Positions 1 through 64,000 of a stretch of 64,000 bases of DNA are shown here, in pieces. A program made the translations under genes and the position numbers. The stretch covers positions 17,973 through 81,972 of the forward strand of contig JBAZSZ010000001.1 in assembly GCA_041662205.1 (NCBI GenBank), written 5' to 3'. The number at the start of each line of letters is the position of its first letter. The stretch's first letter is position 1. The stretch comes from Minisyncoccota bacterium (lineage in GTDB: Bacteria > Patescibacteriota > Minisyncoccia > Phycocordibacterales > UBA9973). The notes beneath the pieces were generated by a model. That model searched no databases. It was not told the DNA's origin and saw nothing but the letters and a program-made list of their open reading frames with translations.

Positions 1-1
1 T

Positions 2-592
2 ATACCAATTTTTTTAATAATAATTTCCGGATTATTCTTTTTTATTTTTACTAATCCTCTTTATACTAAAATATCTACCTTAAATGAGGATGCTGCATCC
101 TATAATGGAGCGCTTGATAATTCTAAAATATTTGAAAATGAGCGTGATAAATTGACATCCAAATACAATCAAATTGATCCTGAAAATTTAGCTAAAATAC
201 AAAAACTTTTACCTGATAATGTTAATAACATTCGTTTGATTTTAGAAATAGGGCAAATAGCATCACCTTACGGAATGGTTTTGAAGGATATAAAATACAA
301 TGTGGTAGATACTGATGCTTCAGCCACTACAAAAGGAACAGCTGTCAGGGGTGGATCAACTGCTAAAACATCTAAAAATTATGGAGTTTTTGATTTAGAA
401 TTTTCCATATCAGGAACTTATGATAATTTTATTTCTTTTACTAAAGATTTAGAAAGCAATCTTCGAATTGTAGATATCTCATCTGTTGCTTTTTCGTCTA
501 ATGTTTCAAGCGCTGGTAGTAATTCGAAAACAAACCCTTCTGAAGTTTATAAATATGATTTTAAAATTAAAACCTATTATTTAAAAAACTAA
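2..592 (+). CDS. type IV pilus assembly protein, PilO-like; 5' end runs off the window
   Basis: The reading frame of the listed ORF (ATG at 152) stays open back to position 2 (IPIFLIIISGLFFFIFTNPLYTKISTLNEDAAS...), so the gene starts upstream of the window. It has an N-terminal hydrophobic anchor followed by a soluble domain and lies immediately upstream of pilB in a pilus gene cluster. The family assignment rests on architecture and context only. Confidence 0.4.
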   Translation: MPIFLIIISGLFFFIFTNPLYTKISTLNEDAASYNGALDNSKIFENERDKLTSKYNQIDPENLAKIQKLLPDNVNNIRLILEIGQIASPYGMVLKDIKYNVVDTDASATTKGTAVRGGSTAKTSKNYGVFDLEFSISGTYDNFISFTKDLESNLRIVDISSVAFSSNVSSAGSNSKTNPSEVYKYDFKIKTYYLKN

Positions 593-613
593 TTTTAAAA
601 AAGATTTAAAAAA

Positions 614-1030
614 ATGCCAAAAATTAAAAACATTATAATATTTATAGCAATAGCATTAGTGTTCTTTTTAATTTATATTTTTTTTATAAAACCATCTCCC
701 AAGCAGGCTAGTCTAGTTTCGGCAGGAGCAAAGACTACTTTACCTAATATGGATGGTTCTACTTCCAATCCAAGTACTACAAATACAAATTCTTCGATTT
801 CTAAAGATTTTCTCTTAATATTTTCTAATATTAAAGATATAAAGTTAAATGATGCTATTTTTTCTGATCCAGCATTTATTAGTTTACATGATTCTAGTAT
901 TATCCTTACCCCAGATGGTACTGAAGGCAGGCCAAACCCTTTTGCTCAATTTGGAAATGATGCTACTCTACCTCCACCCGTAAAAAGTTCCAACTCTACC
1001 TCTACTATTTCTGAGCCGATTACCCCCTAA
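614..1030 (+). CDS. hypothetical membrane-anchored Ser/Thr/Pro-rich protein in the pilus cluster (PilP-like position)
   Basis: N-terminal TM helix IIIFIAIALVFFLIYIFFI followed by a low-complexity S/T/N-rich region. It is co-directional with the flanking pilus genes and separated from them by only 21 and 5 nt. Confidence 0.45.
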   Translation: MPKIKNIIIFIAIALVFFLIYIFFIKPSPKQASLVSAGAKTTLPNMDGSTSNPSTTNTNSSISKDFLLIFSNIKDIKLNDAIFSDPAFISLHDSSIILTPDGTEGRPNPFAQFGNDATLPPPVKSSNSTSTISEPITP

Positions 1031-1035
1031 ATATT

Positions 1036-2778
1036 ATGAGTTTTTTAGAAGAATTAGCTAAAAAAGGTTTAATAAATGAAAGCCAAATAGGCGAAATTAG
1101 TAGTCGTGCAAAAAAAGAACACGATGGAAATATAGAGGAAACTCTTATTGAATTAGGTATTCCAGAGGAAAAAATTCTTGAAATAAAAGGAGGATATTTA
1201 GGTATTCCAATAAGAAGTATTAATTCTAAAGAGATATCTTTTGAGGCGTTGAAATATATTTCAGAAGATTCAGCTGCCCATTATCATTTTGTACCCATAG
1301 CATTAAAAGACGGAGTCCTAGAAGTAGGAGTACTCGACCCAGAAAACATCCAGGCGATAGACGCTTTACAATTTATCTCTACCAAGATAGGTATTCCTTT
1401 TAAAATTTTCTTAATTTCTAAAAGTAGTTATGAAAATATTATGCAATCCTATAAAGGATTAGGGAGTCAGGTAGATGAAGCTTTGAAAGAGTTAGGCAAA
1501 GAAGAAATAATTAATATAAAAAGTTTAAGTGAAGAAAATCTCAGTAAAGAAATTAATAATATAAAAAAAGGTGAAGAAGTAAAAATGGTAGAGGATGCAC
1601 CAGTCATAAAAATCGTAGCTGTTATTTTGCGTAATGCTGTGGAGGGAAATGCTTCTGATATCCATATTGAATTCACGGGTGAAAAAGTCAAAGTACGTTT
1701 TCGGGTAGATGGGATATTGCATACTTCAATAACATTACCACCAAATGTCTATGGTGGTATTGTTGCCCGCATAAAAATTCTTTCTAAATTAAGATTAGAT
1801 GAGAAGCGCAAACCTCAAGATGGATCTTTTAGCGCAAATATTGATGAACGCAAAATTGATTTTCGTGTTTCTACTATGCCAGCATATTATGGAGAAAAGG
1901 TTGTTATGCGTATTTTGGATTCTGAGAGAGGAGTGAAGTCTCTAGACCAAATAGGATTATCGGAAACAAATTTAAATATAATCAGAGAAGCAATTAAAAG
2001 GCCTTATGGACTTATTTTGATTACTGGTCCGACTGGGTCTGGAAAATCCACCACTTTATATTCAATGATGAACGAACTTAATAAAGAAGAAAGCAATATT
2101 GTCTCTTTAGAAGATCCAGTAGAATACCATATGTTGGACATAAATCAGTCGCAAGTAATGCCGGAAATTGGCTATACTTTTGCAAATGGGCTTCGCTCAA
2201 TTCTTCGTCAAGACCCAGATATAATTATGGTTGGAGAAATTCGAGATAAAGAAACTGCTCAACTTGCAATTCAAGCTGCTCTGACTGGACATCTAGTTCT
2301 TTCCACTCTTCATACCAACAATGCAATTGGTGCAATTCCTCGTCTGGTAGACATGGGTGTTGACCCATATTTAATTGCGCCGACCTTAATTGTCTCTATT
2401 GCTCAACGTTTAGCTAGGATGACTTATCCAGCCTCACGCAAAGAAATGCCGTTGAGTGAAAGTGTAAAAAAACAAATAGATGAGCAGTTGAAAGATTTAC
2501 CGGACGAGTTTAAACCGAAAATAGGGGATAAGATGTATGATACTGTGCCATCTCCTGAGTGCCCTTCGGGAACAAAAGGACGTATCGCTGTTTTTGAAAT
2601 GTTCAAAATTGATAAGGATATGCAGGCTGTAATACTTAAAAATCCCACAGATGTCGAAATTTACAAATTAGCTCGAAGTAAAGGAATGTTGACGATGAAA
2701 GAAGATGCAATATTGAAATCTTTACAAGGAATAATACCATATACTGAAGTCTATAATTTTAGCAATGAGAATGAATAA
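1036..2778 (+). CDS. pilB: type IV pilus assembly ATPase PilB (GspE family)
   Basis: Walker A LITGPTGSGKSTTLYS; the GspE-type motifs DPVEY, IMVGEIRD and LVLSTLHTN; and a long N-terminal GSPII_E_N-like domain. Length 580 aa. Confidence 0.9.
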   Translation: MSFLEELAKKGLINESQIGEISSRAKKEHDGNIEETLIELGIPEEKILEIKGGYLGIPIRSINSKEISFEALKYISEDSAAHYHFVPIALKDGVLEVGVLDPENIQAIDALQFISTKIGIPFKIFLISKSSYENIMQSYKGLGSQVDEALKELGKEEIINIKSLSEENLSKEINNIKKGEEVKMVEDAPVIKIVAVILRNAVEGNASDIHIEFTGEKVKVRFRVDGILHTSITLPPNVYGGIVARIKILSKLRLDEKRKPQDGSFSANIDERKIDFRVSTMPAYYGEKVVMRILDSERGVKSLDQIGLSETNLNIIREAIKRPYGLILITGPTGSGKSTTLYSMMNELNKEESNIVSLEDPVEYHMLDINQSQVMPEIGYTFANGLRSILRQDPDIIMVGEIRDKETAQLAIQAALTGHLVLSTLHTNNAIGAIPRLVDMGVDPYLIAPTLIVSIAQRLARMTYPASRKEMPLSESVKKQIDEQLKDLPDEFKPKIGDKMYDTVPSPECPSGTKGRIAVFEMFKIDKDMQAVILKNPTDVEIYKLARSKGMLTMKEDAILKSLQGIIPYTEVYNFSNENE

Positions 2779-2886
2779 GCTTTTTCGGTCGAATGAGCCG
2801 TTCAAGCCCTGAGGCCTTCAGGCCCGAATGAGTTGTCCACAGTGTATTTTTTTATAGGTAATTTTGTAGTATAATGAGTTAATATT

Positions 2887-3282
2887 ATGGAAAATGAAAA
2901 AATAAAAATTTTAATAGTTGATGATGATAGTTTTCTTTTGGATATGTATGCGCTTAAATTTAGCCAGAATAATTTTGAAGTCTATACGGCAGGAGATGGT
3001 GTTCATGCATTAGAAAAACTTAAAGAAGGATTGTCTCCTGATATTCTCTTGATTGATATAATCATGCCAGAGATGGATGGTTTTGAAACCTTAACACAAA
3101 TAAAATCTCAAGGTTTATGTCCAAATTGTGTAAAAATAATTTTATCTAATAAAAGTGAACAGCGAGATATGGATGAAGGCAATAAGCTAGGAGTAGCAGG
3201 TTATATTGTGAAAGCCAATTTTACTCCAGCAGAAGTTATTCAACAAGTGGCAAAAATTTTAGAACAAAAAAATCAAAAATAA
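2887..3282 (+). CDS. single-domain response regulator (CheY-like receiver)
   Basis: KILIVDDDSFLLDMYALKF followed by the phospho-acceptor Asp region LLIDIIMPEMDGFETL, then ILSNKS and a C-terminal helix. There is no output domain. A TATAAT at 2869-2874 lies 12 nt upstream of the ATG. Confidence 0.85.
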   Translation: MENEKIKILIVDDDSFLLDMYALKFSQNNFEVYTAGDGVHALEKLKEGLSPDILLIDIIMPEMDGFETLTQIKSQGLCPNCVKIILSNKSEQRDMDEGNKLGVAGYIVKANFTPAEVIQQVAKILEQKNQK

Positions 3283-3283
3283 A

Positions 3284-4345
3284 ATGACAGATTATAAAAA
3301 AGCGCTAGAAGATCTTATTTTAAAGGTTATTCACGAGGGCGGTTCGGACTTGCATTTAGGTGTAGGGCGCGTGCCGGCTATCCGTGTATCCGGAGAACTT
3401 ATTTTTCTCACTAGAGATCCAATTCTTACAAAAGAAGACATTTTTGGAATTTTAAGTGAAATTTTAGAAAAATCTAAAATAGATAATTTTAAAGAAAATT
3501 TTGAGGTTGATTTTTCTTATGATTTTCGCGGGGAAGCTAGATTGCGTGGAAATGCTTTTTTTCAAAAAGGGTTGGTCAATATGGTTTTTCGTTTGGTGCC
3601 AAAAGTCCAAACCATAGAGCAATTACGTTTGCCTCCTATTTTGGCTGATTTAGCTCGCAAAAAACAAGGATTTTTTTTAGTGGTAGGTCCAGTCGGACAA
3701 GGTAAATCAACCACTTTATCAGCAATGATAAACGTAATAAATAATGAGCAAGCACGTCACATAATAACTATTGAGGATCCGATTGAGCATGTATTTATTC
3801 CCAATAAATCTATAATCAATCAACGAGAAGTAGGGATTGATACTAAAGATTTTCATTCTGCGCTTAAAGAAGTTTTTCGTGAAGATGTAAATGTAATCAT
3901 GGTAGGCGAAATGCGTACACCAGAAACTATTTCTACGGCTGTGACTGCGGCTGAAACAGGACATCTTGTATTTTCAACACTTCATACAAATAATGCCTCC
4001 CAGACCATAGATAGAATTATTGATTCTTTTCCAGGAGATCAGCAAGATCAAATTCGCGCCCAGCTTTCAACCTCTTTGCTTGGTATTTTTTCTCAAAGAC
4101 TTATCCCTAGAATTACAGGTGGACTTGTTCCGGCTTACGAGCTTCTTTTAAACAATAATGCAGTTTCTAATTTAATCCGTGAAAAACGCACCCACGAAAT
4201 AGACGTGGTTATAGAAACAGGCATGGAGTCAGGAATGGTAGATTTAAATCATTCACTGCTTGAGCTTTTGCGTGCCGGAGAAATATCTATTGAGAACGCT
4301 TATCAGAATTCATTTAATCCAAAAGGTTTGGAACGGTTAATCTAA
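3284..4345 (+). CDS. pilT: twitching-motility/retraction ATPase PilT
   Basis: Walker A VVGPVGQGKSTTLSAMIN; ITIEDPIE, IMVGEMR and VFSTLHTNNA motifs. At 353 aa with no N-terminal extension it is PilT-type rather than PilB-type. Confidence 0.9.
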   Translation: MTDYKKALEDLILKVIHEGGSDLHLGVGRVPAIRVSGELIFLTRDPILTKEDIFGILSEILEKSKIDNFKENFEVDFSYDFRGEARLRGNAFFQKGLVNMVFRLVPKVQTIEQLRLPPILADLARKKQGFFLVVGPVGQGKSTTLSAMINVINNEQARHIITIEDPIEHVFIPNKSIINQREVGIDTKDFHSALKEVFREDVNVIMVGEMRTPETISTAVTAAETGHLVFSTLHTNNASQTIDRIIDSFPGDQQDQIRAQLSTSLLGIFSQRLIPRITGGLVPAYELLLNNNAVSNLIREKRTHEIDVVIETGMESGMVDLNHSLLELLRAGEISIENAYQNSFNPKGLERLI

Positions 4346-4351
4346 TAAGAT

Positions 4352-4394
4352 CCTACACCAGGAGAAGGGGATTTCCCCTTCTCCTGGTGTAGGG
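4352..4394 (+). terminator. intrinsic terminator-like hairpin after pilT with a perfect 19-bp stem
   Basis: CCTACACCAGGAGAAGGGG-attt-CCCCTTCTCCTGGTGTAGG, a perfect inverted repeat, GC-rich in an AT-rich background. It lies between the pilT stop and the pilC start. Confidence 0.6.
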
Positions 4395-4404
4395 AATAAA
4401 ATAT

Positions 4405-5613
4405 ATGCTATTCAAATATAAAGCTATAGATGACAAAGGTGTAAACAAAGAAGGAGAAATTGATGCACCTAGTCGTGACATGGCAATTAGTGGACTTCAA
4501 CACCGAGGACTCATTGTTATTTCTATTTATGGAGAAAAAGAAAAAAAATCTATTTTTCAAATTTCTTTCTTTGAAAGAGTAAAGACGAAAGATGTTGTAG
4601 TTCTTTCTCGTCAAATTGCAACTTTGTTTGAAGCGCAAATTTCTGCTTTGAAAGCTTTCACCATGCTTGCGAACAACACAGAGAACAAACTTCTTGGATC
4701 TAAACTTTCACAAATTGTCGATGATCTTCAAGCTGGAGTTTCTATTTCTGGAGCTCTTTCTCATCACCCAGATGTATTTTCTGAGTTTTATATAAACATG
4801 GTAAAAGTTGGTGAAGAGACAGGGAAGCTCAATCAAACCTTTTTACACTTAGCAGATTATTTAGATCGTCAGTACGCTCTCACTTCTAAAACTAAAAATG
4901 CGCTTATTTATCCGGCTTTTGTTGTCGTTACTTTTTTTATCGTGATGATTTTGATGTTTACTGTCGTTATTCCAAAGTTGGCCGTTATTATTCAAGATTC
5001 AGGTCAAGAAGTTCCATTTTTTACTCAGGTGGTGATTGCAATTTCAAATATATTTGTTCATTATGGTTTTTTTATTTTTATTTTTTTAATATCTTTTGGA
5101 ATTTGGATTTGGTATTTATCGACTACCACAAAAGGAAAAATTTCTCTTGATGCTTTAAAACTTTCTTTACCGGGTGTCGGTGTTTTGTATAAAAAACTTT
5201 ATCTTTCAAGAATAACTGACAATCTAGGCACCATGCTTGAGTCTGGTGTTCCTATAATTCGATCAGTAGACATTACTTCAGAAGTTGTAGGCTCTTTGGC
5301 ATATAAAAACATATTAGTAGATGTGGCTAATAGCCTAAGATCAGGCTTGGTTCTTTCAGAGGCATTTGGAAAATTTCCTGAACAAATTCCTAGAATGTTT
5401 GTCCAAATGATACAAGTTGGAGAAGAGACAGGTTCTATGGGATCTATTTTTAAAAATCTTACTAATTTTTATGAGCGGGAAGTGGGTTCTGCAATAGATA
5501 CGTTGGTTGGATTGATAGAGCCAGTGATGATCGTGGTTTTGGGTTTTGGGGTGGGAATACTTTTGGTTTCTGTATTGATGCCAATTTATAATATGGCTGG
5601 GAGCATTAGTTAA
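4405..5613 (+). CDS. pilC: type IV pilus inner-membrane platform protein PilC (GspF family)
   Basis: Two GspF-type repeats, each with the sequence (K/Q)VGEETG (MVKVGEETGKL and MIQVGEETGSM), plus three predicted TM segments. Length 402 aa. Confidence 0.9.
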   Translation: MLFKYKAIDDKGVNKEGEIDAPSRDMAISGLQHRGLIVISIYGEKEKKSIFQISFFERVKTKDVVVLSRQIATLFEAQISALKAFTMLANNTENKLLGSKLSQIVDDLQAGVSISGALSHHPDVFSEFYINMVKVGEETGKLNQTFLHLADYLDRQYALTSKTKNALIYPAFVVVTFFIVMILMFTVVIPKLAVIIQDSGQEVPFFTQVVIAISNIFVHYGFFIFIFLISFGIWIWYLSTTTKGKISLDALKLSLPGVGVLYKKLYLSRITDNLGTMLESGVPIIRSVDITSEVVGSLAYKNILVDVANSLRSGLVLSEAFGKFPEQIPRMFVQMIQVGEETGSMGSIFKNLTNFYEREVGSAIDTLVGLIEPVMIVVLGFGVGILLVSVLMPIYNMAGSIS

Positions 5614-5649
5614 AAGGCCTGCCCATGCAGACAGGTGTGGATAACCATC

Positions 5650-5681
5650 TTGCCTAGACATTTTTATCTGTATGATATAAT
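5650..5681 (+). promoter_or_regulatory. candidate sigma-70 promoter for the first pilin gene (extended -10 TGaTATAAT)
   Basis: TAGACA (5655-5660) or TTGCCT (5650-5655) followed by tgaTATAAT ending at 5681. The same ATATGATATAAT string recurs upstream of the second pilin gene at about 6287-6298. Confidence 0.4.
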
Positions 5682-5741
5682 AAGTGTATTAAAAATTAGT
5701 CGAAAAATTATAAGTTGTTTATTAATAATTAGAATTTAAAT

Positions 5742-6218
5742 ATGAAGAATTTCAAAAAAGGTTTTACATTGATTGAACTTTTGGTGGTCGTTGCTATTAT
5801 CGGTATTTTGGCGTCAGTTGTTTTGGCATCACTTAACACCGCACGTTCAAAAGGATCTGATGCAGCTATCAAGGCAAACTTGACTAATACTCGTGCTCAA
5901 GCAGCTATCTTTTATGATACGAATAATACATATTTAGCAGTTTGTACCACAGCAACTACTGGAATTGGTTCTGGTGTATCAGCAGCCTCAACTGCGGCTG
6001 GAACTGGTGCTGTTGTTAATGTTTTAGCTACTGCACAAATAGCTACAACCACTAACTGTCATGATACAGCAGCTGGTTATGCTGCTGCGACTCCATTAAA
6101 AAACAACAATAGTACTGCTCCTTTTACTGCTGCTGTTGATTACTTCTGTGTGGATTCAGCTGGTGCAGCGATAACAACAGAAACTCCGCTTGCAGCTAGT
6201 GCCGTTACTTGTTCATAG
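5742..6218 (+). CDS. type IV major pilin (prepilin with class III signal peptide)
   Basis: MKNFKKG|FTLIELLVVVAIIGILASVVL: G at -1, F at +1 and E at +5 form the classic prepilin peptidase site. The C-terminal region is A/T-rich with a Cys pair. Confidence 0.9.
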   Translation: MKNFKKGFTLIELLVVVAIIGILASVVLASLNTARSKGSDAAIKANLTNTRAQAAIFYDTNNTYLAVCTTATTGIGSGVSAASTAAGTGAVVNVLATAQIATTTNCHDTAAGYAAATPLKNNNSTAPFTAAVDYFCVDSAGAAITTETPLAASAVTCS

Positions 6219-6240
6219 TTTTGACTTAGTATAATTTTAC

Positions 6241-6280
6241 AAAAACCACTCCGACCTAGATCGGAGTGGTTTTTGTTTTT
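6241..6280 (+). terminator. rho-independent terminator between the two pilin genes
   Basis: AACCACTCCGA-cctaga-TCGGAGTGGTT followed by TTTTGTTTTT. Confidence 0.75.
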
Positions 6281-6333
6281 ATATATATGATATAATATAG
6301 ATAGGTTTTTTATTAAAATTAATTATATTAAAA

Positions 6334-6816
6334 ATGAACCCAAAAAAAGGTTTTACATTGATTGAACTTTTGGTGGTCGTTGCTATTGTCGGTATTTTAG
6401 CTGCGGTTGTTATGGTAGCGTTGACCAGTGCTAGAAATAAAGGTGGAGATGCAGGAGTGAAGTCAAATTTAAGAAATGCCATAACGCAAGGAGAAATTTT
6501 TTATAACATTAATACAGTTGTTCCTAGTAGTTATACAAATGTTTGTACCAATGGTCCTATTGGTAGTCCTGCAGTTAATGGTATTGGTGCACAAGTTTTA
6601 GCTGCGGCCAAAGCCAATGGTTATGCCAGTTACGCTACTAATGCAATTGGTACTACGACCACTGCAACTTGTAATAATAGCGCAAATGGTTGGGCAGCGG
6701 AAGTTCCGTTGAAATCTGCGGGCACAAATCAAATGTGGTGTGTAGACTGGACAGGGAAATCTTTGCAGACGAATGGCAGTACGCTTTCAACCAGTGCAGA
6801 TGTGGCTTGTAATTAA
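6334..6816 (+). CDS. type IV pilin, second paralogue
   Basis: MNPKKG|FTLIELLVVVAIVGILAAVVMVAL, a C-terminal Cys pair, and its own promoter-like ATATGATATAAT upstream. Confidence 0.9.
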   Translation: MNPKKGFTLIELLVVVAIVGILAAVVMVALTSARNKGGDAGVKSNLRNAITQGEIFYNINTVVPSSYTNVCTNGPIGSPAVNGIGAQVLAAAKANGYASYATNAIGTTTTATCNNSANGWAAEVPLKSAGTNQMWCVDWTGKSLQTNGSTLSTSADVACN

Positions 6817-6831
6817 TATTTATAAACAAAC

Positions 6832-7629
6832 ATGATTCCAATTCTTACAATTACTTTCTTTATACTTGGTATGATTGTCGGAAGCTTTTTAAATGTGGTT
6901 ATTCTTCGATTTAATACTCAAAAATCCTTTGGTGGCAGAAGTGGATGTATGCATTGTCAGAAAAAACTCTCTTGGTATGAGCTTATTCCTATTTTCAGTT
7001 TTTTAGCACTTTCGGGAAGATGTCGAAATTGTAAAACAAAAATATCTTTTCAATATCCTACTGTGGAGCTTATCACAGGTTTAGTTTTTGCTCTTTTGTT
7101 TTTAAAATTCCAAGATTTATTTTTTTCTTATATTTTTATTTTTAGTATTACTTATGCATACTATGTTACTGTATTTTCTATTCTTATAATCATTGCTGTT
7201 TATGATTTTAAGCACAAAATAATTCCAGATGTTCTTTCTTTTGCTTTTGGTATTTTAGCTTTTACGGGTTTATTCTTTTTTAGCACCAATGATTTTTCTG
7301 CTTTTTCTTTTCATTTTCCCACTCTTTTAGAATTTTTAGCAGGCCCAATAATTTCTCTACCTTTTGCTTTTTTTTGGTTGGTATCCTCTGGGAGATGGAT
7401 GGGGCTAGGGGACGCAAAACTTGCAATTGGTTTAGGATGGTTACTTGGTTTACCGTTGGCTCTTACTGGCGTAGTATTTTCTTTTTGGATTGGGTCTGTG
7501 GTAGGTATTGCTCTCGTTATTTTTTCTAAAAAGCTTGGGATGAAAAGTGAAATTCCTTTTGCCCCGTTTTTGGTTTTGGGTTCATTATTAGTGTTTCTTT
7601 TTGGATTAAATCTTTTCCCACTTCTTTAA
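6832..7629 (+). CDS. pilD: prepilin peptidase PilD (A24 family)
   Basis: N-terminal tetracysteine CMHCQ...CRNC typical of PilD, multiple TM helices, and the conserved LGLGDAKL region containing the active-site Asp. Confidence 0.85.
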   Translation: MIPILTITFFILGMIVGSFLNVVILRFNTQKSFGGRSGCMHCQKKLSWYELIPIFSFLALSGRCRNCKTKISFQYPTVELITGLVFALLFLKFQDLFFSYIFIFSITYAYYVTVFSILIIIAVYDFKHKIIPDVLSFAFGILAFTGLFFFSTNDFSAFSFHFPTLLEFLAGPIISLPFAFFWLVSSGRWMGLGDAKLAIGLGWLLGLPLALTGVVFSFWIGSVVGIALVIFSKKLGMKSEIPFAPFLVLGSLLVFLFGLNLFPLL

Positions 7630-8259
7630 ATGAATAAACAAATTCAAAAAAATAAAGCCTGCTTGCCATGTTCCAAATATAGTTTTTATAAGCGAGGGAT
7701 GTCTTATGTGGAGCTTATAGTAGTTTTGAGCATTTTTGCCACCTTGTCTTCTGTTGTAATCTTTAATCATGGGGACTTTCAAGATAGGGTGGATATTAAA
7801 AATTTAGCTAGCGATATTGCTTTGAAAATTATTGAGGCGCAAAAATCATCCGTAAATGGAGTGATGCCACCTTTAGGACATACACCAGATGATCCAGATA
7901 ATTGGAAACCAGCTTATGGAGTTTATTTTGATATTACAAGTAATGATAAACAATTTGTTTACTTTACCGATTTAGATAAAGACAACACTTACTCTTTTGG
8001 TGGTGAGTTGCTGGATACTATAGATATTACTAAAAACAATTTTATATCAAATATAGATACCTGTTCAGTCGATCCTTGTGCTTTAGGTAGTGAATCAACC
8101 AACCTTCTATCTATCACTTTTACCCGGCTAAATTCTGGTGCGTCTTTTGATGGTGCAACACTGACTGGTTCTGATTATATTCAAATTGCTATTTCTTCAC
8201 CCAAGGGAGCGACGGCTTTAGTAAAAGTATATCCTTCAGGAAGAGTGCGGGTGAATTAA
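7630..8259 (+). CDS. minor pilin / pseudopilin-like protein with a long leader
   Basis: A 23-aa leader, then KRG|MSYVELIVVLSIFATL (Glu at +5) and a beta-rich C-terminal domain. Confidence 0.7.
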   Translation: MNKQIQKNKACLPCSKYSFYKRGMSYVELIVVLSIFATLSSVVIFNHGDFQDRVDIKNLASDIALKIIEAQKSSVNGVMPPLGHTPDDPDNWKPAYGVYFDITSNDKQFVYFTDLDKDNTYSFGGELLDTIDITKNNFISNIDTCSVDPCALGSESTNLLSITFTRLNSGASFDGATLTGSDYIQIAISSPKGATALVKVYPSGRVRVN

Positions 8260-8273
8260 ATTAATTAAAAATT

Positions 8274-8897
8274 ATGAATTACAAATTACAAATAAAAAAA
8301 TCAAAAGATGCGGGCCGAAGGGTCCTGAGCGAAGCGAAGGGATACACCATCATAGAAACAATGATCTCTGTTTCTCTTTTTGTAATCATTGTCACCATAG
8401 CCATGGGATCTTTATTAAATGCTAATTTGCTTCATAAAAAATCACAAAAGATGCGCTCGATTATAGATAATTTAAGTTTCATAATGGAAGATATGTCTAG
8501 AAATTTGAGAACGGGGTACAATTATCATTGTATAGATGGTGGTGATCCTAGTCTTATTAATACTGATGTTCGTAGTTGTTCTGACATTAACGGGGGAGGT
8601 GGAATTTCTTTTAAATCTTCTCTTGGTGATCAATGGGTTTATTTTATTGGAACTTACGGTGGTAAGGATGGAATTTTTAGATCATTTGATGGAGGAAATA
8701 CTTTTATTCAATTAAATTCTGATGAAATTGAAATTGATTCTATATCTTCTTTTAAGGTAGAAGGTGCTGAGCTACCACCAGGAGACAGTCAACAACCTTT
8801 TGTTACTATTAAATTAGTTGGAAGAATAATTTCTGATGGAGTTTCTTCAACTTTCTCTTTACAAACTTCTGTCTCTCAAAGACGAATAGATATATAA
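8274..8897 (+). CDS. minor pilin / pseudopilin-like protein
   Basis: Leader then AKG|YTIIETMISVSLFVIIV (Glu at +5). Confidence 0.7.
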   Translation: MNYKLQIKKSKDAGRRVLSEAKGYTIIETMISVSLFVIIVTIAMGSLLNANLLHKKSQKMRSIIDNLSFIMEDMSRNLRTGYNYHCIDGGDPSLINTDVRSCSDINGGGGISFKSSLGDQWVYFIGTYGGKDGIFRSFDGGNTFIQLNSDEIEIDSISSFKVEGAELPPGDSQQPFVTIKLVGRIISDGVSSTFSLQTSVSQRRIDI

Positions 8898-8924
8898 TAC
8901 CCAGTATGATTTTGCCTAAATCAA

Positions 8925-9380
8925 ATGAAAATATATTCATTACAAAAAAATAAAAGTCGTCAGATCCTGAGTTTATCGAAGGGTTTTACTTTAGTAGAGG
9001 CACTGGTTTCTATTTCTGTTCTAACTATGTCAGTCTTGGGTTTGATGTCAATTTTAGCTTCTAGTATTTCTGACACTGCTAATGTTAAAAATAAAATTAA
9101 AGCTGAATATTTTGCACAAGAAGGAATTGAATGTGCTAGAAATACACGTGATACTTATGTTTTGTATCCAGCAGCAGGTCGTTCTTGGGATAGTTTTATA
9201 GCACTCAATAGTAATAATATTATTTGTCCTAATACTGAGCTTAGTTTTACACGTACTATAACAAAAACACAAATAAGTACTGATGAAGTAAAAATTGAAT
9301 CTACTGTAACTTGGAATCAAGGTTCGGGACCAAGGAGCGTGATTTTTTCAGAAAATTTATTTAATTGGATAGAATTATGA
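8925..9380 (+). CDS. minor pilin (PilV-like)
   Basis: Leader then SKG|FTLVEALVSISVL (Glu at +5). Confidence 0.7.
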   Translation: MKIYSLQKNKSRQILSLSKGFTLVEALVSISVLTMSVLGLMSILASSISDTANVKNKIKAEYFAQEGIECARNTRDTYVLYPAAGRSWDSFIALNSNNIICPNTELSFTRTITKTQISTDEVKIESTVTWNQGSGPRSVIFSENLFNWIEL

Positions 9381-9390
9381 TAAGAATACT

Positions 9391-9810
9391 ATGACAAAAA
9401 AACTTTATAAAAAAATAAAAAATAGTAGGGGATTCGTAATACTTTTTGCAGTAACGCTTTCCGCTATTTTTTTGTCTATCGCCCTAGGTGTTTCTAATAT
9501 AACTTTTCGAGAAATAAGATTTAGTACTTCTGCCAAAGATACCAATAATGCTTTTTTTGCTGCTGATAGTGGTGTTGAACAGGCGCTTTTAAATGAAAAA
9601 TCAGGAACTCCCTGTGCTGATGGTTTGCTTTGTGAGTATATATTTTTGGGTTTTGGGAACAATAATCAATCTTGCGCCATAGTAACTGTGGACAAGATAG
9701 GTTCAACTGTGGTTGTTGTTTCAAAAGGATATAATATTGGTGACTCATCTTGTAATTCGACGAATCCAAATCGCGTTGAGCGCCAAGTTGAAATAAGTTA
9801 CTTAAAATAG
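9391..9810 (+). CDS. PilX-like / pilin-like assembly protein
   Basis: N-terminal hydrophobic segment SRGFVILFAVTLSAIFLSIALG without Glu at +5, as in PilX/ComGG-type proteins. It is the last gene of the pilus cluster. Confidence 0.5.
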   Translation: MTKKLYKKIKNSRGFVILFAVTLSAIFLSIALGVSNITFREIRFSTSAKDTNNAFFAADSGVEQALLNEKSGTPCADGLLCEYIFLGFGNNNQSCAIVTVDKIGSTVVVVSKGYNIGDSSCNSTNPNRVERQVEISYLK

Positions 9811-9817
9811 TTTTTAA

Positions 9818-11962
<2,145 letters not shown>

Positions 11963-12769
11963 TTAATCGTCTTTTTCTCTTTGTTGATTTTCCCTGTCTT
12001 GTTCACGATCGGAGTCGGATTCTCTATTCTCGTTTCTTAATTCATCTTTTATTTTATTCGCATTATTTCGAGCAGTGTCTGAAATATTAGTATTGTTCTC
12101 ATCTTTTTCTATATCGTGAATTTTTGTGTTATTTTTCTCACGAATATCATCTAATACTTGAGCGTGTGTGTTCATTTGATTTTGGAATTCGATAATTATA
12201 TTATCTTTTACTTTATTATCTGAGGACTCTTCTTCTTTGGGAATATCGTTCAAAGTTTTACTTAAAGTATTAGTATGATTTATCAGGAGGTCATTCAACT
12301 GTCTTTCTTTTTCATTATCAAGTTTATCTTGATTGGCTAGAGTTTCAGCTTCCACCATGCGTCCTATTGCTAAAGAACTCTCGTACCTTGCCTCTGATTC
12401 TTTGGAAAGCATCATGCGAGAATAAGTAGGTTCCACAACCTTAACTTTGAGCGGATAAAAAATATTTCCAGGCAAACTTTTTTGAGAAGCAATAACTACT
12501 CCACTGCCGAAAATAATCATCATGCAGGGAACAAATCCATAATGAATTAATCTATTTTTTTGTAAATTAAATATAAATGAATGAAAAGACCAAGGGTTTT
12601 TGATATGGGTGTTAGACAAGGTGGGGGAGTTTAAAATTTTTAAAAGCATGAAATTCTTTTCTCCAGTGGTCATTTTGATTTGTTTAATTTCTTTTACCCC
12701 GATATTTATTTTTTTATCTATTTTTTTGTTTTGCATATAATTTACATTATTTGTACTAATCATTATCAT
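11963..12769 (-). CDS. putative anti-sigma factor with a single TM helix and a charged coiled-coil C-terminal domain
   Basis: Its start overlaps the stop of the upstream ECF sigma gene by 14 nt, indicating translational coupling. One TM helix (GFVPCMMIIFGSGVVIA) and an acidic/basic repeat-rich tail. The assignment rests on context. Confidence 0.45.
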   Translation of the reverse strand: MIMISTNNVNYMQNKKIDKKINIGVKEIKQIKMTTGEKNFMLLKILNSPTLSNTHIKNPWSFHSFIFNLQKNRLIHYGFVPCMMIIFGSGVVIASQKSLPGNIFYPLKVKVVEPTYSRMMLSKESEARYESSLAIGRMVEAETLANQDKLDNEKERQLNDLLINHTNTLSKTLNDIPKEEESSDNKVKDNIIIEFQNQMNTHAQVLDDIREKNNTKIHDIEKDENNTNISDTARNNANKIKDELRNENRESDSDREQDRENQQREKDD

Positions 12770-13286
12770 ATCTCATTTCTTTTCGTAATTCTAATAATCC
12801 TCTATTTATCCTTACTGATGCGGCATTTTCTGATATTCCTAAAATATTACCAATTTCCTTCGGAGATAAATCTTCCACAAAACGTAGGTAAATCGGATTT
12901 TGTGATGTTGGTGTCAATTTATTTATTTTATCCAAAAGATATCTTCCTTCTGCTTCAATATTTATACTATCTCTTGTTTTTTCGTCTATTAAATCATACT
13001 TATATTCGAAATTTTCTTTCTCATTATCCATTATTCCTTCTAATGATATACTTTTCTTTTTACGATACCAATCAATAATCAGGTGACGAGCTACGGTAAA
13101 AATAAAAGCTTTAAAATTGAGTATTTCCTTGTTCTCTTTAAAGCTTTGCCATAGACGTAAAAAGACCTCCTGAGTTATATCCAATGCCTGTTCTTTGTTC
13201 GAAACACGAAATAAGCAAAATCTAAAGACTGCATCGGATTCTTCTCTAAATATTTTTTCAAATTTTTTAGTAATATTTTCTTCCAT
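12756..13286 (-). CDS. ECF-family RNA polymerase sigma factor (sigma-70 regions 2 and 4)
   Basis: Region 2: FRFCLFRVSNKEQALDITQEVFLRLW...ARHLIIDWYRKKK. Region 4 HTH: LSPKEIGNILGISENAASVRINRGLLELRK. Length 176 aa. Confidence 0.85.
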   Translation of the reverse strand: MEENITKKFEKIFREESDAVFRFCLFRVSNKEQALDITQEVFLRLWQSFKENKEILNFKAFIFTVARHLIIDWYRKKKSISLEGIMDNEKENFEYKYDLIDEKTRDSINIEAEGRYLLDKINKLTPTSQNPIYLRFVEDLSPKEIGNILGISENAASVRINRGLLELRKEMRYDND

Positions 13287-13383
13287 TTATTAAGACGTAT
13301 AGATAATAAATTTCTTACTGATTACCTTGATAATATAAAATACAATATAAAATTGATTGTGTCTAGGTAAGAATGAGGTTTCC

Positions 13384-13410
13384 GGAACGTCTGTTAAAAT
13401 ACGGGTCGAA
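13384..13410 (+). promoter_or_regulatory. candidate ECF-type promoter (GGAAC-N16-GTCgaa) facing the secreted protein gene
   Basis: ttccGGAACgtctgttaaaatacggGTCGAAcc lies in the divergent intergenic region next to the ECF sigma gene, about 70 nt upstream of the 13477 start. Confidence 0.3.
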
Positions 13411-13476
13411 CCGTTTAGTGTATTTTAAGTCATTAATATTAATTAACAATTAAATTATAAATTAAAAGGAAAAGAT

Positions 13477-14223
13477 ATGAAAAAAATAATAAAATCATTA
13501 GGTTTATTGGCAATTGTTTTCTCGGTATCAGTTTTAGGATTTGGTGCTAATTTTGCGCAGGCTGTTGATTATACGGCTGCGGATGTTGCATCACATAGCA
13601 CATCAGCAAGTTGCTGGGTGATCATTAACAACACTGTTTATGATTTAACCAACTTTATTCCATTGCACCCAGGAGGACCAGCAATAATAATATCAGTCTG
13701 TGGAAAGGATGGTACAACATTGTTTAATAGTGGGCCTCATCCAGATACTGCCATCAATGCTCTTAGTTCTTATATCATAGGTAACTTAGCAGCAGTTCCA
13801 GTTCTTACCACTATCAACGTTACTCCCGCTACTCCAGCAGTAGTTGTTGGTAATACCCAGCAAATGACTGCCACCACTTTAGATCAAAATGGTGCAGCTA
13901 TCTCTGCGACAGTTTCTTGGACAAGTTCTAACCCAGCGGTCGGAACGATTAATCCTACCACTGGATTGTTTACCGCTGTCGCTGCCGGAACCACTACTCT
14001 AACTGCTACCAGTGGTGCAGTCACAGGTTCAACCGTTGCTACAGTTACTGCGGCACCAGCTCCAATACCACCTTCAGTTCATCATGACGATGATGATGAC
14101 GAAAGTGAAATTGAAGACAGAGATGGGTCAAATAAGTCAGAGTCAGAGAAGGAAAAAAAGACAAATAACGGTAGATATGAAAAAAATAGTAACTACAAAA
14201 ATCGAGGGAGTCATAAAGACTAG
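13477..14223 (+). CDS. secreted protein with a cytochrome b5-like heme-binding domain, a Big_2 Ig-like domain and an acidic tail
   Basis: Signal peptide MKKIIKSLGLLAIVFSVSVLGFGANFAQA. Cytochrome-b5 signature LHPGGP with a second His 23 residues downstream (SGPH). Big_2-like TAT/ATT-rich beta domain. C-terminal HHDDDDDESEIEDRD. Confidence 0.7.
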   Translation: MKKIIKSLGLLAIVFSVSVLGFGANFAQAVDYTAADVASHSTSASCWVIINNTVYDLTNFIPLHPGGPAIIISVCGKDGTTLFNSGPHPDTAINALSSYIIGNLAAVPVLTTINVTPATPAVVVGNTQQMTATTLDQNGAAISATVSWTSSNPAVGTINPTTGLFTAVAAGTTTLTATSGAVTGSTVATVTAAPAPIPPSVHHDDDDDESEIEDRDGSNKSESEKEKKTNNGRYEKNSNYKNRGSHKD

Positions 14224-14246
14224 AAAGACAACTTGATAAATTCACA

Positions 14247-14278
14247 ACAAAACCACTCAATTGAGTGGTTTTGTTGTT
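14247..14278 (+). terminator. rho-independent terminator
   Basis: AAAACCACTCAATTGAGTGGTTTT followed by GTTGTT. Confidence 0.7.
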
Positions 14279-14428
14279 GGAGAATTAATTAAGACATTGA
14301 TTTTATTCATAAATTTATTTTTTAAGAATTTGAGATTTGTGGATAAACCAACTGCCCAATTAGCTTTTTGGATGTATAATAAAAATATTAAGTTTTAATT
14401 AATTAATAATTAATTTAACTTTTTAAAA

Positions 14429-16618
14429 ATGAAGAAAATACAAATAGGTTTATTTTTTTTGATTGTGTTTGTTTGCGGAATCTTTGGTTTAGCAAAAAGT
14501 TCTTTAGCCGCGACTTATTATGCATCACCAGCTGGTAGTGGTGCAAGTTGTGCCAACACTACACCATGTGCTCTTACTTCTGGAGTGAGCAAGCTAGTGG
14601 CTGGAGATACACTTTTTCTTAAAGACGGAACTTATAACAGTGGTATCACTGTTGGGTCTTCTGGTACGGCCAGCAATCCAATAACCATAAAAGCGGAAAA
14701 TGATGGAATGGCTATTGTGGATGGGCAGGGACAAAAGGAACCATTGGTGATTATTGGAAAGAGTTACATTAATGTAGAAGGTATTGTTTTTCAAAATGCG
14801 GTTTATGATGTTATTAAAGTCAGTGGAGGATCATCTCATATTAATTTACGACGACTCTCGGCGTATAATGCCGGCAATGGTAATTATCATCTAGTTTTAG
14901 TTTGGAATTCTAGTTATGTTTTAGTAGAAGACAGCGTAGCATCACAGACTAGTGGTTCAAACAAGTCCGGCCGATATTGTTTTATTTCACATGCCGGTGC
15001 TAATCACAATACTTTTAGGCGTAATTACTGTGATTATTTTAGTCACACTGGCGGCGGCGGTCCTTGTTCTGCAGCAGTTGATTATGGTGGTAGCTATGAT
15101 TTATGGGAAAACAATGTTTTTGATGTTTCTAAAATGCCAGCTGGATGCAGTAATGTATCTTACCAATTCGCAATTTTTGGTGAAGGACTTTACAATGACA
15201 CTTCGCATAATAAATGGTATGGTAATGTCGCTATTGGTGGACCAAATACTGAAAAGGCAGTTTTAGGGGAAACTGATGGATCAGCGCACTCAGTAAAGAA
15301 TTGGGAATTTTATGATAATGTGTTTCTCAACGCAAAAGAGGGAGTTGTAAATATTGGAGCAGCCGATGGTGCTGGTTGGATTTTTAAAAACAATACAGTA
15401 GCTAACATGTCTCAAGCAGAAGGCCTGTGGTCACTGGGGTCTGGTGCTACGATTACTGCTGGGAATAATTCTTTTTTTTCTAGTGCAACAGGGGTAAGGG
15501 TTGGGAACAATGGTTCTCTTTCTAGTCGTTATAATAATTTTTCTTCTATTGCCACACTTTATAGTGGGACTATTAGCGACAAGACTGGTGATAAAACTTT
15601 GTCGGCTGGTTACAATACTGCAACTTATGGTAAGGGTGCTTATTTAATGATTCCATTATCTCTAAATGGTCAAGGGGAAAACGGAAACAATATTGGTGCG
15701 GAAGTGCTTTTTCAATATATAAATGGACAAAAAACAAATATACCTCTTTGGCCGTGGCCGATGGAAGATCGGATCAAGAATGAAATATCTGGGAGTTCAG
15801 TTACCTATGAATCTGGAGGTGGTCTTTGGAAAACTCTAAATGGAGCTTACTCAACACCAACGCCAATACCCACTCCAATCTTTACTCCTACGCCCACTCC
15901 AACACCTGCTCCAGTTCCAACTACGAACCCTCAAGTTACAGTCAACGCTACACAGGTCGCTCCCGGAACAACAGTCACTGTTAAAGCGAGTGGAGGAAAT
16001 AGTGGTGCCAAGGAATGGGTGGCTCTCTACTTGGCTTCTAATCCGGATTCCGCCTATAGTGTGAATCAGAATTGGAAATATTTAAATGGATTACAAACAT
16101 CACCGTCTGCTGGCTTGAGTTCAGCTACGCTTCAATTTACTATGCCAATCACTCCGGGTGTCTATAATTTCAGATACTTTCCGGAAGTTGGTTTTGAAAC
16201 ACGCTTAGCAATCAGTCCGAATGTTGTTGTAGTCGTTCCAACCCCAACCCCAACACCAACCCCAACTCCAACACCTATCCCAATCTCTACCCCTGCGCCT
16301 ACACCCACTCCAGCACTTATTCCCACACCTATCCCAATTCCTACCCCTGCGCCTACTCCTACCCCAATTCTAAAACCATACTTTTTTTATCGAAATCTTT
16401 ATTTAAACATGAAAGGAGAAGATATTAAAGAACTTCAGAAATTCCTCAATACTCATCAATTTATCATTTCAAATTCTGGAATTGGTTCGCCTGGTAATGA
16501 ATCTATTTTTTTTGGTGCAAAGACAAAAAAAGCTCTTGCAAGATTCCAATTGTCAATAAGGCTTCCGTCCACTGGTTTCTTTGGACCGATGACAAGAGAG
16601 TATATAAATAAAAGGTAG
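14429..16618 (+). CDS. secreted right-handed beta-helix (pectate-lyase-fold) protein with Pro/Thr linkers and a C-terminal peptidoglycan-binding domain
   Basis: Signal peptide, then [20 protein letters not shown]...[17 protein letters not shown] typical of parallel beta-helix proteins. [19 protein letters not shown] linkers. The C-terminal region [12 protein letters not shown]...[12 protein letters not shown]...GFFGPMT matches a PG_binding_1 fold. Confidence 0.7.
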
Positions 16619-16656
16619 TCTCTTGTTTGCACTCAGAAACCCTTTTCAAAAAATCG

Positions 16657-16741
16657 CGGAGGGTAGGAGATTCGAACTCCTGGTGGATTGCTCCACACAC
16701 GCTTTCCAAGCGTGCGCACTAGACCGCTATGCGAACCCTCC
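16657..16741 (-). tRNA. tRNA-Ser (anticodon GGA)
   Basis: The reverse complement folds as a cloverleaf: acceptor GGAGGGT/ACCCTCC, anticodon stem CACGC/GCGTG with loop TTGGAAA, long variable arm GTGGAGCAATCCAC, and T-arm AGGAG-TTCGAAT-CTCCT. Length 85 nt. Confidence 0.8.
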
Positions 16742-16819
16742 AAATAAACACTTGTATTTAATTTACATTATTTTTAACAAAAAGAAAACTTTTATGCTAT
16801 CTTTAGTTGTAAGATTTAT

Positions 16820-17581
16820 ATGAAAAATATTTTACTTTTGAATAAAAAAGAAGGGGAAACACCTCTTATGGTGTTGAATAATTTTTGTAAGAAACATAAG
16901 AAATACAAAGATGTAAAAATGACCTATGCGGGTAGGTTAGATCCGATGGCGAGAGGACTTCTCTTAGTGTTGTCGGGTGAAGAAGTAAAAAATAAAGAAA
17001 AATATTTGAATTTAGAAAAAGAATATGATTTTGAAATTCTTTTCGGTTTTACAACTGACACTTATGATATTTTAGGCAAAGTAACATCTTCAGCTAGTCT
17101 TGGCCTAGATGAATTAACAGAAAAAGAAATAAAAAAACATTTAAAAAGTTTTTTAGGGGAGAGTGTTCAAAAATATCCTATTTATTCTTCAAAAACAGTA
17201 AAAGGTAAACCATTGTTTTCTTATGCTCGTAGAGGGGAAGAGGTGGAAGTGCCAGAAAGAAAAATTTTTATTAAGAAACTAAAATTAGAAAAAATAAGAG
17301 AAATAGACAATAAAAGATTGTTTAAAAATATAGAAAAAAGAATCAGAAATGTGAAAGGAGATTTTAGGCAAGATGAAATTTTAGAAATTTGGAGAAAAGA
17401 ATTAAATCTCCAACAAGAACCCCAGCAAGGGGAGTCCTTGCTGAAGATAGCGAGTTTTAAAATAAGGTGTAGCAGTGGTACTTATGTGAGAGTAATAGCA
17501 AATACACTTGGTAATAAATTAAAAATACCAGCCCTAGCTTTTTCAATAAAAAGGACAAAAGTAGGTAAATATGTGATATAA
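16820..17581 (+). CDS. truB: tRNA pseudouridine(55) synthase TruB
   Basis: Catalytic motif YAGRLDPMARGLLLV and a PUA-like C-terminal region. Confidence 0.85.
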   Translation: MKNILLLNKKEGETPLMVLNNFCKKHKKYKDVKMTYAGRLDPMARGLLLVLSGEEVKNKEKYLNLEKEYDFEILFGFTTDTYDILGKVTSSASLGLDELTEKEIKKHLKSFLGESVQKYPIYSSKTVKGKPLFSYARRGEEVEVPERKIFIKKLKLEKIREIDNKRLFKNIEKRIRNVKGDFRQDEILEIWRKELNLQQEPQQGESLLKIASFKIRCSSGTYVRVIANTLGNKLKIPALAFSIKRTKVGKYVI

Positions 17582-17593
17582 TTAGTAGATATT

Positions 17594-18796
17594 ATGTTAG
17601 ATATATATAAAATAAGGCAAGATTTTAAACTTTTAAATGGCAAAAATGCGCCAATTTATTTAGATAGTGGTTGTATGAGTTTGAAGCCGGATGTGGTAGT
17701 TGAAGCTATGAATGACTATTATTTTAATTACCCAGCTTGTGCTGGCAGAAGCGCACATAAATTGGGGGATAAAGTTACAAAAAAAGTAAAAGAAGCGAGA
17801 GGACTTATTGCAAAATTTATTAATGCAAAAGACGAAAACGAAATAATCTTTACTCGTAATACTACTGAGGGGATAAACTTGCTGGCGAATTCTTTGGGTT
17901 TGCAAAAAGGAGATATTGTTTTGATTTCTGACAAGGAACACAATTCTAATCTAGTCCCTTGGCTCTTGCTTCGAGATAGGGTAGGTATCGTGGTAAAAAT
18001 AATTCCTTCAAACGAAGACGGCAGTTTTAATTTAGATAATTTTTCTAAGTTAATCACTGGCGTTAAATTAGTTTCCATTGTGCATACCTCCAATTTAGAT
18101 GGTGTCACTAATCCGGCTAAAGAAATAATAGAAATTGCGCATAAAAATAATACCTTGGTTTGCTTGGACGTTGCGCAGAGTATTCCTCATAAGAAAATTG
18201 ATGTTCAAGATTTAGATGTTGATTTTCTAGCTTTTTCTGGTCACAAAATGCTTGGGCCTACTGGTACAGGAGTTTTTTATGGAAAATCTAAGTTACTAGA
18301 AAGACTTTCACCGTTTCTTGTCGGTGGAGATACGGTAGAATTTTCTACTTATGACAATTATAAAATGCTTCCCATCCCCGATAAATTTGAAGCTGGATTG
18401 CAGAATTACGCTGGGATTATTGGTTTCGGAGAAGCAGTAAAATATTTAAGTCAATTTGATTTTAATGATATTAGAGAACATGAACTTAAACTTAATACTT
18501 ATATAACAAGTGAATTGCGAAAAATTCCTCAGATAAAAATAATAGGTCCAGAGGATCCAAAATACAGATCTGGAATTATTGATTTTTATATTGAGGGTAT
18601 GGATATGCATAAGTTCGCAATAATGCTTGATGAAATGGCAAATATTGAAATCCGCTCTGGTCAACATTGTGTCCATTCTTGGTTCGCTGATAAAAAATGT
18701 TTAAATTCCGCACGAGTTAGTTTATATTTATATAATACAATAGAGGAAGCAGAAGCATTTATTATAAACCTAAATAAAATTATAAAAATACTATAA
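17594..18796 (+). CDS. cysteine desulfurase (class V aminotransferase, SufS/CsdA-like)
   Basis: PLP-lysine region FSGHKMLGPTGTGVFYGK, the active-site Cys loop region EIRSGQHCVH, and a length of 400 aa. Confidence 0.8.
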   Translation: MLDIYKIRQDFKLLNGKNAPIYLDSGCMSLKPDVVVEAMNDYYFNYPACAGRSAHKLGDKVTKKVKEARGLIAKFINAKDENEIIFTRNTTEGINLLANSLGLQKGDIVLISDKEHNSNLVPWLLLRDRVGIVVKIIPSNEDGSFNLDNFSKLITGVKLVSIVHTSNLDGVTNPAKEIIEIAHKNNTLVCLDVAQSIPHKKIDVQDLDVDFLAFSGHKMLGPTGTGVFYGKSKLLERLSPFLVGGDTVEFSTYDNYKMLPIPDKFEAGLQNYAGIIGFGEAVKYLSQFDFNDIREHELKLNTYITSELRKIPQIKIIGPEDPKYRSGIIDFYIEGMDMHKFAIMLDEMANIEIRSGQHCVHSWFADKKCLNSARVSLYLYNTIEEAEAFIINLNKIIKIL

Positions 18797-18800
18797 ATTT

Positions 18801-19742
18801 ATGCCTTGTATAATAGCCTTAATTGTTTTTGGAATAATGGGAATATTTAGTGCTTCGCATCGAGCAGTCGCGAAAGAGGCTTTTGACTGTGTTTTTAGGA
18901 GAATTACTTTTCGTCCTTGTAATACTAATTTTCAGGAAAAAATAAAAGGAAAAATTTTATCAAAGATAATCACTCGTTCTACTTTCTTAGCTAGGATGGT
19001 CAATAAACATTATGAAATAATATCTTGGATATTTTTTATTTTAATGCTGGGCAGTACTTTTTATGTTTTACGTGGCGGATATAATTTTTATGTTTATGGC
19101 AGTTGTAATGGTTTGAATGCAAGCGGTTTTTGTGCTTTTGATCCAAGCGGAGAAAATAACAAAGTGACAGGGATAGGCGATAGTGAAGCTTGCGGAATCA
19201 CTCAAAAAATAGAGTCGAACATTACATTAAATGGCGTGGATCTTTCAAGTTTTCCAACTCAAAATATTGGCTCGAAAGACACTATAGTATTTATTGGCTG
19301 TTATGCTTGTGATTATAGCCGAAAAGCTTTTCCTGATATTCAAAGATTAATAAAAGATAAACAGACAAATTTCATCTTTGCTCATTATCCAGCCAAAGGA
19401 GATACGACATTTTTGGCGGAGGCAGGGTATGCAATTAGAAATCTTTATGGGGACGAGGCCTTTTGGAAATTGAATGATTATTTATTTACTGCCGATAAAA
19501 ATTACATTTTAGATAAAACAAATCTAAATACTATTTTGACTGATCTTGGTTTTGACGCCCAAAAAGTAAATGTGCTTGCGAATAGTCCGGAAACAAAAAT
19601 TGCCGTAGAAAATCAAGTAAAAGAACTCAACAAGACAGGCCTTTATGGTACACCGACTATTTTTATAAATGGCAAAGCTTTTGTGGGACCTAAACCATAC
19701 CGAGTTTATAGTGTGCCTCTAAATAAATTTATTTTCTTTTAG
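18801..19742 (+). CDS. membrane-anchored DsbA-family thiol:disulfide oxidoreductase
   Basis: N-terminal TM segments, then a thioredoxin fold with CxxC (GCYACDY) and the cis-Pro loop region GTPTIFING. Confidence 0.7.
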   Translation: MPCIIALIVFGIMGIFSASHRAVAKEAFDCVFRRITFRPCNTNFQEKIKGKILSKIITRSTFLARMVNKHYEIISWIFFILMLGSTFYVLRGGYNFYVYGSCNGLNASGFCAFDPSGENNKVTGIGDSEACGITQKIESNITLNGVDLSSFPTQNIGSKDTIVFIGCYACDYSRKAFPDIQRLIKDKQTNFIFAHYPAKGDTTFLAEAGYAIRNLYGDEAFWKLNDYLFTADKNYILDKTNLNTILTDLGFDAQKVNVLANSPETKIAVENQVKELNKTGLYGTPTIFINGKAFVGPKPYRVYSVPLNKFIFF

Positions 19743-19776
19743 GTTTTTTTATTATTAATTTAAAAATCAAAAATAT

Positions 19777-20175
19777 ATGAAAGGATATAACGTGAACATA
19801 GAGAAAGAAGCTTTGGAAAATACAAATTTTCGTAAAGTTTTATACACAGCAAAGCATTGCCAGCTAGTATTGATGAGTTTGAAGCCAAATGAAGAAATTG
19901 GAATGGAGGTGCATCCGGACAATGATCAATTTTTTCGTTTTGAAAAGGGAGAAGGAAAAGTTTTTATTGATGGAAATGAATATGCTGTTATGGATGGTTC
20001 TGCAATCATAGTTCCAGCTGGAGCAGAACATAACGTTGTTAATGTTTCAGATACAGAGGATTTAAAACTTTATACGATTTATTCTCCAGCTCATCATGAG
20101 GACGGCATAATAAGAGCCACAAAAATTGAGGCAGAAAAAGATAGTCCAGAATTTGAGGGGATAACTACAGAGTAA
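19777..20175 (+). CDS. cupin-domain protein
   Basis: Cupin motifs G(X)5HXH-like, EVHPDNDQFF...GEGKVFIDGNEYAV...AGAEHNVVN. Length 132 aa. Confidence 0.7.
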   Translation: MKGYNVNIEKEALENTNFRKVLYTAKHCQLVLMSLKPNEEIGMEVHPDNDQFFRFEKGEGKVFIDGNEYAVMDGSAIIVPAGAEHNVVNVSDTEDLKLYTIYSPAHHEDGIIRATKIEAEKDSPEFEGITTE

Positions 20176-20215
20176 GAAAAAAGACAAAAACATAAAAATG
20201 GGGTAAAATAGAAAG

Positions 20216-21142
20216 ATGATATTTTCAGCTATATTAACTGTAATAGGTCTTTCTCTTTTTGAGTCTATTTCATCAGTAGATAATGCGATAATCAACGCGG
20301 AGGTTCTTTCTACTATGGGGGAAAAGGCTAAAAAATGGTTTTTGACCTGGGGGATACTTTTTGCTGTGTTTATTGTTCGGGGGCTTCTCCCTTTTATAAT
20401 AATTTGGGTTTTTAATCCAACTCTTTCAGTTTTTCAGGTTTTATCTGCCGCTTGGTCTTCTGATCCGTTAGTTCAAGAATCAATCCATAAATCAGCTCCA
20501 ATTTTATTAATAGCTGGCGGAGTTTTCCTTTTGTTTTTGTTTTTACATTGGTTATTTCTGGAAGATAAAAAAATGGGTTTACCTTTAGCAGAAAAATTTT
20601 TTATGGCAAAGGGGGTTTGGTTTTATGCAATTGTTTCTGTTTTGTTGGCTGTCATTTCATGGTTTGCCTTACAGCAAAATAATTTGATGGCTTTTGGAGC
20701 AGTAGTCGGTTCAAGCCTGTTTTTTATTACCCATGGTTTTAAACAAAATGCGGAAGAAGAAGAAAGAAGATTGCTCAGTAGTGGACGTTCAGACCTGAGC
20801 AAGCTTTTTTTCTTAGAAATTATTGATACAACTTTTTCTATTGACGGAGTGCTTGGAGCTTTTGCTTTCACTTTATCTATTCCTTTAATTTTAATTGGAA
20901 ATGGTTTAGGAGCTCTTTTGGTGCGGCAGTTTACTATCAGCAACATAGAAAGAATCAAAAAATATGTTTATTTAAAAAACGGAGCGATGTATTCTATTCT
21001 TGTTTTAGGAATCATTATGATATTGCATAGTTTTGGATTTTCTATACCAGAATACATATCTCCGCTTTGTACTTTTATTATAATTGGATTTTTCTTTTGG
21101 AAATCTAGAGTATATATTTCTTTAAATTTAGAGCAAAGTTAA
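20216..21142 (+). CDS. DUF475/TerC-related integral membrane protein
   Basis: N-terminal LSLFESISSVDNAIINAEVL characteristic of DUF475, with about eight TM helices. Confidence 0.6.
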   Translation: MIFSAILTVIGLSLFESISSVDNAIINAEVLSTMGEKAKKWFLTWGILFAVFIVRGLLPFIIIWVFNPTLSVFQVLSAAWSSDPLVQESIHKSAPILLIAGGVFLLFLFLHWLFLEDKKMGLPLAEKFFMAKGVWFYAIVSVLLAVISWFALQQNNLMAFGAVVGSSLFFITHGFKQNAEEEERRLLSSGRSDLSKLFFLEIIDTTFSIDGVLGAFAFTLSIPLILIGNGLGALLVRQFTISNIERIKKYVYLKNGAMYSILVLGIIMILHSFGFSIPEYISPLCTFIIIGFFFWKSRVYISLNLEQS

Positions 21143-21155
21143 GAAATGCAAAGAA

Positions 21156-24080
21156 ATGCAAGATTTAGAAAAAAAATTTGAAATAGAATACAGCAAGCTA
21201 AATAAAGAACAAAAGAAAGCTGTAGATACAATAGATGGACCGGTGATGGTGGTGGCAGGACCTGGTACAGGCAAAACACAGATTTTAGCTTTGCGGATAG
21301 GAAAGATTCTTTTAGAAACTGATACAAAGGCAGATGGTATTTTGTGTCTCACTTTTACTAATTCCGCAGTAAAAGCTATGCGTGAAAGGTTGAGAAAATA
21401 TATTGGCAAAGAGGCTTCAAATGTCAGAATCTCTACTTTTCATGGTTTTGGAATGGATATTTTAGATAAATATTTTAACGTTCTAGGGCTCGATGAAAAA
21501 CCAGAATTAATGGATGAACGTGATTCAGTCTCTTTATTTGATGATATTTTAAAAAATAATGATTGGGAATATATTCGTCCTAGGGCTAATTCTTCAAGAT
21601 ATTTCAAGGATTTAAAAGGGATGATTTCATTTTTAAAACGGGAGAGAATTTCTCCTCTTAATCTTGAGAATGAAATAAAAAATGAAATTAAGAATATTGA
21701 AAATGATCCAGTTAATATTTCTTCTCGTGGAGAAAGCAAAGGGAAATTAAAAAAAGAAGTAGAAAAGAAGATCGAGGGCTTGTATCGTACACTGGAAGTA
21801 ATGAAATTTTATAATCTTTATGAAAAGACAAAAAAGGAAAAGAATTTATTTGACTACGATGATATTTTAGAATCCCTTGTATTCATTGTCGAAGATTCGG
21901 ATGAAGCGAAGAATTATATTAAAGAAAATTTTCTGTATGTATTGATTGATGAACATCAAGATTCGAGCGGGGTGCAGAATGAATTTTTATTAAAAGTATG
22001 GGGGAAGGAGGAAAAACCGAATATTTTTGTAGTAGGGGATGATCGCCAGCTTATTTACGGCTTCGGGGGAGCATCACTTGAATATTTTGAAAATTTTAAA
22101 AACTCTTTCGGTAAGGCAGAATTAATTATTTTAGAAGAAAATTATCGTTCGACTCAAAAGATTTTAGATTCATCACATGAACTACTACAAAGTTCTATTT
22201 CTAAGGGAAAATTGAAGAGCAACCATAAAGAAAATCATGCCTTGCGTTTGGTTGAAGCTTATTATCCGAGAGATGAGATTATTTTTTTAGCCCTAGAGAT
22301 AAAAGATAAACTCAAGAAAAATTATGATCCAAACGATATAGCTATTTTGGTGCCAAAGAATCACCAAGTGAGAAGTACCGTGGCAATTCTGAAAGATATG
22401 GGTATACCGGTCGCAGGCGGAGAAGCGGTAAATTTTTTTGATGCCCCTCCTTCTGTTTCGTTTTTGCGAGTTTTGAAGATTATTGCCAATCCTGACAATG
22501 GAGCAATGCTGTCCTCATCCTTTTTTGATCCATTGTCGGGAATTCCTCCACTTTTAGCGCACAAATTTTTAAAAGATAAAAAGATGCGAGAATTTTCCTT
22601 GTTGAATGTAGATGTAGAGAAAAATAATTTATTTACTGAAAAAGGTGAAGTAAGTGTTTGGCTGGGAAAATTAAAATTATGGTTGGAATTTTCTACAGGG
22701 CCTCTTTATTCTTTTATTCAAAAAGTAGGTACGGAGTTTCTTCTTGATACTGCTAAAAATCACGAAGAACTCGTCGTTCGAATAGAGATTTTGCGAACAA
22801 TACTTCATTTGGTTTTATTAAAGATAGAAAAAAATCCCAAAATAAACTTAAGTGAATTCTTGGATTTTCTAGATAGAATAGAGGATTACGGAGAAAACAT
22901 ACCGCTTGCCATCTTTGCTCCCAATGAAGGAGTCAAAGTTCTTACTTTACATGGCTCCAAAGGTCTTGAATTTGATTATGTGTGGATAGCGCATATGGAC
23001 GAAAAGTCATTTTCTGGGAGTAGGCGTGAAGGTTTTTCTCTACCTGCTTCTTTGAAAGAAAAGATTGAAAAGAAAGATGAAATAGTTTCAAAAAGAGAAC
23101 TGTATGTAGCGCTTACTCGCGCTAAAAGATTTTGCACTATCTCTTATTCATTAAAATCCTATACTGGAGGTAGCCAAGAGCTCGCTCATATAGTGGAAGA
23201 TATAGTAGATAATTTTGAAAAACAAAATGCTGATGAAACAGAAAAAATAATTCTTAAAAAGAATCCAAAAGTTTATGCTATTTCTGACGCAGAAAGTAAA
23301 AAGCATGCTGGCTTGCAAGACTTGGTAAAATTAGTGGCTCGGGATTATGAAGATCGTAAAATATCAGTATCACTTCTTAATAATTTTTTTGAATGTCCTT
23401 GGAAATGGTATTTTAGAAATTTATTACAACTACCAGAGTCTAAAAGCGAGAGCCTGGAATTTGGGAATACCGTTCATGGCGCCATAGATAAGATTTTAAA
23501 ATTAGAAAAAATACCTAATGAGAAAGAAATAGAAAAAATTGTCGAAAATAATAACGAAATTCTAAAGGTTGTTTCCAGGTGGGTAAAAAATAGATTACCC
23601 GATGTAAGTAAAAAAAGAGAGAATGAAAAAAGTATCTCTGCTCATGCCAAAGAATTTCCGCATTTGAATATTTATGGAAAGATAGATTTAATAGAAATTT
23701 TAGGAAAAGATATGGTGCGAGTGACAGATTTTAAAACCGGAGGGGTAAGAAAAAAAAGCGAAATTGAAAAAATAGATGAAGAGGGAAGAATGAGCAGTTA
23801 TATGCGTCAGCTTGCCATGTATTCGTTTTTGATAAAACAAAGTTCAAAAAAAGAGGTAGAGGTATCACGTTTAGAATTTTTAGAAGCAAAAAACGAAAAA
23901 GAAAGTATTTACGATACAGTGATCAAAAAAGAGCAGATTGAGCTACTCTTAAAAGACATCAAAGATTATGACGATTTGGTTAAAAATGGAGAGTGGATAA
24001 ATAGATCTTGTAATTATAATTCTTATGGTAAACATACTGAATGCGAATATTGCAAAATGGCAGAAATTTATAAATCCTGA
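21156..24080 (+). CDS. UvrD/PcrA-type SF1 helicase fused to a C-terminal PD-(D/E)xK (Cas4/AddB-like) nuclease with a Cys cluster
   Basis: Walker A AGPGTGKTQIL, VLIDEHQD (motif II) and the helicase motif YRST. C-terminal nuclease motifs GKIDLIEIL...VTDFKTG, with cysteines at ECPWKW and CNYNSYGKHTECEYC. Confidence 0.8.
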   Translation: MQDLEKKFEIEYSKLNKEQKKAVDTIDGPVMVVAGPGTGKTQILALRIGKILLETDTKADGILCLTFTNSAVKAMRERLRKYIGKEASNVRISTFHGFGMDILDKYFNVLGLDEKPELMDERDSVSLFDDILKNNDWEYIRPRANSSRYFKDLKGMISFLKRERISPLNLENEIKNEIKNIENDPVNISSRGESKGKLKKEVEKKIEGLYRTLEVMKFYNLYEKTKKEKNLFDYDDILESLVFIVEDSDEAKNYIKENFLYVLIDEHQDSSGVQNEFLLKVWGKEEKPNIFVVGDDRQLIYGFGGASLEYFENFKNSFGKAELIILEENYRSTQKILDSSHELLQSSISKGKLKSNHKENHALRLVEAYYPRDEIIFLALEIKDKLKKNYDPNDIAILVPKNHQVRSTVAILKDMGIPVAGGEAVNFFDAPPSVSFLRVLKIIANPDNGAMLSSSFFDPLSGIPPLLAHKFLKDKKMREFSLLNVDVEKNNLFTEKGEVSVWLGKLKLWLEFSTGPLYSFIQKVGTEFLLDTAKNHEELVVRIEILRTILHLVLLKIEKNPKINLSEFLDFLDRIEDYGENIPLAIFAPNEGVKVLTLHGSKGLEFDYVWIAHMDEKSFSGSRREGFSLPASLKEKIEKKDEIVSKRELYVALTRAKRFCTISYSLKSYTGGSQELAHIVEDIVDNFEKQNADETEKIILKKNPKVYAISDAESKKHAGLQDLVKLVARDYEDRKISVSLLNNFFECPWKWYFRNLLQLPESKSESLEFGNTVHGAIDKILKLEKIPNEKEIEKIVENNNEILKVVSRWVKNRLPDVSKKRENEKSISAHAKEFPHLNIYGKIDLIEILGKDMVRVTDFKTGGVRKKSEIEKIDEEGRMSSYMRQLAMYSFLIKQSSKKEVEVSRLEFLEAKNEKESIYDTVIKKEQIELLLKDIKDYDDLVKNGEWINRSCNYNSYGKHTECEYCKMAEIYKS

Positions 24081-24092
24081 TAGAATAAAAAA

Positions 24093-24827
24093 ATGGACGA
24101 GAAAAACAAAAAAGGTTTATCCGCTGTGGCGGGAACGATACACCCGCTTTCCTTATTGGCACAGGAAGCTTACCAAGCTTTTTCTGATATGGGTTTTGAA
24201 ATTGCGACTGGACCCGAGCTAGAAAGTGAATGGTATAATTTTGATGTTTTAAATGTCCCCAAAGACCATCCAGCGCGCGATATGCAGGACACTTTTATAA
24301 TTAAAAATGCAAAGGAGAAAGTATTGAGAACCCATACTACGTCTGCCACAGCACGTGCAGTAGAACAGGCGGGCAAAGATGGAAGAATGCCTTGCGCTTT
24401 TATTTCTGTAGGTAAAGTTTTTCGAAATGAAGCTACTGATGCTACTCACGAAATGCAATTTTATCAGATAGATGGAATTATGGTGGGTGATATAAAAGAT
24501 GGTATTTCTATTGGGAATTTAAAAGGTGTACTCACACAGTTTTATAAAAAGATGTTAGGTGAAAATACTGAAATAGAATTTCGTCCTAGTTTTTTCCCTT
24601 TTACTGAGCCTTCTCTCGAAGTCCATGCAAAATTTAATGGGCGTTGGCTTGAAATGATGGGGGCGGGGATGCTTCATCCTAATGTTTTACGCAATTGTGG
24701 TCTTGATCCAGCGAAAGTTCAAGGATTTGCTTTTGGTGGTGGTCTTGATCGTATCGCAATGATCAAATGGAATATTCCGGATGTAAGATTTTTTTATCAA
24801 GGAGATTTACGTATTAATCAGTTTTAA
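24093..24827 (+). CDS. pheS: phenylalanine--tRNA ligase alpha subunit, short form
   Basis: Class II core FRPSFFPFTEPSLEV and GAGMLHPNVL. At 244 aa it lacks the usual N-terminal extension. Confidence 0.85.
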   Translation: MDEKNKKGLSAVAGTIHPLSLLAQEAYQAFSDMGFEIATGPELESEWYNFDVLNVPKDHPARDMQDTFIIKNAKEKVLRTHTTSATARAVEQAGKDGRMPCAFISVGKVFRNEATDATHEMQFYQIDGIMVGDIKDGISIGNLKGVLTQFYKKMLGENTEIEFRPSFFPFTEPSLEVHAKFNGRWLEMMGAGMLHPNVLRNCGLDPAKVQGFAFGGGLDRIAMIKWNIPDVRFFYQGDLRINQF

Positions 24828-24840
24828 AAATAAAATTCAG

Positions 24841-26646
24841 ATGAAAATTTCTTTTAATTGGCTAAAAAGTTATATACCTGATGCACCAGGCACAGACAAG
24901 CTTGTGGATATTTTTAATTATCATCTTTGTGAAGTTGAGAGTGTTGATAAAAAAGGGGATGACACAATATTTGATATAAATATTTTGCCAAATCGGGCGC
25001 ATGATTTACTTTCACACTTTGGTGTGGCTCGAGAGCTCGCTTCTCTTTTGGATATAAAGTTTACTGACCCAACTCTTAAATATAAAATTCCAGAGTCTAA
25101 ACCGACTGATTTAAAAATTGATGTAGAAAATGATAAATGCCGAAGATATATGGGGAGAGTTATACATAATGTGAAGGTCGAGCCTTCGCCAGAATGGGTA
25201 GTAAAACATTTAGAATCGATAGGGCAAAGAAGTATAAATAATATTGTAGATGCTACTAATATTGTGATGTATGACTGTGGTCAGCCGACACATGTTTTTG
25301 ATTTAGATAAGGTGAATGATGGGTTAGTGATAAGGATGGCAAAAGATGGAGAAGAACTTACTACTTTGGATAATAAAAAATGCAATTTAAAATCTTCTAA
25401 CTTGGTTATTGCTGATACAAAAAATGCTTTGGCCGTTGCTGGAGTAAAAGGAGGAAAAATCGCTGAAGTGGATAGTAATACTAAAAATATTATTTTAGAG
25501 GTTGCAAATTTTGATCCAACATCAGTACGTAAAACAGCTCAAGCATTGAATATTTTTACAGATTCAAAAAAACGTTTTGAGAATGACTTGTCACCCGAAC
25601 TTAGTTCTTACGCTATGCAGGAACTTTCTGCATTAATTTTGGAAATGTGCCCAAATGCTATTTTTGAAGATATAGTGGACGTGTATCCTGTAAAACAAGA
25701 GGAGAGAAAATTAAATTTTTCTATTGATAAAATTTCTAAAATTTTAGGTTTGGATGTCTCTATTGATGAGATAAAAGATGTTTTAAAAAGATATAATTTT
25801 GAATATAAAGAGAATGATGGAAAATTTGAAATTGTAGTACCACAAATGCGTTTTGATTTGGCAATTGAAGAGGATATGGCTGAAGAAATTGGCAGAGTTT
25901 TAGGTTATGACAAAGTAAAAGGACAAATACCTAAAATTAATTTTGAACCAAAACAAAATGAAATTTATTCACAAATACTCTTTGCGCGAAATAAATTATT
26001 AGAAGATGGATATTCAGAAGTGATGAATAGCAGTTTTTGTGATGTTGGAGAGGTGGAGGTTCTGGCTTCTGCTTCTGATAAGAATTTTTTAAGGACGAAT
26101 CTAATAGATGGGTTGAAAGAAAGCTTGAAATTAAATCAAGCGAATTCTCCACTTTTAGGAATAGACAAAGTCAAAATTTTTGAAATTGGAACTATTTTTA
26201 AGAAAAATGGGGAAGAAATGCACGTGGCTTATAGTGATAAGAAGGAAATTAAAGAAGTTGGTTTAGATGAATTTTGTGCAGAAATGCTGGCACAGAAAAA
26301 TTTAGTCGCTCCTTCCGCAAGCGGGGTCCCACGCGAGCAAAATTTTTCTGTGCCAGCATTTAAAATGTGGTCATTGTTTCCTTTTATTGCGCGTGATATT
26401 GCTGTGTGGGTGCCGGAGGAAATAACGAGTGAAGAAGTCGCTAAGATTATAGAGGAAAATATGGGGGAGATGGTGGTGCGAGGACCGGAGATTTTTGATG
26501 AATTTAAAAAGGATGGAAAAATTTCTTATGCTTTTAGGTTGGTTTTTCAATCTTATGAAAGGACTTTGAATGATCAAGAAGTGAACGATATTATGATTAA
26601 AATAACTGATAAAATAAAGGAAAATACTGATTGGCAAGTGAGGTAA
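24841..26646 (+). CDS. pheT: phenylalanine--tRNA ligase beta subunit, reduced form
   Basis: N-terminal MKISFNWLKSYI, B3/B4 and FDX-ACB-like C-terminus. At 601 aa it lacks the Myf tRNA-binding domain. It immediately follows pheS. Confidence 0.8.
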   Translation: MKISFNWLKSYIPDAPGTDKLVDIFNYHLCEVESVDKKGDDTIFDINILPNRAHDLLSHFGVARELASLLDIKFTDPTLKYKIPESKPTDLKIDVENDKCRRYMGRVIHNVKVEPSPEWVVKHLESIGQRSINNIVDATNIVMYDCGQPTHVFDLDKVNDGLVIRMAKDGEELTTLDNKKCNLKSSNLVIADTKNALAVAGVKGGKIAEVDSNTKNIILEVANFDPTSVRKTAQALNIFTDSKKRFENDLSPELSSYAMQELSALILEMCPNAIFEDIVDVYPVKQEERKLNFSIDKISKILGLDVSIDEIKDVLKRYNFEYKENDGKFEIVVPQMRFDLAIEEDMAEEIGRVLGYDKVKGQIPKINFEPKQNEIYSQILFARNKLLEDGYSEVMNSSFCDVGEVEVLASASDKNFLRTNLIDGLKESLKLNQANSPLLGIDKVKIFEIGTIFKKNGEEMHVAYSDKKEIKEVGLDEFCAEMLAQKNLVAPSASGVPREQNFSVPAFKMWSLFPFIARDIAVWVPEEITSEEVAKIIEENMGEMVVRGPEIFDEFKKDGKISYAFRLVFQSYERTLNDQEVNDIMIKITDKIKENTDWQVR

Positions 26647-26675
26647 ATTTTGCTATAATACTATCAGTAGATAGG

Positions 26676-28813
<2,138 letters not shown>

Positions 28814-28829
28814 TAAATATCTAGAACAA

Positions 28830-28943
28830 CTAAAGCACAGAAAGAAGAGAAAGAACGACTCCAAGAATTATACCAATAAACATTCCAGCGATGCCGTAAA
28901 AGAAAAAACCGATTATAGCAAATAAAATTATAAGAAAAAGCAT
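28830..28943 (-). CDS. possible 37-aa hydrophobic micropeptide (single TM)
   Basis: ATG...TAG ORF not in the track because it is under 60 aa: MLFLIILFAIIGFFFYGIAGMFIGIILGVVLSLLSVL. It fills the gap between gyrB and thrS. It has no SD and no homology that I can recognise. Confidence 0.2.
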   Translation of the reverse strand: MLFLIILFAIIGFFFYGIAGMFIGIILGVVLSLLSVL

Positions 28944-28947
28944 TATT

Positions 28948-30213
28948 TTATTTTTTATTTTTAATTTCTTCTAAAAGTTTTGTCACCAATTCTTCTTTTG
29001 TTATTTGGCCTAGCTGACCAGCGTCGCGGGATTCGAGGGTTACTTTTCCAGCTTCTATTTCTTTATCACCAATGACGATCCAGTAGGGGATTTTATTATT
29101 CTTAGCATCTCGGACTTTTCCACCAAGATTTTTCTCTTCAACATCAAGCTCAGTGCGAATATTGTTTTCTTTTAATAATTCAAAAACTTGTTTTGCGTAT
29201 CCATTGTGATTTTCTCGTACAGGTATAACTTTTACTTGCACTGGTGAGAGCCAGAGAGGAAAGGCGCCTGAGTAGTGTTCGATTAAAACTGCGGCGCATC
29301 TTTCTATGGAGCCAGTAATAGCAGAATGAATCATCACGATGCGTTCTTTTTCTCCTTTTTCATTTACACAAGTTAGATCAAATCTCTCCGGCAAATTCAT
29401 ATCTAGCTGGATGGTTGCCACTTGCCATTCTTTTCCAGCTTTATTTTTTGCCATGAAGTCTAATTTGGGTCCATAAAGTGCAGCTTCCCCTAATCCTTCA
29501 AAATAATCTGCGCCTCGTTCCTCTGCAATACTACGAAGTTCGCTTTCTGCTGTATCCCAAATCTCCTTAGTACCAAGATATTTTTGAGGTTCTTTTGGAT
29601 CTCGAAATGATAAACGAACTTTTAAAGTGAATCCAAATGCTTTGTAAAATGTATCAATGATATCCCAAATTTTTAAAAATTCATCTTTAATTTGATTGGT
29701 GCGACAAAAGACATGTGAATCGTCTTGAGTAATGGAAAGCACACGAGTGAGTCCTCCTAGCTCGCCTGATTGTTCATCTCTATAAACCATGGTTGTTTCT
29801 GCGTACCTTTGTGGCATTTCTCTGTATGAGTGAGGCTTACGAGCAAAGATTTGAGTGTGGTGTGGGCAGTTCATTGGTTTGATTGCGTATTCTTTACCTT
29901 CTCTTGAAGTAAGTTTGAAAAGATCTTCTGCAAATTTTTCCCAATGTCCTGAAGTTTGATATAATTCTTTTTTTGTAATATGAGGGATAGTTACTCTACT
30001 ATAGTTGTGTTTTGAGCGAAGTTGCCAGACGAATTTATCTAGTTCTTCTCGGATAATTGTACCTTTTGGTGTCCAAAGTGGCAGACCTGGTCCAACAAGC
30101 TCAGAGAAGGTAAATAAATCAAGTTCCTTGCCTATAATTCTATGATCATTTTTATCCATTTCATTTTCTTTTTCCATAGTTTTCATCTTATCACATTTTA
30201 TTTTGCTTTTCAT
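28948..30213 (-). CDS. thrS: threonine--tRNA ligase, catalytic plus anticodon-binding domains only (no N-terminal TGS/editing domains)
   Basis: DHRIIGKELDLFTF start of the class II core, IQLDMNLPERFDLT, and a C-terminal anticodon-binding fold. 421 aa against about 640 for full-length bacterial ThrRS. Confidence 0.8.
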   Translation of the reverse strand: MKSKIKCDKMKTMEKENEMDKNDHRIIGKELDLFTFSELVGPGLPLWTPKGTIIREELDKFVWQLRSKHNYSRVTIPHITKKELYQTSGHWEKFAEDLFKLTSREGKEYAIKPMNCPHHTQIFARKPHSYREMPQRYAETTMVYRDEQSGELGGLTRVLSITQDDSHVFCRTNQIKDEFLKIWDIIDTFYKAFGFTLKVRLSFRDPKEPQKYLGTKEIWDTAESELRSIAEERGADYFEGLGEAALYGPKLDFMAKNKAGKEWQVATIQLDMNLPERFDLTCVNEKGEKERIVMIHSAITGSIERCAAVLIEHYSGAFPLWLSPVQVKVIPVRENHNGYAKQVFELLKENNIRTELDVEEKNLGGKVRDAKNNKIPYWIVIGDKEIEAGKVTLESRDAGQLGQITKEELVTKLLEEIKNKK

Positions 30214-30239
30214 CTATAATATGCTAGGATAGAAACATT

Positions 30240-30470
30240 ATGGTAGTACGAATGAGACATACAAAATCGCATACAAAGAACCGACGTTCTCACCACGCTT
30301 TGGAGAGTACTAGTTTTTCTAAGTGCGAAAATTGCAAAGCTTTAAAAAGACGCCACACAGTCTGCTCTGGTTGTGGTTTTTATAGGGGGAAAAAGGTTTT
30401 AGATTTAATCAAAAAGACAGAAAAGAAGCAGGCAAAAGCGAAGGCAAAAAAGGCAGAGGAAAATAAATAA
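30240..30470 (+). CDS. rpmF: 50S ribosomal protein L32
   Basis: MVVRMRHTKSHTKNRRSHHAL and a Zn-ribbon CENC...CSGCG, with a Lys/Ala-rich C-terminal extension. Confidence 0.85.
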   Translation: MVVRMRHTKSHTKNRRSHHALESTSFSKCENCKALKRRHTVCSGCGFYRGKKVLDLIKKTEKKQAKAKAKKAEENK

Positions 30471-30475
30471 ATATA

Positions 30476-30565
30476 CCTCACCCCGCCCAAAAAGTGTTTG
30501 GGCACCCCTCTCCTTATTAAGGAGAGGGGATGGGGGTGAGGTGAATTAAGGAATTCACCTCAGCA
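30476..30565 (+). other. GC-rich nested multi-hairpin region between rpmF and nusB (terminator/attenuator-like)
   Basis: Outer stem CCTCACCCC/GGGGTGAGG (30476-30484 with 30534-30542) enclosing GCCCAAA-aagtg-TTTGGGC and CCCCTCTCCTT-att-AAGGAGAGGGG, followed by GTGAATT-aagg-AATTCAC. Confidence 0.5.
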
Positions 30566-30571
30566 AATTTT

Positions 30572-31537
30572 ATGGCAAATAGGCACCTTTCCAGATCAAT
30601 AGTTCTCCAGACGCTTTTTGAGTGGGATTTCTTGTCTGCACAGGCGGATGTGTCCACTAATAAAAAAAAGGCTAATCTCACAGTTGAAGAAATAAAAGAA
30701 GTCTTAAAAAGAAATTTGAAAGAATTTGCTCCTGGTTTTGAAGATGATGTTTTTGTATTTTCACTTATTGACCAAATTTTAAAAAAGCGAGCAGTGATCG
30801 ATGAAATTATAGAAAAAGCTGCGCCAGACTGGCCACTTGATAAAATTTCTATTATTGATAGAAATATTTTGAGGATTGGTTTAGCAGAGCTTATTTTTGG
30901 TGACAGAAATGAAGTTCCTCCTAAAGTAGCTATCAATGAGGCAATAGAATTAGCGAAAACTTTTGGTGGAGAAAATTCCAGTAAATTTATTAATGGTGTG
31001 CTCGGCGCAGTTTATAAAGAGATAGGTGAGCCAGGCAAGGATCAAGTCAGTAAAAAAAAGAAAAATGAAGAAATTTTAGATATCACTAAATTGCCAATTG
31101 ATAAAAAAGGTGGAGCTATTGTTTATGCCAAGAAAGATAATAAAAAGAATGGTGAGACAATGTTTGCTTTAGTGCATGACGTTTTTGGATATTGGACTAT
31201 TTCCAAAGGAAGTGTCGAAGAAGGTGAAAATGAGGATGAAGCGACAGTCAGAGAGATAAAAGAAGAAATAGGACTTGATATAAAAATAGAAGAAAAATTA
31301 GGAGAGAATGAATATGTCGCTACGCACCCCCAGAATGGAAAAAGTTTAAAGAAAGTTGTTTATTTTTTGGCAAAGAGCGAGTACAAAGAACTCGTATTAG
31401 AAAAATCCGGGGGATTAGACGGGGCAAGATGGTTCGAGCTTTCTGAAATTCCAAAACTTCGTATTTATAACGATATAATACCTTTATTTAGTAAGGCGAT
31501 TGAGATTATTAGTAATAAAAAGAGCATCGCGCCTTAA
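30572..31537 (+). CDS. nusB: transcription antitermination factor NusB fused to a C-terminal NUDIX hydrolase domain
   Basis: N-terminal 150 aa NusB-like (LSRSIVLQTLFEWDF...AELIFGD). C-terminal domain with a perfect NUDIX box GSVEEGENEDEATVREIKEEIGL (GX5EX7REUXEEXGU). Confidence 0.8.
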   Translation: MANRHLSRSIVLQTLFEWDFLSAQADVSTNKKKANLTVEEIKEVLKRNLKEFAPGFEDDVFVFSLIDQILKKRAVIDEIIEKAAPDWPLDKISIIDRNILRIGLAELIFGDRNEVPPKVAINEAIELAKTFGGENSSKFINGVLGAVYKEIGEPGKDQVSKKKKNEEILDITKLPIDKKGGAIVYAKKDNKKNGETMFALVHDVFGYWTISKGSVEEGENEDEATVREIKEEIGLDIKIEEKLGENEYVATHPQNGKSLKKVVYFLAKSEYKELVLEKSGGLDGARWFELSEIPKLRIYNDIIPLFSKAIEIISNKKSIAP

Positions 31538-31571
31538 TGGACTTGCGCGACGTGATTTCGCTAAATCAATG
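31522..31571 (+). promoter_or_regulatory. copy A of the conserved start-codon-abutting module (upstream of rnc, overlapping the nusB 3' end)
   Basis: aTCGCGCcttaatGGACttGCGCGACgTGATTTcgctAAATCAATG. Coordinates are approximate to within 1-2 nt. Confidence 0.5.
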
Positions 31572-32264
31572 ATACAATTTTCAGATTTCGAAAAAAAAAT
31601 AAAAGTAATTTTTAAAGATAAGAATTTATTAAAACAGTCATTTACGCATCGTTCTTATATAAATGAAAATGGAGCGGCCAATATTTCTCACAACGAACGT
31701 TTAGAGTTTTTAGGAGATGCAGTACTTGAGCTTATCGTTACAGATTTTCTCTATAAAAAATATCCAAATTATCCAGAAGGAAAATTGACCGCCCTTCGTT
31801 CTGCTCTCGTGAATGCTATTATTATTTCTGAAATTGCTTTATCTATAGGAATGAATGATTATCTGCTTTTGTCCAAAGGTGAAGCAAAAGATTTTGGTAA
31901 AGCGAGGCAGTATATTTTAGCAAATACTTATGAGGCATTTATTGGGGCAATGTATTTAGATCAAGGATATGAGATCGTAAATAAATTTGTGACTGAAACT
32001 CTTTTAGGAAAGACTGAAGAAATAGTAAAGAAAAAACTTTGGCGTGATGCGAAAAGTTTAGTGCAAGAAAAAGCGCAAGAATTTGTATCAGTCACTCCCG
32101 CTTATAAAGTATTGCAACAATCAGGCCCAGATCATGATAAACACTTTACTATAGGTATTTATTTCGGAACAGATTTAATAGCTGAAGGAAAGGGACAAAG
32201 CAAACAAGAAGCCGAACAAAAGGCAGCCGAAAATGCACTAAAAGTAAAAAATTGGTTAGACTAA
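31569..32264 (+). CDS. rnc: ribonuclease III
   Basis: RNase III signature ERLEFLGDAVLELIV and a C-terminal dsRBD. The start is chosen at the internal ATG (MIQFSDFEKK...) that abuts the conserved module. The track ORF begins 69 nt earlier inside nusB. Confidence 0.85.
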   Translation: MIQFSDFEKKIKVIFKDKNLLKQSFTHRSYINENGAANISHNERLEFLGDAVLELIVTDFLYKKYPNYPEGKLTALRSALVNAIIISEIALSIGMNDYLLLSKGEAKDFGKARQYILANTYEAFIGAMYLDQGYEIVNKFVTETLLGKTEEIVKKKLWRDAKSLVQEKAQEFVSVTPAYKVLQQSGPDHDKHFTIGIYFGTDLIAEGKGQSKQEAEQKAAENALKVKNWLD

Positions 32265-32268
32265 AAAA

Positions 32269-34413
32269 ATGCGACTCAAGACACTTCAATTAAATGGTTT
32301 TAAATCCTTTGCGCAAAAGACTATTTTGGAGTTCAATACCCCGATTGTTTCTGTTGTGGGTCCAAATGGTTCTGGAAAATCAAATATTGTAGAGGCTATT
32401 CGTTTTGTTTTAGGCGAACAATCCATGAAATCAATGCGAGGGAAAGGAGGTTCGGATCTTGTTTTTAAGGGATCTAAAAAATTACCAAAGGGGTCACGGG
32501 CGTCCGTAACTATTTATTTCGATAATACTGATAAGGTTTTTAAACTCTTAAGTGATGGGAGAGAAGATGTAGATTTGAATTATGATGTTATCTCGATATC
32601 TCGTGAAGTTTTTTCGGATGGATTAAATAAATATATTTTAAATGGCACAGAAGTTCGCTTGAAAGATATTCATAATTTACTCGCTTCGGTCAATGTTGGT
32701 TCTTCTGGGCATCATATTATTTCTCAGGGTGAAGCTGATAGAATTTTGAATGCTAATGCGAGAGAAAAAAAGGAAATGGTAGAAGATGCGCTCGGATTAA
32801 AAATTTATCAATACAAAATAAAAGAAAGTGAGAGAAAATTAGAGCGAACAAATGAAAATATGAAAGAAGTTGTTCTCTTGCGAAGAGAAAATGCTCCACA
32901 CCTTAACTTTTTGAAGAAACAGGTGGAAAAATTTGAAAAGACCAAAGAAATGCAAATAGAATTGGCAACTCTGTATAGAGAATATTTAAAAAAAGAAAGT
33001 GTTTATTTAGAGCAAGAGAAAAATAAATTATCTCTTGAAAGAATTAGTATTTCAAGCGAGCTTGAAAGTGTAGCAAGTAAAATTTCTCAAAATGAAGATG
33101 GTAATGTTGTTCAAAATAGTCAGAAAATAGAAGAACTAAGAGTAGTGGAACAAAAGCTAAATTCTCTACGCTCTTCAAAGGGCGAGCTGGAACGTAAGCT
33201 TGGTCGTATCGAGGGAATTCTCGAATCAATAGAAAATAAGGCAAAAGTTTTTGGAATCTCTGGTAAATGCCCAATGTGTGGAAACGAAATCAAAGAAGTA
33301 TCCGAGGGGCAAAAAGAAAAAATACATAATGAAGAAAAAGAATTAACAGAATTAAAAAATTCACAGCTTAATGTTCTAGCGGAAATCCAAAAAATAACAT
33401 TAGAAGAAAAAGAAGGTATCAAATCAGCAGAAATATTAAAACAAGCGATAAATAAAGAGATGGAAGCATTACGTGATCTTGAGAGGGAAAAATTTACCTG
33501 GAAAGTTAGGCATCAAGAATTATCTTCTGCTTTGGAAATGGTCTCAATTAAAGAAACAAATTTGAGAAGCCGTAAAGAAAGTTTTGAGAATGAAATAAAA
33601 GAAGGTATTGCCTTGATTGGTAAAGAAGAATTGTCTTATGAGAATTTTAAAATTGAAGGCATCAATACAGGAACTACCCAAGAAGAACAAAAGAGAAAGA
33701 TTGAGCGTATAAAAATAAAATTAGAAGATGCCGGTCTTGGTAACGGGACAGAATTAATGAAAGAGTTTCATGAAGTGACAGAGCGAGATCAGTTTTTAAT
33801 GAAGGAAATGGAGGATTTAGAAAAAAGTATTGAGTCTTTGCAAAAACTTATTGTAGATTTAAAAGAAAAAATAGATATAGAGTTTAAAGAAGGAATTAAA
33901 AAAATAAATGTGGAATTTCAAGAATTTTTCTCTTTAATGTTCGGTGGTGGGCATGGGTCACTTTCAGTGATTGAAATAAAAAAGAGAAAAAATTATGAAT
34001 CTGAAAATGATGAAGACAGAGAAGAAGGAGAACTTGAAGAAGATGAAAGTGTCGTTGAAAAGGGAATTGAGATAAATGTTTCTTTGCCGAATAAAAAGGT
34101 AAAAGAAATCAATGCTTTCTCCGGTGGAGAAAGATCCCTCACTTCTATCGCTCTTCTTTTTGCTATGTCGCAAGTAAATCCACCACCATTTTTAGTATTA
34201 GATGAGACAGATGCAGCGCTCGATGAAGCGAATTCTCGCAAATATGGAGATATGTTGGAAAAACTTTCTAAACATTCTCAACTTATCGTCGTTACCCACA
34301 ATCGAGAGACAATGTCCCGAGCTGGAATACTCTATGGTATTACCATTGGCTCCGACGAAGCCTCCAAACTTCTCTCAGTAAAATTTGAAGAAGCAACCCA
34401 GATTGCAAAGTAA
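32269..34413 (+). CDS. SMC-family ATPase, miniaturised (714 aa) with a central CxxC zinc-hook-like motif instead of a hinge domain
   Basis: SMC N-terminus LNGFKSFAQKT...VVGPNGSGKSNIVEAIRFVLGEQS; long coiled coils; C-terminal signature FSGGERSLTSIALLFA and Walker B FLVLDETDAALD. The mid-point of the coiled coil carries GKCPMCGNE and there is no globular hinge. Confidence 0.75.
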   Translation: MRLKTLQLNGFKSFAQKTILEFNTPIVSVVGPNGSGKSNIVEAIRFVLGEQSMKSMRGKGGSDLVFKGSKKLPKGSRASVTIYFDNTDKVFKLLSDGREDVDLNYDVISISREVFSDGLNKYILNGTEVRLKDIHNLLASVNVGSSGHHIISQGEADRILNANAREKKEMVEDALGLKIYQYKIKESERKLERTNENMKEVVLLRRENAPHLNFLKKQVEKFEKTKEMQIELATLYREYLKKESVYLEQEKNKLSLERISISSELESVASKISQNEDGNVVQNSQKIEELRVVEQKLNSLRSSKGELERKLGRIEGILESIENKAKVFGISGKCPMCGNEIKEVSEGQKEKIHNEEKELTELKNSQLNVLAEIQKITLEEKEGIKSAEILKQAINKEMEALRDLEREKFTWKVRHQELSSALEMVSIKETNLRSRKESFENEIKEGIALIGKEELSYENFKIEGINTGTTQEEQKRKIERIKIKLEDAGLGNGTELMKEFHEVTERDQFLMKEMEDLEKSIESLQKLIVDLKEKIDIEFKEGIKKINVEFQEFFSLMFGGGHGSLSVIEIKKRKNYESENDEDREEGELEEDESVVEKGIEINVSLPNKKVKEINAFSGGERSLTSIALLFAMSQVNPPPFLVLDETDAALDEANSRKYGDMLEKLSKHSQLIVVTHNRETMSRAGILYGITIGSDEASKLLSVKFEEATQIAK

Positions 34414-34417
34414 TCCT

Positions 34418-34990
34418 ATGAAATTAATTCTTGGTTCATCTTCAAAATATAGAAAAAATATTCTTGAGAAAGCCGGATATGTTTTTGATGTTTTGGTTCC
34501 TGATATTGATGAAAAATTAATTCAAGTTGATGATCCATATCAAAGACCTCTGGTGGTTGCTAGGGCTAAAGCTGAAGTTTTAATTTCTCAAATAAAAGAA
34601 CCAGCTTTGCTTGTTACATCAGATGTTATCGCTGTTTGTAATGGAAAAGTGCGTGAAAAACCAGAGTCTAAAGAAGAGGCTAGAGAATTTTTGATGGAAT
34701 ACAGCAAGGGAATAGGGCCTGAAGGTGTAACTGCTATTGTGATTTATAACACAGTTACCAAAGAATATTTTGAAGGAATCGATAAAGCTCAAGTTTTTTT
34801 TAGTGAATTTCCTGAATCAGTGATTGAAGATTTTATAAAAAATGGTGATGCTCTCGGTCGGGCTGGTGGTTTTGGTGTTCAATCCCCAATACTCCGACCT
34901 TATGTGAAAAAAATTGAAGGAGATGAAGAATCCATCGTCGGTTTACCAGTTTTATTGTTAAAAAAATTACTCAAACAAGCTGGGTATTGA
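34418..34990 (+). CDS. maf: Maf-family nucleoside triphosphate pyrophosphatase
   Basis: MKLILGSSSKYRKNILEKAG start typical of Maf, with conserved Asp/Glu and Lys positions. The start is chosen at the internal Met after the SMC stop. Confidence 0.75.
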   Translation: MKLILGSSSKYRKNILEKAGYVFDVLVPDIDEKLIQVDDPYQRPLVVARAKAEVLISQIKEPALLVTSDVIAVCNGKVREKPESKEEAREFLMEYSKGIGPEGVTAIVIYNTVTKEYFEGIDKAQVFFSEFPESVIEDFIKNGDALGRAGGFGVQSPILRPYVKKIEGDEESIVGLPVLLLKKLLKQAGY

Positions 34991-35006
34991 AATTTTATAA
35001 TCTACG

Positions 35007-36923
35007 CTATAGCGTAGATATATTTTTAACTTCTTTAAATTTTATATTTTCTTCTTTACCCGCTGTTACTTTTTCTATTTGAAAGACAGAATTTTGCTGG
35101 GTTATGTTTTTCTTTGCAGTCATTGAGCCATCTTTAAATAATTTTAATTCTAAAAGCATACCCTGCATAGTTTTTTTATCTCGAGGTTGATCAAAAATAA
35201 AATTACCAAGCGAGTAGGCAATATAGCCATTGTTATAAACCTCTGTGTCCTGTGTGACGTGTGAATGCGAACCAATAACAATTTTTGCACCATTATCGAT
35301 TGCCTTATGTGCTAAAAATTCTTGTCTGGCATTGTGTTTATTTTTATATTCTTCGCCGAAATGAAAAGTGACAACTAAATAATCTACTTGTTTAGCTGCA
35401 TTTTTAATTATTTCATCAAAATTTGGATCGTTTGCTAGGAGTACTCCTGCTTTTTCAATACCGACAGACATATTATTTGGTCCCACATCAGAGAATCCAA
35501 GATAGCCAATTTTCATTCCATATTTTTCGATAATGGCTGGTGTTTCGGCTTCTGTTTTATTGTTTCCTCCACCAGTATAAAGTATTTCGTTTTCTTTCAA
35601 GCGGGCAAGTGTATCAATAAAGGCATTACGTCCCCAATCAGCGACGTGATTGTTTGCCAAGGATAAAACATTCACACCCACGCCCCTCAAGGTTGGAATA
35701 ACTACAGGATTCATTCTGAAGGAATATAAATTCTTTTGATCAATACCTTTATCCGAAGCAGTCCCTTCTAGATTGGCAAAGAAAATATCTGTGTTTTTTA
35801 ATAACTCAAGTAGATTATTTGATTTTTCAAAAAGTTGAGAATAATCATTATTGAAATTTTTTACAACTGAATTTCTTACTCCACGATCGAGCATTATATC
35901 ACCAGCAAAAGATAAGGTAACAAAATTTTGATCTCTGATGTCCGGCGTGCCAACTTTTTCTTGTACCCAATTTGTATTTGCGTCAGCCACACCACCGTAA
36001 TATATGTTTTTTTTCAAATATTTTAAAAGAGTTTCAACATCACCGCGACGATCATTGCTTTGAAGTAAAGTAATAGCGATAGGTCGAGAACCGGCCTGAC
36101 CTAAAGGCAAATTAAAAAGAGAGATGACTGTTTGTCTAGCTTCGTCTGTGTAACCACTTTTCCCCCCAATGTACCCATTTTTTTTTAGAAACTGACTAAT
36201 GTTTGACCAACTATGAGTCTTTGTGGAATAGCTGTTTTTAGTAGTTATTTTTAATAAATCCTTCTGTCGCTGTGCTATGTATCCGGCCAATTTAAACATA
36301 TCAGATACAGTTGATTGATTGTTCGGAGTTAGGCCACTTGGATCTTCATAGAAAGTGGAGTTCATCTGCAGAGCCGATGCTTCCTGATTCATTTTCAAGA
36401 TAAAACTATTTCTACCGAAATATAAAGCAAGTGCTTCTGCTGCATCGTTGCTCGATTCTAAAAGAAGGGGATACATTAGATCAGAAATTTTTATTTTTTC
36501 TCCTAATCTTAATTCTCCATTCTGGCCAGAAGTCGAGAGAGCATTTTTAGTTATTTTAGTTGTTTCGTTTGATTTTACTAATTTGCTGGTGACGAGAGCG
36601 GTCATTAGTTTGGAGGTAGAGGCAATAGGGAACTTCTGATCTTGGTTTTTTGAAAGAATTACTTCTCCAGTATTTAAATCGCCAACTAAATAAGCTTTAG
36701 CAGATACTTTCGGCCCACCTTTTGTATCGTTGTTAATATAATAATATTGGAGTTTTGCTGATTCGGGAGCAATGAGTTGAACCACTAGTGCTTCGTTGTT
36801 ATTTGTTTGGAATATTTTAAAATAGTTACTATCAAAAAAAAATGAGGTAACAAAAATACCGAGGATTACTGGTGGCATCGTCCAAAATATTAATTTAATT
36901 TTTGTTTTTAAAACAGAATTCAT
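35007..36923 (-). CDS. fusion of D-alanyl-D-alanine carboxypeptidase (PBP5/S11) with a CapA-family metallophosphoesterase domain
   Basis: N-terminal TM; SxxK PIASTSKLMTA, SxN LESSNDAAE and KSG GGKSGYT of serine DD-peptidases. The C-terminal half has the CapA/PGA_cap motifs GDIMLDRG, LANNH and VIGSHSHV. Confidence 0.75.
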   Translation of the reverse strand: MNSVLKTKIKLIFWTMPPVILGIFVTSFFFDSNYFKIFQTNNNEALVVQLIAPESAKLQYYYINNDTKGGPKVSAKAYLVGDLNTGEVILSKNQDQKFPIASTSKLMTALVTSKLVKSNETTKITKNALSTSGQNGELRLGEKIKISDLMYPLLLESSNDAAEALALYFGRNSFILKMNQEASALQMNSTFYEDPSGLTPNNQSTVSDMFKLAGYIAQRQKDLLKITTKNSYSTKTHSWSNISQFLKKNGYIGGKSGYTDEARQTVISLFNLPLGQAGSRPIAITLLQSNDRRGDVETLLKYLKKNIYYGGVADANTNWVQEKVGTPDIRDQNFVTLSFAGDIMLDRGVRNSVVKNFNNDYSQLFEKSNNLLELLKNTDIFFANLEGTASDKGIDQKNLYSFRMNPVVIPTLRGVGVNVLSLANNHVADWGRNAFIDTLARLKENEILYTGGGNNKTEAETPAIIEKYGMKIGYLGFSDVGPNNMSVGIEKAGVLLANDPNFDEIIKNAAKQVDYLVVTFHFGEEYKNKHNARQEFLAHKAIDNGAKIVIGSHSHVTQDTEVYNNGYIAYSLGNFIFDQPRDKKTMQGMLLELKLFKDGSMTAKKNITQQNSVFQIEKVTAGKEENIKFKEVKNISTL

Positions 36924-38869
36924 ATTAATGTATAGTCTATATTTTTTTTCTCTAAATCAGTTGTCTTTACTTTTATTTTAACATGGTCGCCGAGACGATA
37001 TCTTTTTTTCTTTTTTTGTCCAATTAATTCTAATTTTTTTTCATTAAAAATATAAAAATCATCTTTCATGTCTCGCACTCGTACTAGACCTTCACATTTT
37101 GTTTCTATTTCTTCAATATACATACCCCACTCCGTTATGCTACTTATCACTCCATTAAATCTGTCTCCTTTGTGCTGAGACATATATTCCACTTGTTTGT
37201 ATTTTATTGAGGCCCGTTCAGCGTCCGAAGCACGTTTTTCTTGTTCGGAAGATATTATTGCAATTTTTTCATATTCAAATAATTTCTCTCTTAATTTATC
37301 TTTTGCATTTTTTTTCTTTGCTAAGTAAATACTAAGGAGTCTATGCACCATAATATCTGGATATCTTCTTATGGGAGAAGTAAAATGCGTATAATATTCA
37401 AAAGCTAAACCATAGTGTCCGATATTTTTGGTAGAATAAATAGCTTTTGCCATAGATTTTATGACTGCCCGATGTACTGTGTCTATGATTATTTTATCTA
37501 CCTTTTTCCCCTTTAGATCTGTGAGTAATTTATTTATTTCATGAGTTGAGATTATTCCATTTTGCAATGATACTTTATGTCCTAAACTTCTTAAGAAAAA
37601 TGCTAGATCGGCCATTTTTTCTTTAGATGGTTCATCATGGATACGATAAATGGAAGTATTTTCTGAGAGAACTTTCGCTACTTTTTTATTTGCCAATAAC
37701 ATAAATTCTTCAATTAATTTATTGGAATCACCTCGTTCTTTTTTTATTACTTTTATTGGTACTCCTTTGTCATCTAAAATAAATTTAACTTCTTCTTGTT
37801 CCAGTGAGATAGCTCCTTGTTCGAATCTTTCTTTAGTTAATTTTTTTGCTAAATTATTTAAAATAGAGAGTTCTTTGTGAAGTGGAGATCCTTTGCTTTT
37901 TATTGTTTTCTCTGCTTCTTCATAAGTAAATCTTTTTTGGGAATGTATTATTGTCCTGCCAAACCATTCACTTTTTACTCTTATGTTTTTTTCTCCATTT
38001 TTATCGATTATAAATACTGCGCTCATGGTGAGTCGGTCTTTATTAGGGACTAAACTACACAAATCGTTAGAAAGAATTTCCGGAAGCATTGGTATGGTTC
38101 TATCTACTAAATAGACCGAAGTTCCTCGTTCGCGTGCTTCACCATCTAGGGCACTTCCTGTTTTTACATAATACGATACGTCTGCGATGTGTATACCTAT
38201 CTCATATACATCATTTGAGATTTCTTTGAAAGATATTGCGTCATCAAAATCTTTTGCATCTTCGGGATCGATGGTAAAAGTCAGTGTTTTTCTAAAATCA
38301 CGTCTACCTTCATAATCACTATTTTTAATTCCTCCCTGTTTTATTTTTCTTGCTTCTTCTTCTACTTTTTCCGGAAGTTCTGAATCAAAACCTTTCTCTA
38401 TAGCTATTGCATTCATTTCGGTATTATTGTCACCAGGTTTTCCTAAGATTTTTATCACTTTACCGATCGGGGCTTTTTGGGAATCTTTCCAAGAAATTAT
38501 TTCCACAAAAACTTTCTGTCCCACTTTTGCGTTATTAAAATTTTCTTTTGGAATCAAAATATCCGTATACATCTTCGTATCATCTGGCTTTAAAAAAAAT
38601 ACACTATTTTCTTGTTCTAAGACCCCAGTAAAATGCATTTTTGCGCGAGAAATTATTTTTATAACTTCAGCAGTTTGACGTTTTTGGCTTTTGGGATGAA
38701 GAAATATCTCCACCATATCTCCATGAAGTGCAGTATTTAAATGTTTAAAATCAATTTCCGGATCTTGCTCTTTGTTTTTTCCTATTCCAATAGCCACATA
38801 TCCTGTGCCTTTAGAAGATATAGAGATCACGCCTTGTAATTTATTTGTTTTACTGTTAATTTTACTCAC
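36920..38869 (-). CDS. rnr: ribonuclease R (RNB family 3'-5' exoribonuclease)
   Basis: Cold-shock/OB N-terminus, RNB catalytic domain with GHYGLAFEYYTHFTSPIRRYPDIMVHR, and a C-terminal S1 domain. Confidence 0.85.
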   Translation of the reverse strand: MSKINSKTNKLQGVISISSKGTGYVAIGIGKNKEQDPEIDFKHLNTALHGDMVEIFLHPKSQKRQTAEVIKIISRAKMHFTGVLEQENSVFFLKPDDTKMYTDILIPKENFNNAKVGQKVFVEIISWKDSQKAPIGKVIKILGKPGDNNTEMNAIAIEKGFDSELPEKVEEEARKIKQGGIKNSDYEGRRDFRKTLTFTIDPEDAKDFDDAISFKEISNDVYEIGIHIADVSYYVKTGSALDGEARERGTSVYLVDRTIPMLPEILSNDLCSLVPNKDRLTMSAVFIIDKNGEKNIRVKSEWFGRTIIHSQKRFTYEEAEKTIKSKGSPLHKELSILNNLAKKLTKERFEQGAISLEQEEVKFILDDKGVPIKVIKKERGDSNKLIEEFMLLANKKVAKVLSENTSIYRIHDEPSKEKMADLAFFLRSLGHKVSLQNGIISTHEINKLLTDLKGKKVDKIIIDTVHRAVIKSMAKAIYSTKNIGHYGLAFEYYTHFTSPIRRYPDIMVHRLLSIYLAKKKNAKDKLREKLFEYEKIAIISSEQEKRASDAERASIKYKQVEYMSQHKGDRFNGVISSITEWGMYIEEIETKCEGLVRVRDMKDDFYIFNEKKLELIGQKKKKRYRLGDHVKIKVKTTDLEKKNIDYTLI

Positions 38870-38938
38870 TATCTTACAAATATAACATAAAAAAACGTAA
38901 TATATTGCTTTTTTAAGTTTTTATGATAAGCTCTATTT

Positions 38939-39247
38939 ATGTTAAAAATAAGACTTCAGAGGATAGGTAGAAAGAATGATCCGGCGTTTCGGGCTGTTTT
39001 GACTGATTCAAAAAATAGTACCAAAAGTGGACGATTTTTAGAAATTGTCGGGACTTATAATCCAAAGGCAGGAGAAGCAGATTTTAAGGCTGATAGAATA
39101 AAATATTGGATGTCCAAAGGCGCAAAGCTTTCTAATACAATGCACAATTTTTTAGTGCATCAGAAAGTCATTGAAGGTAAGAAAGTAAACGTTTTGCCGA
39201 AAAAGAAACCAACAGTTAAAAGAAAGGAATTAAAGACTAAGAAATAA
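38939..39247 (+). CDS. rpsP: 30S ribosomal protein S16
   Basis: MLKIRLQRIGRKNDPAFRAVLTDS start typical of S16, with a Lys-rich C-terminal extension. Confidence 0.85.
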   Translation: MLKIRLQRIGRKNDPAFRAVLTDSKNSTKSGRFLEIVGTYNPKAGEADFKADRIKYWMSKGAKLSNTMHNFLVHQKVIEGKKVNVLPKKKPTVKRKELKTKK

Positions 39248-39381
39248 TTTTACCTGTCCTGTAGTAAATTTTGCAAAAATTTTACTGTGGGATATAATTA
39301 TTACAGCAGTCATTCGGTCGTATACTGCCAAGTTTAGTAAAAGGTTAGTAAAAGATTAAAAGTATAAATTTAAAAAATATT

Positions 39382-39750
39382 ATGCAAGAAGAAGCTGATA
39401 AGATATTTCTAGAATACGTAGTAAAGGCTCTAGTCGACAATCCAAACGATGTGAAGATTGAGCGTTCTTTAGATGAAATGGGAGTTTTGATAACTCTTAC
39501 TGTAAATCCTGCCGATATGGGTAAGATTATTGGAAGAATGGGTAATACAGCAAAAGCTATTCGTACCTTGCTTCGTATTATTGGTATGAAGAATAACGCC
39601 CGTGTAAATCTGAAGATCAATGAACCTGAGGGCTCCGTCAGGCCAGAGAGAACCGAGAGACCTGCAGGGTCTTTTGGAGGGTCCATGAGTTCTTCAGCTC
39701 CAGCCATGAAAACTGTCGATCAGGCTATGGAAGACTTGAAAGGAATATAA
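39382..39750 (+). CDS. KH-domain RNA-binding protein (UPF0109/YlqC-like)
   Basis: KH fold with GKIIGRMGNTAKAIRTLLRI. It lies between rpsP and trmD, as in the conserved rpsP-KH-rimM-trmD operon, although rimM is absent here. Confidence 0.75.
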   Translation: MQEEADKIFLEYVVKALVDNPNDVKIERSLDEMGVLITLTVNPADMGKIIGRMGNTAKAIRTLLRIIGMKNNARVNLKINEPEGSVRPERTERPAGSFGGSMSSSAPAMKTVDQAMEDLKGI

Positions 39751-39752
39751 AT

Positions 39753-39782
39753 AAAAAATCCCCTCATTGAGGGGATTTTTTG
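39753..39782 (+). terminator. rho-independent terminator
   Basis: AAAAAATCCCCTCATTGAGGGGATTTTTT. Confidence 0.75.
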
Positions 39783-39795
39783 ATATGATATAAAT

Positions 39796-40494
39796 ATGCG
39801 TTTTCATATAATTACAATTTTTCCTAATATTTATGATTCATATATGAATGAGTCTATTATTGGAAGAGCAATTAAAGATAAAAAAATATCTTTAAATTTT
39901 TACAATCCCAGAGATTTTATAAAAGGAAGTAAGAGCAATTACAAACCAGTAGACGGTAAACCGTATGGCGGGGGAGCTGGTATGGTTCTACAAGCAGAAC
40001 CGATCTTGAAGGCATTTTCAAATATTGAAAAGAAGACAAAGAGTAAAAAGAAAAAAGTCGTGATATTTTCAGCGAAAGGAAAACCATTCAATCAAAAGAT
40101 TGCCTATGACTGGGCAAAAAAGTATCAAGAAATCGTATTTATCACTGGCCGGTATGAAGGCATCGATGAACGAGTTAGAATAGCACTCAAGGCTGAGGAA
40201 ATTTCTATTGGTCCGTATGTGTTGACCGATGGAGACGTGGCGGCGATGGTCGTCTCTTCGGCAGTGGTCAGACTTTTACCCGGTGTGATTCGTTTAGAAT
40301 CTTTAAAAGAAGAATCCCACTGGAATTTATTGTTAAAGAAAGAAAAGCAAGGTGAATTAGGGGAGAGCGGTTTAGAATATCCGCACTACACTCGTCCAGA
40401 AATTTTAAAATATAAGGGTAAAAATTATAAAGTCCCGAAAGTTTTGCTTTCCGGAAATCATAAAAAAATAGAAGAGTGGAGGAAAAATTCATAA
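39796..40494 (+). CDS. trmD: tRNA (guanine37-N1)-methyltransferase TrmD
   Basis: MRFHIITIFPNIYDSYMNESIIGRA start of the SPOUT fold, plus GRYEGIDERV. Confidence 0.85.
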   Translation: MRFHIITIFPNIYDSYMNESIIGRAIKDKKISLNFYNPRDFIKGSKSNYKPVDGKPYGGGAGMVLQAEPILKAFSNIEKKTKSKKKKVVIFSAKGKPFNQKIAYDWAKKYQEIVFITGRYEGIDERVRIALKAEEISIGPYVLTDGDVAAMVVSSAVVRLLPGVIRLESLKEESHWNLLLKKEKQGELGESGLEYPHYTRPEILKYKGKNYKVPKVLLSGNHKKIEEWRKNS

Positions 40495-40717
40495 TCCACA
40501 ATCAGAATTTGACAAAAAAGGTAAAATGGAGTAGGGTGTTTAGGATTCATTGATTGAGTATCGGATGCAATCTTATTGTTTAATTATAAGGTTTTTAACT
40601 TAATCATATCTAAATAAATCTAAATAAATCTTGAGAAGCTAAAGAAAAGCATTTTTCATCTGTTTTTCTTTGATTTTTCTTCGATTTCTTTTTCTTTGTT
40701 TAGGTCACAAGCTAACT

Positions 40718-43700
40718 ATGCAAAAAGAAATAAGTGTGAATAAGCGTCCGAAAAAGTATTTTAATAGATACAAAAAGCCTTTGGTGGAATTTCCGAATTT
40801 GATTGAAGCTCAATTAAAAAGTTTCAAATGGTTGATAGAGACCGGCATCGGGGAAGTTTTTAAGGAATTTTCTCCAATCATTGATTACTCTGGAAAAAAG
40901 TTTCAATTGGAATTCACGTCTTTCTCTTTGAGTGAATCTAAAGTTGATGAAAATAATTCTAAAATAAATAAACTTTCTTACCAAGGGTTACTAAAGGCGC
41001 GGGTAAAATTGACTAACAAAATTCTCGGCACCGTGAAAGAACAGGAGATTTTTATGTCTGAATTTCCTTTAATGACTTCACATGGAACTTTTATCATCAA
41101 CGGAGTAGAGCGTGTGATCGTGCCTCAATTGGCGCGAAGTTTCGGAGTATTTTTCACAGAATCTGAAAGTAAAGGTAATAAATATTTTGGCGCAAAAATT
41201 ATTCCCGCTCGCGGAGTTTGGATTGAAATAGAATCAGAATCCGATGGAGGAATTTATGTGAGAATAGACAAAAAGAGAAAATTTCCTGCGACAGCCTTAT
41301 TGCGGGTTATGGGTTATGAAACAAATGAAATGATACTGAAAGCATTTGCAGGTAATGCCGTAGCAGAAGAAATAATTAAAACATCTTTAGCAAAAGATGG
41401 AGAAAAAAGTCTAAATGACTCCAGTGTTGAAATTTATAAACGTCTACGAGATGGTGATATGGCCACCGCTGATAATGCTAAAGAATTTATTAATTCTTTA
41501 TTTACAGCAGAACGTTATGACCTTTCTCCTGTAGGACGATTTAGATTCAATCAACGTTTTGAGAAGGGAATGGATGAAGCTGAAATGGCACGCCGAACGA
41601 TTTCTAAAGAAGATTTAATTACAGTCATTTCTCACATTATTCTTTTAAACAACACTCCTCTCTCAAAAGCTGACGATATAGATCATTTAGGTCAAAGACG
41701 AGTGCGTTTTGTTGGAGAAATTCTTCAACAAAAAGTACGTACCGGTATGATGCAGATCAAAAGAAATATTCAAGACCGCATGTCTATTATTGATGTTGAT
41801 ACAGCCATGCCTATTGCTATTATAAATCAGCGACCCCTTCAGGCTCGTATTAAAGAATTTTTCACTACGAACCAACTTTCTCAATTTATGGCGCAGGAAA
41901 ATGTGCTTTGTGAAATGGAACATTTGCGTACGCTTTCAGCTCTGGGGCCCGGAGGACTCACTCGTGAACGTGCAGGCCTAGAAGTGCGTGACGTGCATCC
42001 TTCGCACTACGGAAGAGTATGTCCTATTCACACTCCTGAAGGACCGAACATTGGACTTATTTTACATCTTTCCACTTATGCAAAAATAAATGATTTTGGA
42101 ATTATTGAAACTCCTTATGTAAAAGTCACTAAGGGAAAAATCACTGGCGAAATTGTTTATTTGAATGCACTAGAAGAAGAAAAATATAACATAGCGCATG
42201 CAGGAATTTCTTATGATGTCAGTGGAAAGATTACTGAAGAAAGAGTAGAAGCTAGAATCAAAACAGAACCAGGGACAGTACCTCCAGATCAAGTTGATTT
42301 TATTGACGTTGCTCCGAATCAGGCTTTTTCTATTGCCACTTCGATGGTTCCATTTTTGGAACATAATAATGCGAACCGTGCACTCATGGGAAGTAACATG
42401 CAGAAACAGGCTGTACCTTGCGTCTTGCCGGAAATGCCGCTGGTCGCTACAGGGGTTGAAGAATTAGCAGCGCGAGATTCTGGTAGATTAGTCATAGCTT
42501 CCGAGGAAGGTGTTGTCTCTTATTTAGATGCTAAAAAAATAGTTGTTAAAGGTAAAACTGAAAAAACTTATACCTTGATTAATTTTTTAAGAAATAATAA
42601 TTTTGCTGTATTTCATCAGCGCCCACTTGTAAATGTCGGTGATAAAATAAAAAAGGGTGATGTGCTTGCAGATACGAGCAGTACAGTGAACGGACAAATT
42701 TCAATCGGCCAAAATATTTTTGTGGCTTTCTTGTCTTGGGCTGGATCAACTTACGAAGATGCGATTGTTATTTCTGAACGACTTGTAAAAAAGAGTAAAT
42801 TTACCTCTGTATATGTAGAAGAATTTACTTGTGCTGTTCGTGATACCAAGCTCGGACCCGAAATTACGACCCGTGATATTCCCAATGTCGGCGAGCTTCG
42901 ATTGAAAGATTTGGATGAAGATGGAATTATTCGCATTGGAGCGGAAGTAAGAGAGAATGATATTTTGGTTGGTAAGATTACTCCAAAAGGGGAGACGGAA
43001 CTTACCCCAGAAGAAAGACTCCTCCGTTCGATTTTTGCTGAAAAAGCGCGCGATGTAAAAGATACTTCTCTTCGTATGGAGCACGGCAAGCGTGGACGTA
43101 TCATCGGGGTAAAGATTTTTTCTCGAAGTTTAGGTCATACGCTTGAAGCAGGCATTATTAAAAAAATAGTGATAGAAGTCGCTCAGATTCGTAATATTTC
43201 AGTAGGGGACAAAATATCAGGAAGACATGGAAACAAAGGAGTTATTTCAACAATTCTTCCAGAAGAAGATATGCCATACATGGCTGATGGTACACCCGTG
43301 GATGTTATTTTATCTCCGCTCGGAGTTCCTTCTCGTATGAACTTGGGACAAATTTTGGAAATTCATTTAGGGATGGCGGCCAACAGCCTTGGTTATCAAG
43401 CAATCGTTCCGCCATTTCTGGGAGCAAAACATGAAGAAATTCAAGAAGAATTAACAAAGGCTGGACTTCCATCCAATGGAAAATTAAAACTTTTTGATGG
43501 ACGAACAGGGGAAGCTTTTGCTCAAGATGTGGCAGTTGGATATATGTATATGTTGAAACTGCATCATATGGTAGAAGACAAGATTCATATGCGTTCAGTG
43601 GGTCCTTACTCTCTCATCACTCAACAACCTCTCGGCGGAAAAGCTCAAGGCGGAGGACAAAGATTTGGAGAAATGGAAGTCTGGGCACTTGAAGGCTATG

Positions 43701-43891
43701 GTGCCGCTTATACTCTCCGTGAAATGCTCACCATTAAATCCGATGACATTCTTGGTCGTTCTGCAGCCTTTGATTCTATTATTAAAAATGAGATCATTAG
43801 ACCACCAAATTCTCCTGCATCCTTTAATGTTTTATTGAATTACTTGCGAGGTCTGGCTCTTGATATAGATTTAAAAAAGGAAAATAAATAA
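40718..43891 (+). CDS. rpoB: DNA-directed RNA polymerase subunit beta
   Basis: Conserved rpoB blocks GGQRFGEMEVWALEAYGAA-like (GGQRFGEMEVWALEGYGAAYTL) and NMQRQAVP-like (SNMQKQAVP). The start is taken at the ATG giving MQKEISVNKRP. The track ORF starts 48 nt upstream at a non-ATG codon. Confidence 0.9.
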   Translation: MQKEISVNKRPKKYFNRYKKPLVEFPNLIEAQLKSFKWLIETGIGEVFKEFSPIIDYSGKKFQLEFTSFSLSESKVDENNSKINKLSYQGLLKARVKLTNKILGTVKEQEIFMSEFPLMTSHGTFIINGVERVIVPQLARSFGVFFTESESKGNKYFGAKIIPARGVWIEIESESDGGIYVRIDKKRKFPATALLRVMGYETNEMILKAFAGNAVAEEIIKTSLAKDGEKSLNDSSVEIYKRLRDGDMATADNAKEFINSLFTAERYDLSPVGRFRFNQRFEKGMDEAEMARRTISKEDLITVISHIILLNNTPLSKADDIDHLGQRRVRFVGEILQQKVRTGMMQIKRNIQDRMSIIDVDTAMPIAIINQRPLQARIKEFFTTNQLSQFMAQENVLCEMEHLRTLSALGPGGLTRERAGLEVRDVHPSHYGRVCPIHTPEGPNIGLILHLSTYAKINDFGIIETPYVKVTKGKITGEIVYLNALEEEKYNIAHAGISYDVSGKITEERVEARIKTEPGTVPPDQVDFIDVAPNQAFSIATSMVPFLEHNNANRALMGSNMQKQAVPCVLPEMPLVATGVEELAARDSGRLVIASEEGVVSYLDAKKIVVKGKTEKTYTLINFLRNNNFAVFHQRPLVNVGDKIKKGDVLADTSSTVNGQISIGQNIFVAFLSWAGSTYEDAIVISERLVKKSKFTSVYVEEFTCAVRDTKLGPEITTRDIPNVGELRLKDLDEDGIIRIGAEVRENDILVGKITPKGETELTPEERLLRSIFAEKARDVKDTSLRMEHGKRGRIIGVKIFSRSLGHTLEAGIIKKIVIEVAQIRNISVGDKISGRHGNKGVISTILPEEDMPYMADGTPVDVILSPLGVPSRMNLGQILEIHLGMAANSLGYQAIVPPFLGAKHEEIQEELTKAGLPSNGKLKLFDGRTGEAFAQDVAVGYMYMLKLHHMVEDKIHMRSVGPYSLITQQPLGGKAQGGGQRFGEMEVWALEGYGAAYTLREMLTIKSDDILGRSAAFDSIIKNEIIRPPNSPASFNVLLNYLRGLALDIDLKKENK

Positions 43892-43892
43892 T

Positions 43893-46800
43893 ATGAAAAC
43901 TTTAAACACAACTGAATTTGATCAAATTGCTATTAGACTTGCATCTCCAGAGCAGATCAAGGAATGGTCTTTTGGAGAAGTCACTAAGCCGGAAACGATA
44001 AACTATCGCACAGGTAGATCTGAAAGAGGAGGCTTGTTTGATGAGAAAATCTTTGGTCCAGAAAAGGATTATGAATGTTACTGTGGAAAATATCGCCGAA
44101 TTCGTTATAAAGATATTATTTGTGAAAAGTGTGGAGTAGAAGTCACTCGTTCGATAGTGAGAAGAGAACGCATGGGGCATATAGAACTTTCTACTCCAGT
44201 TTCCCATATTTGGTTTTTACGTGGGGTTCCTTCTAGGATGAGTATCCTTTTAAATATATCTGTATCAGATCTTGAAAAGGTAATTTATTTTGCAGGATAT
44301 ATCATCACTAAAGTCCATGAAGAAGAAAAAGAAACTATTCTTTCTGGTTTAGACAAGGAATATAAAACAAAATTAAAAAATTCATCTGATGAGGAAACTC
44401 GAGAGAAATTAAAGACCTTGCTTTCTATCACTAAGAAAGAAATAGGAGAAATTTATGAAGGAAAAGTTTTAAATGAAATTTCTTTTCATCATTATTCTTT
44501 GAAATACGGTACTTGTTTTGAAGCCAATATTGGGGCTGAAGCTATTTATTCTATTTTTAAGAATCTTGATTTAAATAAATTAAAACTTCTTACCGAAAAA
44601 ATGCTTGAAAAGGCCAGTGTAGTTGAAAAAGAGAAATTACAAAAAAGACTTTCTTTGATTCGCGCTATGACTTATGCAGGCATCCGTCCAGAATGGATGT
44701 TTTTGACTGTTATTCCAGTTATCCCTCCAGTTTTGCGTCCGATGGTGGCTTTGGATGGCGGACGTCATGCAACCAGTGATTTAAATGATCTATATCGTCG
44801 GGTGATAAATAGAAATAATCGTTTAAAGAAATTAAAAGAAATCAATGCTCCCGATGTTATTTTAAGAAACGAAAAACGTATTATTCAAGAAGCAGTCGAT
44901 GCTCTTATTGATAACTCAATTGCTAAACAAAATGACTCTGTGGCAATGAGCCAGTCTCAAAAACGTCCTCTCAAATCACTTTCCGATAATCTAAAATCTA
45001 AGCAAGGACTTTTCCGCCAAAATCTTTTGGGAAAACGAGTAGACTACTCAGGCCGTAGTGTTATCGTCGTTGGTCCTGAACTTAAGTTGAATCAATGTGG
45101 ATTACCAAAACACATGGCTCTCGAACTTTTCCGACCATTTGTAATTTCAAAAATTTTACAAGCAGAACTCGCATTTAATATTCGCGGAGCAAATAAACTC
45201 ATAGAGGAACGTTCCGCTGAAGTTTGGGCAATCTTGGAAGAAGTTATTCAGGGTAAATTTGTGCTATTAAACCGTGCTCCTACTTTGCACCGTTTGGGAA
45301 TTCAAGCTTTTAATCCAATTTTGATTGAAGGAAATGCTATTCAAGTTCACCCACTTGTTTGTCAGGCTTTCAACGCAGACTTCGACGGAGATCAGATGGC
45401 TGTGTATGTGCCACTACTCGAGGAAGCTCAATGGGAAGCAAAAGAATTAATGGCATCTAGTAAAAATTTACTTAAACCACAAAACGGAGATCCTATAGTG
45501 AACCCAAGAATGGATATGGTTCTAGGATCATACTGGATGACAAAAGTAGTTGATGGAGAAGAAGGGGAAGGTAAATATTTTTCTAGCCCCAACACCGCTA
45601 TTACTGCTTTTGATTATGGGATCATAACATTACGGGCAAAAATAAAAGTTCTAGCAACTGATACGCATAAATATAAAAGATTCGATGGAGGAGTTTTTGA
45701 AACTTCTGTCGGTAAACTTCTTTTTAACAGCATTTTACCAAATGATTTTTCTTACATCAGTGATGAAATGACTCATGATAGATTATCTGCTCTTTTGGAT
45801 GAGCTGATCATTCATTATGGTGTGGATGATACTCCAGCAATCTTAGATAAGATTAAATCATTCGGTTTCAAATACTCAACTGTTTCTGGTACTACTTGGG
45901 GATTGGACAATATTGCTCTTTCACCTTTGAAGCCTGAAATTATTGCTCAAGGAAAAAAACTTGAAGAAGAAATCTTATCTCAGTGGAGTGATGGTCTTTT
46001 GTCTGAAGAAGAAAAATATCAAAAAATTATTGAAGTTTGGACATTAACAAAGAAGAATTTAGAAAAAGTTTTACCAAAGACTCTTGATAAAAATGGTTCT
46101 GCTTATGATTTATTTACTTCTAAAGCTAGAGGTAATATGGGTTCCTTGACTCAGTTAGTCGGAATGATTGGACTTATTCAAAACAACCAAGGTAAAATTT
46201 TAGAGTTTCCAATTATACCTTCTTATTTTGAAGGTCTTTCCCCAATTGAATATTTCGTTATTACTCATGGTGCTCGTAAGGGAGCATCTGATACTGCTCT
46301 CAACACTGCTAAAGCTGGATATTTGACACGAAGATTGGTGGATGTGGCTCAAGATGTTGTCATTACGGAAGAAGATTGCGGTACCAAAGAAGGTAAAATA
46401 GTCACCAAAGAAAATATTTCAGGAATTGAAATTCCGCTTTCTAAAAATATTCGTGGACGAATTCTAGCTAGAGACTTAAAAGACAAAGATGGAAATGTTG
46501 TTTACAGTAGAGGATTTTTGATCACGAAAGAGGAAGCTTATAACATTGAAGGAGCAGGTTTTACTGAAGTATTTGTACGTTCTCCGCTTACCTGTAAAAC
46601 AGTGCATGGTCTTTGTGTTAATTGTTATGGGCTTGATTTGGGGCGAAATCATTTAGTGGAACTCGGTGAAGCTGTTGGTATTATTGCTGCTCAAGCTATC
46701 GGAGAACCAGGTACTCAGTTGACGCTTCGTACCTTCCATGCTGGAGGTGTGGCTGGAACAGATATCACTACAGGTCTACCACGTGTTGAAGAAATTTTTG

Positions 46801-47513
46801 AAAGACGTATTCCTAAAAATCCTGCTATTATCTCTCTTACTGATGGTGAGGTGATTTCTATTACCAATAAAGAAGGAAAAGAAAATATCAGAGAAAAAGT
46901 AATTAAAGTGTTGTCTGATAGTAAAGTTGATGGCAAACCAAATGAAGTGGAATATATGGTGGCTTTTCGTAGAGTGCCTATTGTGAAAGTCGGAGATTCT
47001 GTAAAAAAAGGACAGCTTTTGACTGACGGATCAGCTGATATTACTGAGATGTTCAAATTAGGAAATAAAGAATTAGTCGAAGAATATATTATTGAGGAAA
47101 TAAATAAAGTTTATGAGCTTCAAAGTGCTTCAATCTCTAGAAAACATACTGAAATTATTATTCGCCAAATGTTTTCTCGTAGAAAAATAAAAGATGCCGG
47201 TGAAACTAATTTCTCTACTGGAGATCTTGTTGAAAATACCGCCTTTATTGAAGAAAATGTTAGAGTAAAAGAAATAAATGGGAAAGAAGCAAAAGCGGAA
47301 ATAGTTGTGCTCGGTATTACTGAAGTTTCTCTGCGTACCAAGAGCTGGCTCTCAGCGGCATCCTTCCAAAACACTAACCGTGTCTTGATAGAAAATGCAA
47401 TCAAAGGCGGAGTAGATTCACTTCGAGGTCTAAAAGAAAATGTTATCATTGGACGCCTAATCCCAGCAGGAACCGGATTCAAGAATAAGCTTTCTGTAAT
47501 AGAAGAAAAATAA
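43893..47513 (+). CDS. rpoC: DNA-directed RNA polymerase subunit beta'
   Basis: Zn-binding [23 protein letters not shown] and the catalytic [11 protein letters not shown]. Confidence 0.9.
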
Positions 47514-47521
47514 TAATATTT

Positions 47522-49258
47522 ATGAATTCTCCTGTTCAACAAATTAAGGAGAAGCTATCAATTGAAGAAGTAGTTTCTTCTTATATCAAGCTTGAAAAGA
47601 TAGGATCAAACCTAAAGGCGAGATGTCCATTTCATAATGAGAAAACCCCCTCCTTTTTTATTTCCCCTGACCGAGGCACTTACTACTGTTTCGGTTGCGG
47701 GGTGAAAGGTGATATTTTTACTTTCGTAGAAGAATTTGAGGGTCTTGATTTTAGAGGAGCGCTTAAATTACTCGCTGGTAGAGCGGGAATTGTTTTAGAG
47801 TCTTATAATTTAAAAGATCAAAAAAAACAGAGTGAAAAGGAAAGGTTGTATAAGGTTATGGAAGAAGCTTCTTTGTTTTTTGAAAAAAATTTAAAAAATA
47901 ATACAGAAGTTTTATCTTATCTTAAATCAAGAGGACTGAATGACGAAAGTATAAAGAATTTTCATATTGGTTTTGTAAAAAATGATTGGAGAGAATTATA
48001 CACACATCTTACGGGAAAAGGTTTTACTGATAACGAATTAGAAAAAGCCGGATTAATAAAGAAAACAGAGAAAGGCTTCTATGATAGATTTCGTGGACGG
48101 ATTATGTTTCCTATTGGAGACTCCAGTGGGCGCATCATTGCTTTTTCTGGTCGTATTTTTGTTGATGACGAAAAATCTGCCAAATATTTAAATAGCCCAG
48201 AGACTACCATCTTTAATAAATCTTCTGTACTTTTTGGTATAGATAAAGCCAAAGAAGCAATTAGGAAAAATGATTTTTCTATTTTAGTTGAAGGCCAAAT
48301 GGATTTAATTTTATCTCATCAAGCAGGATTTAAAAATACAGTGGCTTCGTCTGGAACAGCTATGACTGATTCTATAATATCAAAAGAAAATATTATAAAT
48401 AATCTTGGACTTATTACTAGATTATCAAAAAATATCGTTCTCGCTTATGATGCTGACCGTGCGGGAGTAAATGCGACAAATCGTTTCGCTAAGATTGCAC
48501 TATCTTTAGATATGGATGTAAAAGTGGCGGACATAAAAGATGACATGGATCCAGCAGATTTGATTTCAAAAGTTGGGGTGGATGCGTGGCGTGAAGCAAT
48601 AAGAAATTCAAAACACTTTATTGAATTTATGCTTATGAGAATTTTAAAGGATTCTAATTCTGATAGTAGAAAAGCTGGTAGAGAAATAAAAGAACGTTTG
48701 CTTCCTTTTGTGAATGAGCTAGAAAGTTCGATAGAAAAATCACATTTTATTACATTGATTAGTAATAAAATAGGTATATCTGAAAGTGCTTTGATGGAAG
48801 ATTTAAAAAAGGTAGAACTTGAATTAAAATATGAAAAAGAGGATACAAAAATAGCTAAAGAAAATGTGGAGAAAAAATTAAGGAAAGATCCAATCGAGCG
48901 AAAACTTTTAGGAATAGCTTTTTGGCAAGAAAGTGTTCCAAATAAAAAAATAGACCCAGAATTGATTTTTAAAAAGTTAGAAAAAGCAAAAGAAAATGTT
49001 AGAGAAAAATATAAAGATATAAAAGAAGATTTGATTTATGAAGTAGAAGAATTTTATTCAAATAATGAAAATCTGGAAAAAGATGTGCATGAAATGTTGT
49101 TAAACATCGAAGAAGAGTATTTAAATGAAGAATTGGTAAAACAAATGATGGAATTACAGAATTTAAAAGGCAAAGAAGAAGAGATAGAAATTTTTAAAAA
49201 AATAAATGAGATAAATAAAAGAAAAGAAGATATTAAAAATAGTCGTATAAAAAAATAA
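47522..49258 (+). CDS. dnaG: DNA primase
   Basis: Zn-ribbon [11 protein letters not shown]...CFGCG, TOPRIM EGQMDLI and DADRAG. Confidence 0.85.
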
Positions 49259-49263
49259 ACATT

Positions 49264-50514
49264 ATGAAAAATAAAAAAATAAAGAAAGTAGCAAAAAAGG
49301 TTGTAAAGAAGGTCAAGAAGATCCAGAAAAAGAAAAAGATATCTGCCCGCAAGACTACGCATAGCGCTATCAGCGGTAAAAAAATAGTAAAAAAAGCCAA
49401 GAAAATTATTAAAAAAGAAAAAATAAAAAAATTATCTTTTGCAGAGAAAAAGGCTGAAAAATTGGATGTTTTAGCAAATAGTCTTATTGAGAAAGGAAGA
49501 AAGCGTGGGTTTATTACTTATGATGAAATATTGAAAACTTTTCCTGATATAGAAAATAATATTTTATTTTTAGATGAGCTTTATGAAAAGTTTTCAACAG
49601 CTTCTATTGATGTATTAGAAGGTGGGAATTTGCTCAATTTAGATATTGATTTGAATGATAAGGATTTGAATAAGGGTAATATGCATGATTCTATTCAAAT
49701 GTACTTGAAAGAAATTGGACAATATCCTTTAATTTATGCGAGTGATGAAAAAGATTTAGCTAAAAGGATTGAGCGTGGAGATATTGAAGCAAAGAATCTA
49801 TTGGCGCGCGCGAACTTGCGTTTAGTTGTTTCTATCGCAAAAAAATATGTGGGTAGGTCCGCGAACTTAACTCTACTTGATTTAATTCAAGAAGGAAATC
49901 TTGGGTTATTTAAAGCGGTTGAGAAATTTGATTGGACTAAGGGATATAAATTTTCTACTTATGCGACTTGGTGGATTCGTCAATCTATCACTCGTGCACT
50001 TGCTGATCAGTCTAGAACTATTCGTATTCCAGTGCATATGGTAGAAACAATTTCTAAATATAAACAAACTCATCGCAGGCTTAGTCAGGACCTAGGCAGG
50101 GAACCACTAGCCGAAGAGATTGCGACTGAGATGGGTATTCCGGTTGAAAAAATCCATGTTATTGAAAATATTTCCCAAGATACAGTATCTTTAGAACAGC
50201 CTGTCGGAGATGATGATGATAAATCGACTTTAGAGAATTTTATTCCAGATGACAAGATTTTACGCCCAGATCAAGAGTCTTCTAGGAGGATTCTTTCCGA
50301 CCAGATTCGGGAAGTGCTAGATGAGTTGAATCCTAAAGAGCGCAAAATTTTAGAAATGCGTTATGGTTTGCTCGATGGTATTCAGCACACTCTAGAGAGA
50401 GTAGGGGAAGAGTTTGGAGTAACTCGAGAGCGTATTCGTCAGATTGAAGCGAAGGTCCACGAAAAACTCCGACAACATGAAAAAATCGCTCGTTTGAAAA
50501 ACTATTTTGATTAG
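49264..50514 (+). CDS. rpoD: primary RNA polymerase sigma factor (sigma-70)
   Basis: Region 2.4/3 ([27 protein letters not shown]), region 4 ([19 protein letters not shown]), and a Lys-rich N-terminal region. It follows dnaG as in the classical dnaG-rpoD arrangement. Confidence 0.9.
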
Positions 50515-50520
50515 TTAGAA

Positions 50521-50631
50521 TTAAAATAAAAATACCTTTTTTAGGGTACAGATTTTTTGAAGCTTAAAAAATCCTGAAGTTCTTGGCTCGTCAGCCTCGA
50601 AACCCCCTAAAAAGGTATTTTTTTATTTTAA
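50521..50631. repeat. 111-bp element bounded by 26-bp inverted repeats with inner hairpins, between convergent rpoD and dsbA
   Basis: Left arm TTAAAATAAAAATACCTTTTTTAGGG (50521-50546); right arm CCCTAAAAAGGTATTTTTTTATTTTAA (50605-50631). Inner palindromes GATTTTTT-gaagctt-AAAAAATC and GGCT-cgtc-AGCC. Confidence 0.55.
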
Positions 50632-50634
50632 TTC

Positions 50635-51402
50635 TTATTGTAACGCAACGTCAATCTTTGGTTTTACTGAGCTTAGTGATTCAGCTCCATCGATAGTGCC
50701 TGCGATTTTTCCATCTTTTAAGATAAATCCTTTTGGTGTGCCAGTGACTCCAGCAGTAGCTCCTTCATTTTTAGAATTTATAACAGCTTGGGTGTATTTG
50801 CCACTATCTAAGCATTTATCGAAGTCAGTCGTATTTAGTTTAAGTATTTTTGCAAAAGATTTTAATTTAAGATCTGCGAAGCCTCCTGCGTTCTCTCCAG
50901 CATGATGCCCATAAAGATAGTCATGATATTCCCAAAATTTTCCTTGATCTCCTGCACATCTTGCAGCCTCAGAGGCTTTGACTGATTCTTGACCTAGGAA
51001 AGTAAAGTCTCTATATACTAACAATACTTTTCCATTTTTTACATAATCATTTATGATTGTAGGCATAAAAGGAGTCCAAGTAGGATCATTTTTTCTTAAG
51101 TAATCCATTACCTGTTTCATGGAAGGAGAATCTGTATTTATTCCGGTAACTGCTGCGCAAAATGGGCATTGAAAATCTTCATACATGATTAGAGTGACTT
51201 TTGCATTTGGGTTTCCAAGGGTTCTGTCATCTTTACCGACTGGTGCCAAGGTCGCAGTTGTTACTGGGATTCCATTTTCAATTGGTGTTTTTTGATTTTT
51301 AGCTACAGGTGCCGAGCTACCTTTTAACAAAATTGCTCCAGCTATCAAGACTCCTACGATCATTATTGCGCTAATAATTGATTTTTGATTGTCGTTTTGC
51401 AT
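50635..51402 (-). CDS. membrane-anchored DsbA-like thioredoxin-fold oxidoreductase
   Basis: N-terminal TM, CxxC FQCPFCAAV, and the cis-Pro region GTPKGFIL. Confidence 0.75.
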   Translation of the reverse strand: MQNDNQKSIISAIMIVGVLIAGAILLKGSSAPVAKNQKTPIENGIPVTTATLAPVGKDDRTLGNPNAKVTLIMYEDFQCPFCAAVTGINTDSPSMKQVMDYLRKNDPTWTPFMPTIINDYVKNGKVLLVYRDFTFLGQESVKASEAARCAGDQGKFWEYHDYLYGHHAGENAGGFADLKLKSFAKILKLNTTDFDKCLDSGKYTQAVINSKNEGATAGVTGTPKGFILKDGKIAGTIDGAESLSSVKPKIDVALQ

Positions 51403-51495
51403 ATAATCTATATATTATAAATTGTAATATACCATTGTAGCATATTTTGTAAAAAGTAGTATAATTGGTGTATTAATAATAATTTTTTAAAATAT

Positions 51496-51789
51496 ATGGA
51501 TATGAATAAATACGGAGGTATGTGTATTTGTTCCAAGATTGGTAAAATTTTACTGATCATCGGAGGTTTGAATTGGGGTTTAGTCGGTGTCGGAATGTTA
51601 ATGGGTAATAGCAGTGAAGCATGGAATGTTGTGAATATGGTTTTTGGTTCTATGCCAACTGTTGAAGCAATAATTTATGTACTTGTAGGTATCGCTGCTC
51701 TTATGAAGATTTTTGGTTGCAGATGTAAGAAAAGTATGGAAGCAGGTGTTGCTTGTTGTGGAACTGAAAAAATGGAAGAAAAGATGTAA
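51496..51789 (+). CDS. DUF378-family small membrane protein with a Cys-rich C-terminal tail
   Basis: LLIIGGLNWGLVGVGML core typical of DUF378; tail GCRCKKSMEAGVACCGTEK. Confidence 0.6.
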   Translation: MDMNKYGGMCICSKIGKILLIIGGLNWGLVGVGMLMGNSSEAWNVVNMVFGSMPTVEAIIYVLVGIAALMKIFGCRCKKSMEAGVACCGTEKMEEKM

Positions 51790-51807
51790 TTTATAGACAT
51801 TTTTTAC

Positions 51808-51845
51808 AAAACAAAACCTAATAATTTAGGTTTTGTTTTGTTGTG
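51808..51845 (+). terminator. rho-independent terminator
   Basis: AAAACCTAATAATTTAGGTTTT followed by GTTTTGTT. Confidence 0.7.
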
Positions 51846-51902
51846 CTTATAAGGATTTTTCGTTTACATTTAGCTCCAAAAATGCTATCTTGATAAGAGC
51901 AT

Positions 51903-53147
51903 ATGATATCAATTTTTGACCTTATATTTTATATTCTGATTTTTTTATCTGTTTATGTACAGGTTTTTTTTCTTGTTACTTTTATTGAGAATAGAAAAAA
52001 AATAGTGATCAGAAATGGAAAAGTGAAACTGGAGACTTATCCAGCTGTAACTATTGTTGTACCTTGTTGGAATGAAGAAAATACAGTTGAGAAAACAGTG
52101 AATTCTGTACTTAATTTAAATTATCCAAAAGATAAGCTCAATATATTTTTGATAGATGATGGTTCCATAGATAATACATTAAACGTAATAAATAAATTTA
52201 AAAATTTTCCAAATATTAAAGTTTTTCACAAAGAAAATGGTGGAAAGTTTACTGCACTTAATTTAGGACTCAAACACTGCGAGACTGATTTTTTTGGTGG
52301 TCTCGATGCTGATTCATTTGCAGATCCTGAATCTCTTGTTCGTATTATGAGTTATTTTGAAAAAGATCCTAGTCTCATGGCAGTTGCTCCATCGGTAATA
52401 ATATCTAACTCAAAAAACATTTTTAAAAAGGCGCAAAAAGCTGAATATAATATGGGTGTTTATTTTAAGAAAATGCTTGGTTTCTTGGGAGCTATCAATG
52501 TCACTCCGGGGCCGATGACTATTTTTAAGAAAAAAGTATTTGATAATTTAGGGGGGTATTGTCATGGTCATAATACAGAAGATATGGAAATTGCTTATCG
52601 TATGCAGAAAAATAACTACAAAATAGAACATTGTAATGATTCTTATATTTATACCAATACACCTAAAACAGCTAAAAAGCTTTATAAACAAAGGTTACGT
52701 TGGATTTATGGTTTTATAAACAATACAATTGATTACCGAAAAGTTTTATTTAGAAAAAAATATGGAAATTTTGCTGTATTCACTTTACCCATGGGGGTTA
52801 TTTCTGTTTTTTCTGTAATCTATCTTTTTAGTAGAATAGTTTATAATTTAGGAAATTTTTTCTATTCAAAAATTATTCAATTAGAAACAGTTGGCTTTAG
52901 TTTCAAAGTAAAAAGTTTTATTTTTGATCCATTTTTTATAAATACTCAATCTTTTATATTTTTAATTTTTTGTATTTATTTTTTAGTAATTCTTGCAATG
53001 ATTTTGGGGCGAAAAATGACTGAAGGAAAGTGGGGTTTGTCTCTTGATATGTTTTATTTTTTCCCAATTTTTACTATTATTGCTCCGTTTTGGCTCATGA
53101 AAGCAGTTTATAATACTTTTTTACAAAGAAAGCCCGCCTGGAGATAG
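51903..53147 (+). CDS. family-2 glycosyltransferase, processive polysaccharide-synthase type
   Basis: DDGSIDNT (DxD region), GGLDADS, and the QRLRW (QxxRW) motif of processive beta-glycan synthases, with N- and C-terminal TM helices. Confidence 0.75.
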   Translation: MISIFDLIFYILIFLSVYVQVFFLVTFIENRKKIVIRNGKVKLETYPAVTIVVPCWNEENTVEKTVNSVLNLNYPKDKLNIFLIDDGSIDNTLNVINKFKNFPNIKVFHKENGGKFTALNLGLKHCETDFFGGLDADSFADPESLVRIMSYFEKDPSLMAVAPSVIISNSKNIFKKAQKAEYNMGVYFKKMLGFLGAINVTPGPMTIFKKKVFDNLGGYCHGHNTEDMEIAYRMQKNNYKIEHCNDSYIYTNTPKTAKKLYKQRLRWIYGFINNTIDYRKVLFRKKYGNFAVFTLPMGVISVFSVIYLFSRIVYNLGNFFYSKIIQLETVGFSFKVKSFIFDPFFINTQSFIFLIFCIYFLVILAMILGRKMTEGKWGLSLDMFYFFPIFTIIAPFWLMKAVYNTFLQRKPAWR

Positions 53148-53181
53148 GATTAATTAAAAATTATTAATTACGAATTAAATT

Positions 53182-53874
53182 ATGGGTTCAAACAACATTG
53201 ATTGGAAAAAATATTTAATTGTTTTATTTATTACGGTGGGGCTTTTTGTGACTGCCATTTACCTTAGTAATTATTTTGGTGATAAAAAAATCAATCAATT
53301 AAAAACAATTCAAGACAATATTGCCATTGATATACTTTCTTCTGAAACTCAATTTTCTTTGCTTTCTGAACTTTCTTGTAAAAGTATTTCTGACTCTGTA
53401 TTTTCAAGTGAGCTCGGAGAGCTTGGTAGCAAGCTAGAATGGAGTGAAAATAATCTAGGTTCCTCAGATGAGGTTACATATTTGAAGAAATATTATTCTT
53501 TACTTCAAATTAAGGATTATTTGTTAACAAAAAAGATTTCTTCTAAATGTAAAACAAAGTCTGCCTTTATCCTTTATTTTTACACTACTGCATCAAATTG
53601 TAGCTTGTGCGGGCAAGAGAGTATGGTACTTTCCACTCTTCGAGCAGAATATCCAGAACTTCGTGTATATTCTTTTGATTACAGTACTGATCTTTCAGCA
53701 GTTACCTCAATGCTTCAAATTTATAAAATAAAAGACACAGAGCTTCCAGCCTTGGTTATTGATGATGAAGTATTAACTGGTTTCCATAGTTTAACAGAAC
53801 TCGAAACTCGCGTTCAAGAATCTTTTAAACTTCAAGAACCAGCTACCCAAAAAGTTTCTATTCCTCAAAAATAA
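53182..53874 (+). CDS. hypothetical membrane-anchored protein with a CxxC motif (possible thioredoxin-like fold)
   Basis: N-terminal TM; FILYFYTTASNCSLCGQ ... LPALVIDDEVLTGF is reminiscent of a glutaredoxin/thioredoxin layout. No firm family. Confidence 0.4.
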   Translation: MGSNNIDWKKYLIVLFITVGLFVTAIYLSNYFGDKKINQLKTIQDNIAIDILSSETQFSLLSELSCKSISDSVFSSELGELGSKLEWSENNLGSSDEVTYLKKYYSLLQIKDYLLTKKISSKCKTKSAFILYFYTTASNCSLCGQESMVLSTLRAEYPELRVYSFDYSTDLSAVTSMLQIYKIKDTELPALVIDDEVLTGFHSLTELETRVQESFKLQEPATQKVSIPQK

Positions 53875-53886
53875 TTATTTAATTGC

Positions 53887-53900
53887 TGAGCCGCCTCTCG
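53887..53900. repeat. direct repeat of the tRNA-Thr 3' end (14 nt exact, about 25 nt degenerate) 36 nt beyond the tRNA
   Basis: TGAGCCGCCTCTCG at 53887-53900 is identical to 53923-53936, which corresponds to the discriminator, acceptor 3' strand and start of the T stem of the tRNA on the minus strand. Confidence 0.6.
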
Positions 53901-53924
53901 TTTTGAATCTATATTAACCTATTG

Positions 53925-53997
53925 AGCCGCCTCTCGGATTCGAACCGAGGACCTTCACTTTACAAAAGTGTTGCTCTACCAACTGAGCTAAGGCGGC
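53925..53997 (-). tRNA. tRNA-Thr (anticodon UGU)
   Basis: The reverse complement folds as GCCGCCT acceptor, GCTC-AGTTGGTA-GAGC D-arm, anticodon loop TTTGTAA, a 5-nt variable loop, and T-arm CTCGG-TTCGAAT-CCGAG. Length 73 nt; CCA is not encoded. Confidence 0.7.
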
Positions 53998-54020
53998 ATT
54001 ATTAATTTTTCGTTACATTT

Positions 54021-54434
54021 TTACAAATTCTCTTCCTCTTTTATTTTGTGCTTTATTTCTCTGATTTTGTTTTTATATTCTGAAATAACTTTTAAGAATT
54101 TAGGAACTTCTCGTTTTTCTTTTATTGTATTACCGTTATTTATTTTATTATGATATATATCTTTAATTTTAATTTTTATTTGCTCATATTTATTTTCTAT
54201 AAAATTAGAAGATTTAACATATAATCTGACTATCGTTACTAATCCGGTGTATCGATGTTTCTTGATTGTTTTGATGGCTGAATGTTTTAATTCTTCAAAA
54301 TATTGTTCTTTTAAGAAAGTTTCTATATTATCCTTATATGTTATCTGTCCATTTTGAAGCAGTAATAACTTTCTTCCAATCATAAAAGTTATTCCAAAAA
54401 GTGAGCTAAAAAACAAAATTAAAATAAAATACAT
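54021..54434 (-). CDS. hypothetical Lys-rich membrane-anchored protein
   Basis: N-terminal TM ILILFFSSLFGITFMIG. It lies downstream of tsf on the same strand. Confidence 0.4.
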   Translation of the reverse strand: MYFILILFFSSLFGITFMIGRKLLLLQNGQITYKDNIETFLKEQYFEELKHSAIKTIKKHRYTGLVTIVRLYVKSSNFIENKYEQIKIKIKDIYHNKINNGNTIKEKREVPKFLKVISEYKNKIREIKHKIKEEENL

Positions 54435-54441
54435 ATTTTTT

Positions 54442-55221
54442 TTAAATTGAATAAACTTTTACTTCCTTGATTTTTGCATTATTTTTTTCTAGCAATTTTC
54501 CCACAGTCATCTCTCCGTCTTTTATAAAAGTTTGATTAATTAAAGTTTTTTCTTTGAAAAAGGTTGTTATCTTTCCATCCAACATTTTTTTCTTTATTTC
54601 TTCAGGCTTATCGATATTTGCAACTTCTTTTTCAAAAATTTCCTGCATGGTTTTCCTTGTGTCGTCAGTTATTTCTGTTTCTGTCATATATTCTGGCTTC
54701 ATGGCGGTGATGTGCATAGCTATGTCTCTGGCGAGTTCTGGATTTCCTCCTTCTAGTGAAACGATAACGCCTGTTTTATTATTGTGTACATAAATTCCCA
54801 ACACATTTCCTACTACTTCATAGATATCACCTAATTGAATATTTTCTCCAGTTTTTTGAATAATGGGATCTATCATCTCTTTTGCTTCTGTTCTCATTTT
54901 TTCCACTCCTTCTTTTATAGCTTTGGTAGTAAGAGCTTCGAGCAGGGTAGCAAAGTCTTCATTTTTAGCAACGAAATCAGTCTCACAATGCAAGGATACC
55001 AAAATTGCTTTTTCTCCTTCTGTTTTGATTGAGACTCTGCCATCTTTTACTTCACGATTAATTTTTTTAAGAGCGATGTCAGAACTAGTCTTTTTTAAGA
55101 TAGCGATGGCTTTTTTCATATCACCGAGAGCCTCTTCGAGGGCGTGCTTGCATTGCATTACAGAAATACCCGTGGCGTCTCGGAGCTCTTTGATTTGCTC
55201 TGTAGTTATTTTAATAGACAT
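54442..55221 (-). CDS. tsf: elongation factor Ts
   Basis: UBA-like N-terminus ITTEQIKELRDATGISVMQCKHALEEALGDMKKAI. It follows rpsB. Confidence 0.85.
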   Translation of the reverse strand: MSIKITTEQIKELRDATGISVMQCKHALEEALGDMKKAIAILKKTSSDIALKKINREVKDGRVSIKTEGEKAILVSLHCETDFVAKNEDFATLLEALTTKAIKEGVEKMRTEAKEMIDPIIQKTGENIQLGDIYEVVGNVLGIYVHNNKTGVIVSLEGGNPELARDIAMHITAMKPEYMTETEITDDTRKTMQEIFEKEVANIDKPEEIKKKMLDGKITTFFKEKTLINQTFIKDGEMTVGKLLEKNNAKIKEVKVYSI

Positions 55222-55226
55222 ATTAT

Positions 55227-55946
55227 TTATGATTTTTCTATAGTAGATAGACCTTCTCTATAGGCATTGACAATAGCATTAGTAAAAAATTTAATAGAAG
55301 GTATCCCTGAATCGTTAGCAACAATGGGGTAATCAATCTCTTTTATATTTGAATCAGAATTTACCAAAGAAATTACTTTTATACCAGACTTTCTGGCTTC
55401 AGTGGCGGCTATGTGTTCACTTTTTGCGTCTATGATAAATAGAGCGTCTGGAGCTTTTTTTAACCCCAATAAGCCAGTGTAATATCTCGCTAATTTTTCC
55501 ATTTTTTTTGCCATTACCACTCGTTCTTTTTTAGTATATTTATCAAGTCCACCCCCGATACTGTCTTTTTGGTAAGTTTCCAATTCAGTGATTCTTTTTT
55601 TTATTTCTGTAAAATTTGAAAGAGTCCCACCGATCCATCTTTCTACGACATAAGGCATCTTGAGTGTTTCTGCAGCATCTTTTGTCGCAACTTTGGCTTC
55701 AGGTTTGGTGCCAACAAAAAGAATCACTTTATTTTTTGCTCCCAGATTTTTGATAAATTCTGTCGCTTCATCTAAAAGAGCGCTTGTTTTTTCAAGATTA
55801 ATTATGTCTCCCTTGTTTTTGGTAGTGTATATATACTTTGAGACAGAAGGATGTCTTCGGGTTTTACTGTAGCCATAATGTGCTCCAGCCTTGAACATTT
55901 TTTCTACTGCCGTATCTAATTCTTTCTTGTTTTCTACTTTTTGCAT
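55227..55946 (-). CDS. rpsB: 30S ribosomal protein S2
   Basis: MFKAGAHYGYSKTRRHPSVSKYIYTTKNKGDIINLEKT and the conserved core. Confidence 0.9.
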   Translation of the reverse strand: MQKVENKKELDTAVEKMFKAGAHYGYSKTRRHPSVSKYIYTTKNKGDIINLEKTSALLDEATEFIKNLGAKNKVILFVGTKPEAKVATKDAAETLKMPYVVERWIGGTLSNFTEIKKRITELETYQKDSIGGGLDKYTKKERVVMAKKMEKLARYYTGLLGLKKAPDALFIIDAKSEHIAATEARKSGIKVISLVNSDSNIKEIDYPIVANDSGIPSIKFFTNAIVNAYREGLSTIEKS

Positions 55947-55982
55947 AAGGACAATATAGCAGAAAGAATTAAGAAATACAAC

Positions 55983-56045
55983 CCCTCCTGACCTCCCCTT
56001 GTCAGGGGAGGAAAAAATTAAGGAGTTCCCCTGACAAGGGGGATT
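55983..56045 (-). promoter_or_regulatory. structured GC-rich 5' leader of rpsB-tsf (two hairpins with alternative pairing)
   Basis: CCTCCCC-ttgtca-GGGGAGG (55992-56011) and CCCC-tgacaa-GGGG (56028-56041). An upstream CCCCTCCTGAC can alternatively pair with GTCAGGGGAGG. Confidence 0.45.
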
Positions 56046-56106
56046 TAGGGGGTTGAATGTATTCTTTTGCTAAAAGAACTTTTTTCGGGTAAGATGTCTA
56101 TTATAT

Positions 56107-57381
56107 ATGAGACAATCTAAACTTTTTACAAAAACAAGGAAGGAGGCTCCAGCAGACGAAGTATCAAAAAATGCAGAGCTCCTAATCCGTGCTGGGTTTG
56201 TTTATAAAGAGATGGCTGGGGTTTATAGCTATTTACCACTTGGGTTAAGAGTGTTGCAAAAAATTGAAAATATAATTCGTGAAGAAATGAATGTGATCGG
56301 TGGAATAGAGATGCGAACCTCTGTTTTTCAAAACAAAGAAGTTTGGGAAAAATCTAACAGATGGGATGATAAAATCGTAGATAATTGGTTTAAAACAGAA
56401 TTAAAAAATGGGGGAGAGATCGGTTTGTCTTTTACTAATGAAGAAGCCCACTCAAATATTTTAAGGCAGTATATAAATTCTTATAAAGATTTACCAATTT
56501 ATCCATATGATTTCAAAAATATTTTTAGAAATGAGACAAGAAGTAAATCTGGAATTTTAAGAGGAAGAGAGTTTCACTGGAAAGCTCTTTATTCTTTTTC
56601 AAAAGATGAGGCAGAGCACAATGAATTTTATGAAAAATCAAAAGCTGCTTATAAAAATATTTTCCAGAGGGTTGGTATTGGACATCTGACTTATATCACT
56701 TTTGCTTCTGGGGGAACTTTTTCAAAATTTTCGCATGAGTTTCAGGCTTTATCTGGATCTGGTGAAGATACTATTTATGTAAATGAAAGCAAAAACATAG
56801 CTGTTAACAAAGAAGTTTACACTGACAAAGTGTTAGAATCTTTGGGATTTAAAAAGGAGGATTTAATAGAAAAAAGAGCAATAGAGGTTGGAAATATTTT
56901 TTCACTTGGAACAAAATTTTCTGCTCCTTTTGATTTAAAATATAAGAATGAAAATGGAGAGGAAAAATTAGTGATAATGGGTAGTTATGGTATTGGGCTT
57001 AGTAGATTAATGGGGACAGTAGTAGAAATTCTTTCTGATGATAAAGGAATAGTTTGGCCGGAATCTATCGCGCCATTTAATGTGCATCTTCTTGTTTTGG
57101 GAGAGGATGAGATAGTTTTAAAAGAAGCTGAGAAAGTTTATAAAAGCCTAGAAAAAGCAGGAGTTGAAGTTTTATTTGATGATCGTATGAGTGTGTCAGC
57201 TGGAGAGAAATTTTCTGATGCGGATTTGCTTGGTATGCCTTGGCGTGCAGTCGTTTCAGCTCGAAGTATGAAAGATTTATCTTCTGGAGGCATAGAATTA
57301 AAAAAACGTACTGAAGAAAAAGGGAAAATTGTAACGCTTGATGAATTAATAAAATTATGTTCGACAAATTCTACAAATTAA
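56107..57381 (+). CDS. proS: proline--tRNA ligase, bacterial-type core without the INS editing domain
   Basis: MRQSKLFTKTRKEAPADEVSKNAELLIRAGF start, class II motifs, and a C-terminal anticodon-binding domain. 424 aa against about 570 with the INS domain. Confidence 0.8.
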   Translation: MRQSKLFTKTRKEAPADEVSKNAELLIRAGFVYKEMAGVYSYLPLGLRVLQKIENIIREEMNVIGGIEMRTSVFQNKEVWEKSNRWDDKIVDNWFKTELKNGGEIGLSFTNEEAHSNILRQYINSYKDLPIYPYDFKNIFRNETRSKSGILRGREFHWKALYSFSKDEAEHNEFYEKSKAAYKNIFQRVGIGHLTYITFASGGTFSKFSHEFQALSGSGEDTIYVNESKNIAVNKEVYTDKVLESLGFKKEDLIEKRAIEVGNIFSLGTKFSAPFDLKYKNENGEEKLVIMGSYGIGLSRLMGTVVEILSDDKGIVWPESIAPFNVHLLVLGEDEIVLKEAEKVYKSLEKAGVEVLFDDRMSVSAGEKFSDADLLGMPWRAVVSARSMKDLSSGGIELKKRTEEKGKIVTLDELIKLCSTNSTN

Positions 57382-58403
57382 TTTCAAATGATATCGGGAT
57401 AGACCTAGGTACTTCTAATACTTTGGTATATTTGAAAGGTCATGGAATTGTAATTAATGAGCCGTCTGTCGTAGCTGTAAATATTAAGACGAATCAAATT
57501 TTGGCGGTGGGCACACAAGCCAAAGAAATGCTCGGACGTACCCCTGGACACATCAAAGCTATTCGTCCGCTTGTTGATGGTGTTATTTCCGATTTTGAAG
57601 TTACTGAAGAAATGCTTTCTTATTTAATAAACAAAGCGGATAAAATATCTAAAAAATTAGCGCGACCGAGAGTCTTGGTAGGTGTTCCATCTGGTACGAC
57701 CAACGTGGAGACGCGAGCTGTATATGATGCTGCTAGGAGCGCTGGAGCGAGAGAAGTTTTTTTAGTAGAAGAGCCGATGGCAGCTGCTATTGGGATAAGG
57801 CTTCCTATTAAAGAACCAGTCGGCTCGATGATTATAGATATCGGTGGCGGTACGACGGATATCGCTGTTATTTCTTTGGGAGGAATCGTAAAGTCAAAGA
57901 ATTTAAAAATTGCTGGTGACCGATTGAATAATGATATTATTTCTTATATGCGAGATGAATTTAAAATTTTAATTGGAGAGCGTACTGCTGAGATGGTAAA
58001 AATTGCCATTGGCTCCGTAATACCAGGAGAATATATGGAAACAGAAGTTCACGGGCGAGATCTTCTGACTGGGCTTCCTCGTGAAGTGGTGGTTACGGAT
58101 TCTGATATTCGTGAAGCAATTTCTTTATCAATAAAGGGTTTAGTAGAGGGTGTAAAAGACATGTTGGAATCAACTCCGCCGGAGATTTTGTCAGACATAA
58201 TGCACCGCGGAATTACTCTTTCGGGCGGAGGAGCTTTACTCCCTGGACTCAATCAACTTTTGCAAAAAGTTCTAAAAATTCCAGTTTATGTTGTAGAAGA
58301 TCCGCTTTCAGCCGTGGCTCGAGGAACAGGAGTTATTTTAGATAATCTTCCGTTTTATAAAGATGTTTTGATCGGGAATCAAGATGAGCTACCTCCTAGA
58401 TAA
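57357..58403 (+). CDS. mreB: rod-shape determining actin homologue MreB
   Basis: IGIDLGTSNTLVYL phosphate-1 motif and DIGGGTTDIAV phosphate-2 motif. Confidence 0.9.
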   Translation: MFDKFYKLISNDIGIDLGTSNTLVYLKGHGIVINEPSVVAVNIKTNQILAVGTQAKEMLGRTPGHIKAIRPLVDGVISDFEVTEEMLSYLINKADKISKKLARPRVLVGVPSGTTNVETRAVYDAARSAGAREVFLVEEPMAAAIGIRLPIKEPVGSMIIDIGGGTTDIAVISLGGIVKSKNLKIAGDRLNNDIISYMRDEFKILIGERTAEMVKIAIGSVIPGEYMETEVHGRDLLTGLPREVVVTDSDIREAISLSIKGLVEGVKDMLESTPPEILSDIMHRGITLSGGGALLPGLNQLLQKVLKIPVYVVEDPLSAVARGTGVILDNLPFYKDVLIGNQDELPPR

Positions 58404-59175
58404 AAAAATACAAAGAAACAGGATTATTAAAATTACCTTAGGTGTTATTTTTTTAATTATTTTATTTTATTTTAGATCCGGTATTTTTAATGGACTTTCT
58501 TCTGTCAGCCAAGGATTTTTTCGCCCTGTTTTTATTGTAGGGAAGAATATTGGTGAAAAATTTGGAAGCCTGGGTGCATATTTTTATTTTAAAAATTCTC
58601 TTTCTTTAGAAAACCAAAATCTCAAAACTCAGATATCTGAAAGTGCGGCGGATCGCGCTAATTATTTTTCAGTTGTTGATGAAAATAATAAATTAAAGGA
58701 AATTTTAGGTAGAAAAAATGAAAAAGTAAGAATGGTATTAGCAGTAATTTTAACGAAGCCGAATCAGAGTGTTTATGATACTTTGATTATTGATGCAGGC
58801 ACAGCACAAGGAATTAAAATAGGCAATAAAGTTTTTGCCTATGGGAATATGCCGATTGGGCGAGTGGATTTAGTTTATGATAGTTCCTCTAGGGTGATTT
58901 TGTTTTCAAATGCAGGGGAAAAAACTCAGGGGGTTATTGCAGGAAAAGATATTTTTATGGAATTAGTAGGACGAGGTGGATGCAATTTTGAAATTATTTT
59001 ACCTAGAGATTTTGTTTTACAAAAAGGGGATCAGGTGATAATGCCGGGCATTAATCCATATGTTTTAGCAGTTGTGGAAACAATAATTTCTGACCCTCGA
59101 GATCCTTTCATAAAAGCATTGCTTTCGAGTCCTGTGAATATTCAAGAGTTAAAATTTGTGGAAGTGGAGTTGTAG
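58384..59175 (+). CDS. mreC: rod-shape determining protein MreC
   Basis: N-terminal TM, coiled coil LENQNLKTQISE, and a beta-rich C-terminal domain. It lies immediately after mreB with a 20-nt overlap. Confidence 0.7.
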   Translation: MSYLLDKKIQRNRIIKITLGVIFLIILFYFRSGIFNGLSSVSQGFFRPVFIVGKNIGEKFGSLGAYFYFKNSLSLENQNLKTQISESAADRANYFSVVDENNKLKEILGRKNEKVRMVLAVILTKPNQSVYDTLIIDAGTAQGIKIGNKVFAYGNMPIGRVDLVYDSSSRVILFSNAGEKTQGVIAGKDIFMELVGRGGCNFEIILPRDFVLQKGDQVIMPGINPYVLAVVETIISDPRDPFIKALLSSPVNIQELKFVEVEL

Positions 59176-59176
59176 A

Positions 59177-59225
59177 AGCGTTGCGCTCAATCGACTTACA
59201 CGACGTGATTTCGCAAAATCAAATG
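59177..59225 (+). promoter_or_regulatory. copy B of the conserved start-codon-abutting module (upstream of tgt)
   Basis: gcgttGCGCtcaatcGACttaCACGACgTGATTTcgcaAAATCAaATG. Confidence 0.5.
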
Positions 59226-60497
59226 CAATTTAAAATAGAAAAAAAACTAAAGAATAGCTTAGGACGGGTGGGGGTTTTGACGACTCCACATGGAGATATT
59301 TTGACTCCGGCTTTTGTGGCGGTGGGGACCAAGGCCACTGTGAAATCCTTAAATCCAGAACAGGTGAAGGAAGCTGGTACCCAAGTAGTACTCGGAAATA
59401 CTTATCATTTATATTTACAGCCGGGGGATGAAATAGTACGAGATGCTGGTGGAATAGGGAAGTTTATGAATTGGCAAGGGCCGACGATGACTGACTCTGG
59501 CGGTTTCCAAGTATTCTCTCTTGGTGTCGCATATGGAAAAGATATCTCAAAACTTTTAAAAATTACTGATCCATCACTTTTAATTCCTGAACGTTTTGAT
59601 GATAGTGATGCACCACGTTTGGCGAAAATCGGACAAGATGGTGTTTCTTTCAAGTCTCATCTCGATGGCTCTATTCATTACATTACTCCAGAGAAATCAA
59701 TTCAGATTCAGCACAATTTAGGCGCGGATATAATTTTTGCTTTTGATGAATGCACTAGTCCGACAGAGGATTTAAAATATCAAGAAGAAGCGCTTGAGCG
59801 GACGCATCGCTGGGCGGAGAGGAGTTTGAAAGAGCATCAAAAATTGGAAAATCAGAAACAAGCTCGTTCTCAGGTCCTCGGTTCTCCGGGTCCCCAACCC
59901 CGGCCAGACCATTCACCCGAGCTTGTTTCTGATTTTCCCCAGGCTTTGTTTGGTATTGTGCAAGGTGGGCGAGATGAAAATTTACGCAAGCAATCTGCAA
60001 AATTTATTAGTAGTTTAGATTTTGATGGCTTCGGTATTGGTGGGAGTTTTGCCAAAGAGGACATGTCTACCGCGGTAAAATGGGTCAATGAAATACTGCC
60101 TGAAGAAAAACCCCGTCACTTACTCGGTATAGGCGAACCAGAAGATCTTTTTATGGGAATTGAAAATGGAGTAGATCTTTTTGATTGCGTTGCTCCGACG
60201 CGTCTTGGTAGAAATGGAACAATTTATACAAAAAAAGGAAAAATAATTATTATGAATACGAGATATAGGAATGATTTTTTGCCCATTGAAAAAGATTGTG
60301 AATGTTATACCTGCAAAAATTACACTAGGGCATACATTGCTCACCTTTTTCACGGCAAAGAAATGCTCGCCGGCACCTTGGCCTCGACTCACAATTTGTA
60401 CTTTATAGTCAACTTGGTTAAAAAAATTCGGCAATCAATTCTAGATAACAAATTTTTTGAGTTTAAGGAAGAATTTCTAAAAGAATATTTGAATTAA
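59223..60497 (+). CDS. tgt: queuine tRNA-ribosyltransferase
   Basis: LTTPHGDILTPAFVAVGT, catalytic MTDSGGFQVFS, and Zn site CECYTCKNYTRAYIAHLF. The start is taken at the ATG abutting the module, and the track ORF starts 42 nt earlier at a TTG. The gene carries a 40-45-aa GC-rich in-frame insertion. Confidence 0.85.
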   Translation: MQFKIEKKLKNSLGRVGVLTTPHGDILTPAFVAVGTKATVKSLNPEQVKEAGTQVVLGNTYHLYLQPGDEIVRDAGGIGKFMNWQGPTMTDSGGFQVFSLGVAYGKDISKLLKITDPSLLIPERFDDSDAPRLAKIGQDGVSFKSHLDGSIHYITPEKSIQIQHNLGADIIFAFDECTSPTEDLKYQEEALERTHRWAERSLKEHQKLENQKQARSQVLGSPGPQPRPDHSPELVSDFPQALFGIVQGGRDENLRKQSAKFISSLDFDGFGIGGSFAKEDMSTAVKWVNEILPEEKPRHLLGIGEPEDLFMGIENGVDLFDCVAPTRLGRNGTIYTKKGKIIIMNTRYRNDFLPIEKDCECYTCKNYTRAYIAHLFHGKEMLAGTLASTHNLYFIVNLVKKIRQSILDNKFFEFKEEFLKEYLN

Positions 60498-60523
60498 CCC
60501 TTCATTATTGATACAATATAAGT

Positions 60524-60576
60524 GTCGCCACGCCTTAATTGACTTACGCGGGATGATTTAGCTGAATCAATTTATG
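60524..60576 (+). promoter_or_regulatory. copy C of the conserved start-codon-abutting module (upstream of the dockerin protein gene)
   Basis: gtcgccaCGCCttaattGACttaCGCGggaTGATTTagctgAATCAatttATG. Confidence 0.5.
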
Positions 60577-61605
60577 TTGAATAATCCAGTTAGGGGAAAG
60601 TTGTTTATTTTAGGAATTTTTATTTCTATAATTTTTTTCGCGTCTCATATTTTAGCTTCAGAAAATGATGGAACAATTTCTTCTAGTTCTCAATATGCTT
60701 TTGGGGAGAATTTAGGTTGGATTAATTTTAGTTGCGATAATTGCAATGTTCATATTACAGATACTGGATTGAGTGGATATGCTTGGAGTTCTCAATATGG
60801 ATGGATAAATTTATCTCCGAGTGGAGGCGGAGTAACAAATAACTGTGCAGGTGAATTGGGTGGCAAAGCTTGGTCAAAATCATTAGGCTGGGTAGATTTT
60901 TCTGGGGCAGTAATTAATGCCGCTGGAAAATTTATCGGAATGGCAGGTACTCCTGGGACCAAAGCAGGGAGAATTAATTTTAGTTGTGATAATTGTGATG
61001 TTTCTACCGATTGGCTTCAATGCGCTCTACGGGAATCCCCAGCTCAGGTATTAATAAATTCAATTACTGATAATATTATTGCTTCAATTTCTGCAAATAT
61101 AAATATAACCAATGAAGGATCTGTCGATACTGAATATCAATATGAATGGTGTGTGGTTTCTGACATAGATAATTCTTGTGGCGGTGGGGATGATGTTTTT
61201 TATTCTTCTGCGGCCAAACTTCTCACAGTTGGACAAAGTTGGACGACAGACAAAATTGCCACAGTGCCAAGCATCGGAACTTATTATTTTAAAATTGTTG
61301 TTTATTATGGAATAAATTATTCTGTTGCCTCGCAAGTATTTACTGCTGTCTCTGACGGTGGACCTGGAGGTGGTAGCGGAGGGGGTGGAGAAACAATAAT
61401 ATTTTCAACAAATAACACTCATTACGATACAGCTGATTTTAACATTGATCATGTAGTAGATTCAGTTGATTTTTCTATTTTGTTATTTTTTTGGAAAAAG
61501 GAATCTCCATTTAGCAATATTTATGTAGATATTAATAAAGATGGAAACGTCAATTCAGTTGATTTTTCTATTATGCTTTCAGAGTGGGGCAAAAGAAGCG
61601 TATGA
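60574..61605 (+). CDS. secreted repeat protein with a C-terminal dockerin-like double Ca-binding module
   Basis: Signal/TM FILGIFISIIFFASHILA; four GWINFSCDNC/YGWINLS-type repeats; a Gly-rich linker; two dockerin-like segments ADFNIDHVVDSVDFSILLFFW and DINKDGNVNSVDFSIMLSEW. Confidence 0.7.
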   Translation: MLNNPVRGKLFILGIFISIIFFASHILASENDGTISSSSQYAFGENLGWINFSCDNCNVHITDTGLSGYAWSSQYGWINLSPSGGGVTNNCAGELGGKAWSKSLGWVDFSGAVINAAGKFIGMAGTPGTKAGRINFSCDNCDVSTDWLQCALRESPAQVLINSITDNIIASISANINITNEGSVDTEYQYEWCVVSDIDNSCGGGDDVFYSSAAKLLTVGQSWTTDKIATVPSIGTYYFKIVVYYGINYSVASQVFTAVSDGGPGGGSGGGGETIIFSTNNTHYDTADFNIDHVVDSVDFSILLFFWKKESPFSNIYVDINKDGNVNSVDFSIMLSEWGKRSV

Positions 61606-62213
61606 TAAAAAAAATAAACAAAAGAATAGAAACCTTATTTGTAATACTTATGTCTTTTTTATTTTTCTTTTTATTTGCGTCATTTTCTTGTGCTACTACT
61701 GAAATTTATTTTCAAAAAGATTTAAAAGAAATAACAAAGGGTGACACATTCTTAATAGATTTGAAAATATCTTCGACGAAAGAAATAAACGTCATAGACG
61801 GAACCATCATCTACGATAAAGATAAATTAGCAATAAAAGAAGTAACAACAAACAATTCGTTACTTTCTCTTTGGGTTAAAGAACCAGCTTTTAACAATGA
61901 AACAGGAGAATTGAGTTTTACTGGAGGATCACCAGAAGGTTTCCATAATAGAGATGGTCAGATTTTAAGAATTACCTTTTTGGCCAAACAAGCAGGTTCT
62001 GCCTTTATTGGTTTTAAAGATATTTTTTCTATTTTTATCAATGATGGGAAAGGAACCAAAATAAATCCATGGTTCAAACCACTGTCCTTATTTATTAATA
62101 AGAAAGTAAATCATTTTCTCAAATATATAGAAGTGTTGATATTCATTTTCATTATTTTCTTTATAGCATTTAGATTATTTTTAAAGTTTCGAAATAAAAA
62201 AAATGAAAAATAA
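61584..62213 (+). CDS. membrane-anchored cohesin-domain protein
   Basis: N-terminal TM/signal; cohesin-like beta-sandwich pattern KGDTFLIDLKISS...IIYDKDKLAIKEV...LWVKEPAF...GQILRITFLAKQAG; C-terminal TM VLIFIFIIFFIAF. Confidence 0.6.
   Translation: MGQKKRMIKKINKRIETLFVILMSFLFFFLFASFSCATTEIYFQKDLKEITKGDTFLIDLKISSTKEINVIDGTIIYDKDKLAIKEVTTNNSLLSLWVKEPAFNNETGELSFTGGSPEGFHNRDGQILRITFLAKQAGSAFIGFKDIFSIFINDGKGTKINPWFKPLSLFINKKVNHFLKYIEVLIFIFIIFFIAFRLFLKFRNKKNEK

Positions 62214-64000: not shown

What the first reader, a model, noticed from the sequence alone, without database searches (positions are those of the whole stretch)
32269..34413. Mini-SMC with a CxxC zinc-hook-like motif at the coiled-coil apex instead of a hinge domain
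The head domains are unmistakably SMC (GFKSF...GPNGSGKSN...FVLGE at the N-terminus; signature FSGGERSLTSIALLFA and Walker B at the C-terminus). The protein is only 714 aa, however, and exactly mid-way along the coiled coil it carries GKCPMCGNE, the motif type that Rad50/SbcC use to dimerise through a shared zinc ion. Canonical SMC dimerises through a globular hinge of about 150 aa. This looks like an SMC head with a Rad50-like apex. No scpA or scpB lies adjacent, since maf follows.
Basis: partly seen in the sequence, partly recalled or inferred. Interest (0 to 1): 0.55.

Follow-up and report, generated by a model that had tools for sequence, protein, structure and literature searches.

The report
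Hinge-less mini-SMC with zinc hook
A tiny uncultured bacterium (Paceibacteria, candidate phyla radiation) encodes, at the usual smc position, a half-length chromosome-organising SMC protein. Its hinge domain is missing, and the tip of its arm carries the same two-cysteine zinc-hook motif that the DNA-repair proteins Rad50 and SbcC use to pair up.

Summary
ORF 32269-34413 (+) encodes a 714-aa protein with complete SMC ATPase head halves. The best family match is bacterial Smc TIGR02168 at 481 bits; the best solved relative is the B. subtilis Smc head at E 2e-73. No hinge domain is detected. Its only two cysteines form CPMCG (C334, C337), and AlphaFold places them in the turn between the two long antiparallel arm helices.

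The motif is invariant in 78 aligned relatives and present in 115 of the 120 closest. It matches the P. furiosus Rad50 hook ([13 protein letters not shown]) and the E. coli SbcC hook (CPLCGS).

The gene follows rnc in a conserved housekeeping block, so it is the smc orthologue, not Rad50/SbcC, RecN or a defence ATPase.

It belongs to a large Patescibacteria mini-SMC family of about 650-800 aa. Most members carry a cysteine-free two-helix cap at the apex instead. Hook and cap alternate among proteins more than 80% identical, at the same locus.

Zinc binding, dimerisation and the ScpA/ScpB partners are untested. An engineered B. subtilis Smc carrying a Rad50 hook works, but I found no report of a natural one. 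Verdict: new variant of a known kind.

The parts
32269..34413 (+). Mini-SMC gene (714 aa plus stop), the smc orthologue of a Paceibacteria/Nomurabacteria-type CPR bacterium
   Evidence: ORF. Pfam SMC_N 6.7e-54 spanning residues 3-697. TIGR02168 481.5 bits. B. subtilis Smc head 2.4e-73. 100% identical database entry from a Candidatus Paceibacterota MAG.
32269..32778 (+). N-terminal half of the ATPase head (about res 1-170), with Walker A GPNGSGKSN at res 31-39 (nt 32359-32385)
   Evidence: Aligns to B. subtilis Smc residues 2-197. Walker A residues are invariant in 78 relatives. Column entropy is 0.06-0.56 bits.
32800..33255 (+). Ascending arm helices (res 178-276 and 280-329). The head-proximal neck, up to about res 220, is highly conserved and the mid-arm is variable.
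   Evidence: AF2 secondary structure with arm pLDDT mostly 80-92. Conservation profile.
33256..33306 (+). Apex loop (res 330-346) ISGKCPMCGNEIKEVSE with the CxxC zinc-hook-like motif. C334 to C337 is nt 33268-33279.
   Evidence: Translation. Loop between the two arm helices in the AF2 model. C/P/C/G invariant. Motif statistics. Match to the P. furiosus Rad50 hook 1L8D at E 0.0089. E. coli SbcC hook CPLCGS and hhalign probability 70%.
33307..33942 (+). Descending arm (res 347-558): helices 347-450, 471-488 and 493-558, with a break at 451-470 and a short one at 489-492. I read the breaks as possibly joint-like.
   Evidence: AF2 model. The best Foldseek hit is an Smc head with coiled coil and joint, 5xei.
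33943..34410 (+). C-terminal half of the ATPase head (res 559-714). Signature FSGGER is res 617-622 (nt 34117-34134). Walker B FLVLDE is res 641-646 (nt 34189-34206), followed by D-loop AALD.
   Evidence: Aligns to the B. subtilis Smc C-terminal head. Residues invariant. Entropy 0.01-0.28 bits.
33982..34056 (+). Variable acidic insertion in the C-terminal head (res 572-596), absent from B. subtilis Smc
   Evidence: Gap in the alignment to the B. subtilis Smc head. Highest entropy, 1.4-2.0 bits. pLDDT below 50.
31500..32264 (+). rnc (RNase III) immediately upstream, the conserved rnc-smc arrangement
   Evidence: Pfam Ribonucleas_3_3 1.9e-35 and dsrm 1.2e-14. Same neighbour in related loci L001-L004.
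34385..34990 (+). maf downstream. It is a frequent neighbour but not a constant one, and there is no evidence it is a partner.
   Evidence: Pfam Maf 3.3e-40. Present in L001 and L004, absent in L002/L003.

Best explanation
This is the organism's housekeeping Smc (prokaryotic condensin ATPase) in a miniaturised, hinge-less form.

Each chain folds back on itself. The N- and C-terminal halves form one SMC ABC-ATPase head. An antiparallel coiled-coil arm of roughly 165-190 residues per strand, about 25 nm and half the B. subtilis length, ends in a short loop carrying C334-P-M-C337-G.

Two chains are proposed to be joined permanently at their tips by one zinc ion, bound tetrahedrally by the four cysteines, two from each chain. 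This is how Rad50/SbcC hooks work. It would give the V- or rod-shaped homodimer that the hinge provides in canonical Smc.

ATP-driven engagement and release of the heads, probably bridged by a kleisin, would then organise and segregate the small chromosome as Smc-ScpAB does.

Shown here: SMC identity of the heads, absence of a hinge, apex position and strict conservation of the CxxC, orthology by synteny, and exchangeability of the apex module.

Inferred: zinc binding, hook-mediated dimerisation, the kleisin partners and the cellular function.
For: 1. Smc identity. TIGR02168 SMC_prok_B scores 5.4e-144 (481.5 bits). Rad50 models score 55-71 bits, RecN 41 and ASRP 44. PDB sequence hits to B. subtilis, Geobacillus, Thermotoga and Pyrococcus Smc heads are 1e-73 to 1e-51; the best Rad50 head is 1.6e-11. 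Foldseek's top matches are the Smc head with joint (5xei) at 7.7e-16, then condensin and cohesin. All ATPase motifs are invariant.

2. Orthology. The gene sits in the block pheST-gyrB-thrS-nusB/nudix-rnc-[smc]-maf-PBP-rnr-rpsP-KH-trmD-rpoBC in the window and in related genomes. The B. subtilis arrangement is rncS-smc-ftsY, as the strain and plasmid list of PMC5344682 shows.

3. No hinge. No PF06470 match at E<=10. Only 17 residues separate the two arm helices.

4. The hook. It uses the only two cysteines in the protein. They are invariant in 78/78 aligned relatives and present in 115/120 close relatives. The same position holds a CxxC in seven cluster representatives only 44-51% identical to this protein, one from Ca. 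Vogelbacteria. The nearby histidine (H354) varies among the apex segments, so one chain supplies only two obvious ligands.

5. Similarity to real hooks. The consensus GKCP[LVT]CGxE[IL] mirrors P. furiosus Rad50 [13 protein letters not shown]. A profile of the apex finds 1L8D at E 0.0089 over 45 residues that include the preceding helix. E. coli SbcC has CPLCGS at its midpoint, with hhalign probability 70%. Orthologue P0007 gives a sub-threshold PF04423 hit.

6. Functional plausibility. A B. subtilis Smc whose hinge was replaced by the P. furiosus Rad50 hook supports normal growth. Natural Smc arm lengths include a minor mode at 163 aa (PMC5344682). Conversely, Rad50 works with a MukB hinge (PMC6969161).

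7. Conservation pattern. The neck (res 161-220) and the apex-proximal segment (301-340) are much more conserved than the mid-arm, as expected for partner-binding and dimerisation surfaces.
Against: There is no direct evidence for zinc binding or dimerisation.

The Pfam Rad50_zn_hook model does not reach its threshold. CPxCG is also the generic zinc-knuckle motif, so the similarity may be convergent; the top PDB profile hits were C2H2 fingers.

The AF2 loop has pLDDT below 50, and the heads were modelled poorly from a shallow alignment.

Close orthologues do without the cysteines altogether, so the hook is not indispensable to the family.

No ScpA or ScpB was found in the window or within 10 kb of the gene in about 40 related loci. 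The rest of the genome could not be read.

The protein fails the TIGR02168 equivalog cut-off (481 < 567 bits).
Confidence: 0.7

Rival explanations
1. The CxxC is not an inter-chain zinc hook. It might form a redox-sensitive disulfide, a metal or iron-sulfur site completed by a partner protein, or simply a tight turn. Dimerisation would then be provided by the coiled-coil tips themselves, as in the cysteine-free relatives.
For: Orthologues more than 80% identical in heads and arms lack cysteines entirely and carry a two-helix cap instead, so the family can presumably dimerise without zinc. The Rad50_zn_hook model is below threshold. Generic zinc-knuckle proteins score as well as Rad50 against the apex profile.
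Against: The two cysteines, the proline and the glycine are invariant where the short apex is present. The hook-type apex is too short for another dimerisation module: median 84 residues between anchor motifs, against 123.5 in cap-type proteins. The flanking pattern G-[KR]-C-P-x-C-G-x-E-[IL] matches P. furiosus Rad50 beyond the knuckle. Two cysteines per chain with no conserved third or fourth ligand is the Rad50 arrangement.
Confidence: 0.17
2. The protein is a Rad50/SbcC-type double-strand-break repair ATPase that works with an Mre11/SbcD nuclease and has merely been scored as SMC.
For: CxxC at the coiled-coil apex and no hinge, the Rad50/SbcC architecture. Weak hits to Rad50 NCBIfam models and SbcC_Walker_B.
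Against: Rad50 models score 55-71 bits against cut-offs of 700-1087, while SMC_prok_B scores 481 bits. Smc heads match at 1e-73 against 1e-11 for Rad50 heads. No nuclease gene is adjacent in the window or in L001-L004, whereas in E. coli sbcD and sbcC overlap. The gene occupies the rnc-smc position, and its orthologues at that position include hook-free forms.
Confidence: 0.04
3. It is the SMC-like ATPase of a mobile defence system (Lamassu LmuB, MADS mad3, Gabija/PARIS-like) or a RecN-like repair protein, not a chromosome organiser.
For: PADLOC hits: mad3 2.9e-59 (199.5 bits) and LmuB 7.9e-24. RecN models hit at 1e-10. Short arms and no hinge are typical of these families (my own knowledge).
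Against: All these scores are far below the Smc score. The neighbours are housekeeping genes in a block conserved across many species, with no nuclease, methylase or effector genes nearby. The G+C content of the gene region is unremarkable. RecN scores 41 bits against a cut-off of 408.
Confidence: 0.04

Closest known systems
Bacterial Smc of the Smc-ScpAB condensin (e.g. B. subtilis Smc, TIGR02168)
   Same: Head sequence and all ATPase motifs, the antiparallel coiled-coil arm with a conserved neck, and the genomic position after rnc.
   Different: It is 714 aa, against 1186 aa for B. subtilis Smc (construct numbering in PMC5344682). The arms are about half as long. No hinge domain is present; the apex is a 17-residue CxxC loop. 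It falls below the equivalog cut-off. ScpA/ScpB were not located.
Engineered B. subtilis Smc(Zh) chimera and Mini-Smc constructs (Burmann et al. 2017, PMC5344682)
   Same: Smc heads and arms joined to a Rad50-type zinc hook in place of the hinge, and shortened arms. The chimera supports normal growth, and arm length is functional only in discrete regimes, with a natural minor mode at 163 aa.
   Different: That protein is man-made, using the P. furiosus hook. Here the arrangement is natural, conserved across many species, and combined with short arms. Their survey of natural sequences required a hinge alignment, so by my reading it would have missed this form.
Rad50/SbcC zinc hook (P. furiosus Rad50 1L8D/6ZFF; E. 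coli SbcC)
   Same: A CxxC at the tip of an antiparallel coiled coil with two cysteines per chain. The local sequence is GKCP[VL]CGxE[LI].
   Different: The heads are Smc-type, not Rad50-type. There is no Mre11/SbcD neighbour. PF04423 is below threshold. Homology of the hook versus convergence is unresolved.
Archaea-specific SMC-related proteins (ASRP: ClsN/coalescin, Sph1/2; PMC9389158)
   Same: SMC-superfamily proteins of about 600 aa, without a hinge, with a zinc-hook motif in the middle of the coiled coil. The ASRP model aligns from residue 332, at the hook, to the C-terminal head.
   Different: ASRPs are archaeal and form a separate family. The score is 44 bits against a cut-off of 300. 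The present protein is bacterial and an Smc orthologue by sequence and synteny.
Hinge-less SMC variants of marine Actinobacteria (Sussfeld et al. 2025, PMC12153180)
   Same: Natural SMC-clade proteins that lack the hinge domain.
   Different: The authors state that the CXXC zinc-hook motif is absent from those sequences. They come from a different phylum and may be paralogues.
Cysteine-free mini-SMC of other Patescibacteria (e.g. P0118, P0121)
   Same: Same family, same locus, 74-78% overall identity for the closest ones, same arm architecture.
   Different: The apex is a two-helix cap of about 50 residues (helices 336-355 and 363-374 in P0118) with no cysteines. This is the majority form: 143 of the 150 best cluster representatives lack a mid-chain CxxC.

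Membership tests
Bacterial Smc (Smc-ScpAB condensin, TIGR02168) | SMC-type ABC ATPase head split between the N and C termini, with Walker A, signature motif, Walker B and D-loop | tested here: met
   All motifs are present and invariant. SMC_N 6.7e-54. B. subtilis Smc head 2.4e-73.
Bacterial Smc (Smc-ScpAB condensin, TIGR02168) | Whole-protein score at or above the curated equivalog cut-off (567.35 bits) | tested here: not met
   481.5 bits in two stretches. The listed N-terminal stretch covers model positions 1-317 of 1181, and the middle of the model is not matched, consistent with the missing hinge and shorter arms.
Bacterial Smc (Smc-ScpAB condensin, TIGR02168) | Long intramolecular antiparallel coiled-coil arm | tested here: met
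   AF2 helices 178-329 and 347-558, with arm pLDDT mostly 80-92. The length is about half that of B. subtilis Smc, whose arm is 344 aa.
Bacterial Smc (Smc-ScpAB condensin, TIGR02168) | Globular hinge dimerisation domain (PF06470, about 150 aa) | tested here: not met
   No hit at E<=10 for the whole protein, the isolated apex or two orthologues. Only a 17-residue loop lies between the arm helices.
Bacterial Smc (Smc-ScpAB condensin, TIGR02168) | Kleisin ScpA and partner ScpB encoded in the genome | not testable with these tools
   None in the 64-kb window. None within 10 kb of the gene in about 40 related loci, using ScpA/ScpB seeds validated against Pfam.
Bacterial Smc (Smc-ScpAB condensin, TIGR02168) | Conserved chromosomal position immediately downstream of rnc | tested here: met
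   rnc ends 4 nt before the start codon. Same arrangement in L001-L004. B. subtilis rncS-smc-ftsY per PMC5344682.
Rad50/SbcC | CxxC motif at the apex of the coiled coil, two cysteines per chain | tested here: met
   C334/C337 are the only cysteines, lie in the apex loop and are invariant.
Rad50/SbcC | Match to the Rad50_zn_hook profile (PF04423) above the gathering score | tested here: not met
   No hit for the window protein or its isolated apex. Orthologue P0007 scores 14.2 bits against a cut-off of 24.3. The apex profile against 1L8D gives E 0.0089 and hhalign against the SbcC hook gives 70%; both are suggestive only.
Rad50/SbcC | Rad50/SbcC-type head sequence | tested here: not met
   Rad50 equivalog models score 55-71 bits against cut-offs of 700-1087. 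SbcC_Walker_B scores 15.6 bits against 27.
Rad50/SbcC | Adjacent Mre11/SbcD nuclease gene | tested here: not met
   The neighbours are rnc and maf. None in L001-L004. E. coli sbcD-sbcC adjacency is shown for comparison.
Rad50/SbcC | One zinc ion bound by four cysteines from two chains; zinc-dependent dimer | not testable with these tools
   Needs biochemistry or a multimer-plus-ion prediction. Only single-chain AF2 was available.
Archaea-specific SMC-related proteins (ASRP/ClsN) | Match to NF045487 above its cut-off (300 bits) and archaeal distribution | tested here: not met
   44.1 bits. All close relatives are Patescibacteria.
RecN | Match to TIGR00634 or NF008121 above their cut-offs (about 408-418 bits) | tested here: not met
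   41.2 and 39 bits.
Defence-system SMC-like ATPases (Lamassu LmuB, MADS mad3) | Best family match to the defence ATPase, and linkage to the system's other genes | tested here: not met
   mad3 199.5 bits and LmuB 82.8 bits, both below SMC_prok_B at 481.5 bits. The neighbourhood is housekeeping and conserved.

The most novel reading that the evidence does not exclude
A whole branch of the candidate phyla radiation runs its chromosome with a single, hinge-less, half-length Smc. Its apex is a freely exchangeable dimerisation cassette, either a Rad50-type zinc hook or a small two-helix cap, swapped between close relatives by recombination.

If so, nature has already done the experiment showing that the hinge fold, its DNA-binding surface and any hinge gate are dispensable for Smc function. 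It would also show that about 25-nm arms suffice. The complex might even work with a non-canonical kleisin, or with none, since ScpA/ScpB were not found here.
Probability: 0.4. Interest if true: 0.75.

Novelty: new variant of a known kind. Interest (0 to 1): 0.6.

Why it matters
How SMC motors use their hinge is still debated: DNA binding, a DNA entry gate, or only a dimerisation point. The laboratory result that a Rad50 zinc hook can replace the B. subtilis hinge (PMC5344682) suggested that only dimerisation matters.

A natural lineage in which the sole recognisable Smc has a zinc hook, or in sister species a minimal helical cap, on half-length arms would support that conclusion independently, from evolution. 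It would define a minimal natural SMC of about 700 aa, attractive for structural and single-molecule work. It would also give a compact system for testing arm-length and apex requirements for loop extrusion.

There is a practical point for annotation. NCBI's pipeline names these proteins only 'AAA family ATPase'; they fall below the Smc model cut-off.

Tried and rejected
**ScpA/ScpB search.**
- I scanned 47 window ORFs against Pfam or NCBIfam.
- I searched all reading frames of 90 codons or more in the window and 45 fetched loci with phmmer.
- Nothing was found. The only marginal hit (E 0.058) was in a Nanoarchaeota locus.
- The rest of the genome cannot be read. The exact window protein is not indexed for contig look-up.

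**Pfam Rad50_zn_hook on the isolated apex.** No hit for the window protein and a sub-threshold hit for one orthologue.

**Independent origins of the hook.** An NJ tree gave at least 9 parsimony changes. Pairwise identities show the deep representatives are nearly equidistant at about 50%. Only the polymorphism inside the Nomurabacteria-type clade is solid; the number of deep origins is unresolved.

**AlphaFold2.** Both full-length models had poor head confidence because only close relatives could be used in the alignment. I used them only for arm and apex topology.

**Rad50/SbcC, RecN, ASRP, Lamassu and MADS identities.** Considered and rejected on scores and context.

**Literature.** Searches for a natural Smc with a zinc hook or for CPR Smc found nothing relevant. 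The nearest report is hinge-less SMC without CxxC in marine Actinobacteria. The one 'segregation and condensation protein' plus Patescibacteria paper refers, by my reading of its locus tags, to host genes.
Full report
**1. The observation**

The ORF at 32269..34413 (+) starts with ATG and encodes 714 aa. The quoted motifs are all there: NGFKSF, Walker A GPNGSGKSN (res 31-39), RFVLGEQS, signature FSGGER (617-622), and Walker B FLVLDE (641-646) followed by AALD.

GKCPMCGNE is residues 332-340. The translation of 33256-33306 reads ISGKCPMCGNEIKEVSE. C334 and C337 are the only cysteines in the protein.

Pfam gives SMC_N (6.7e-54) spanning residues 3-697. It gives no SMC_hinge hit even at E<=10, for the whole protein, for the isolated apex or for two orthologues.

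An AlphaFold2 model built from 78 close relatives has low confidence in the heads, because the alignment is shallow. It gives pLDDT mostly 80-92 for the arm. Helices 178-276 and 280-329 run out, a loop at 330-346 carries the CxxC, and helices 347-450, 471-488 and 493-558 run back. The motif therefore sits exactly at the turn of the coiled coil.

**2. What the protein is**

The heads are bacterial Smc.
- NCBIfam TIGR02168 (SMC_prok_B) scores 5.4e-144, or 481.5 bits. That is below its 567-bit cut-off; the middle of the model is unmatched. Rad50 models reach 55-71 bits, RecN 41 and ASRP 44.
- Against PDB sequences the best matches are Smc heads of B. subtilis (2.4e-73), Geobacillus, Thermotoga and Pyrococcus. 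Rad50 heads start at 1.6e-11.
- Foldseek ranks an Smc head with coiled coil and joint (5xei, 7.7e-16) first, then condensin and cohesin. Rad50 is eighth.
- PADLOC defence models score far lower: mad3 199.5 bits, LmuB 82.8 bits.

The gene lies 4 nt after rnc (RNase III) and before maf. The surrounding housekeeping block is pheST-gyrB-thrS-nusB/nudix-rnc-smc-maf-PBP-rnr-rpsP-KH-trmD-rpoBC. The same block recurs in related genomes. rnc-smc is also the arrangement in B. subtilis, as the rncS-smc-ftsY constructs in PMC5344682 show. This is the smc orthologue.

**3. Organism and family**

An identical protein comes from a Candidatus Paceibacterota MAG. The 120 closest database proteins (73-100% identity, 706-747 aa) come from Paceibacterota, Nomurabacteria and Parcubacteria. 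GTDB species representatives give the same picture.

A search of 1.84 billion cluster representatives returned, as its best 150, only proteins of 524-797 aa; the full-length ones are 643-797 aa. Patescibacteria therefore hold a large mini-SMC family. DPANN archaea picked up by the same scan have full-length SMC of 1135-1165 aa.

**4. Conservation of the hook**

- 115 of the 120 closest relatives have CxxC at the same place, usually as their only cysteines.
- In a 78-sequence alignment C334, P335, C337 and G338 are invariant.
- Over 122 hook-type sequences the pattern is [IVL](-4) S G [RK] C P [LTVM] C G [SNK] E [ILM].
- The nearby histidine (H354) varies among the apex segments. Each chain therefore offers only two obvious ligands, which is the Rad50 situation.

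**5. Resemblance to real hooks**

A profile of the apex (73 columns, 39 sequences) searched against all PDB sequences finds the P. furiosus Rad50 hook. 1L8D scores E 0.0089 and 6ZFF scores 0.016, over 45 residues that include the helix before the hook. The consensus GELERKLGRIEGLLEAKENKVKISGKCPLCGSEIKE aligns to [34 protein letters not shown]. The other hits cover only the zinc knuckle.

E. coli SbcC carries AGQPCPLCGSTSH at residue 506 of 1048. hhalign aligns it to the apex profile with 70% probability.

Orthologue P0007 (CPVCGKEMGE) gives a sub-threshold PF04423 hit of 14.2 bits against a cut-off of 24.3.

The similarity is real at the motif level. It cannot separate common descent from convergence on a zinc knuckle.

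**6. An unexpected context: the apex is a swappable module**

Five of the 120 close relatives (746-747 aa) have no cysteine at all. Their heads and arms align at 74-78% overall identity. Between the conserved anchors KLGRIEG and NKEMEAL the hook segment is replaced by a longer helical segment.

AlphaFold2 of one of them (P0118) shows two short helices (336-355, 363-374) capping the arm. This is again not a hinge fold.

This cap form occupies the same locus as the hook form and is the majority:
- 143 of the 150 best representatives lack a mid-chain CxxC. Their median length is 746 aa, against 702 aa for hook forms.
- The median distance between the anchor motifs is 123.5 residues in cap forms and 84 in hook forms.
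- Among GTDB species 67-89% identical to the window protein, 21 have the hook and 5 the cap. The roughly 40%-identity group all lack a mid-chain CxxC.

Apex type does not follow the backbone. Cap-type P0110 is 87% identical to hook-type P0013 in heads and arms, but only 82% identical to other cap types.

Seven representatives only 44-51% identical to this protein also have a CxxC at the corresponding apex position (CxxC[GAKN]Q). One is from Ca. Vogelbacteria.

An NJ tree suggests a cap-type root and at least 9 changes. The deep branches are nearly equidistant, so the number of independent origins is unresolved.

**7. How it most likely works**

Shown:
- an intact SMC ATPase head;
- a folded-back arm of about 163 residues (ascending) and about 188 residues (descending). 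This is my estimate from the alignment to the B. subtilis head construct and the model. It corresponds to roughly 25 nm;
- a conserved two-cysteine loop at the tip;
- strong conservation of the neck (res 161-220) and of the apex-proximal segment compared with the mid-arm.

Inferred: two chains share one zinc ion through four cysteines, forming a constitutive tip-to-tip dimer as in Rad50/SbcC. The heads engage and disengage with ATP. A kleisin bridges them, and the complex organises the small chromosome like Smc-ScpAB.

This is plausible on published grounds.
- A B. subtilis Smc with the P. furiosus Rad50 hook instead of its hinge supports normal growth and normal arm alignment.
- Shortened arms work in discrete length regimes, and natural Smc arms show a minor mode at 163 aa (PMC5344682).
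- The reverse swap, Rad50 with a MukB hinge, also works (PMC6969161).

**8. What is missing**

No ScpA or ScpB was found in the window. None was found within 10 kb of the gene in about 40 related loci, using validated seeds. These genes are usually not linked to smc (my own knowledge), and the rest of the genome could not be read. Zinc binding and dimerisation are untested.

**9. Comparison with what is known**

The closest systems are:
- canonical Smc-ScpAB: same heads and locus, but with a hinge and arms twice as long;
- the engineered Smc(Zh) and Mini-Smc constructs: the same design, but man-made;
- Rad50/SbcC: the same hook, but different heads and a nuclease partner;
- archaeal ASRP/ClsN proteins: SMC-related proteins with a zinc hook, but a separate archaeal family (PMC9389158);
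- hinge-less SMCs of marine Actinobacteria, which the authors state lack the CXXC motif (PMC12153180).

Nine full-text searches found no description of a natural Smc with a zinc hook, or of the Patescibacteria mini-SMC family. The held library is incomplete, so this is absence of evidence only.

**10. Verdict**

The finding is a new natural variant of a known kind of machine. Interest is moderate to high for SMC biology. It offers an evolutionary counterpart to the hinge-swap experiments and a minimal natural SMC with interchangeable apex modules.

Noticed in passing
Related proteins P0100, P0110, P0114, P0117, P0118; loci L004/L013 (gene at 10001-12241), L019, L020, L022, L023: Orthologues at the same rnc-smc locus replace the CxxC loop with a cysteine-free two-helix cap of about 50 residues. 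This cap is the majority apex in the Patescibacteria mini-SMC family. How it dimerises is unknown.
   Followed up: partly
window 33982-34056 (res 572-596 of the mini-SMC): A variable, highly acidic insertion lies in the C-terminal head half. It is absent from B. subtilis Smc, is the most variable part of the protein, and is modelled as disordered.
   Followed up: partly
window 30572-31537 (+): A NusB domain is fused to a NUDIX hydrolase domain in one 321-aa protein. The same fusion is present in related loci L001, L002 and L004.
   Followed up: partly
window 28948-30213 (-); compare L001 6076-7821 and L004 6139-7929: The class II aminoacyl-tRNA synthetase here (likely ThrRS) is 421 aa and has only the catalytic core and the anticodon-binding domain. 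Relatives have 581-596 aa versions with the tRNA_SAD (editing-type) domain. L002 has the short form too.
   Followed up: no
L001 852-4229: GyrB of a close relative (GCA_028718635.1) is 1125 aa and contains an intein (PF14890). The window's GyrB (26723-28813) is 696 aa, with no intein-sized insertion.
   Followed up: no
window 35007-36923 (-): A D-Ala-D-Ala carboxypeptidase (Peptidase_S11) is fused to a PGA_cap (CapA-like) domain in one 638-aa protein. The fusion is conserved next to the smc block in all related loci examined.
   Followed up: no
window 60574-62213 (+): Adjacent genes encode a Dockerin_1-domain protein (343 aa) and a Cohesin-domain protein (209 aa). This cellulosome-type interaction pair seems unexpected in an ultrasmall CPR bacterium. 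Both hits are modest (E 4e-7 and 1.4e-5).
   Followed up: no
window 152-8897 (+): A type IV pilus / competence-pilus-like cluster. It holds a PilO-like protein, two T2SSE ATPases, a response regulator, two N-methyl pilins, a prepilin peptidase and two minor-pilin-like proteins with no Pfam match.
   Followed up: no
window 13477-14223 (+): A cytochrome b5-like heme/steroid-binding domain is fused to a bacterial Ig-like (Big_2) domain.
   Followed up: no
window 9818-11962 (+): A second ORF of exactly 714 aa in the window is NAD-dependent DNA ligase LigA. The equal length to the mini-SMC is coincidental.
   Followed up: yes

Follow-up and report, generated by a model that had tools for sequence, protein, structure and literature searches.

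The stretch of DNA analysed here, 64 kb in length and hereafter called the window, contains the gene tgt, which codes for a tRNA-guanine transglycosylase and carries an in-frame insert composed of perfect 21-nt inverted arms that flank a 51-nt GC-rich centre (Table 1). A related insert, partly decayed and in the opposite orientation, is found in ligA, and a segment of the tgt insert is shared with the gene of tRNA-Thr(UGU). When folded as RNA, the tgt element reaches -48.4 kcal/mol (z = -8.3). The GC content of the insert rises to 0.70 when measured over 50 nt, against 0.345 across the whole window, and the peptide quoted for it in the first-pass annotation of this DNA is coded by positions 59847-59942 within the tgt ORF; the sequence observations made there on a GC-rich in-frame insertion were all verified. 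The hairpin with its 21-nt inverted arms, which is the main feature of the insert, had been overlooked in that annotation. An intrinsic terminator was also considered for the tgt copy and was rejected, the copy being intragenic and followed downstream by CCCCAGGC. If the element is translated, a peptide such as QVLGSPGPQPRPDHS would be expected in the protein.

Table 1. Positions of the features of the window that are treated in the text
Feature	Position	Strand	Remarks
tgt ORF, coding for tRNA-guanine transglycosylase and hosting the element	59181..60497	+	P0001 100% identical, 424 aa; E = 1e-94 to solved Tgt
Entire hairpin element of 93 nt, ~31 codons in frame	59846..59938	+	R1 84.4 bits; not in L119/L120
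Outer stem, left arm, codes ENQKQAR	59846..59866	+	21 nt, 100% complementary to 59918-59938
Conserved block 1, AGGTCCTCGG, tRNA-like segment	59872..59881	+	GGUC pairs with GACC of block 2
Apical hairpin, CCGGG-TCCCCAAC-CCCGG, genome-specific module type	59886..59903	+	
Conserved block 2, CCAGACCATT	59904..59913	+	
Outer stem, right arm, codes ELVSDFP	59918..59938	+	100% complementary to left arm
tRNA-Thr(UGU)	53924..53997	-	Block 1 plus TTC matched exactly by 53942-53954, the variable loop and 5' T-stem
ligA ORF, carrying the second copy	9818..11962	+	E = 2e-151 to E. coli LigA, 2owo
Second copy, partly decayed, opposite orientation	11119..11198	-	Core 11138-11177; R1 57 bits; weak fold
In-frame perfect palindrome in pheT, 22-nt arms, 36-nt GC-rich centre	26282..26361		R1 16 bits, stem only
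Probable remnant of a third copy, AGGTCTCTCGGTTCTCTCTGGCCTGAC, without its apex, in C-terminal extension of KH-domain protein (ORF 39382..39750)	39630..39668	-	Found by eye

The Tgt protein had been described as about 60 amino acids longer than usual on account of this insert, a statement that holds only in part. The element itself accounts for some 31 residues, and the remainder comes from two other sources: 14 residues arise because the mechanical ORF begins at a TTG upstream of the ATG at 59223, which is the likely true start (the protein in the database, P0001, is 424 aa long), and about 30 more form a separate, lineage-specific conserved insert at residues 102-132 of P0001. Among 120 homologues that are at least 78% identical, the length of Tgt ranges from 395 to 473 aa, and the entire variation falls at one site. 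In close orthologues, at 84-86% identity, the hairpin is missing at the DNA level, and the covariance model R1 detected no element in the tgt loci L119 and L120, the proteins of which show the empty site as EHQKLGGDQ-ALFGIVQGG (P0034, from L119) and EHKKLNTENKI-SLFGIVQGG (P0081, from L120). The alignment of orthologues, which had been suggested beforehand as a check, thus verified the insertion. Some of the other orthologues keep only remnants of the stem, and those that have identical outer arms (ENQKQ...SDFPQ) present at least five apex types.

The site of insertion is a variable loop in Tgt generally. In an alignment to the solved Zymomonas Tgt, residues 206-239 of P0001 stand in place of residues 186-194 of that chain, and the insert directly precedes the strand ALFGIQQG, which bears Gln203. 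Following the standard logic of (beta/alpha)8 barrels, the loop is inferred to adjoin the N-terminus of the strand equivalent to that of Gln203 and to be on the barrel face that lies opposite the active site. Such a location remains an inference, since the AlphaFold2 model of Tgt (43 close orthologues; mean pLDDT 51) was too poor to place the loop and could not serve as a check. In LigA, residues 434-471 stand in place of residues 421-426 of the E. coli protein (2owo), in the loop between the second and third cysteines of the zinc finger. All four of these cysteines are kept and flank the insert, and the Tgt residues aligned to the catalytic and zinc-binding residues of the solved enzyme are invariant among the orthologues, in agreement with the earlier claim that the host genes are not destroyed.

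The similarity between the two inserts, which had been noticed in reverse complement, rests on two exact blocks, CCGAGGACCT (11168-11177 in ligA) and a second one that had gone unreported, AATGGTCTGGC (11138-11148), both of them shared with tgt in reverse orientation. Over the 64-kb window the model R1 recovers just these two canonical copies, tgt with 84 bits and ligA with 57 bits, and does not detect the segment at 39630..39668, which is probably the relic of a third copy. The palindrome of pheT occupies the same site at which canonical copies are found in the pheT of other genomes, and its centre is not recognisably of the hairpin family. The window holds, in this count, two clear copies and one or two relics.

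The family was defined by the pattern AGGTCCTCGG-N15-30-CCAGACCATT, which was run on reference contigs of one genome per species. At least 118 stretches match this two-block pattern, for which chance would provide about 17 matches over the whole collection (a rough estimate that assumes equal base frequencies), and among those listed about 114 are found in metagenome-assembled genomes of Patescibacteria, with Nomurabacteria, Paceibacterota, Kaiserbacteria, Adlerbacteria and bins labelled 'Saccharibacteria' among the lineages. The last label is unreliable, given that one bin that bears it, L108, is syntenic with the window and has proteins 72-92% identical to those encoded there. The few listed matches from beyond the Patescibacteria form no hairpin. 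The first-pass annotation had conceded that the similarity would be consistent with chance if the tRNA match were the only further occurrence, which, with this number of matches, it is not.

The elements have a median length of 94 nt (range 75-135), with outer stems, each arm of which has about 20-27 nt, that vary in sequence from copy to copy. Every true copy consists of the outer stem, a short internal loop, an invariant GGUC:GACC pairing, a CUC bulge, a GG:CC pairing and a variable apical hairpin, which means that the invariant part is an asymmetric junction, 5'-AGGUC-CUC-GG ... CC-A-GACC-AUU-3', held by the GGUC:GACC and GG:CC pairs. Double compensatory changes were found at 15 of the 21 consensus pairs, and all four types of Watson-Crick pair were seen at every position of the outer stem. 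These changes indicate that each copy is a palindrome, and do not by themselves prove selection on the structure of the RNA.

As the copies were found through an exact pattern of 20 nt, the sampling is biased. When R1 was applied to 735 kb of related loci, 15 extra copies were obtained outside the exact pattern, about one per 50 kb, including a mini variant (AGGTCCTCGGAAAAAATCCCCAGACCATT) and copies with an enlarged apex. The elements are dispersed, with a spacing of roughly one per 30-50 kb, which suggests tens of copies per genome when extrapolated to genomes that usually measure about 1 Mb at most. A search of Rfam yielded no family that fits, the best matches having 11-23 bits against thresholds of 50-200. 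At the protein level, a search with the 32-aa insert against 1.84 billion representatives returned only a spurious tandem-repeat ORF, and a query with a chimeric peptide of 65 aa gave no shared words. No description of such hairpin elements was found in the literature on bacteria of the candidate phyla radiation.

Alternatively, the extra segment of Tgt might be no more than an ordinary lineage-specific loop maintained by selection at the protein level, the resemblance of its DNA to ligA and to the tRNA being coincidental, a view that would find some support in the variability of this site in Tgt generally. It is refuted by the conservation of 20 nt as DNA across more than 100 loci that are unrelated and that between them use three frames and both orientations, and by the empty sites of close orthologues, to which the perfect palindrome of the 21-nt arms may be added, and we regard it as almost certainly wrong.

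Of the copies listed, 79/117 lie inside long stop-free frames that extend for at least 90 nt on each side, and all 79 of these intragenic copies keep the frame and contain no stops. About 22 of the 117 are intergenic, often with runs of A and T. The intergenic copies flanked by A and T runs resemble the plain long-hairpin terminators of the genome to which the window belongs. The hosts among the matches listed include pheT (seven copies, at two sites), ligA (six) and tgt (five), together with genes that, as read from conserved motifs, are recJ-, uvrC-, uvrD-, gatA-, iscS-, leuS-, mnmA- and rsmA-like. Within one gene family the same insertion site is used, yet the stems, apices, frames and orientations vary. 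The codon phases of the 79 intragenic listed copies are distributed as 11, 34 and 14 in sense and as 15, 4 and 1 in antisense, that is, 59:20 or 3:1 in favour of the sense orientation. In 73 of the 117 listed copies the 42-nt core is free of stops in all six frames. The GC content of the arms is 46% in the intragenic copies and 24% in the others, and that of the core is 64%; the junction is strongly conserved over hosts whose GC content ranges from 30 to 69%.

This strict preservation of the frame bears on whether the element could be an intervening sequence that is excised from the RNA by hairpin-triggered cleavage and re-ligation, in which case the peptide would never be present in the protein. 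The great stability of the tgt hairpin would suit such a process, and in animals the excision of transposons at the RNA level is driven by paired terminal repeats (PMC12779559). On the other hand, neither the in-frame, stop-free condition of all 79 intragenic listed copies nor the cores open in six frames in most of the listed copies would be needed if the elements were spliced out, and the lengths of the hairpins are otherwise unrestricted. To our knowledge, no system of hairpin-triggered mRNA excision exists in bacteria. Excision from the RNA is, given this, a very improbable account of the element.

The copies decay by AT-biased mutation and deletion. In the tgt copy of locus L121, the core is degraded to AGGATTCCTGG...CGTCACCATT and the stem is still paired, and the ligA copy of the window has a weak fold. 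In comparison with the tgt stem of the window, that of L108 has two pairs altered on both sides and one altered on one side only, and that of L121 has four and two, respectively. Such paired stems fit either selection for the hairpin or a templated correction of quasi-palindromes.

The apical portion behaves differently from the stems. Between apices of one genome the mean edit distance is 0.19, against 0.46 for apices of different genomes, a result that was reached by 0/2000 permutations, and that between stems is 0.42 within genomes and 0.55 between them. For example, the tgt copies of the window and of L108 have common stems and differing apices, and the apex of each matches that of the other copy in its own genome. 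As the apices are alike within a genome and unlike between orthologues that share their stems, the central module appears to be exchanged or homogenised independently of the stems. The stems themselves recur in more than one context, given that the ligA stem type is also found in a different gene (L020), that the GCCTCGCCTGATGC stem type is found in several genes and genomes, and that the ligA copy of the window is a flipped version of the stem type found in other ligA genes. It was also considered whether the stems arose by inverted copying of the host sequence beside them. The left arm ENQKQA equals the empty-site loop NTENKI in length, and the recurrence of the same stem types in different genes leaves this origin unsupported as a general rule.

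The hairpin could instead be a structured motif that benefits the host, such as a site for a nucleoid, replication or RNA-binding protein, a translational pause or a structure that stabilises the mRNA, with its intragenic location being due to the near absence of intergenic space in streamlined genomes. Such a function could be what lies behind both the 3:1 bias to sense and the strong constancy of the junction in hosts that range from 30 to 69% GC. The asymmetric junction is unchanged over very divergent hosts, the stem pairs are compensated within coding sequence, the intergenic copies are terminator-like, with A and T runs alongside, and the apex is specific to each genome, as though it were co-evolving with a partner. 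However, the same sites are empty in close relatives and the copies decay freely, a quarter of the intragenic copies are antisense despite the asymmetry of the junction, and the insertions lie in the loops of unrelated proteins and not at defined positions of the transcripts. The compensation in the stems may, in addition, be accounted for by the correction of quasi-palindromes, with no need of selection. A role in the service of the host is, on this balance, improbable, though it cannot be set aside.

One other question is whether the core descends from a tRNA. The 13-nt segment AGGTCCTCGGTTC is exact at 59872-59884 of the plus strand and in tRNA-Thr(UGU) at 53942-53954 of the minus strand, as the first-pass annotation had reported, and with a 3-nt gap the similarity extends to 18 of 19 positions. 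In shuffled sequences, a 13-mer match arose with P = 0.15 when the 93-nt element was set against the whole window, which is unremarkable, and with P = 0.026 when only the GC-rich centre was used; a match of 13 nt was reached in 1/2000 shuffles when only the two tRNA genes of the window were compared. The segment AGGTCCTCGG(TTC) corresponds to the variable loop and the 5' T-stem in several tRNAs of the clade, and block 1 is exact in 5/59 tRNAs of the loci examined (Thr-UGU, Lys-UUU and a phage Pro-CGG). In viral contigs, the single match to the pattern is the gene of a phage tRNA-Pro, which is not an element and carries both blocks in the right order.

From these observations it may be proposed that the conserved core has its origin in the variable loop and T-arm, the 3' half of a tRNA gene, and forms a tRNA-derived repeat, which would possibly exploit an enzyme or recombinase that recognises tRNAs. 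Against this, the comparison restricted to the two tRNA genes was picked post hoc, and 8 of the 13 nt belong to the generic tRNA consensus (AGGUC, GUUC). The family pairs GG:CC and GGUC:GACC and does not form a T-arm, which several apex subtypes are incapable of forming, and the similarity stops short of the anticodon arm. The match of block 2 to the tRNA 3' end (...CCAG-A-CCA) is, by our own estimate, at about chance level among tRNAs that already have block 1. The derivation from a tRNA fragment that had been suggested for the insert is therefore not established, the conserved fold of the family being no T-arm, and it is retained as a tentative possibility, more doubtful than credible. The element is not a tRNA gene or a tRNA-like structure as such, since ARAGORN called just the two true tRNAs of the window, there is no consensus T-arm, and the matches are limited to blocks of 10-13 nt.

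Among the known systems, the Rickettsia palindromic elements (Ogata et al. 2000, Science 290:347; reviewed in PMC10969869) resemble the present family in that they are short palindromic repeats of a bacterium with a small genome, with no transposase of their own and some intergenic copies, and in that many copies lie in frame in unrelated housekeeping genes, where the extra peptides occupy tolerated positions. Nevertheless, in the Rickettsia families the conservation covers all of the 100-150 bp, and the peptide that they encode is conserved too, whereas in Patescibacteria only the junction of 10+10 nt is conserved, the stems are specific to the locus, the apical hairpin is specific to the genome and is swapped, and the copies are found in three frames and both orientations. 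Homology to RPE-1 to RPE-10 is unlikely, given the different phylum and the GC-rich core, although the sequences were not compared.

The miniature inverted-repeat elements (Correia/NEMIS, ERIC, BOX, RUP) are likewise small, non-coding, multi-copy, hairpin-forming inverted repeats, of which some copies are intragenic or act as terminators. Unlike them, the hairpin family has arms that differ between copies (0.42-0.55) and a conserved part that is central and not terminal, with no convincing target-site duplication and no known cognate insertion sequence. The REP/REPIN repeats and their RAYT proteins offer a parallel for repeats that are homogeneous within a genome and different between genomes, which fits co-evolution with a single-copy enzyme that acts on hairpins. 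REPs, however, are extragenic repeats of 20-40 nt with a 5' GTAG, present in hundreds, whereas two thirds of the listed copies of the hairpin family are intragenic and each genome would have tens of them; as no GTAG motif is present in the consensus of the family, identity with REP/REPIN was rejected.

Quasi-palindromes are subject to mutagenesis by template switching, and in chloroplast DNA the loops of hairpins are flipped by their own stems. Processes of this kind could lie behind the perfection of the arms and the double changes that compensate within them, as well as the flipped stem type of ligA. They are, however, mutational processes and not a family of elements, and they leave unexplained the presence of the core in more than 100 loci. 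The tigRNA units of TIGR-Tas systems (bioRxiv 10.64898/2026.09.09.750476), organised in arrays beside tas genes, with box C/D motifs and variable spacers, also occur in hosts of the candidate phyla radiation and have palindromic stems, sometimes with an extra hairpin in the centre, whereas the copies of the hairpin family are dispersed singletons within ORFs, with no box C/D and with an invariant centre. The defining motifs of tigRNA units are missing, as are those of group II introns, inteins and CRISPR-like repeats, all of which were rejected.

Taken together, it is quite probable that the tgt insert is a copy of an undescribed family of hairpins of the Patescibacteria (Paceibacteria, Nomurabacteria and relatives) that are selfish, non-autonomous and translated, in the manner of the Rickettsia palindromic elements. 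The selfish and non-autonomous nature of this DNA is inferred. The first-pass annotation had proposed a palindromic repeat that enters essential genes in frame and leaves them intact, and this proposal was borne out by the absence of the element from close orthologues and by the more than 100 copies of the family. The ribosome would read through the elements, producing loops rich in Gly, Pro and Ser, presumably exposed on the protein surface (their translation being itself inferred), and the copies seen today may be the survivors of selection in gene-dense genomes, in which only in-frame, stop-free insertions at tolerant loops would persist. The conserved junction may be the handle for an activity that acts in trans, the enzyme of which is unidentified, or for template switching between hairpins, and an activity that uses this junction would duplicate the central or apical module into other copies. 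The complementarity of the stems, in turn, might be maintained by selection on the hairpin or by the templated correction of quasi-palindromes.

The evidence on how the elements move is limited. Identical flanks of 3 nt, mostly TTC, were found in 8/81 copies, with 2.5 expected (P = 0.003, anchored alignment), and identical flanks of 4-5 nt, as would be left by a target-site duplication, showed no excess in the same 81 copies. Between clustered copies there are only housekeeping genes, and neither a transposase nor a cognate insertion sequence, nor any further gene associated with the elements, was found among them. The lack of conservation of the outer stems between copies, unlike the terminal repeats of ordinary miniature elements, counts against the reading of the family as selfish DNA of the Rickettsia kind. 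The junction and the apical hairpin may instead constitute a new kind of mobile cassette, possibly derived from a tRNA, that converts or targets the tips of existing palindromes and does not transpose with fixed ends. The copying from hairpin to hairpin would then be performed by an enzyme that recognises hairpins or by template switching. This alternative is unlikely, although it retains some weight. If true, it accounts for stems that are specific to the locus and match its composition, for apices specific to the genome and for the re-use of sites in either orientation, and it would mean that the loops of essential proteins in bacteria of the candidate phyla radiation are continually rewritten.

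Under the preferred reading, that of a selfish and translated hairpin family, the finding has a wider reach. As far as we know, selfish DNA inserted in frame into proteins has until now been a near-unique curiosity of Rickettsia, and an unrelated, widespread family in Patescibacteria would mean that this phenomenon recurs in reduced genomes. The family would account for part of the so far unexplained variation in length that conserved proteins show in these bacteria and for part of their 'hypervariable loops', and it calls for caution among annotators and phylogeneticists, who may meet non-homologous segments within marker genes. The insertions also provide natural maps of the sites that tolerate insertion in Tgt, LigA, PheT and other proteins. 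Finally, the combination of inherited stems with apices homogenised within each genome points to an unidentified process of sequence exchange between hairpins.

The C-terminal portion of the KH-domain protein (ORF 39382..39750) is a GC-rich extension of approximately 40 aa, at 39615-39690, whose minus strand contains AGGTCTCTCGGTTCTCTCTGGCCTGAC and which is similar to the copy of the hairpin repeat found in ligA. This segment looks like a relic copy of the element from which the apical hairpin has been deleted, and it was not detected by the covariance model built on the family.

In pheT, a perfect palindrome occupies, in frame, the exact site at which canonical elements are found in five loci of other genomes (L002, L047, L057, L067, and L086). 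The centre of this palindrome has no recognisable resemblance to the family, and it may represent a different or heavily altered apex. The pheT gene is also split into two overlapping ORFs in two metagenome-assembled genomes (L040, 3375-4942, and L047, 6461-7914), at 150-200 nt from the element; this split could be a genuine frameshift or an artefact of assembly.

Palindromic features of the window and their coordinates
Feature	Window position	Structure	Close relatives
Perfect palindrome, in frame in pheT (ORF 24841..26646)	26282-26361	22-nt arms, 36-nt GC-rich centre AGTCGCTCCTTCCGCAAGCGGGGTCCCACGCGAGCA	
Perfect intergenic hairpins	4352-4393, 6239-6276, 14244-14277, 39753-39781, 51806-51841	14-20-nt arms, tiny loops	
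GC-rich palindromic repeat	30494-30543	CCCCTCTCCTTATTAAGGAGAGGGG...	Other Paceibacteria loci L091, L100
GC-rich palindromic repeat	55984-56052	CCTCCCCTTGTCAGGGGA...	Other Paceibacteria loci L008, L043, L044, L076

Many copies of the element (those of L016, L002, L030, L067, and L086, among others) have a left flank ending in CTTC and a right flank of TTCG or TCCG, and the copy in L016 is bounded on both sides by ACTTCGT. Flanks of this type could have arisen by duplication of a short target, could reflect a preference for certain targets, or could mark the terminus of a subfamily; in a statistical test of the copy flanks, the signal was limited to 3 nt.

The intergenic hairpins of the window are flanked by A and T runs and look like native terminators of its genome, and in other genomes, those copies of the element that lie between genes resemble these terminator-like hairpins with the core module in the loop. 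Both conserved blocks of the element are also matched by the 3' half of a tRNA-Pro(CGG) gene on a phage-like IMG/VR contig (L122, 7090-8790), on which a large serine recombinase gene lies directly upstream of this tRNA gene. The CCAACCCCAAC-type repeats, a run of which encodes a Pro/Thr-rich linker in ORF 14429..16618 (16232-16353), are not related to the hairpin family.

Tgt itself contains a second insert of approximately 30 aa relative to the solved Tgt structures (residues 102-132 of the window's own protein, P0001, at ~59526-59620; AAYGKDISK...DSDAPR), which is a fixed, lineage-specific segment rather than a mobile element, given that it is conserved in all 43 of the aligned orthologues. 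Many other types of insert, including LSHGSHSNLNVVNESNIAYAEEST, SLAGSLSPSADGALPLGASACET, FLEGVSQADEPRGSAPLASGDSDPIKN, and PLLMEEGVGGGD, are found in the orthologues of relatives (P0001-P0120) at the site matching the element at 59846-59938, some of them double (in proteins of 456-473 aa), and one Tgt orthologue encodes in frame a sequence (SPLLIKERG) similar to the GC-rich palindromic repeats of the window. The variety of the inserts at this site points to palindromic elements of additional families, or to insertions nested within one another.
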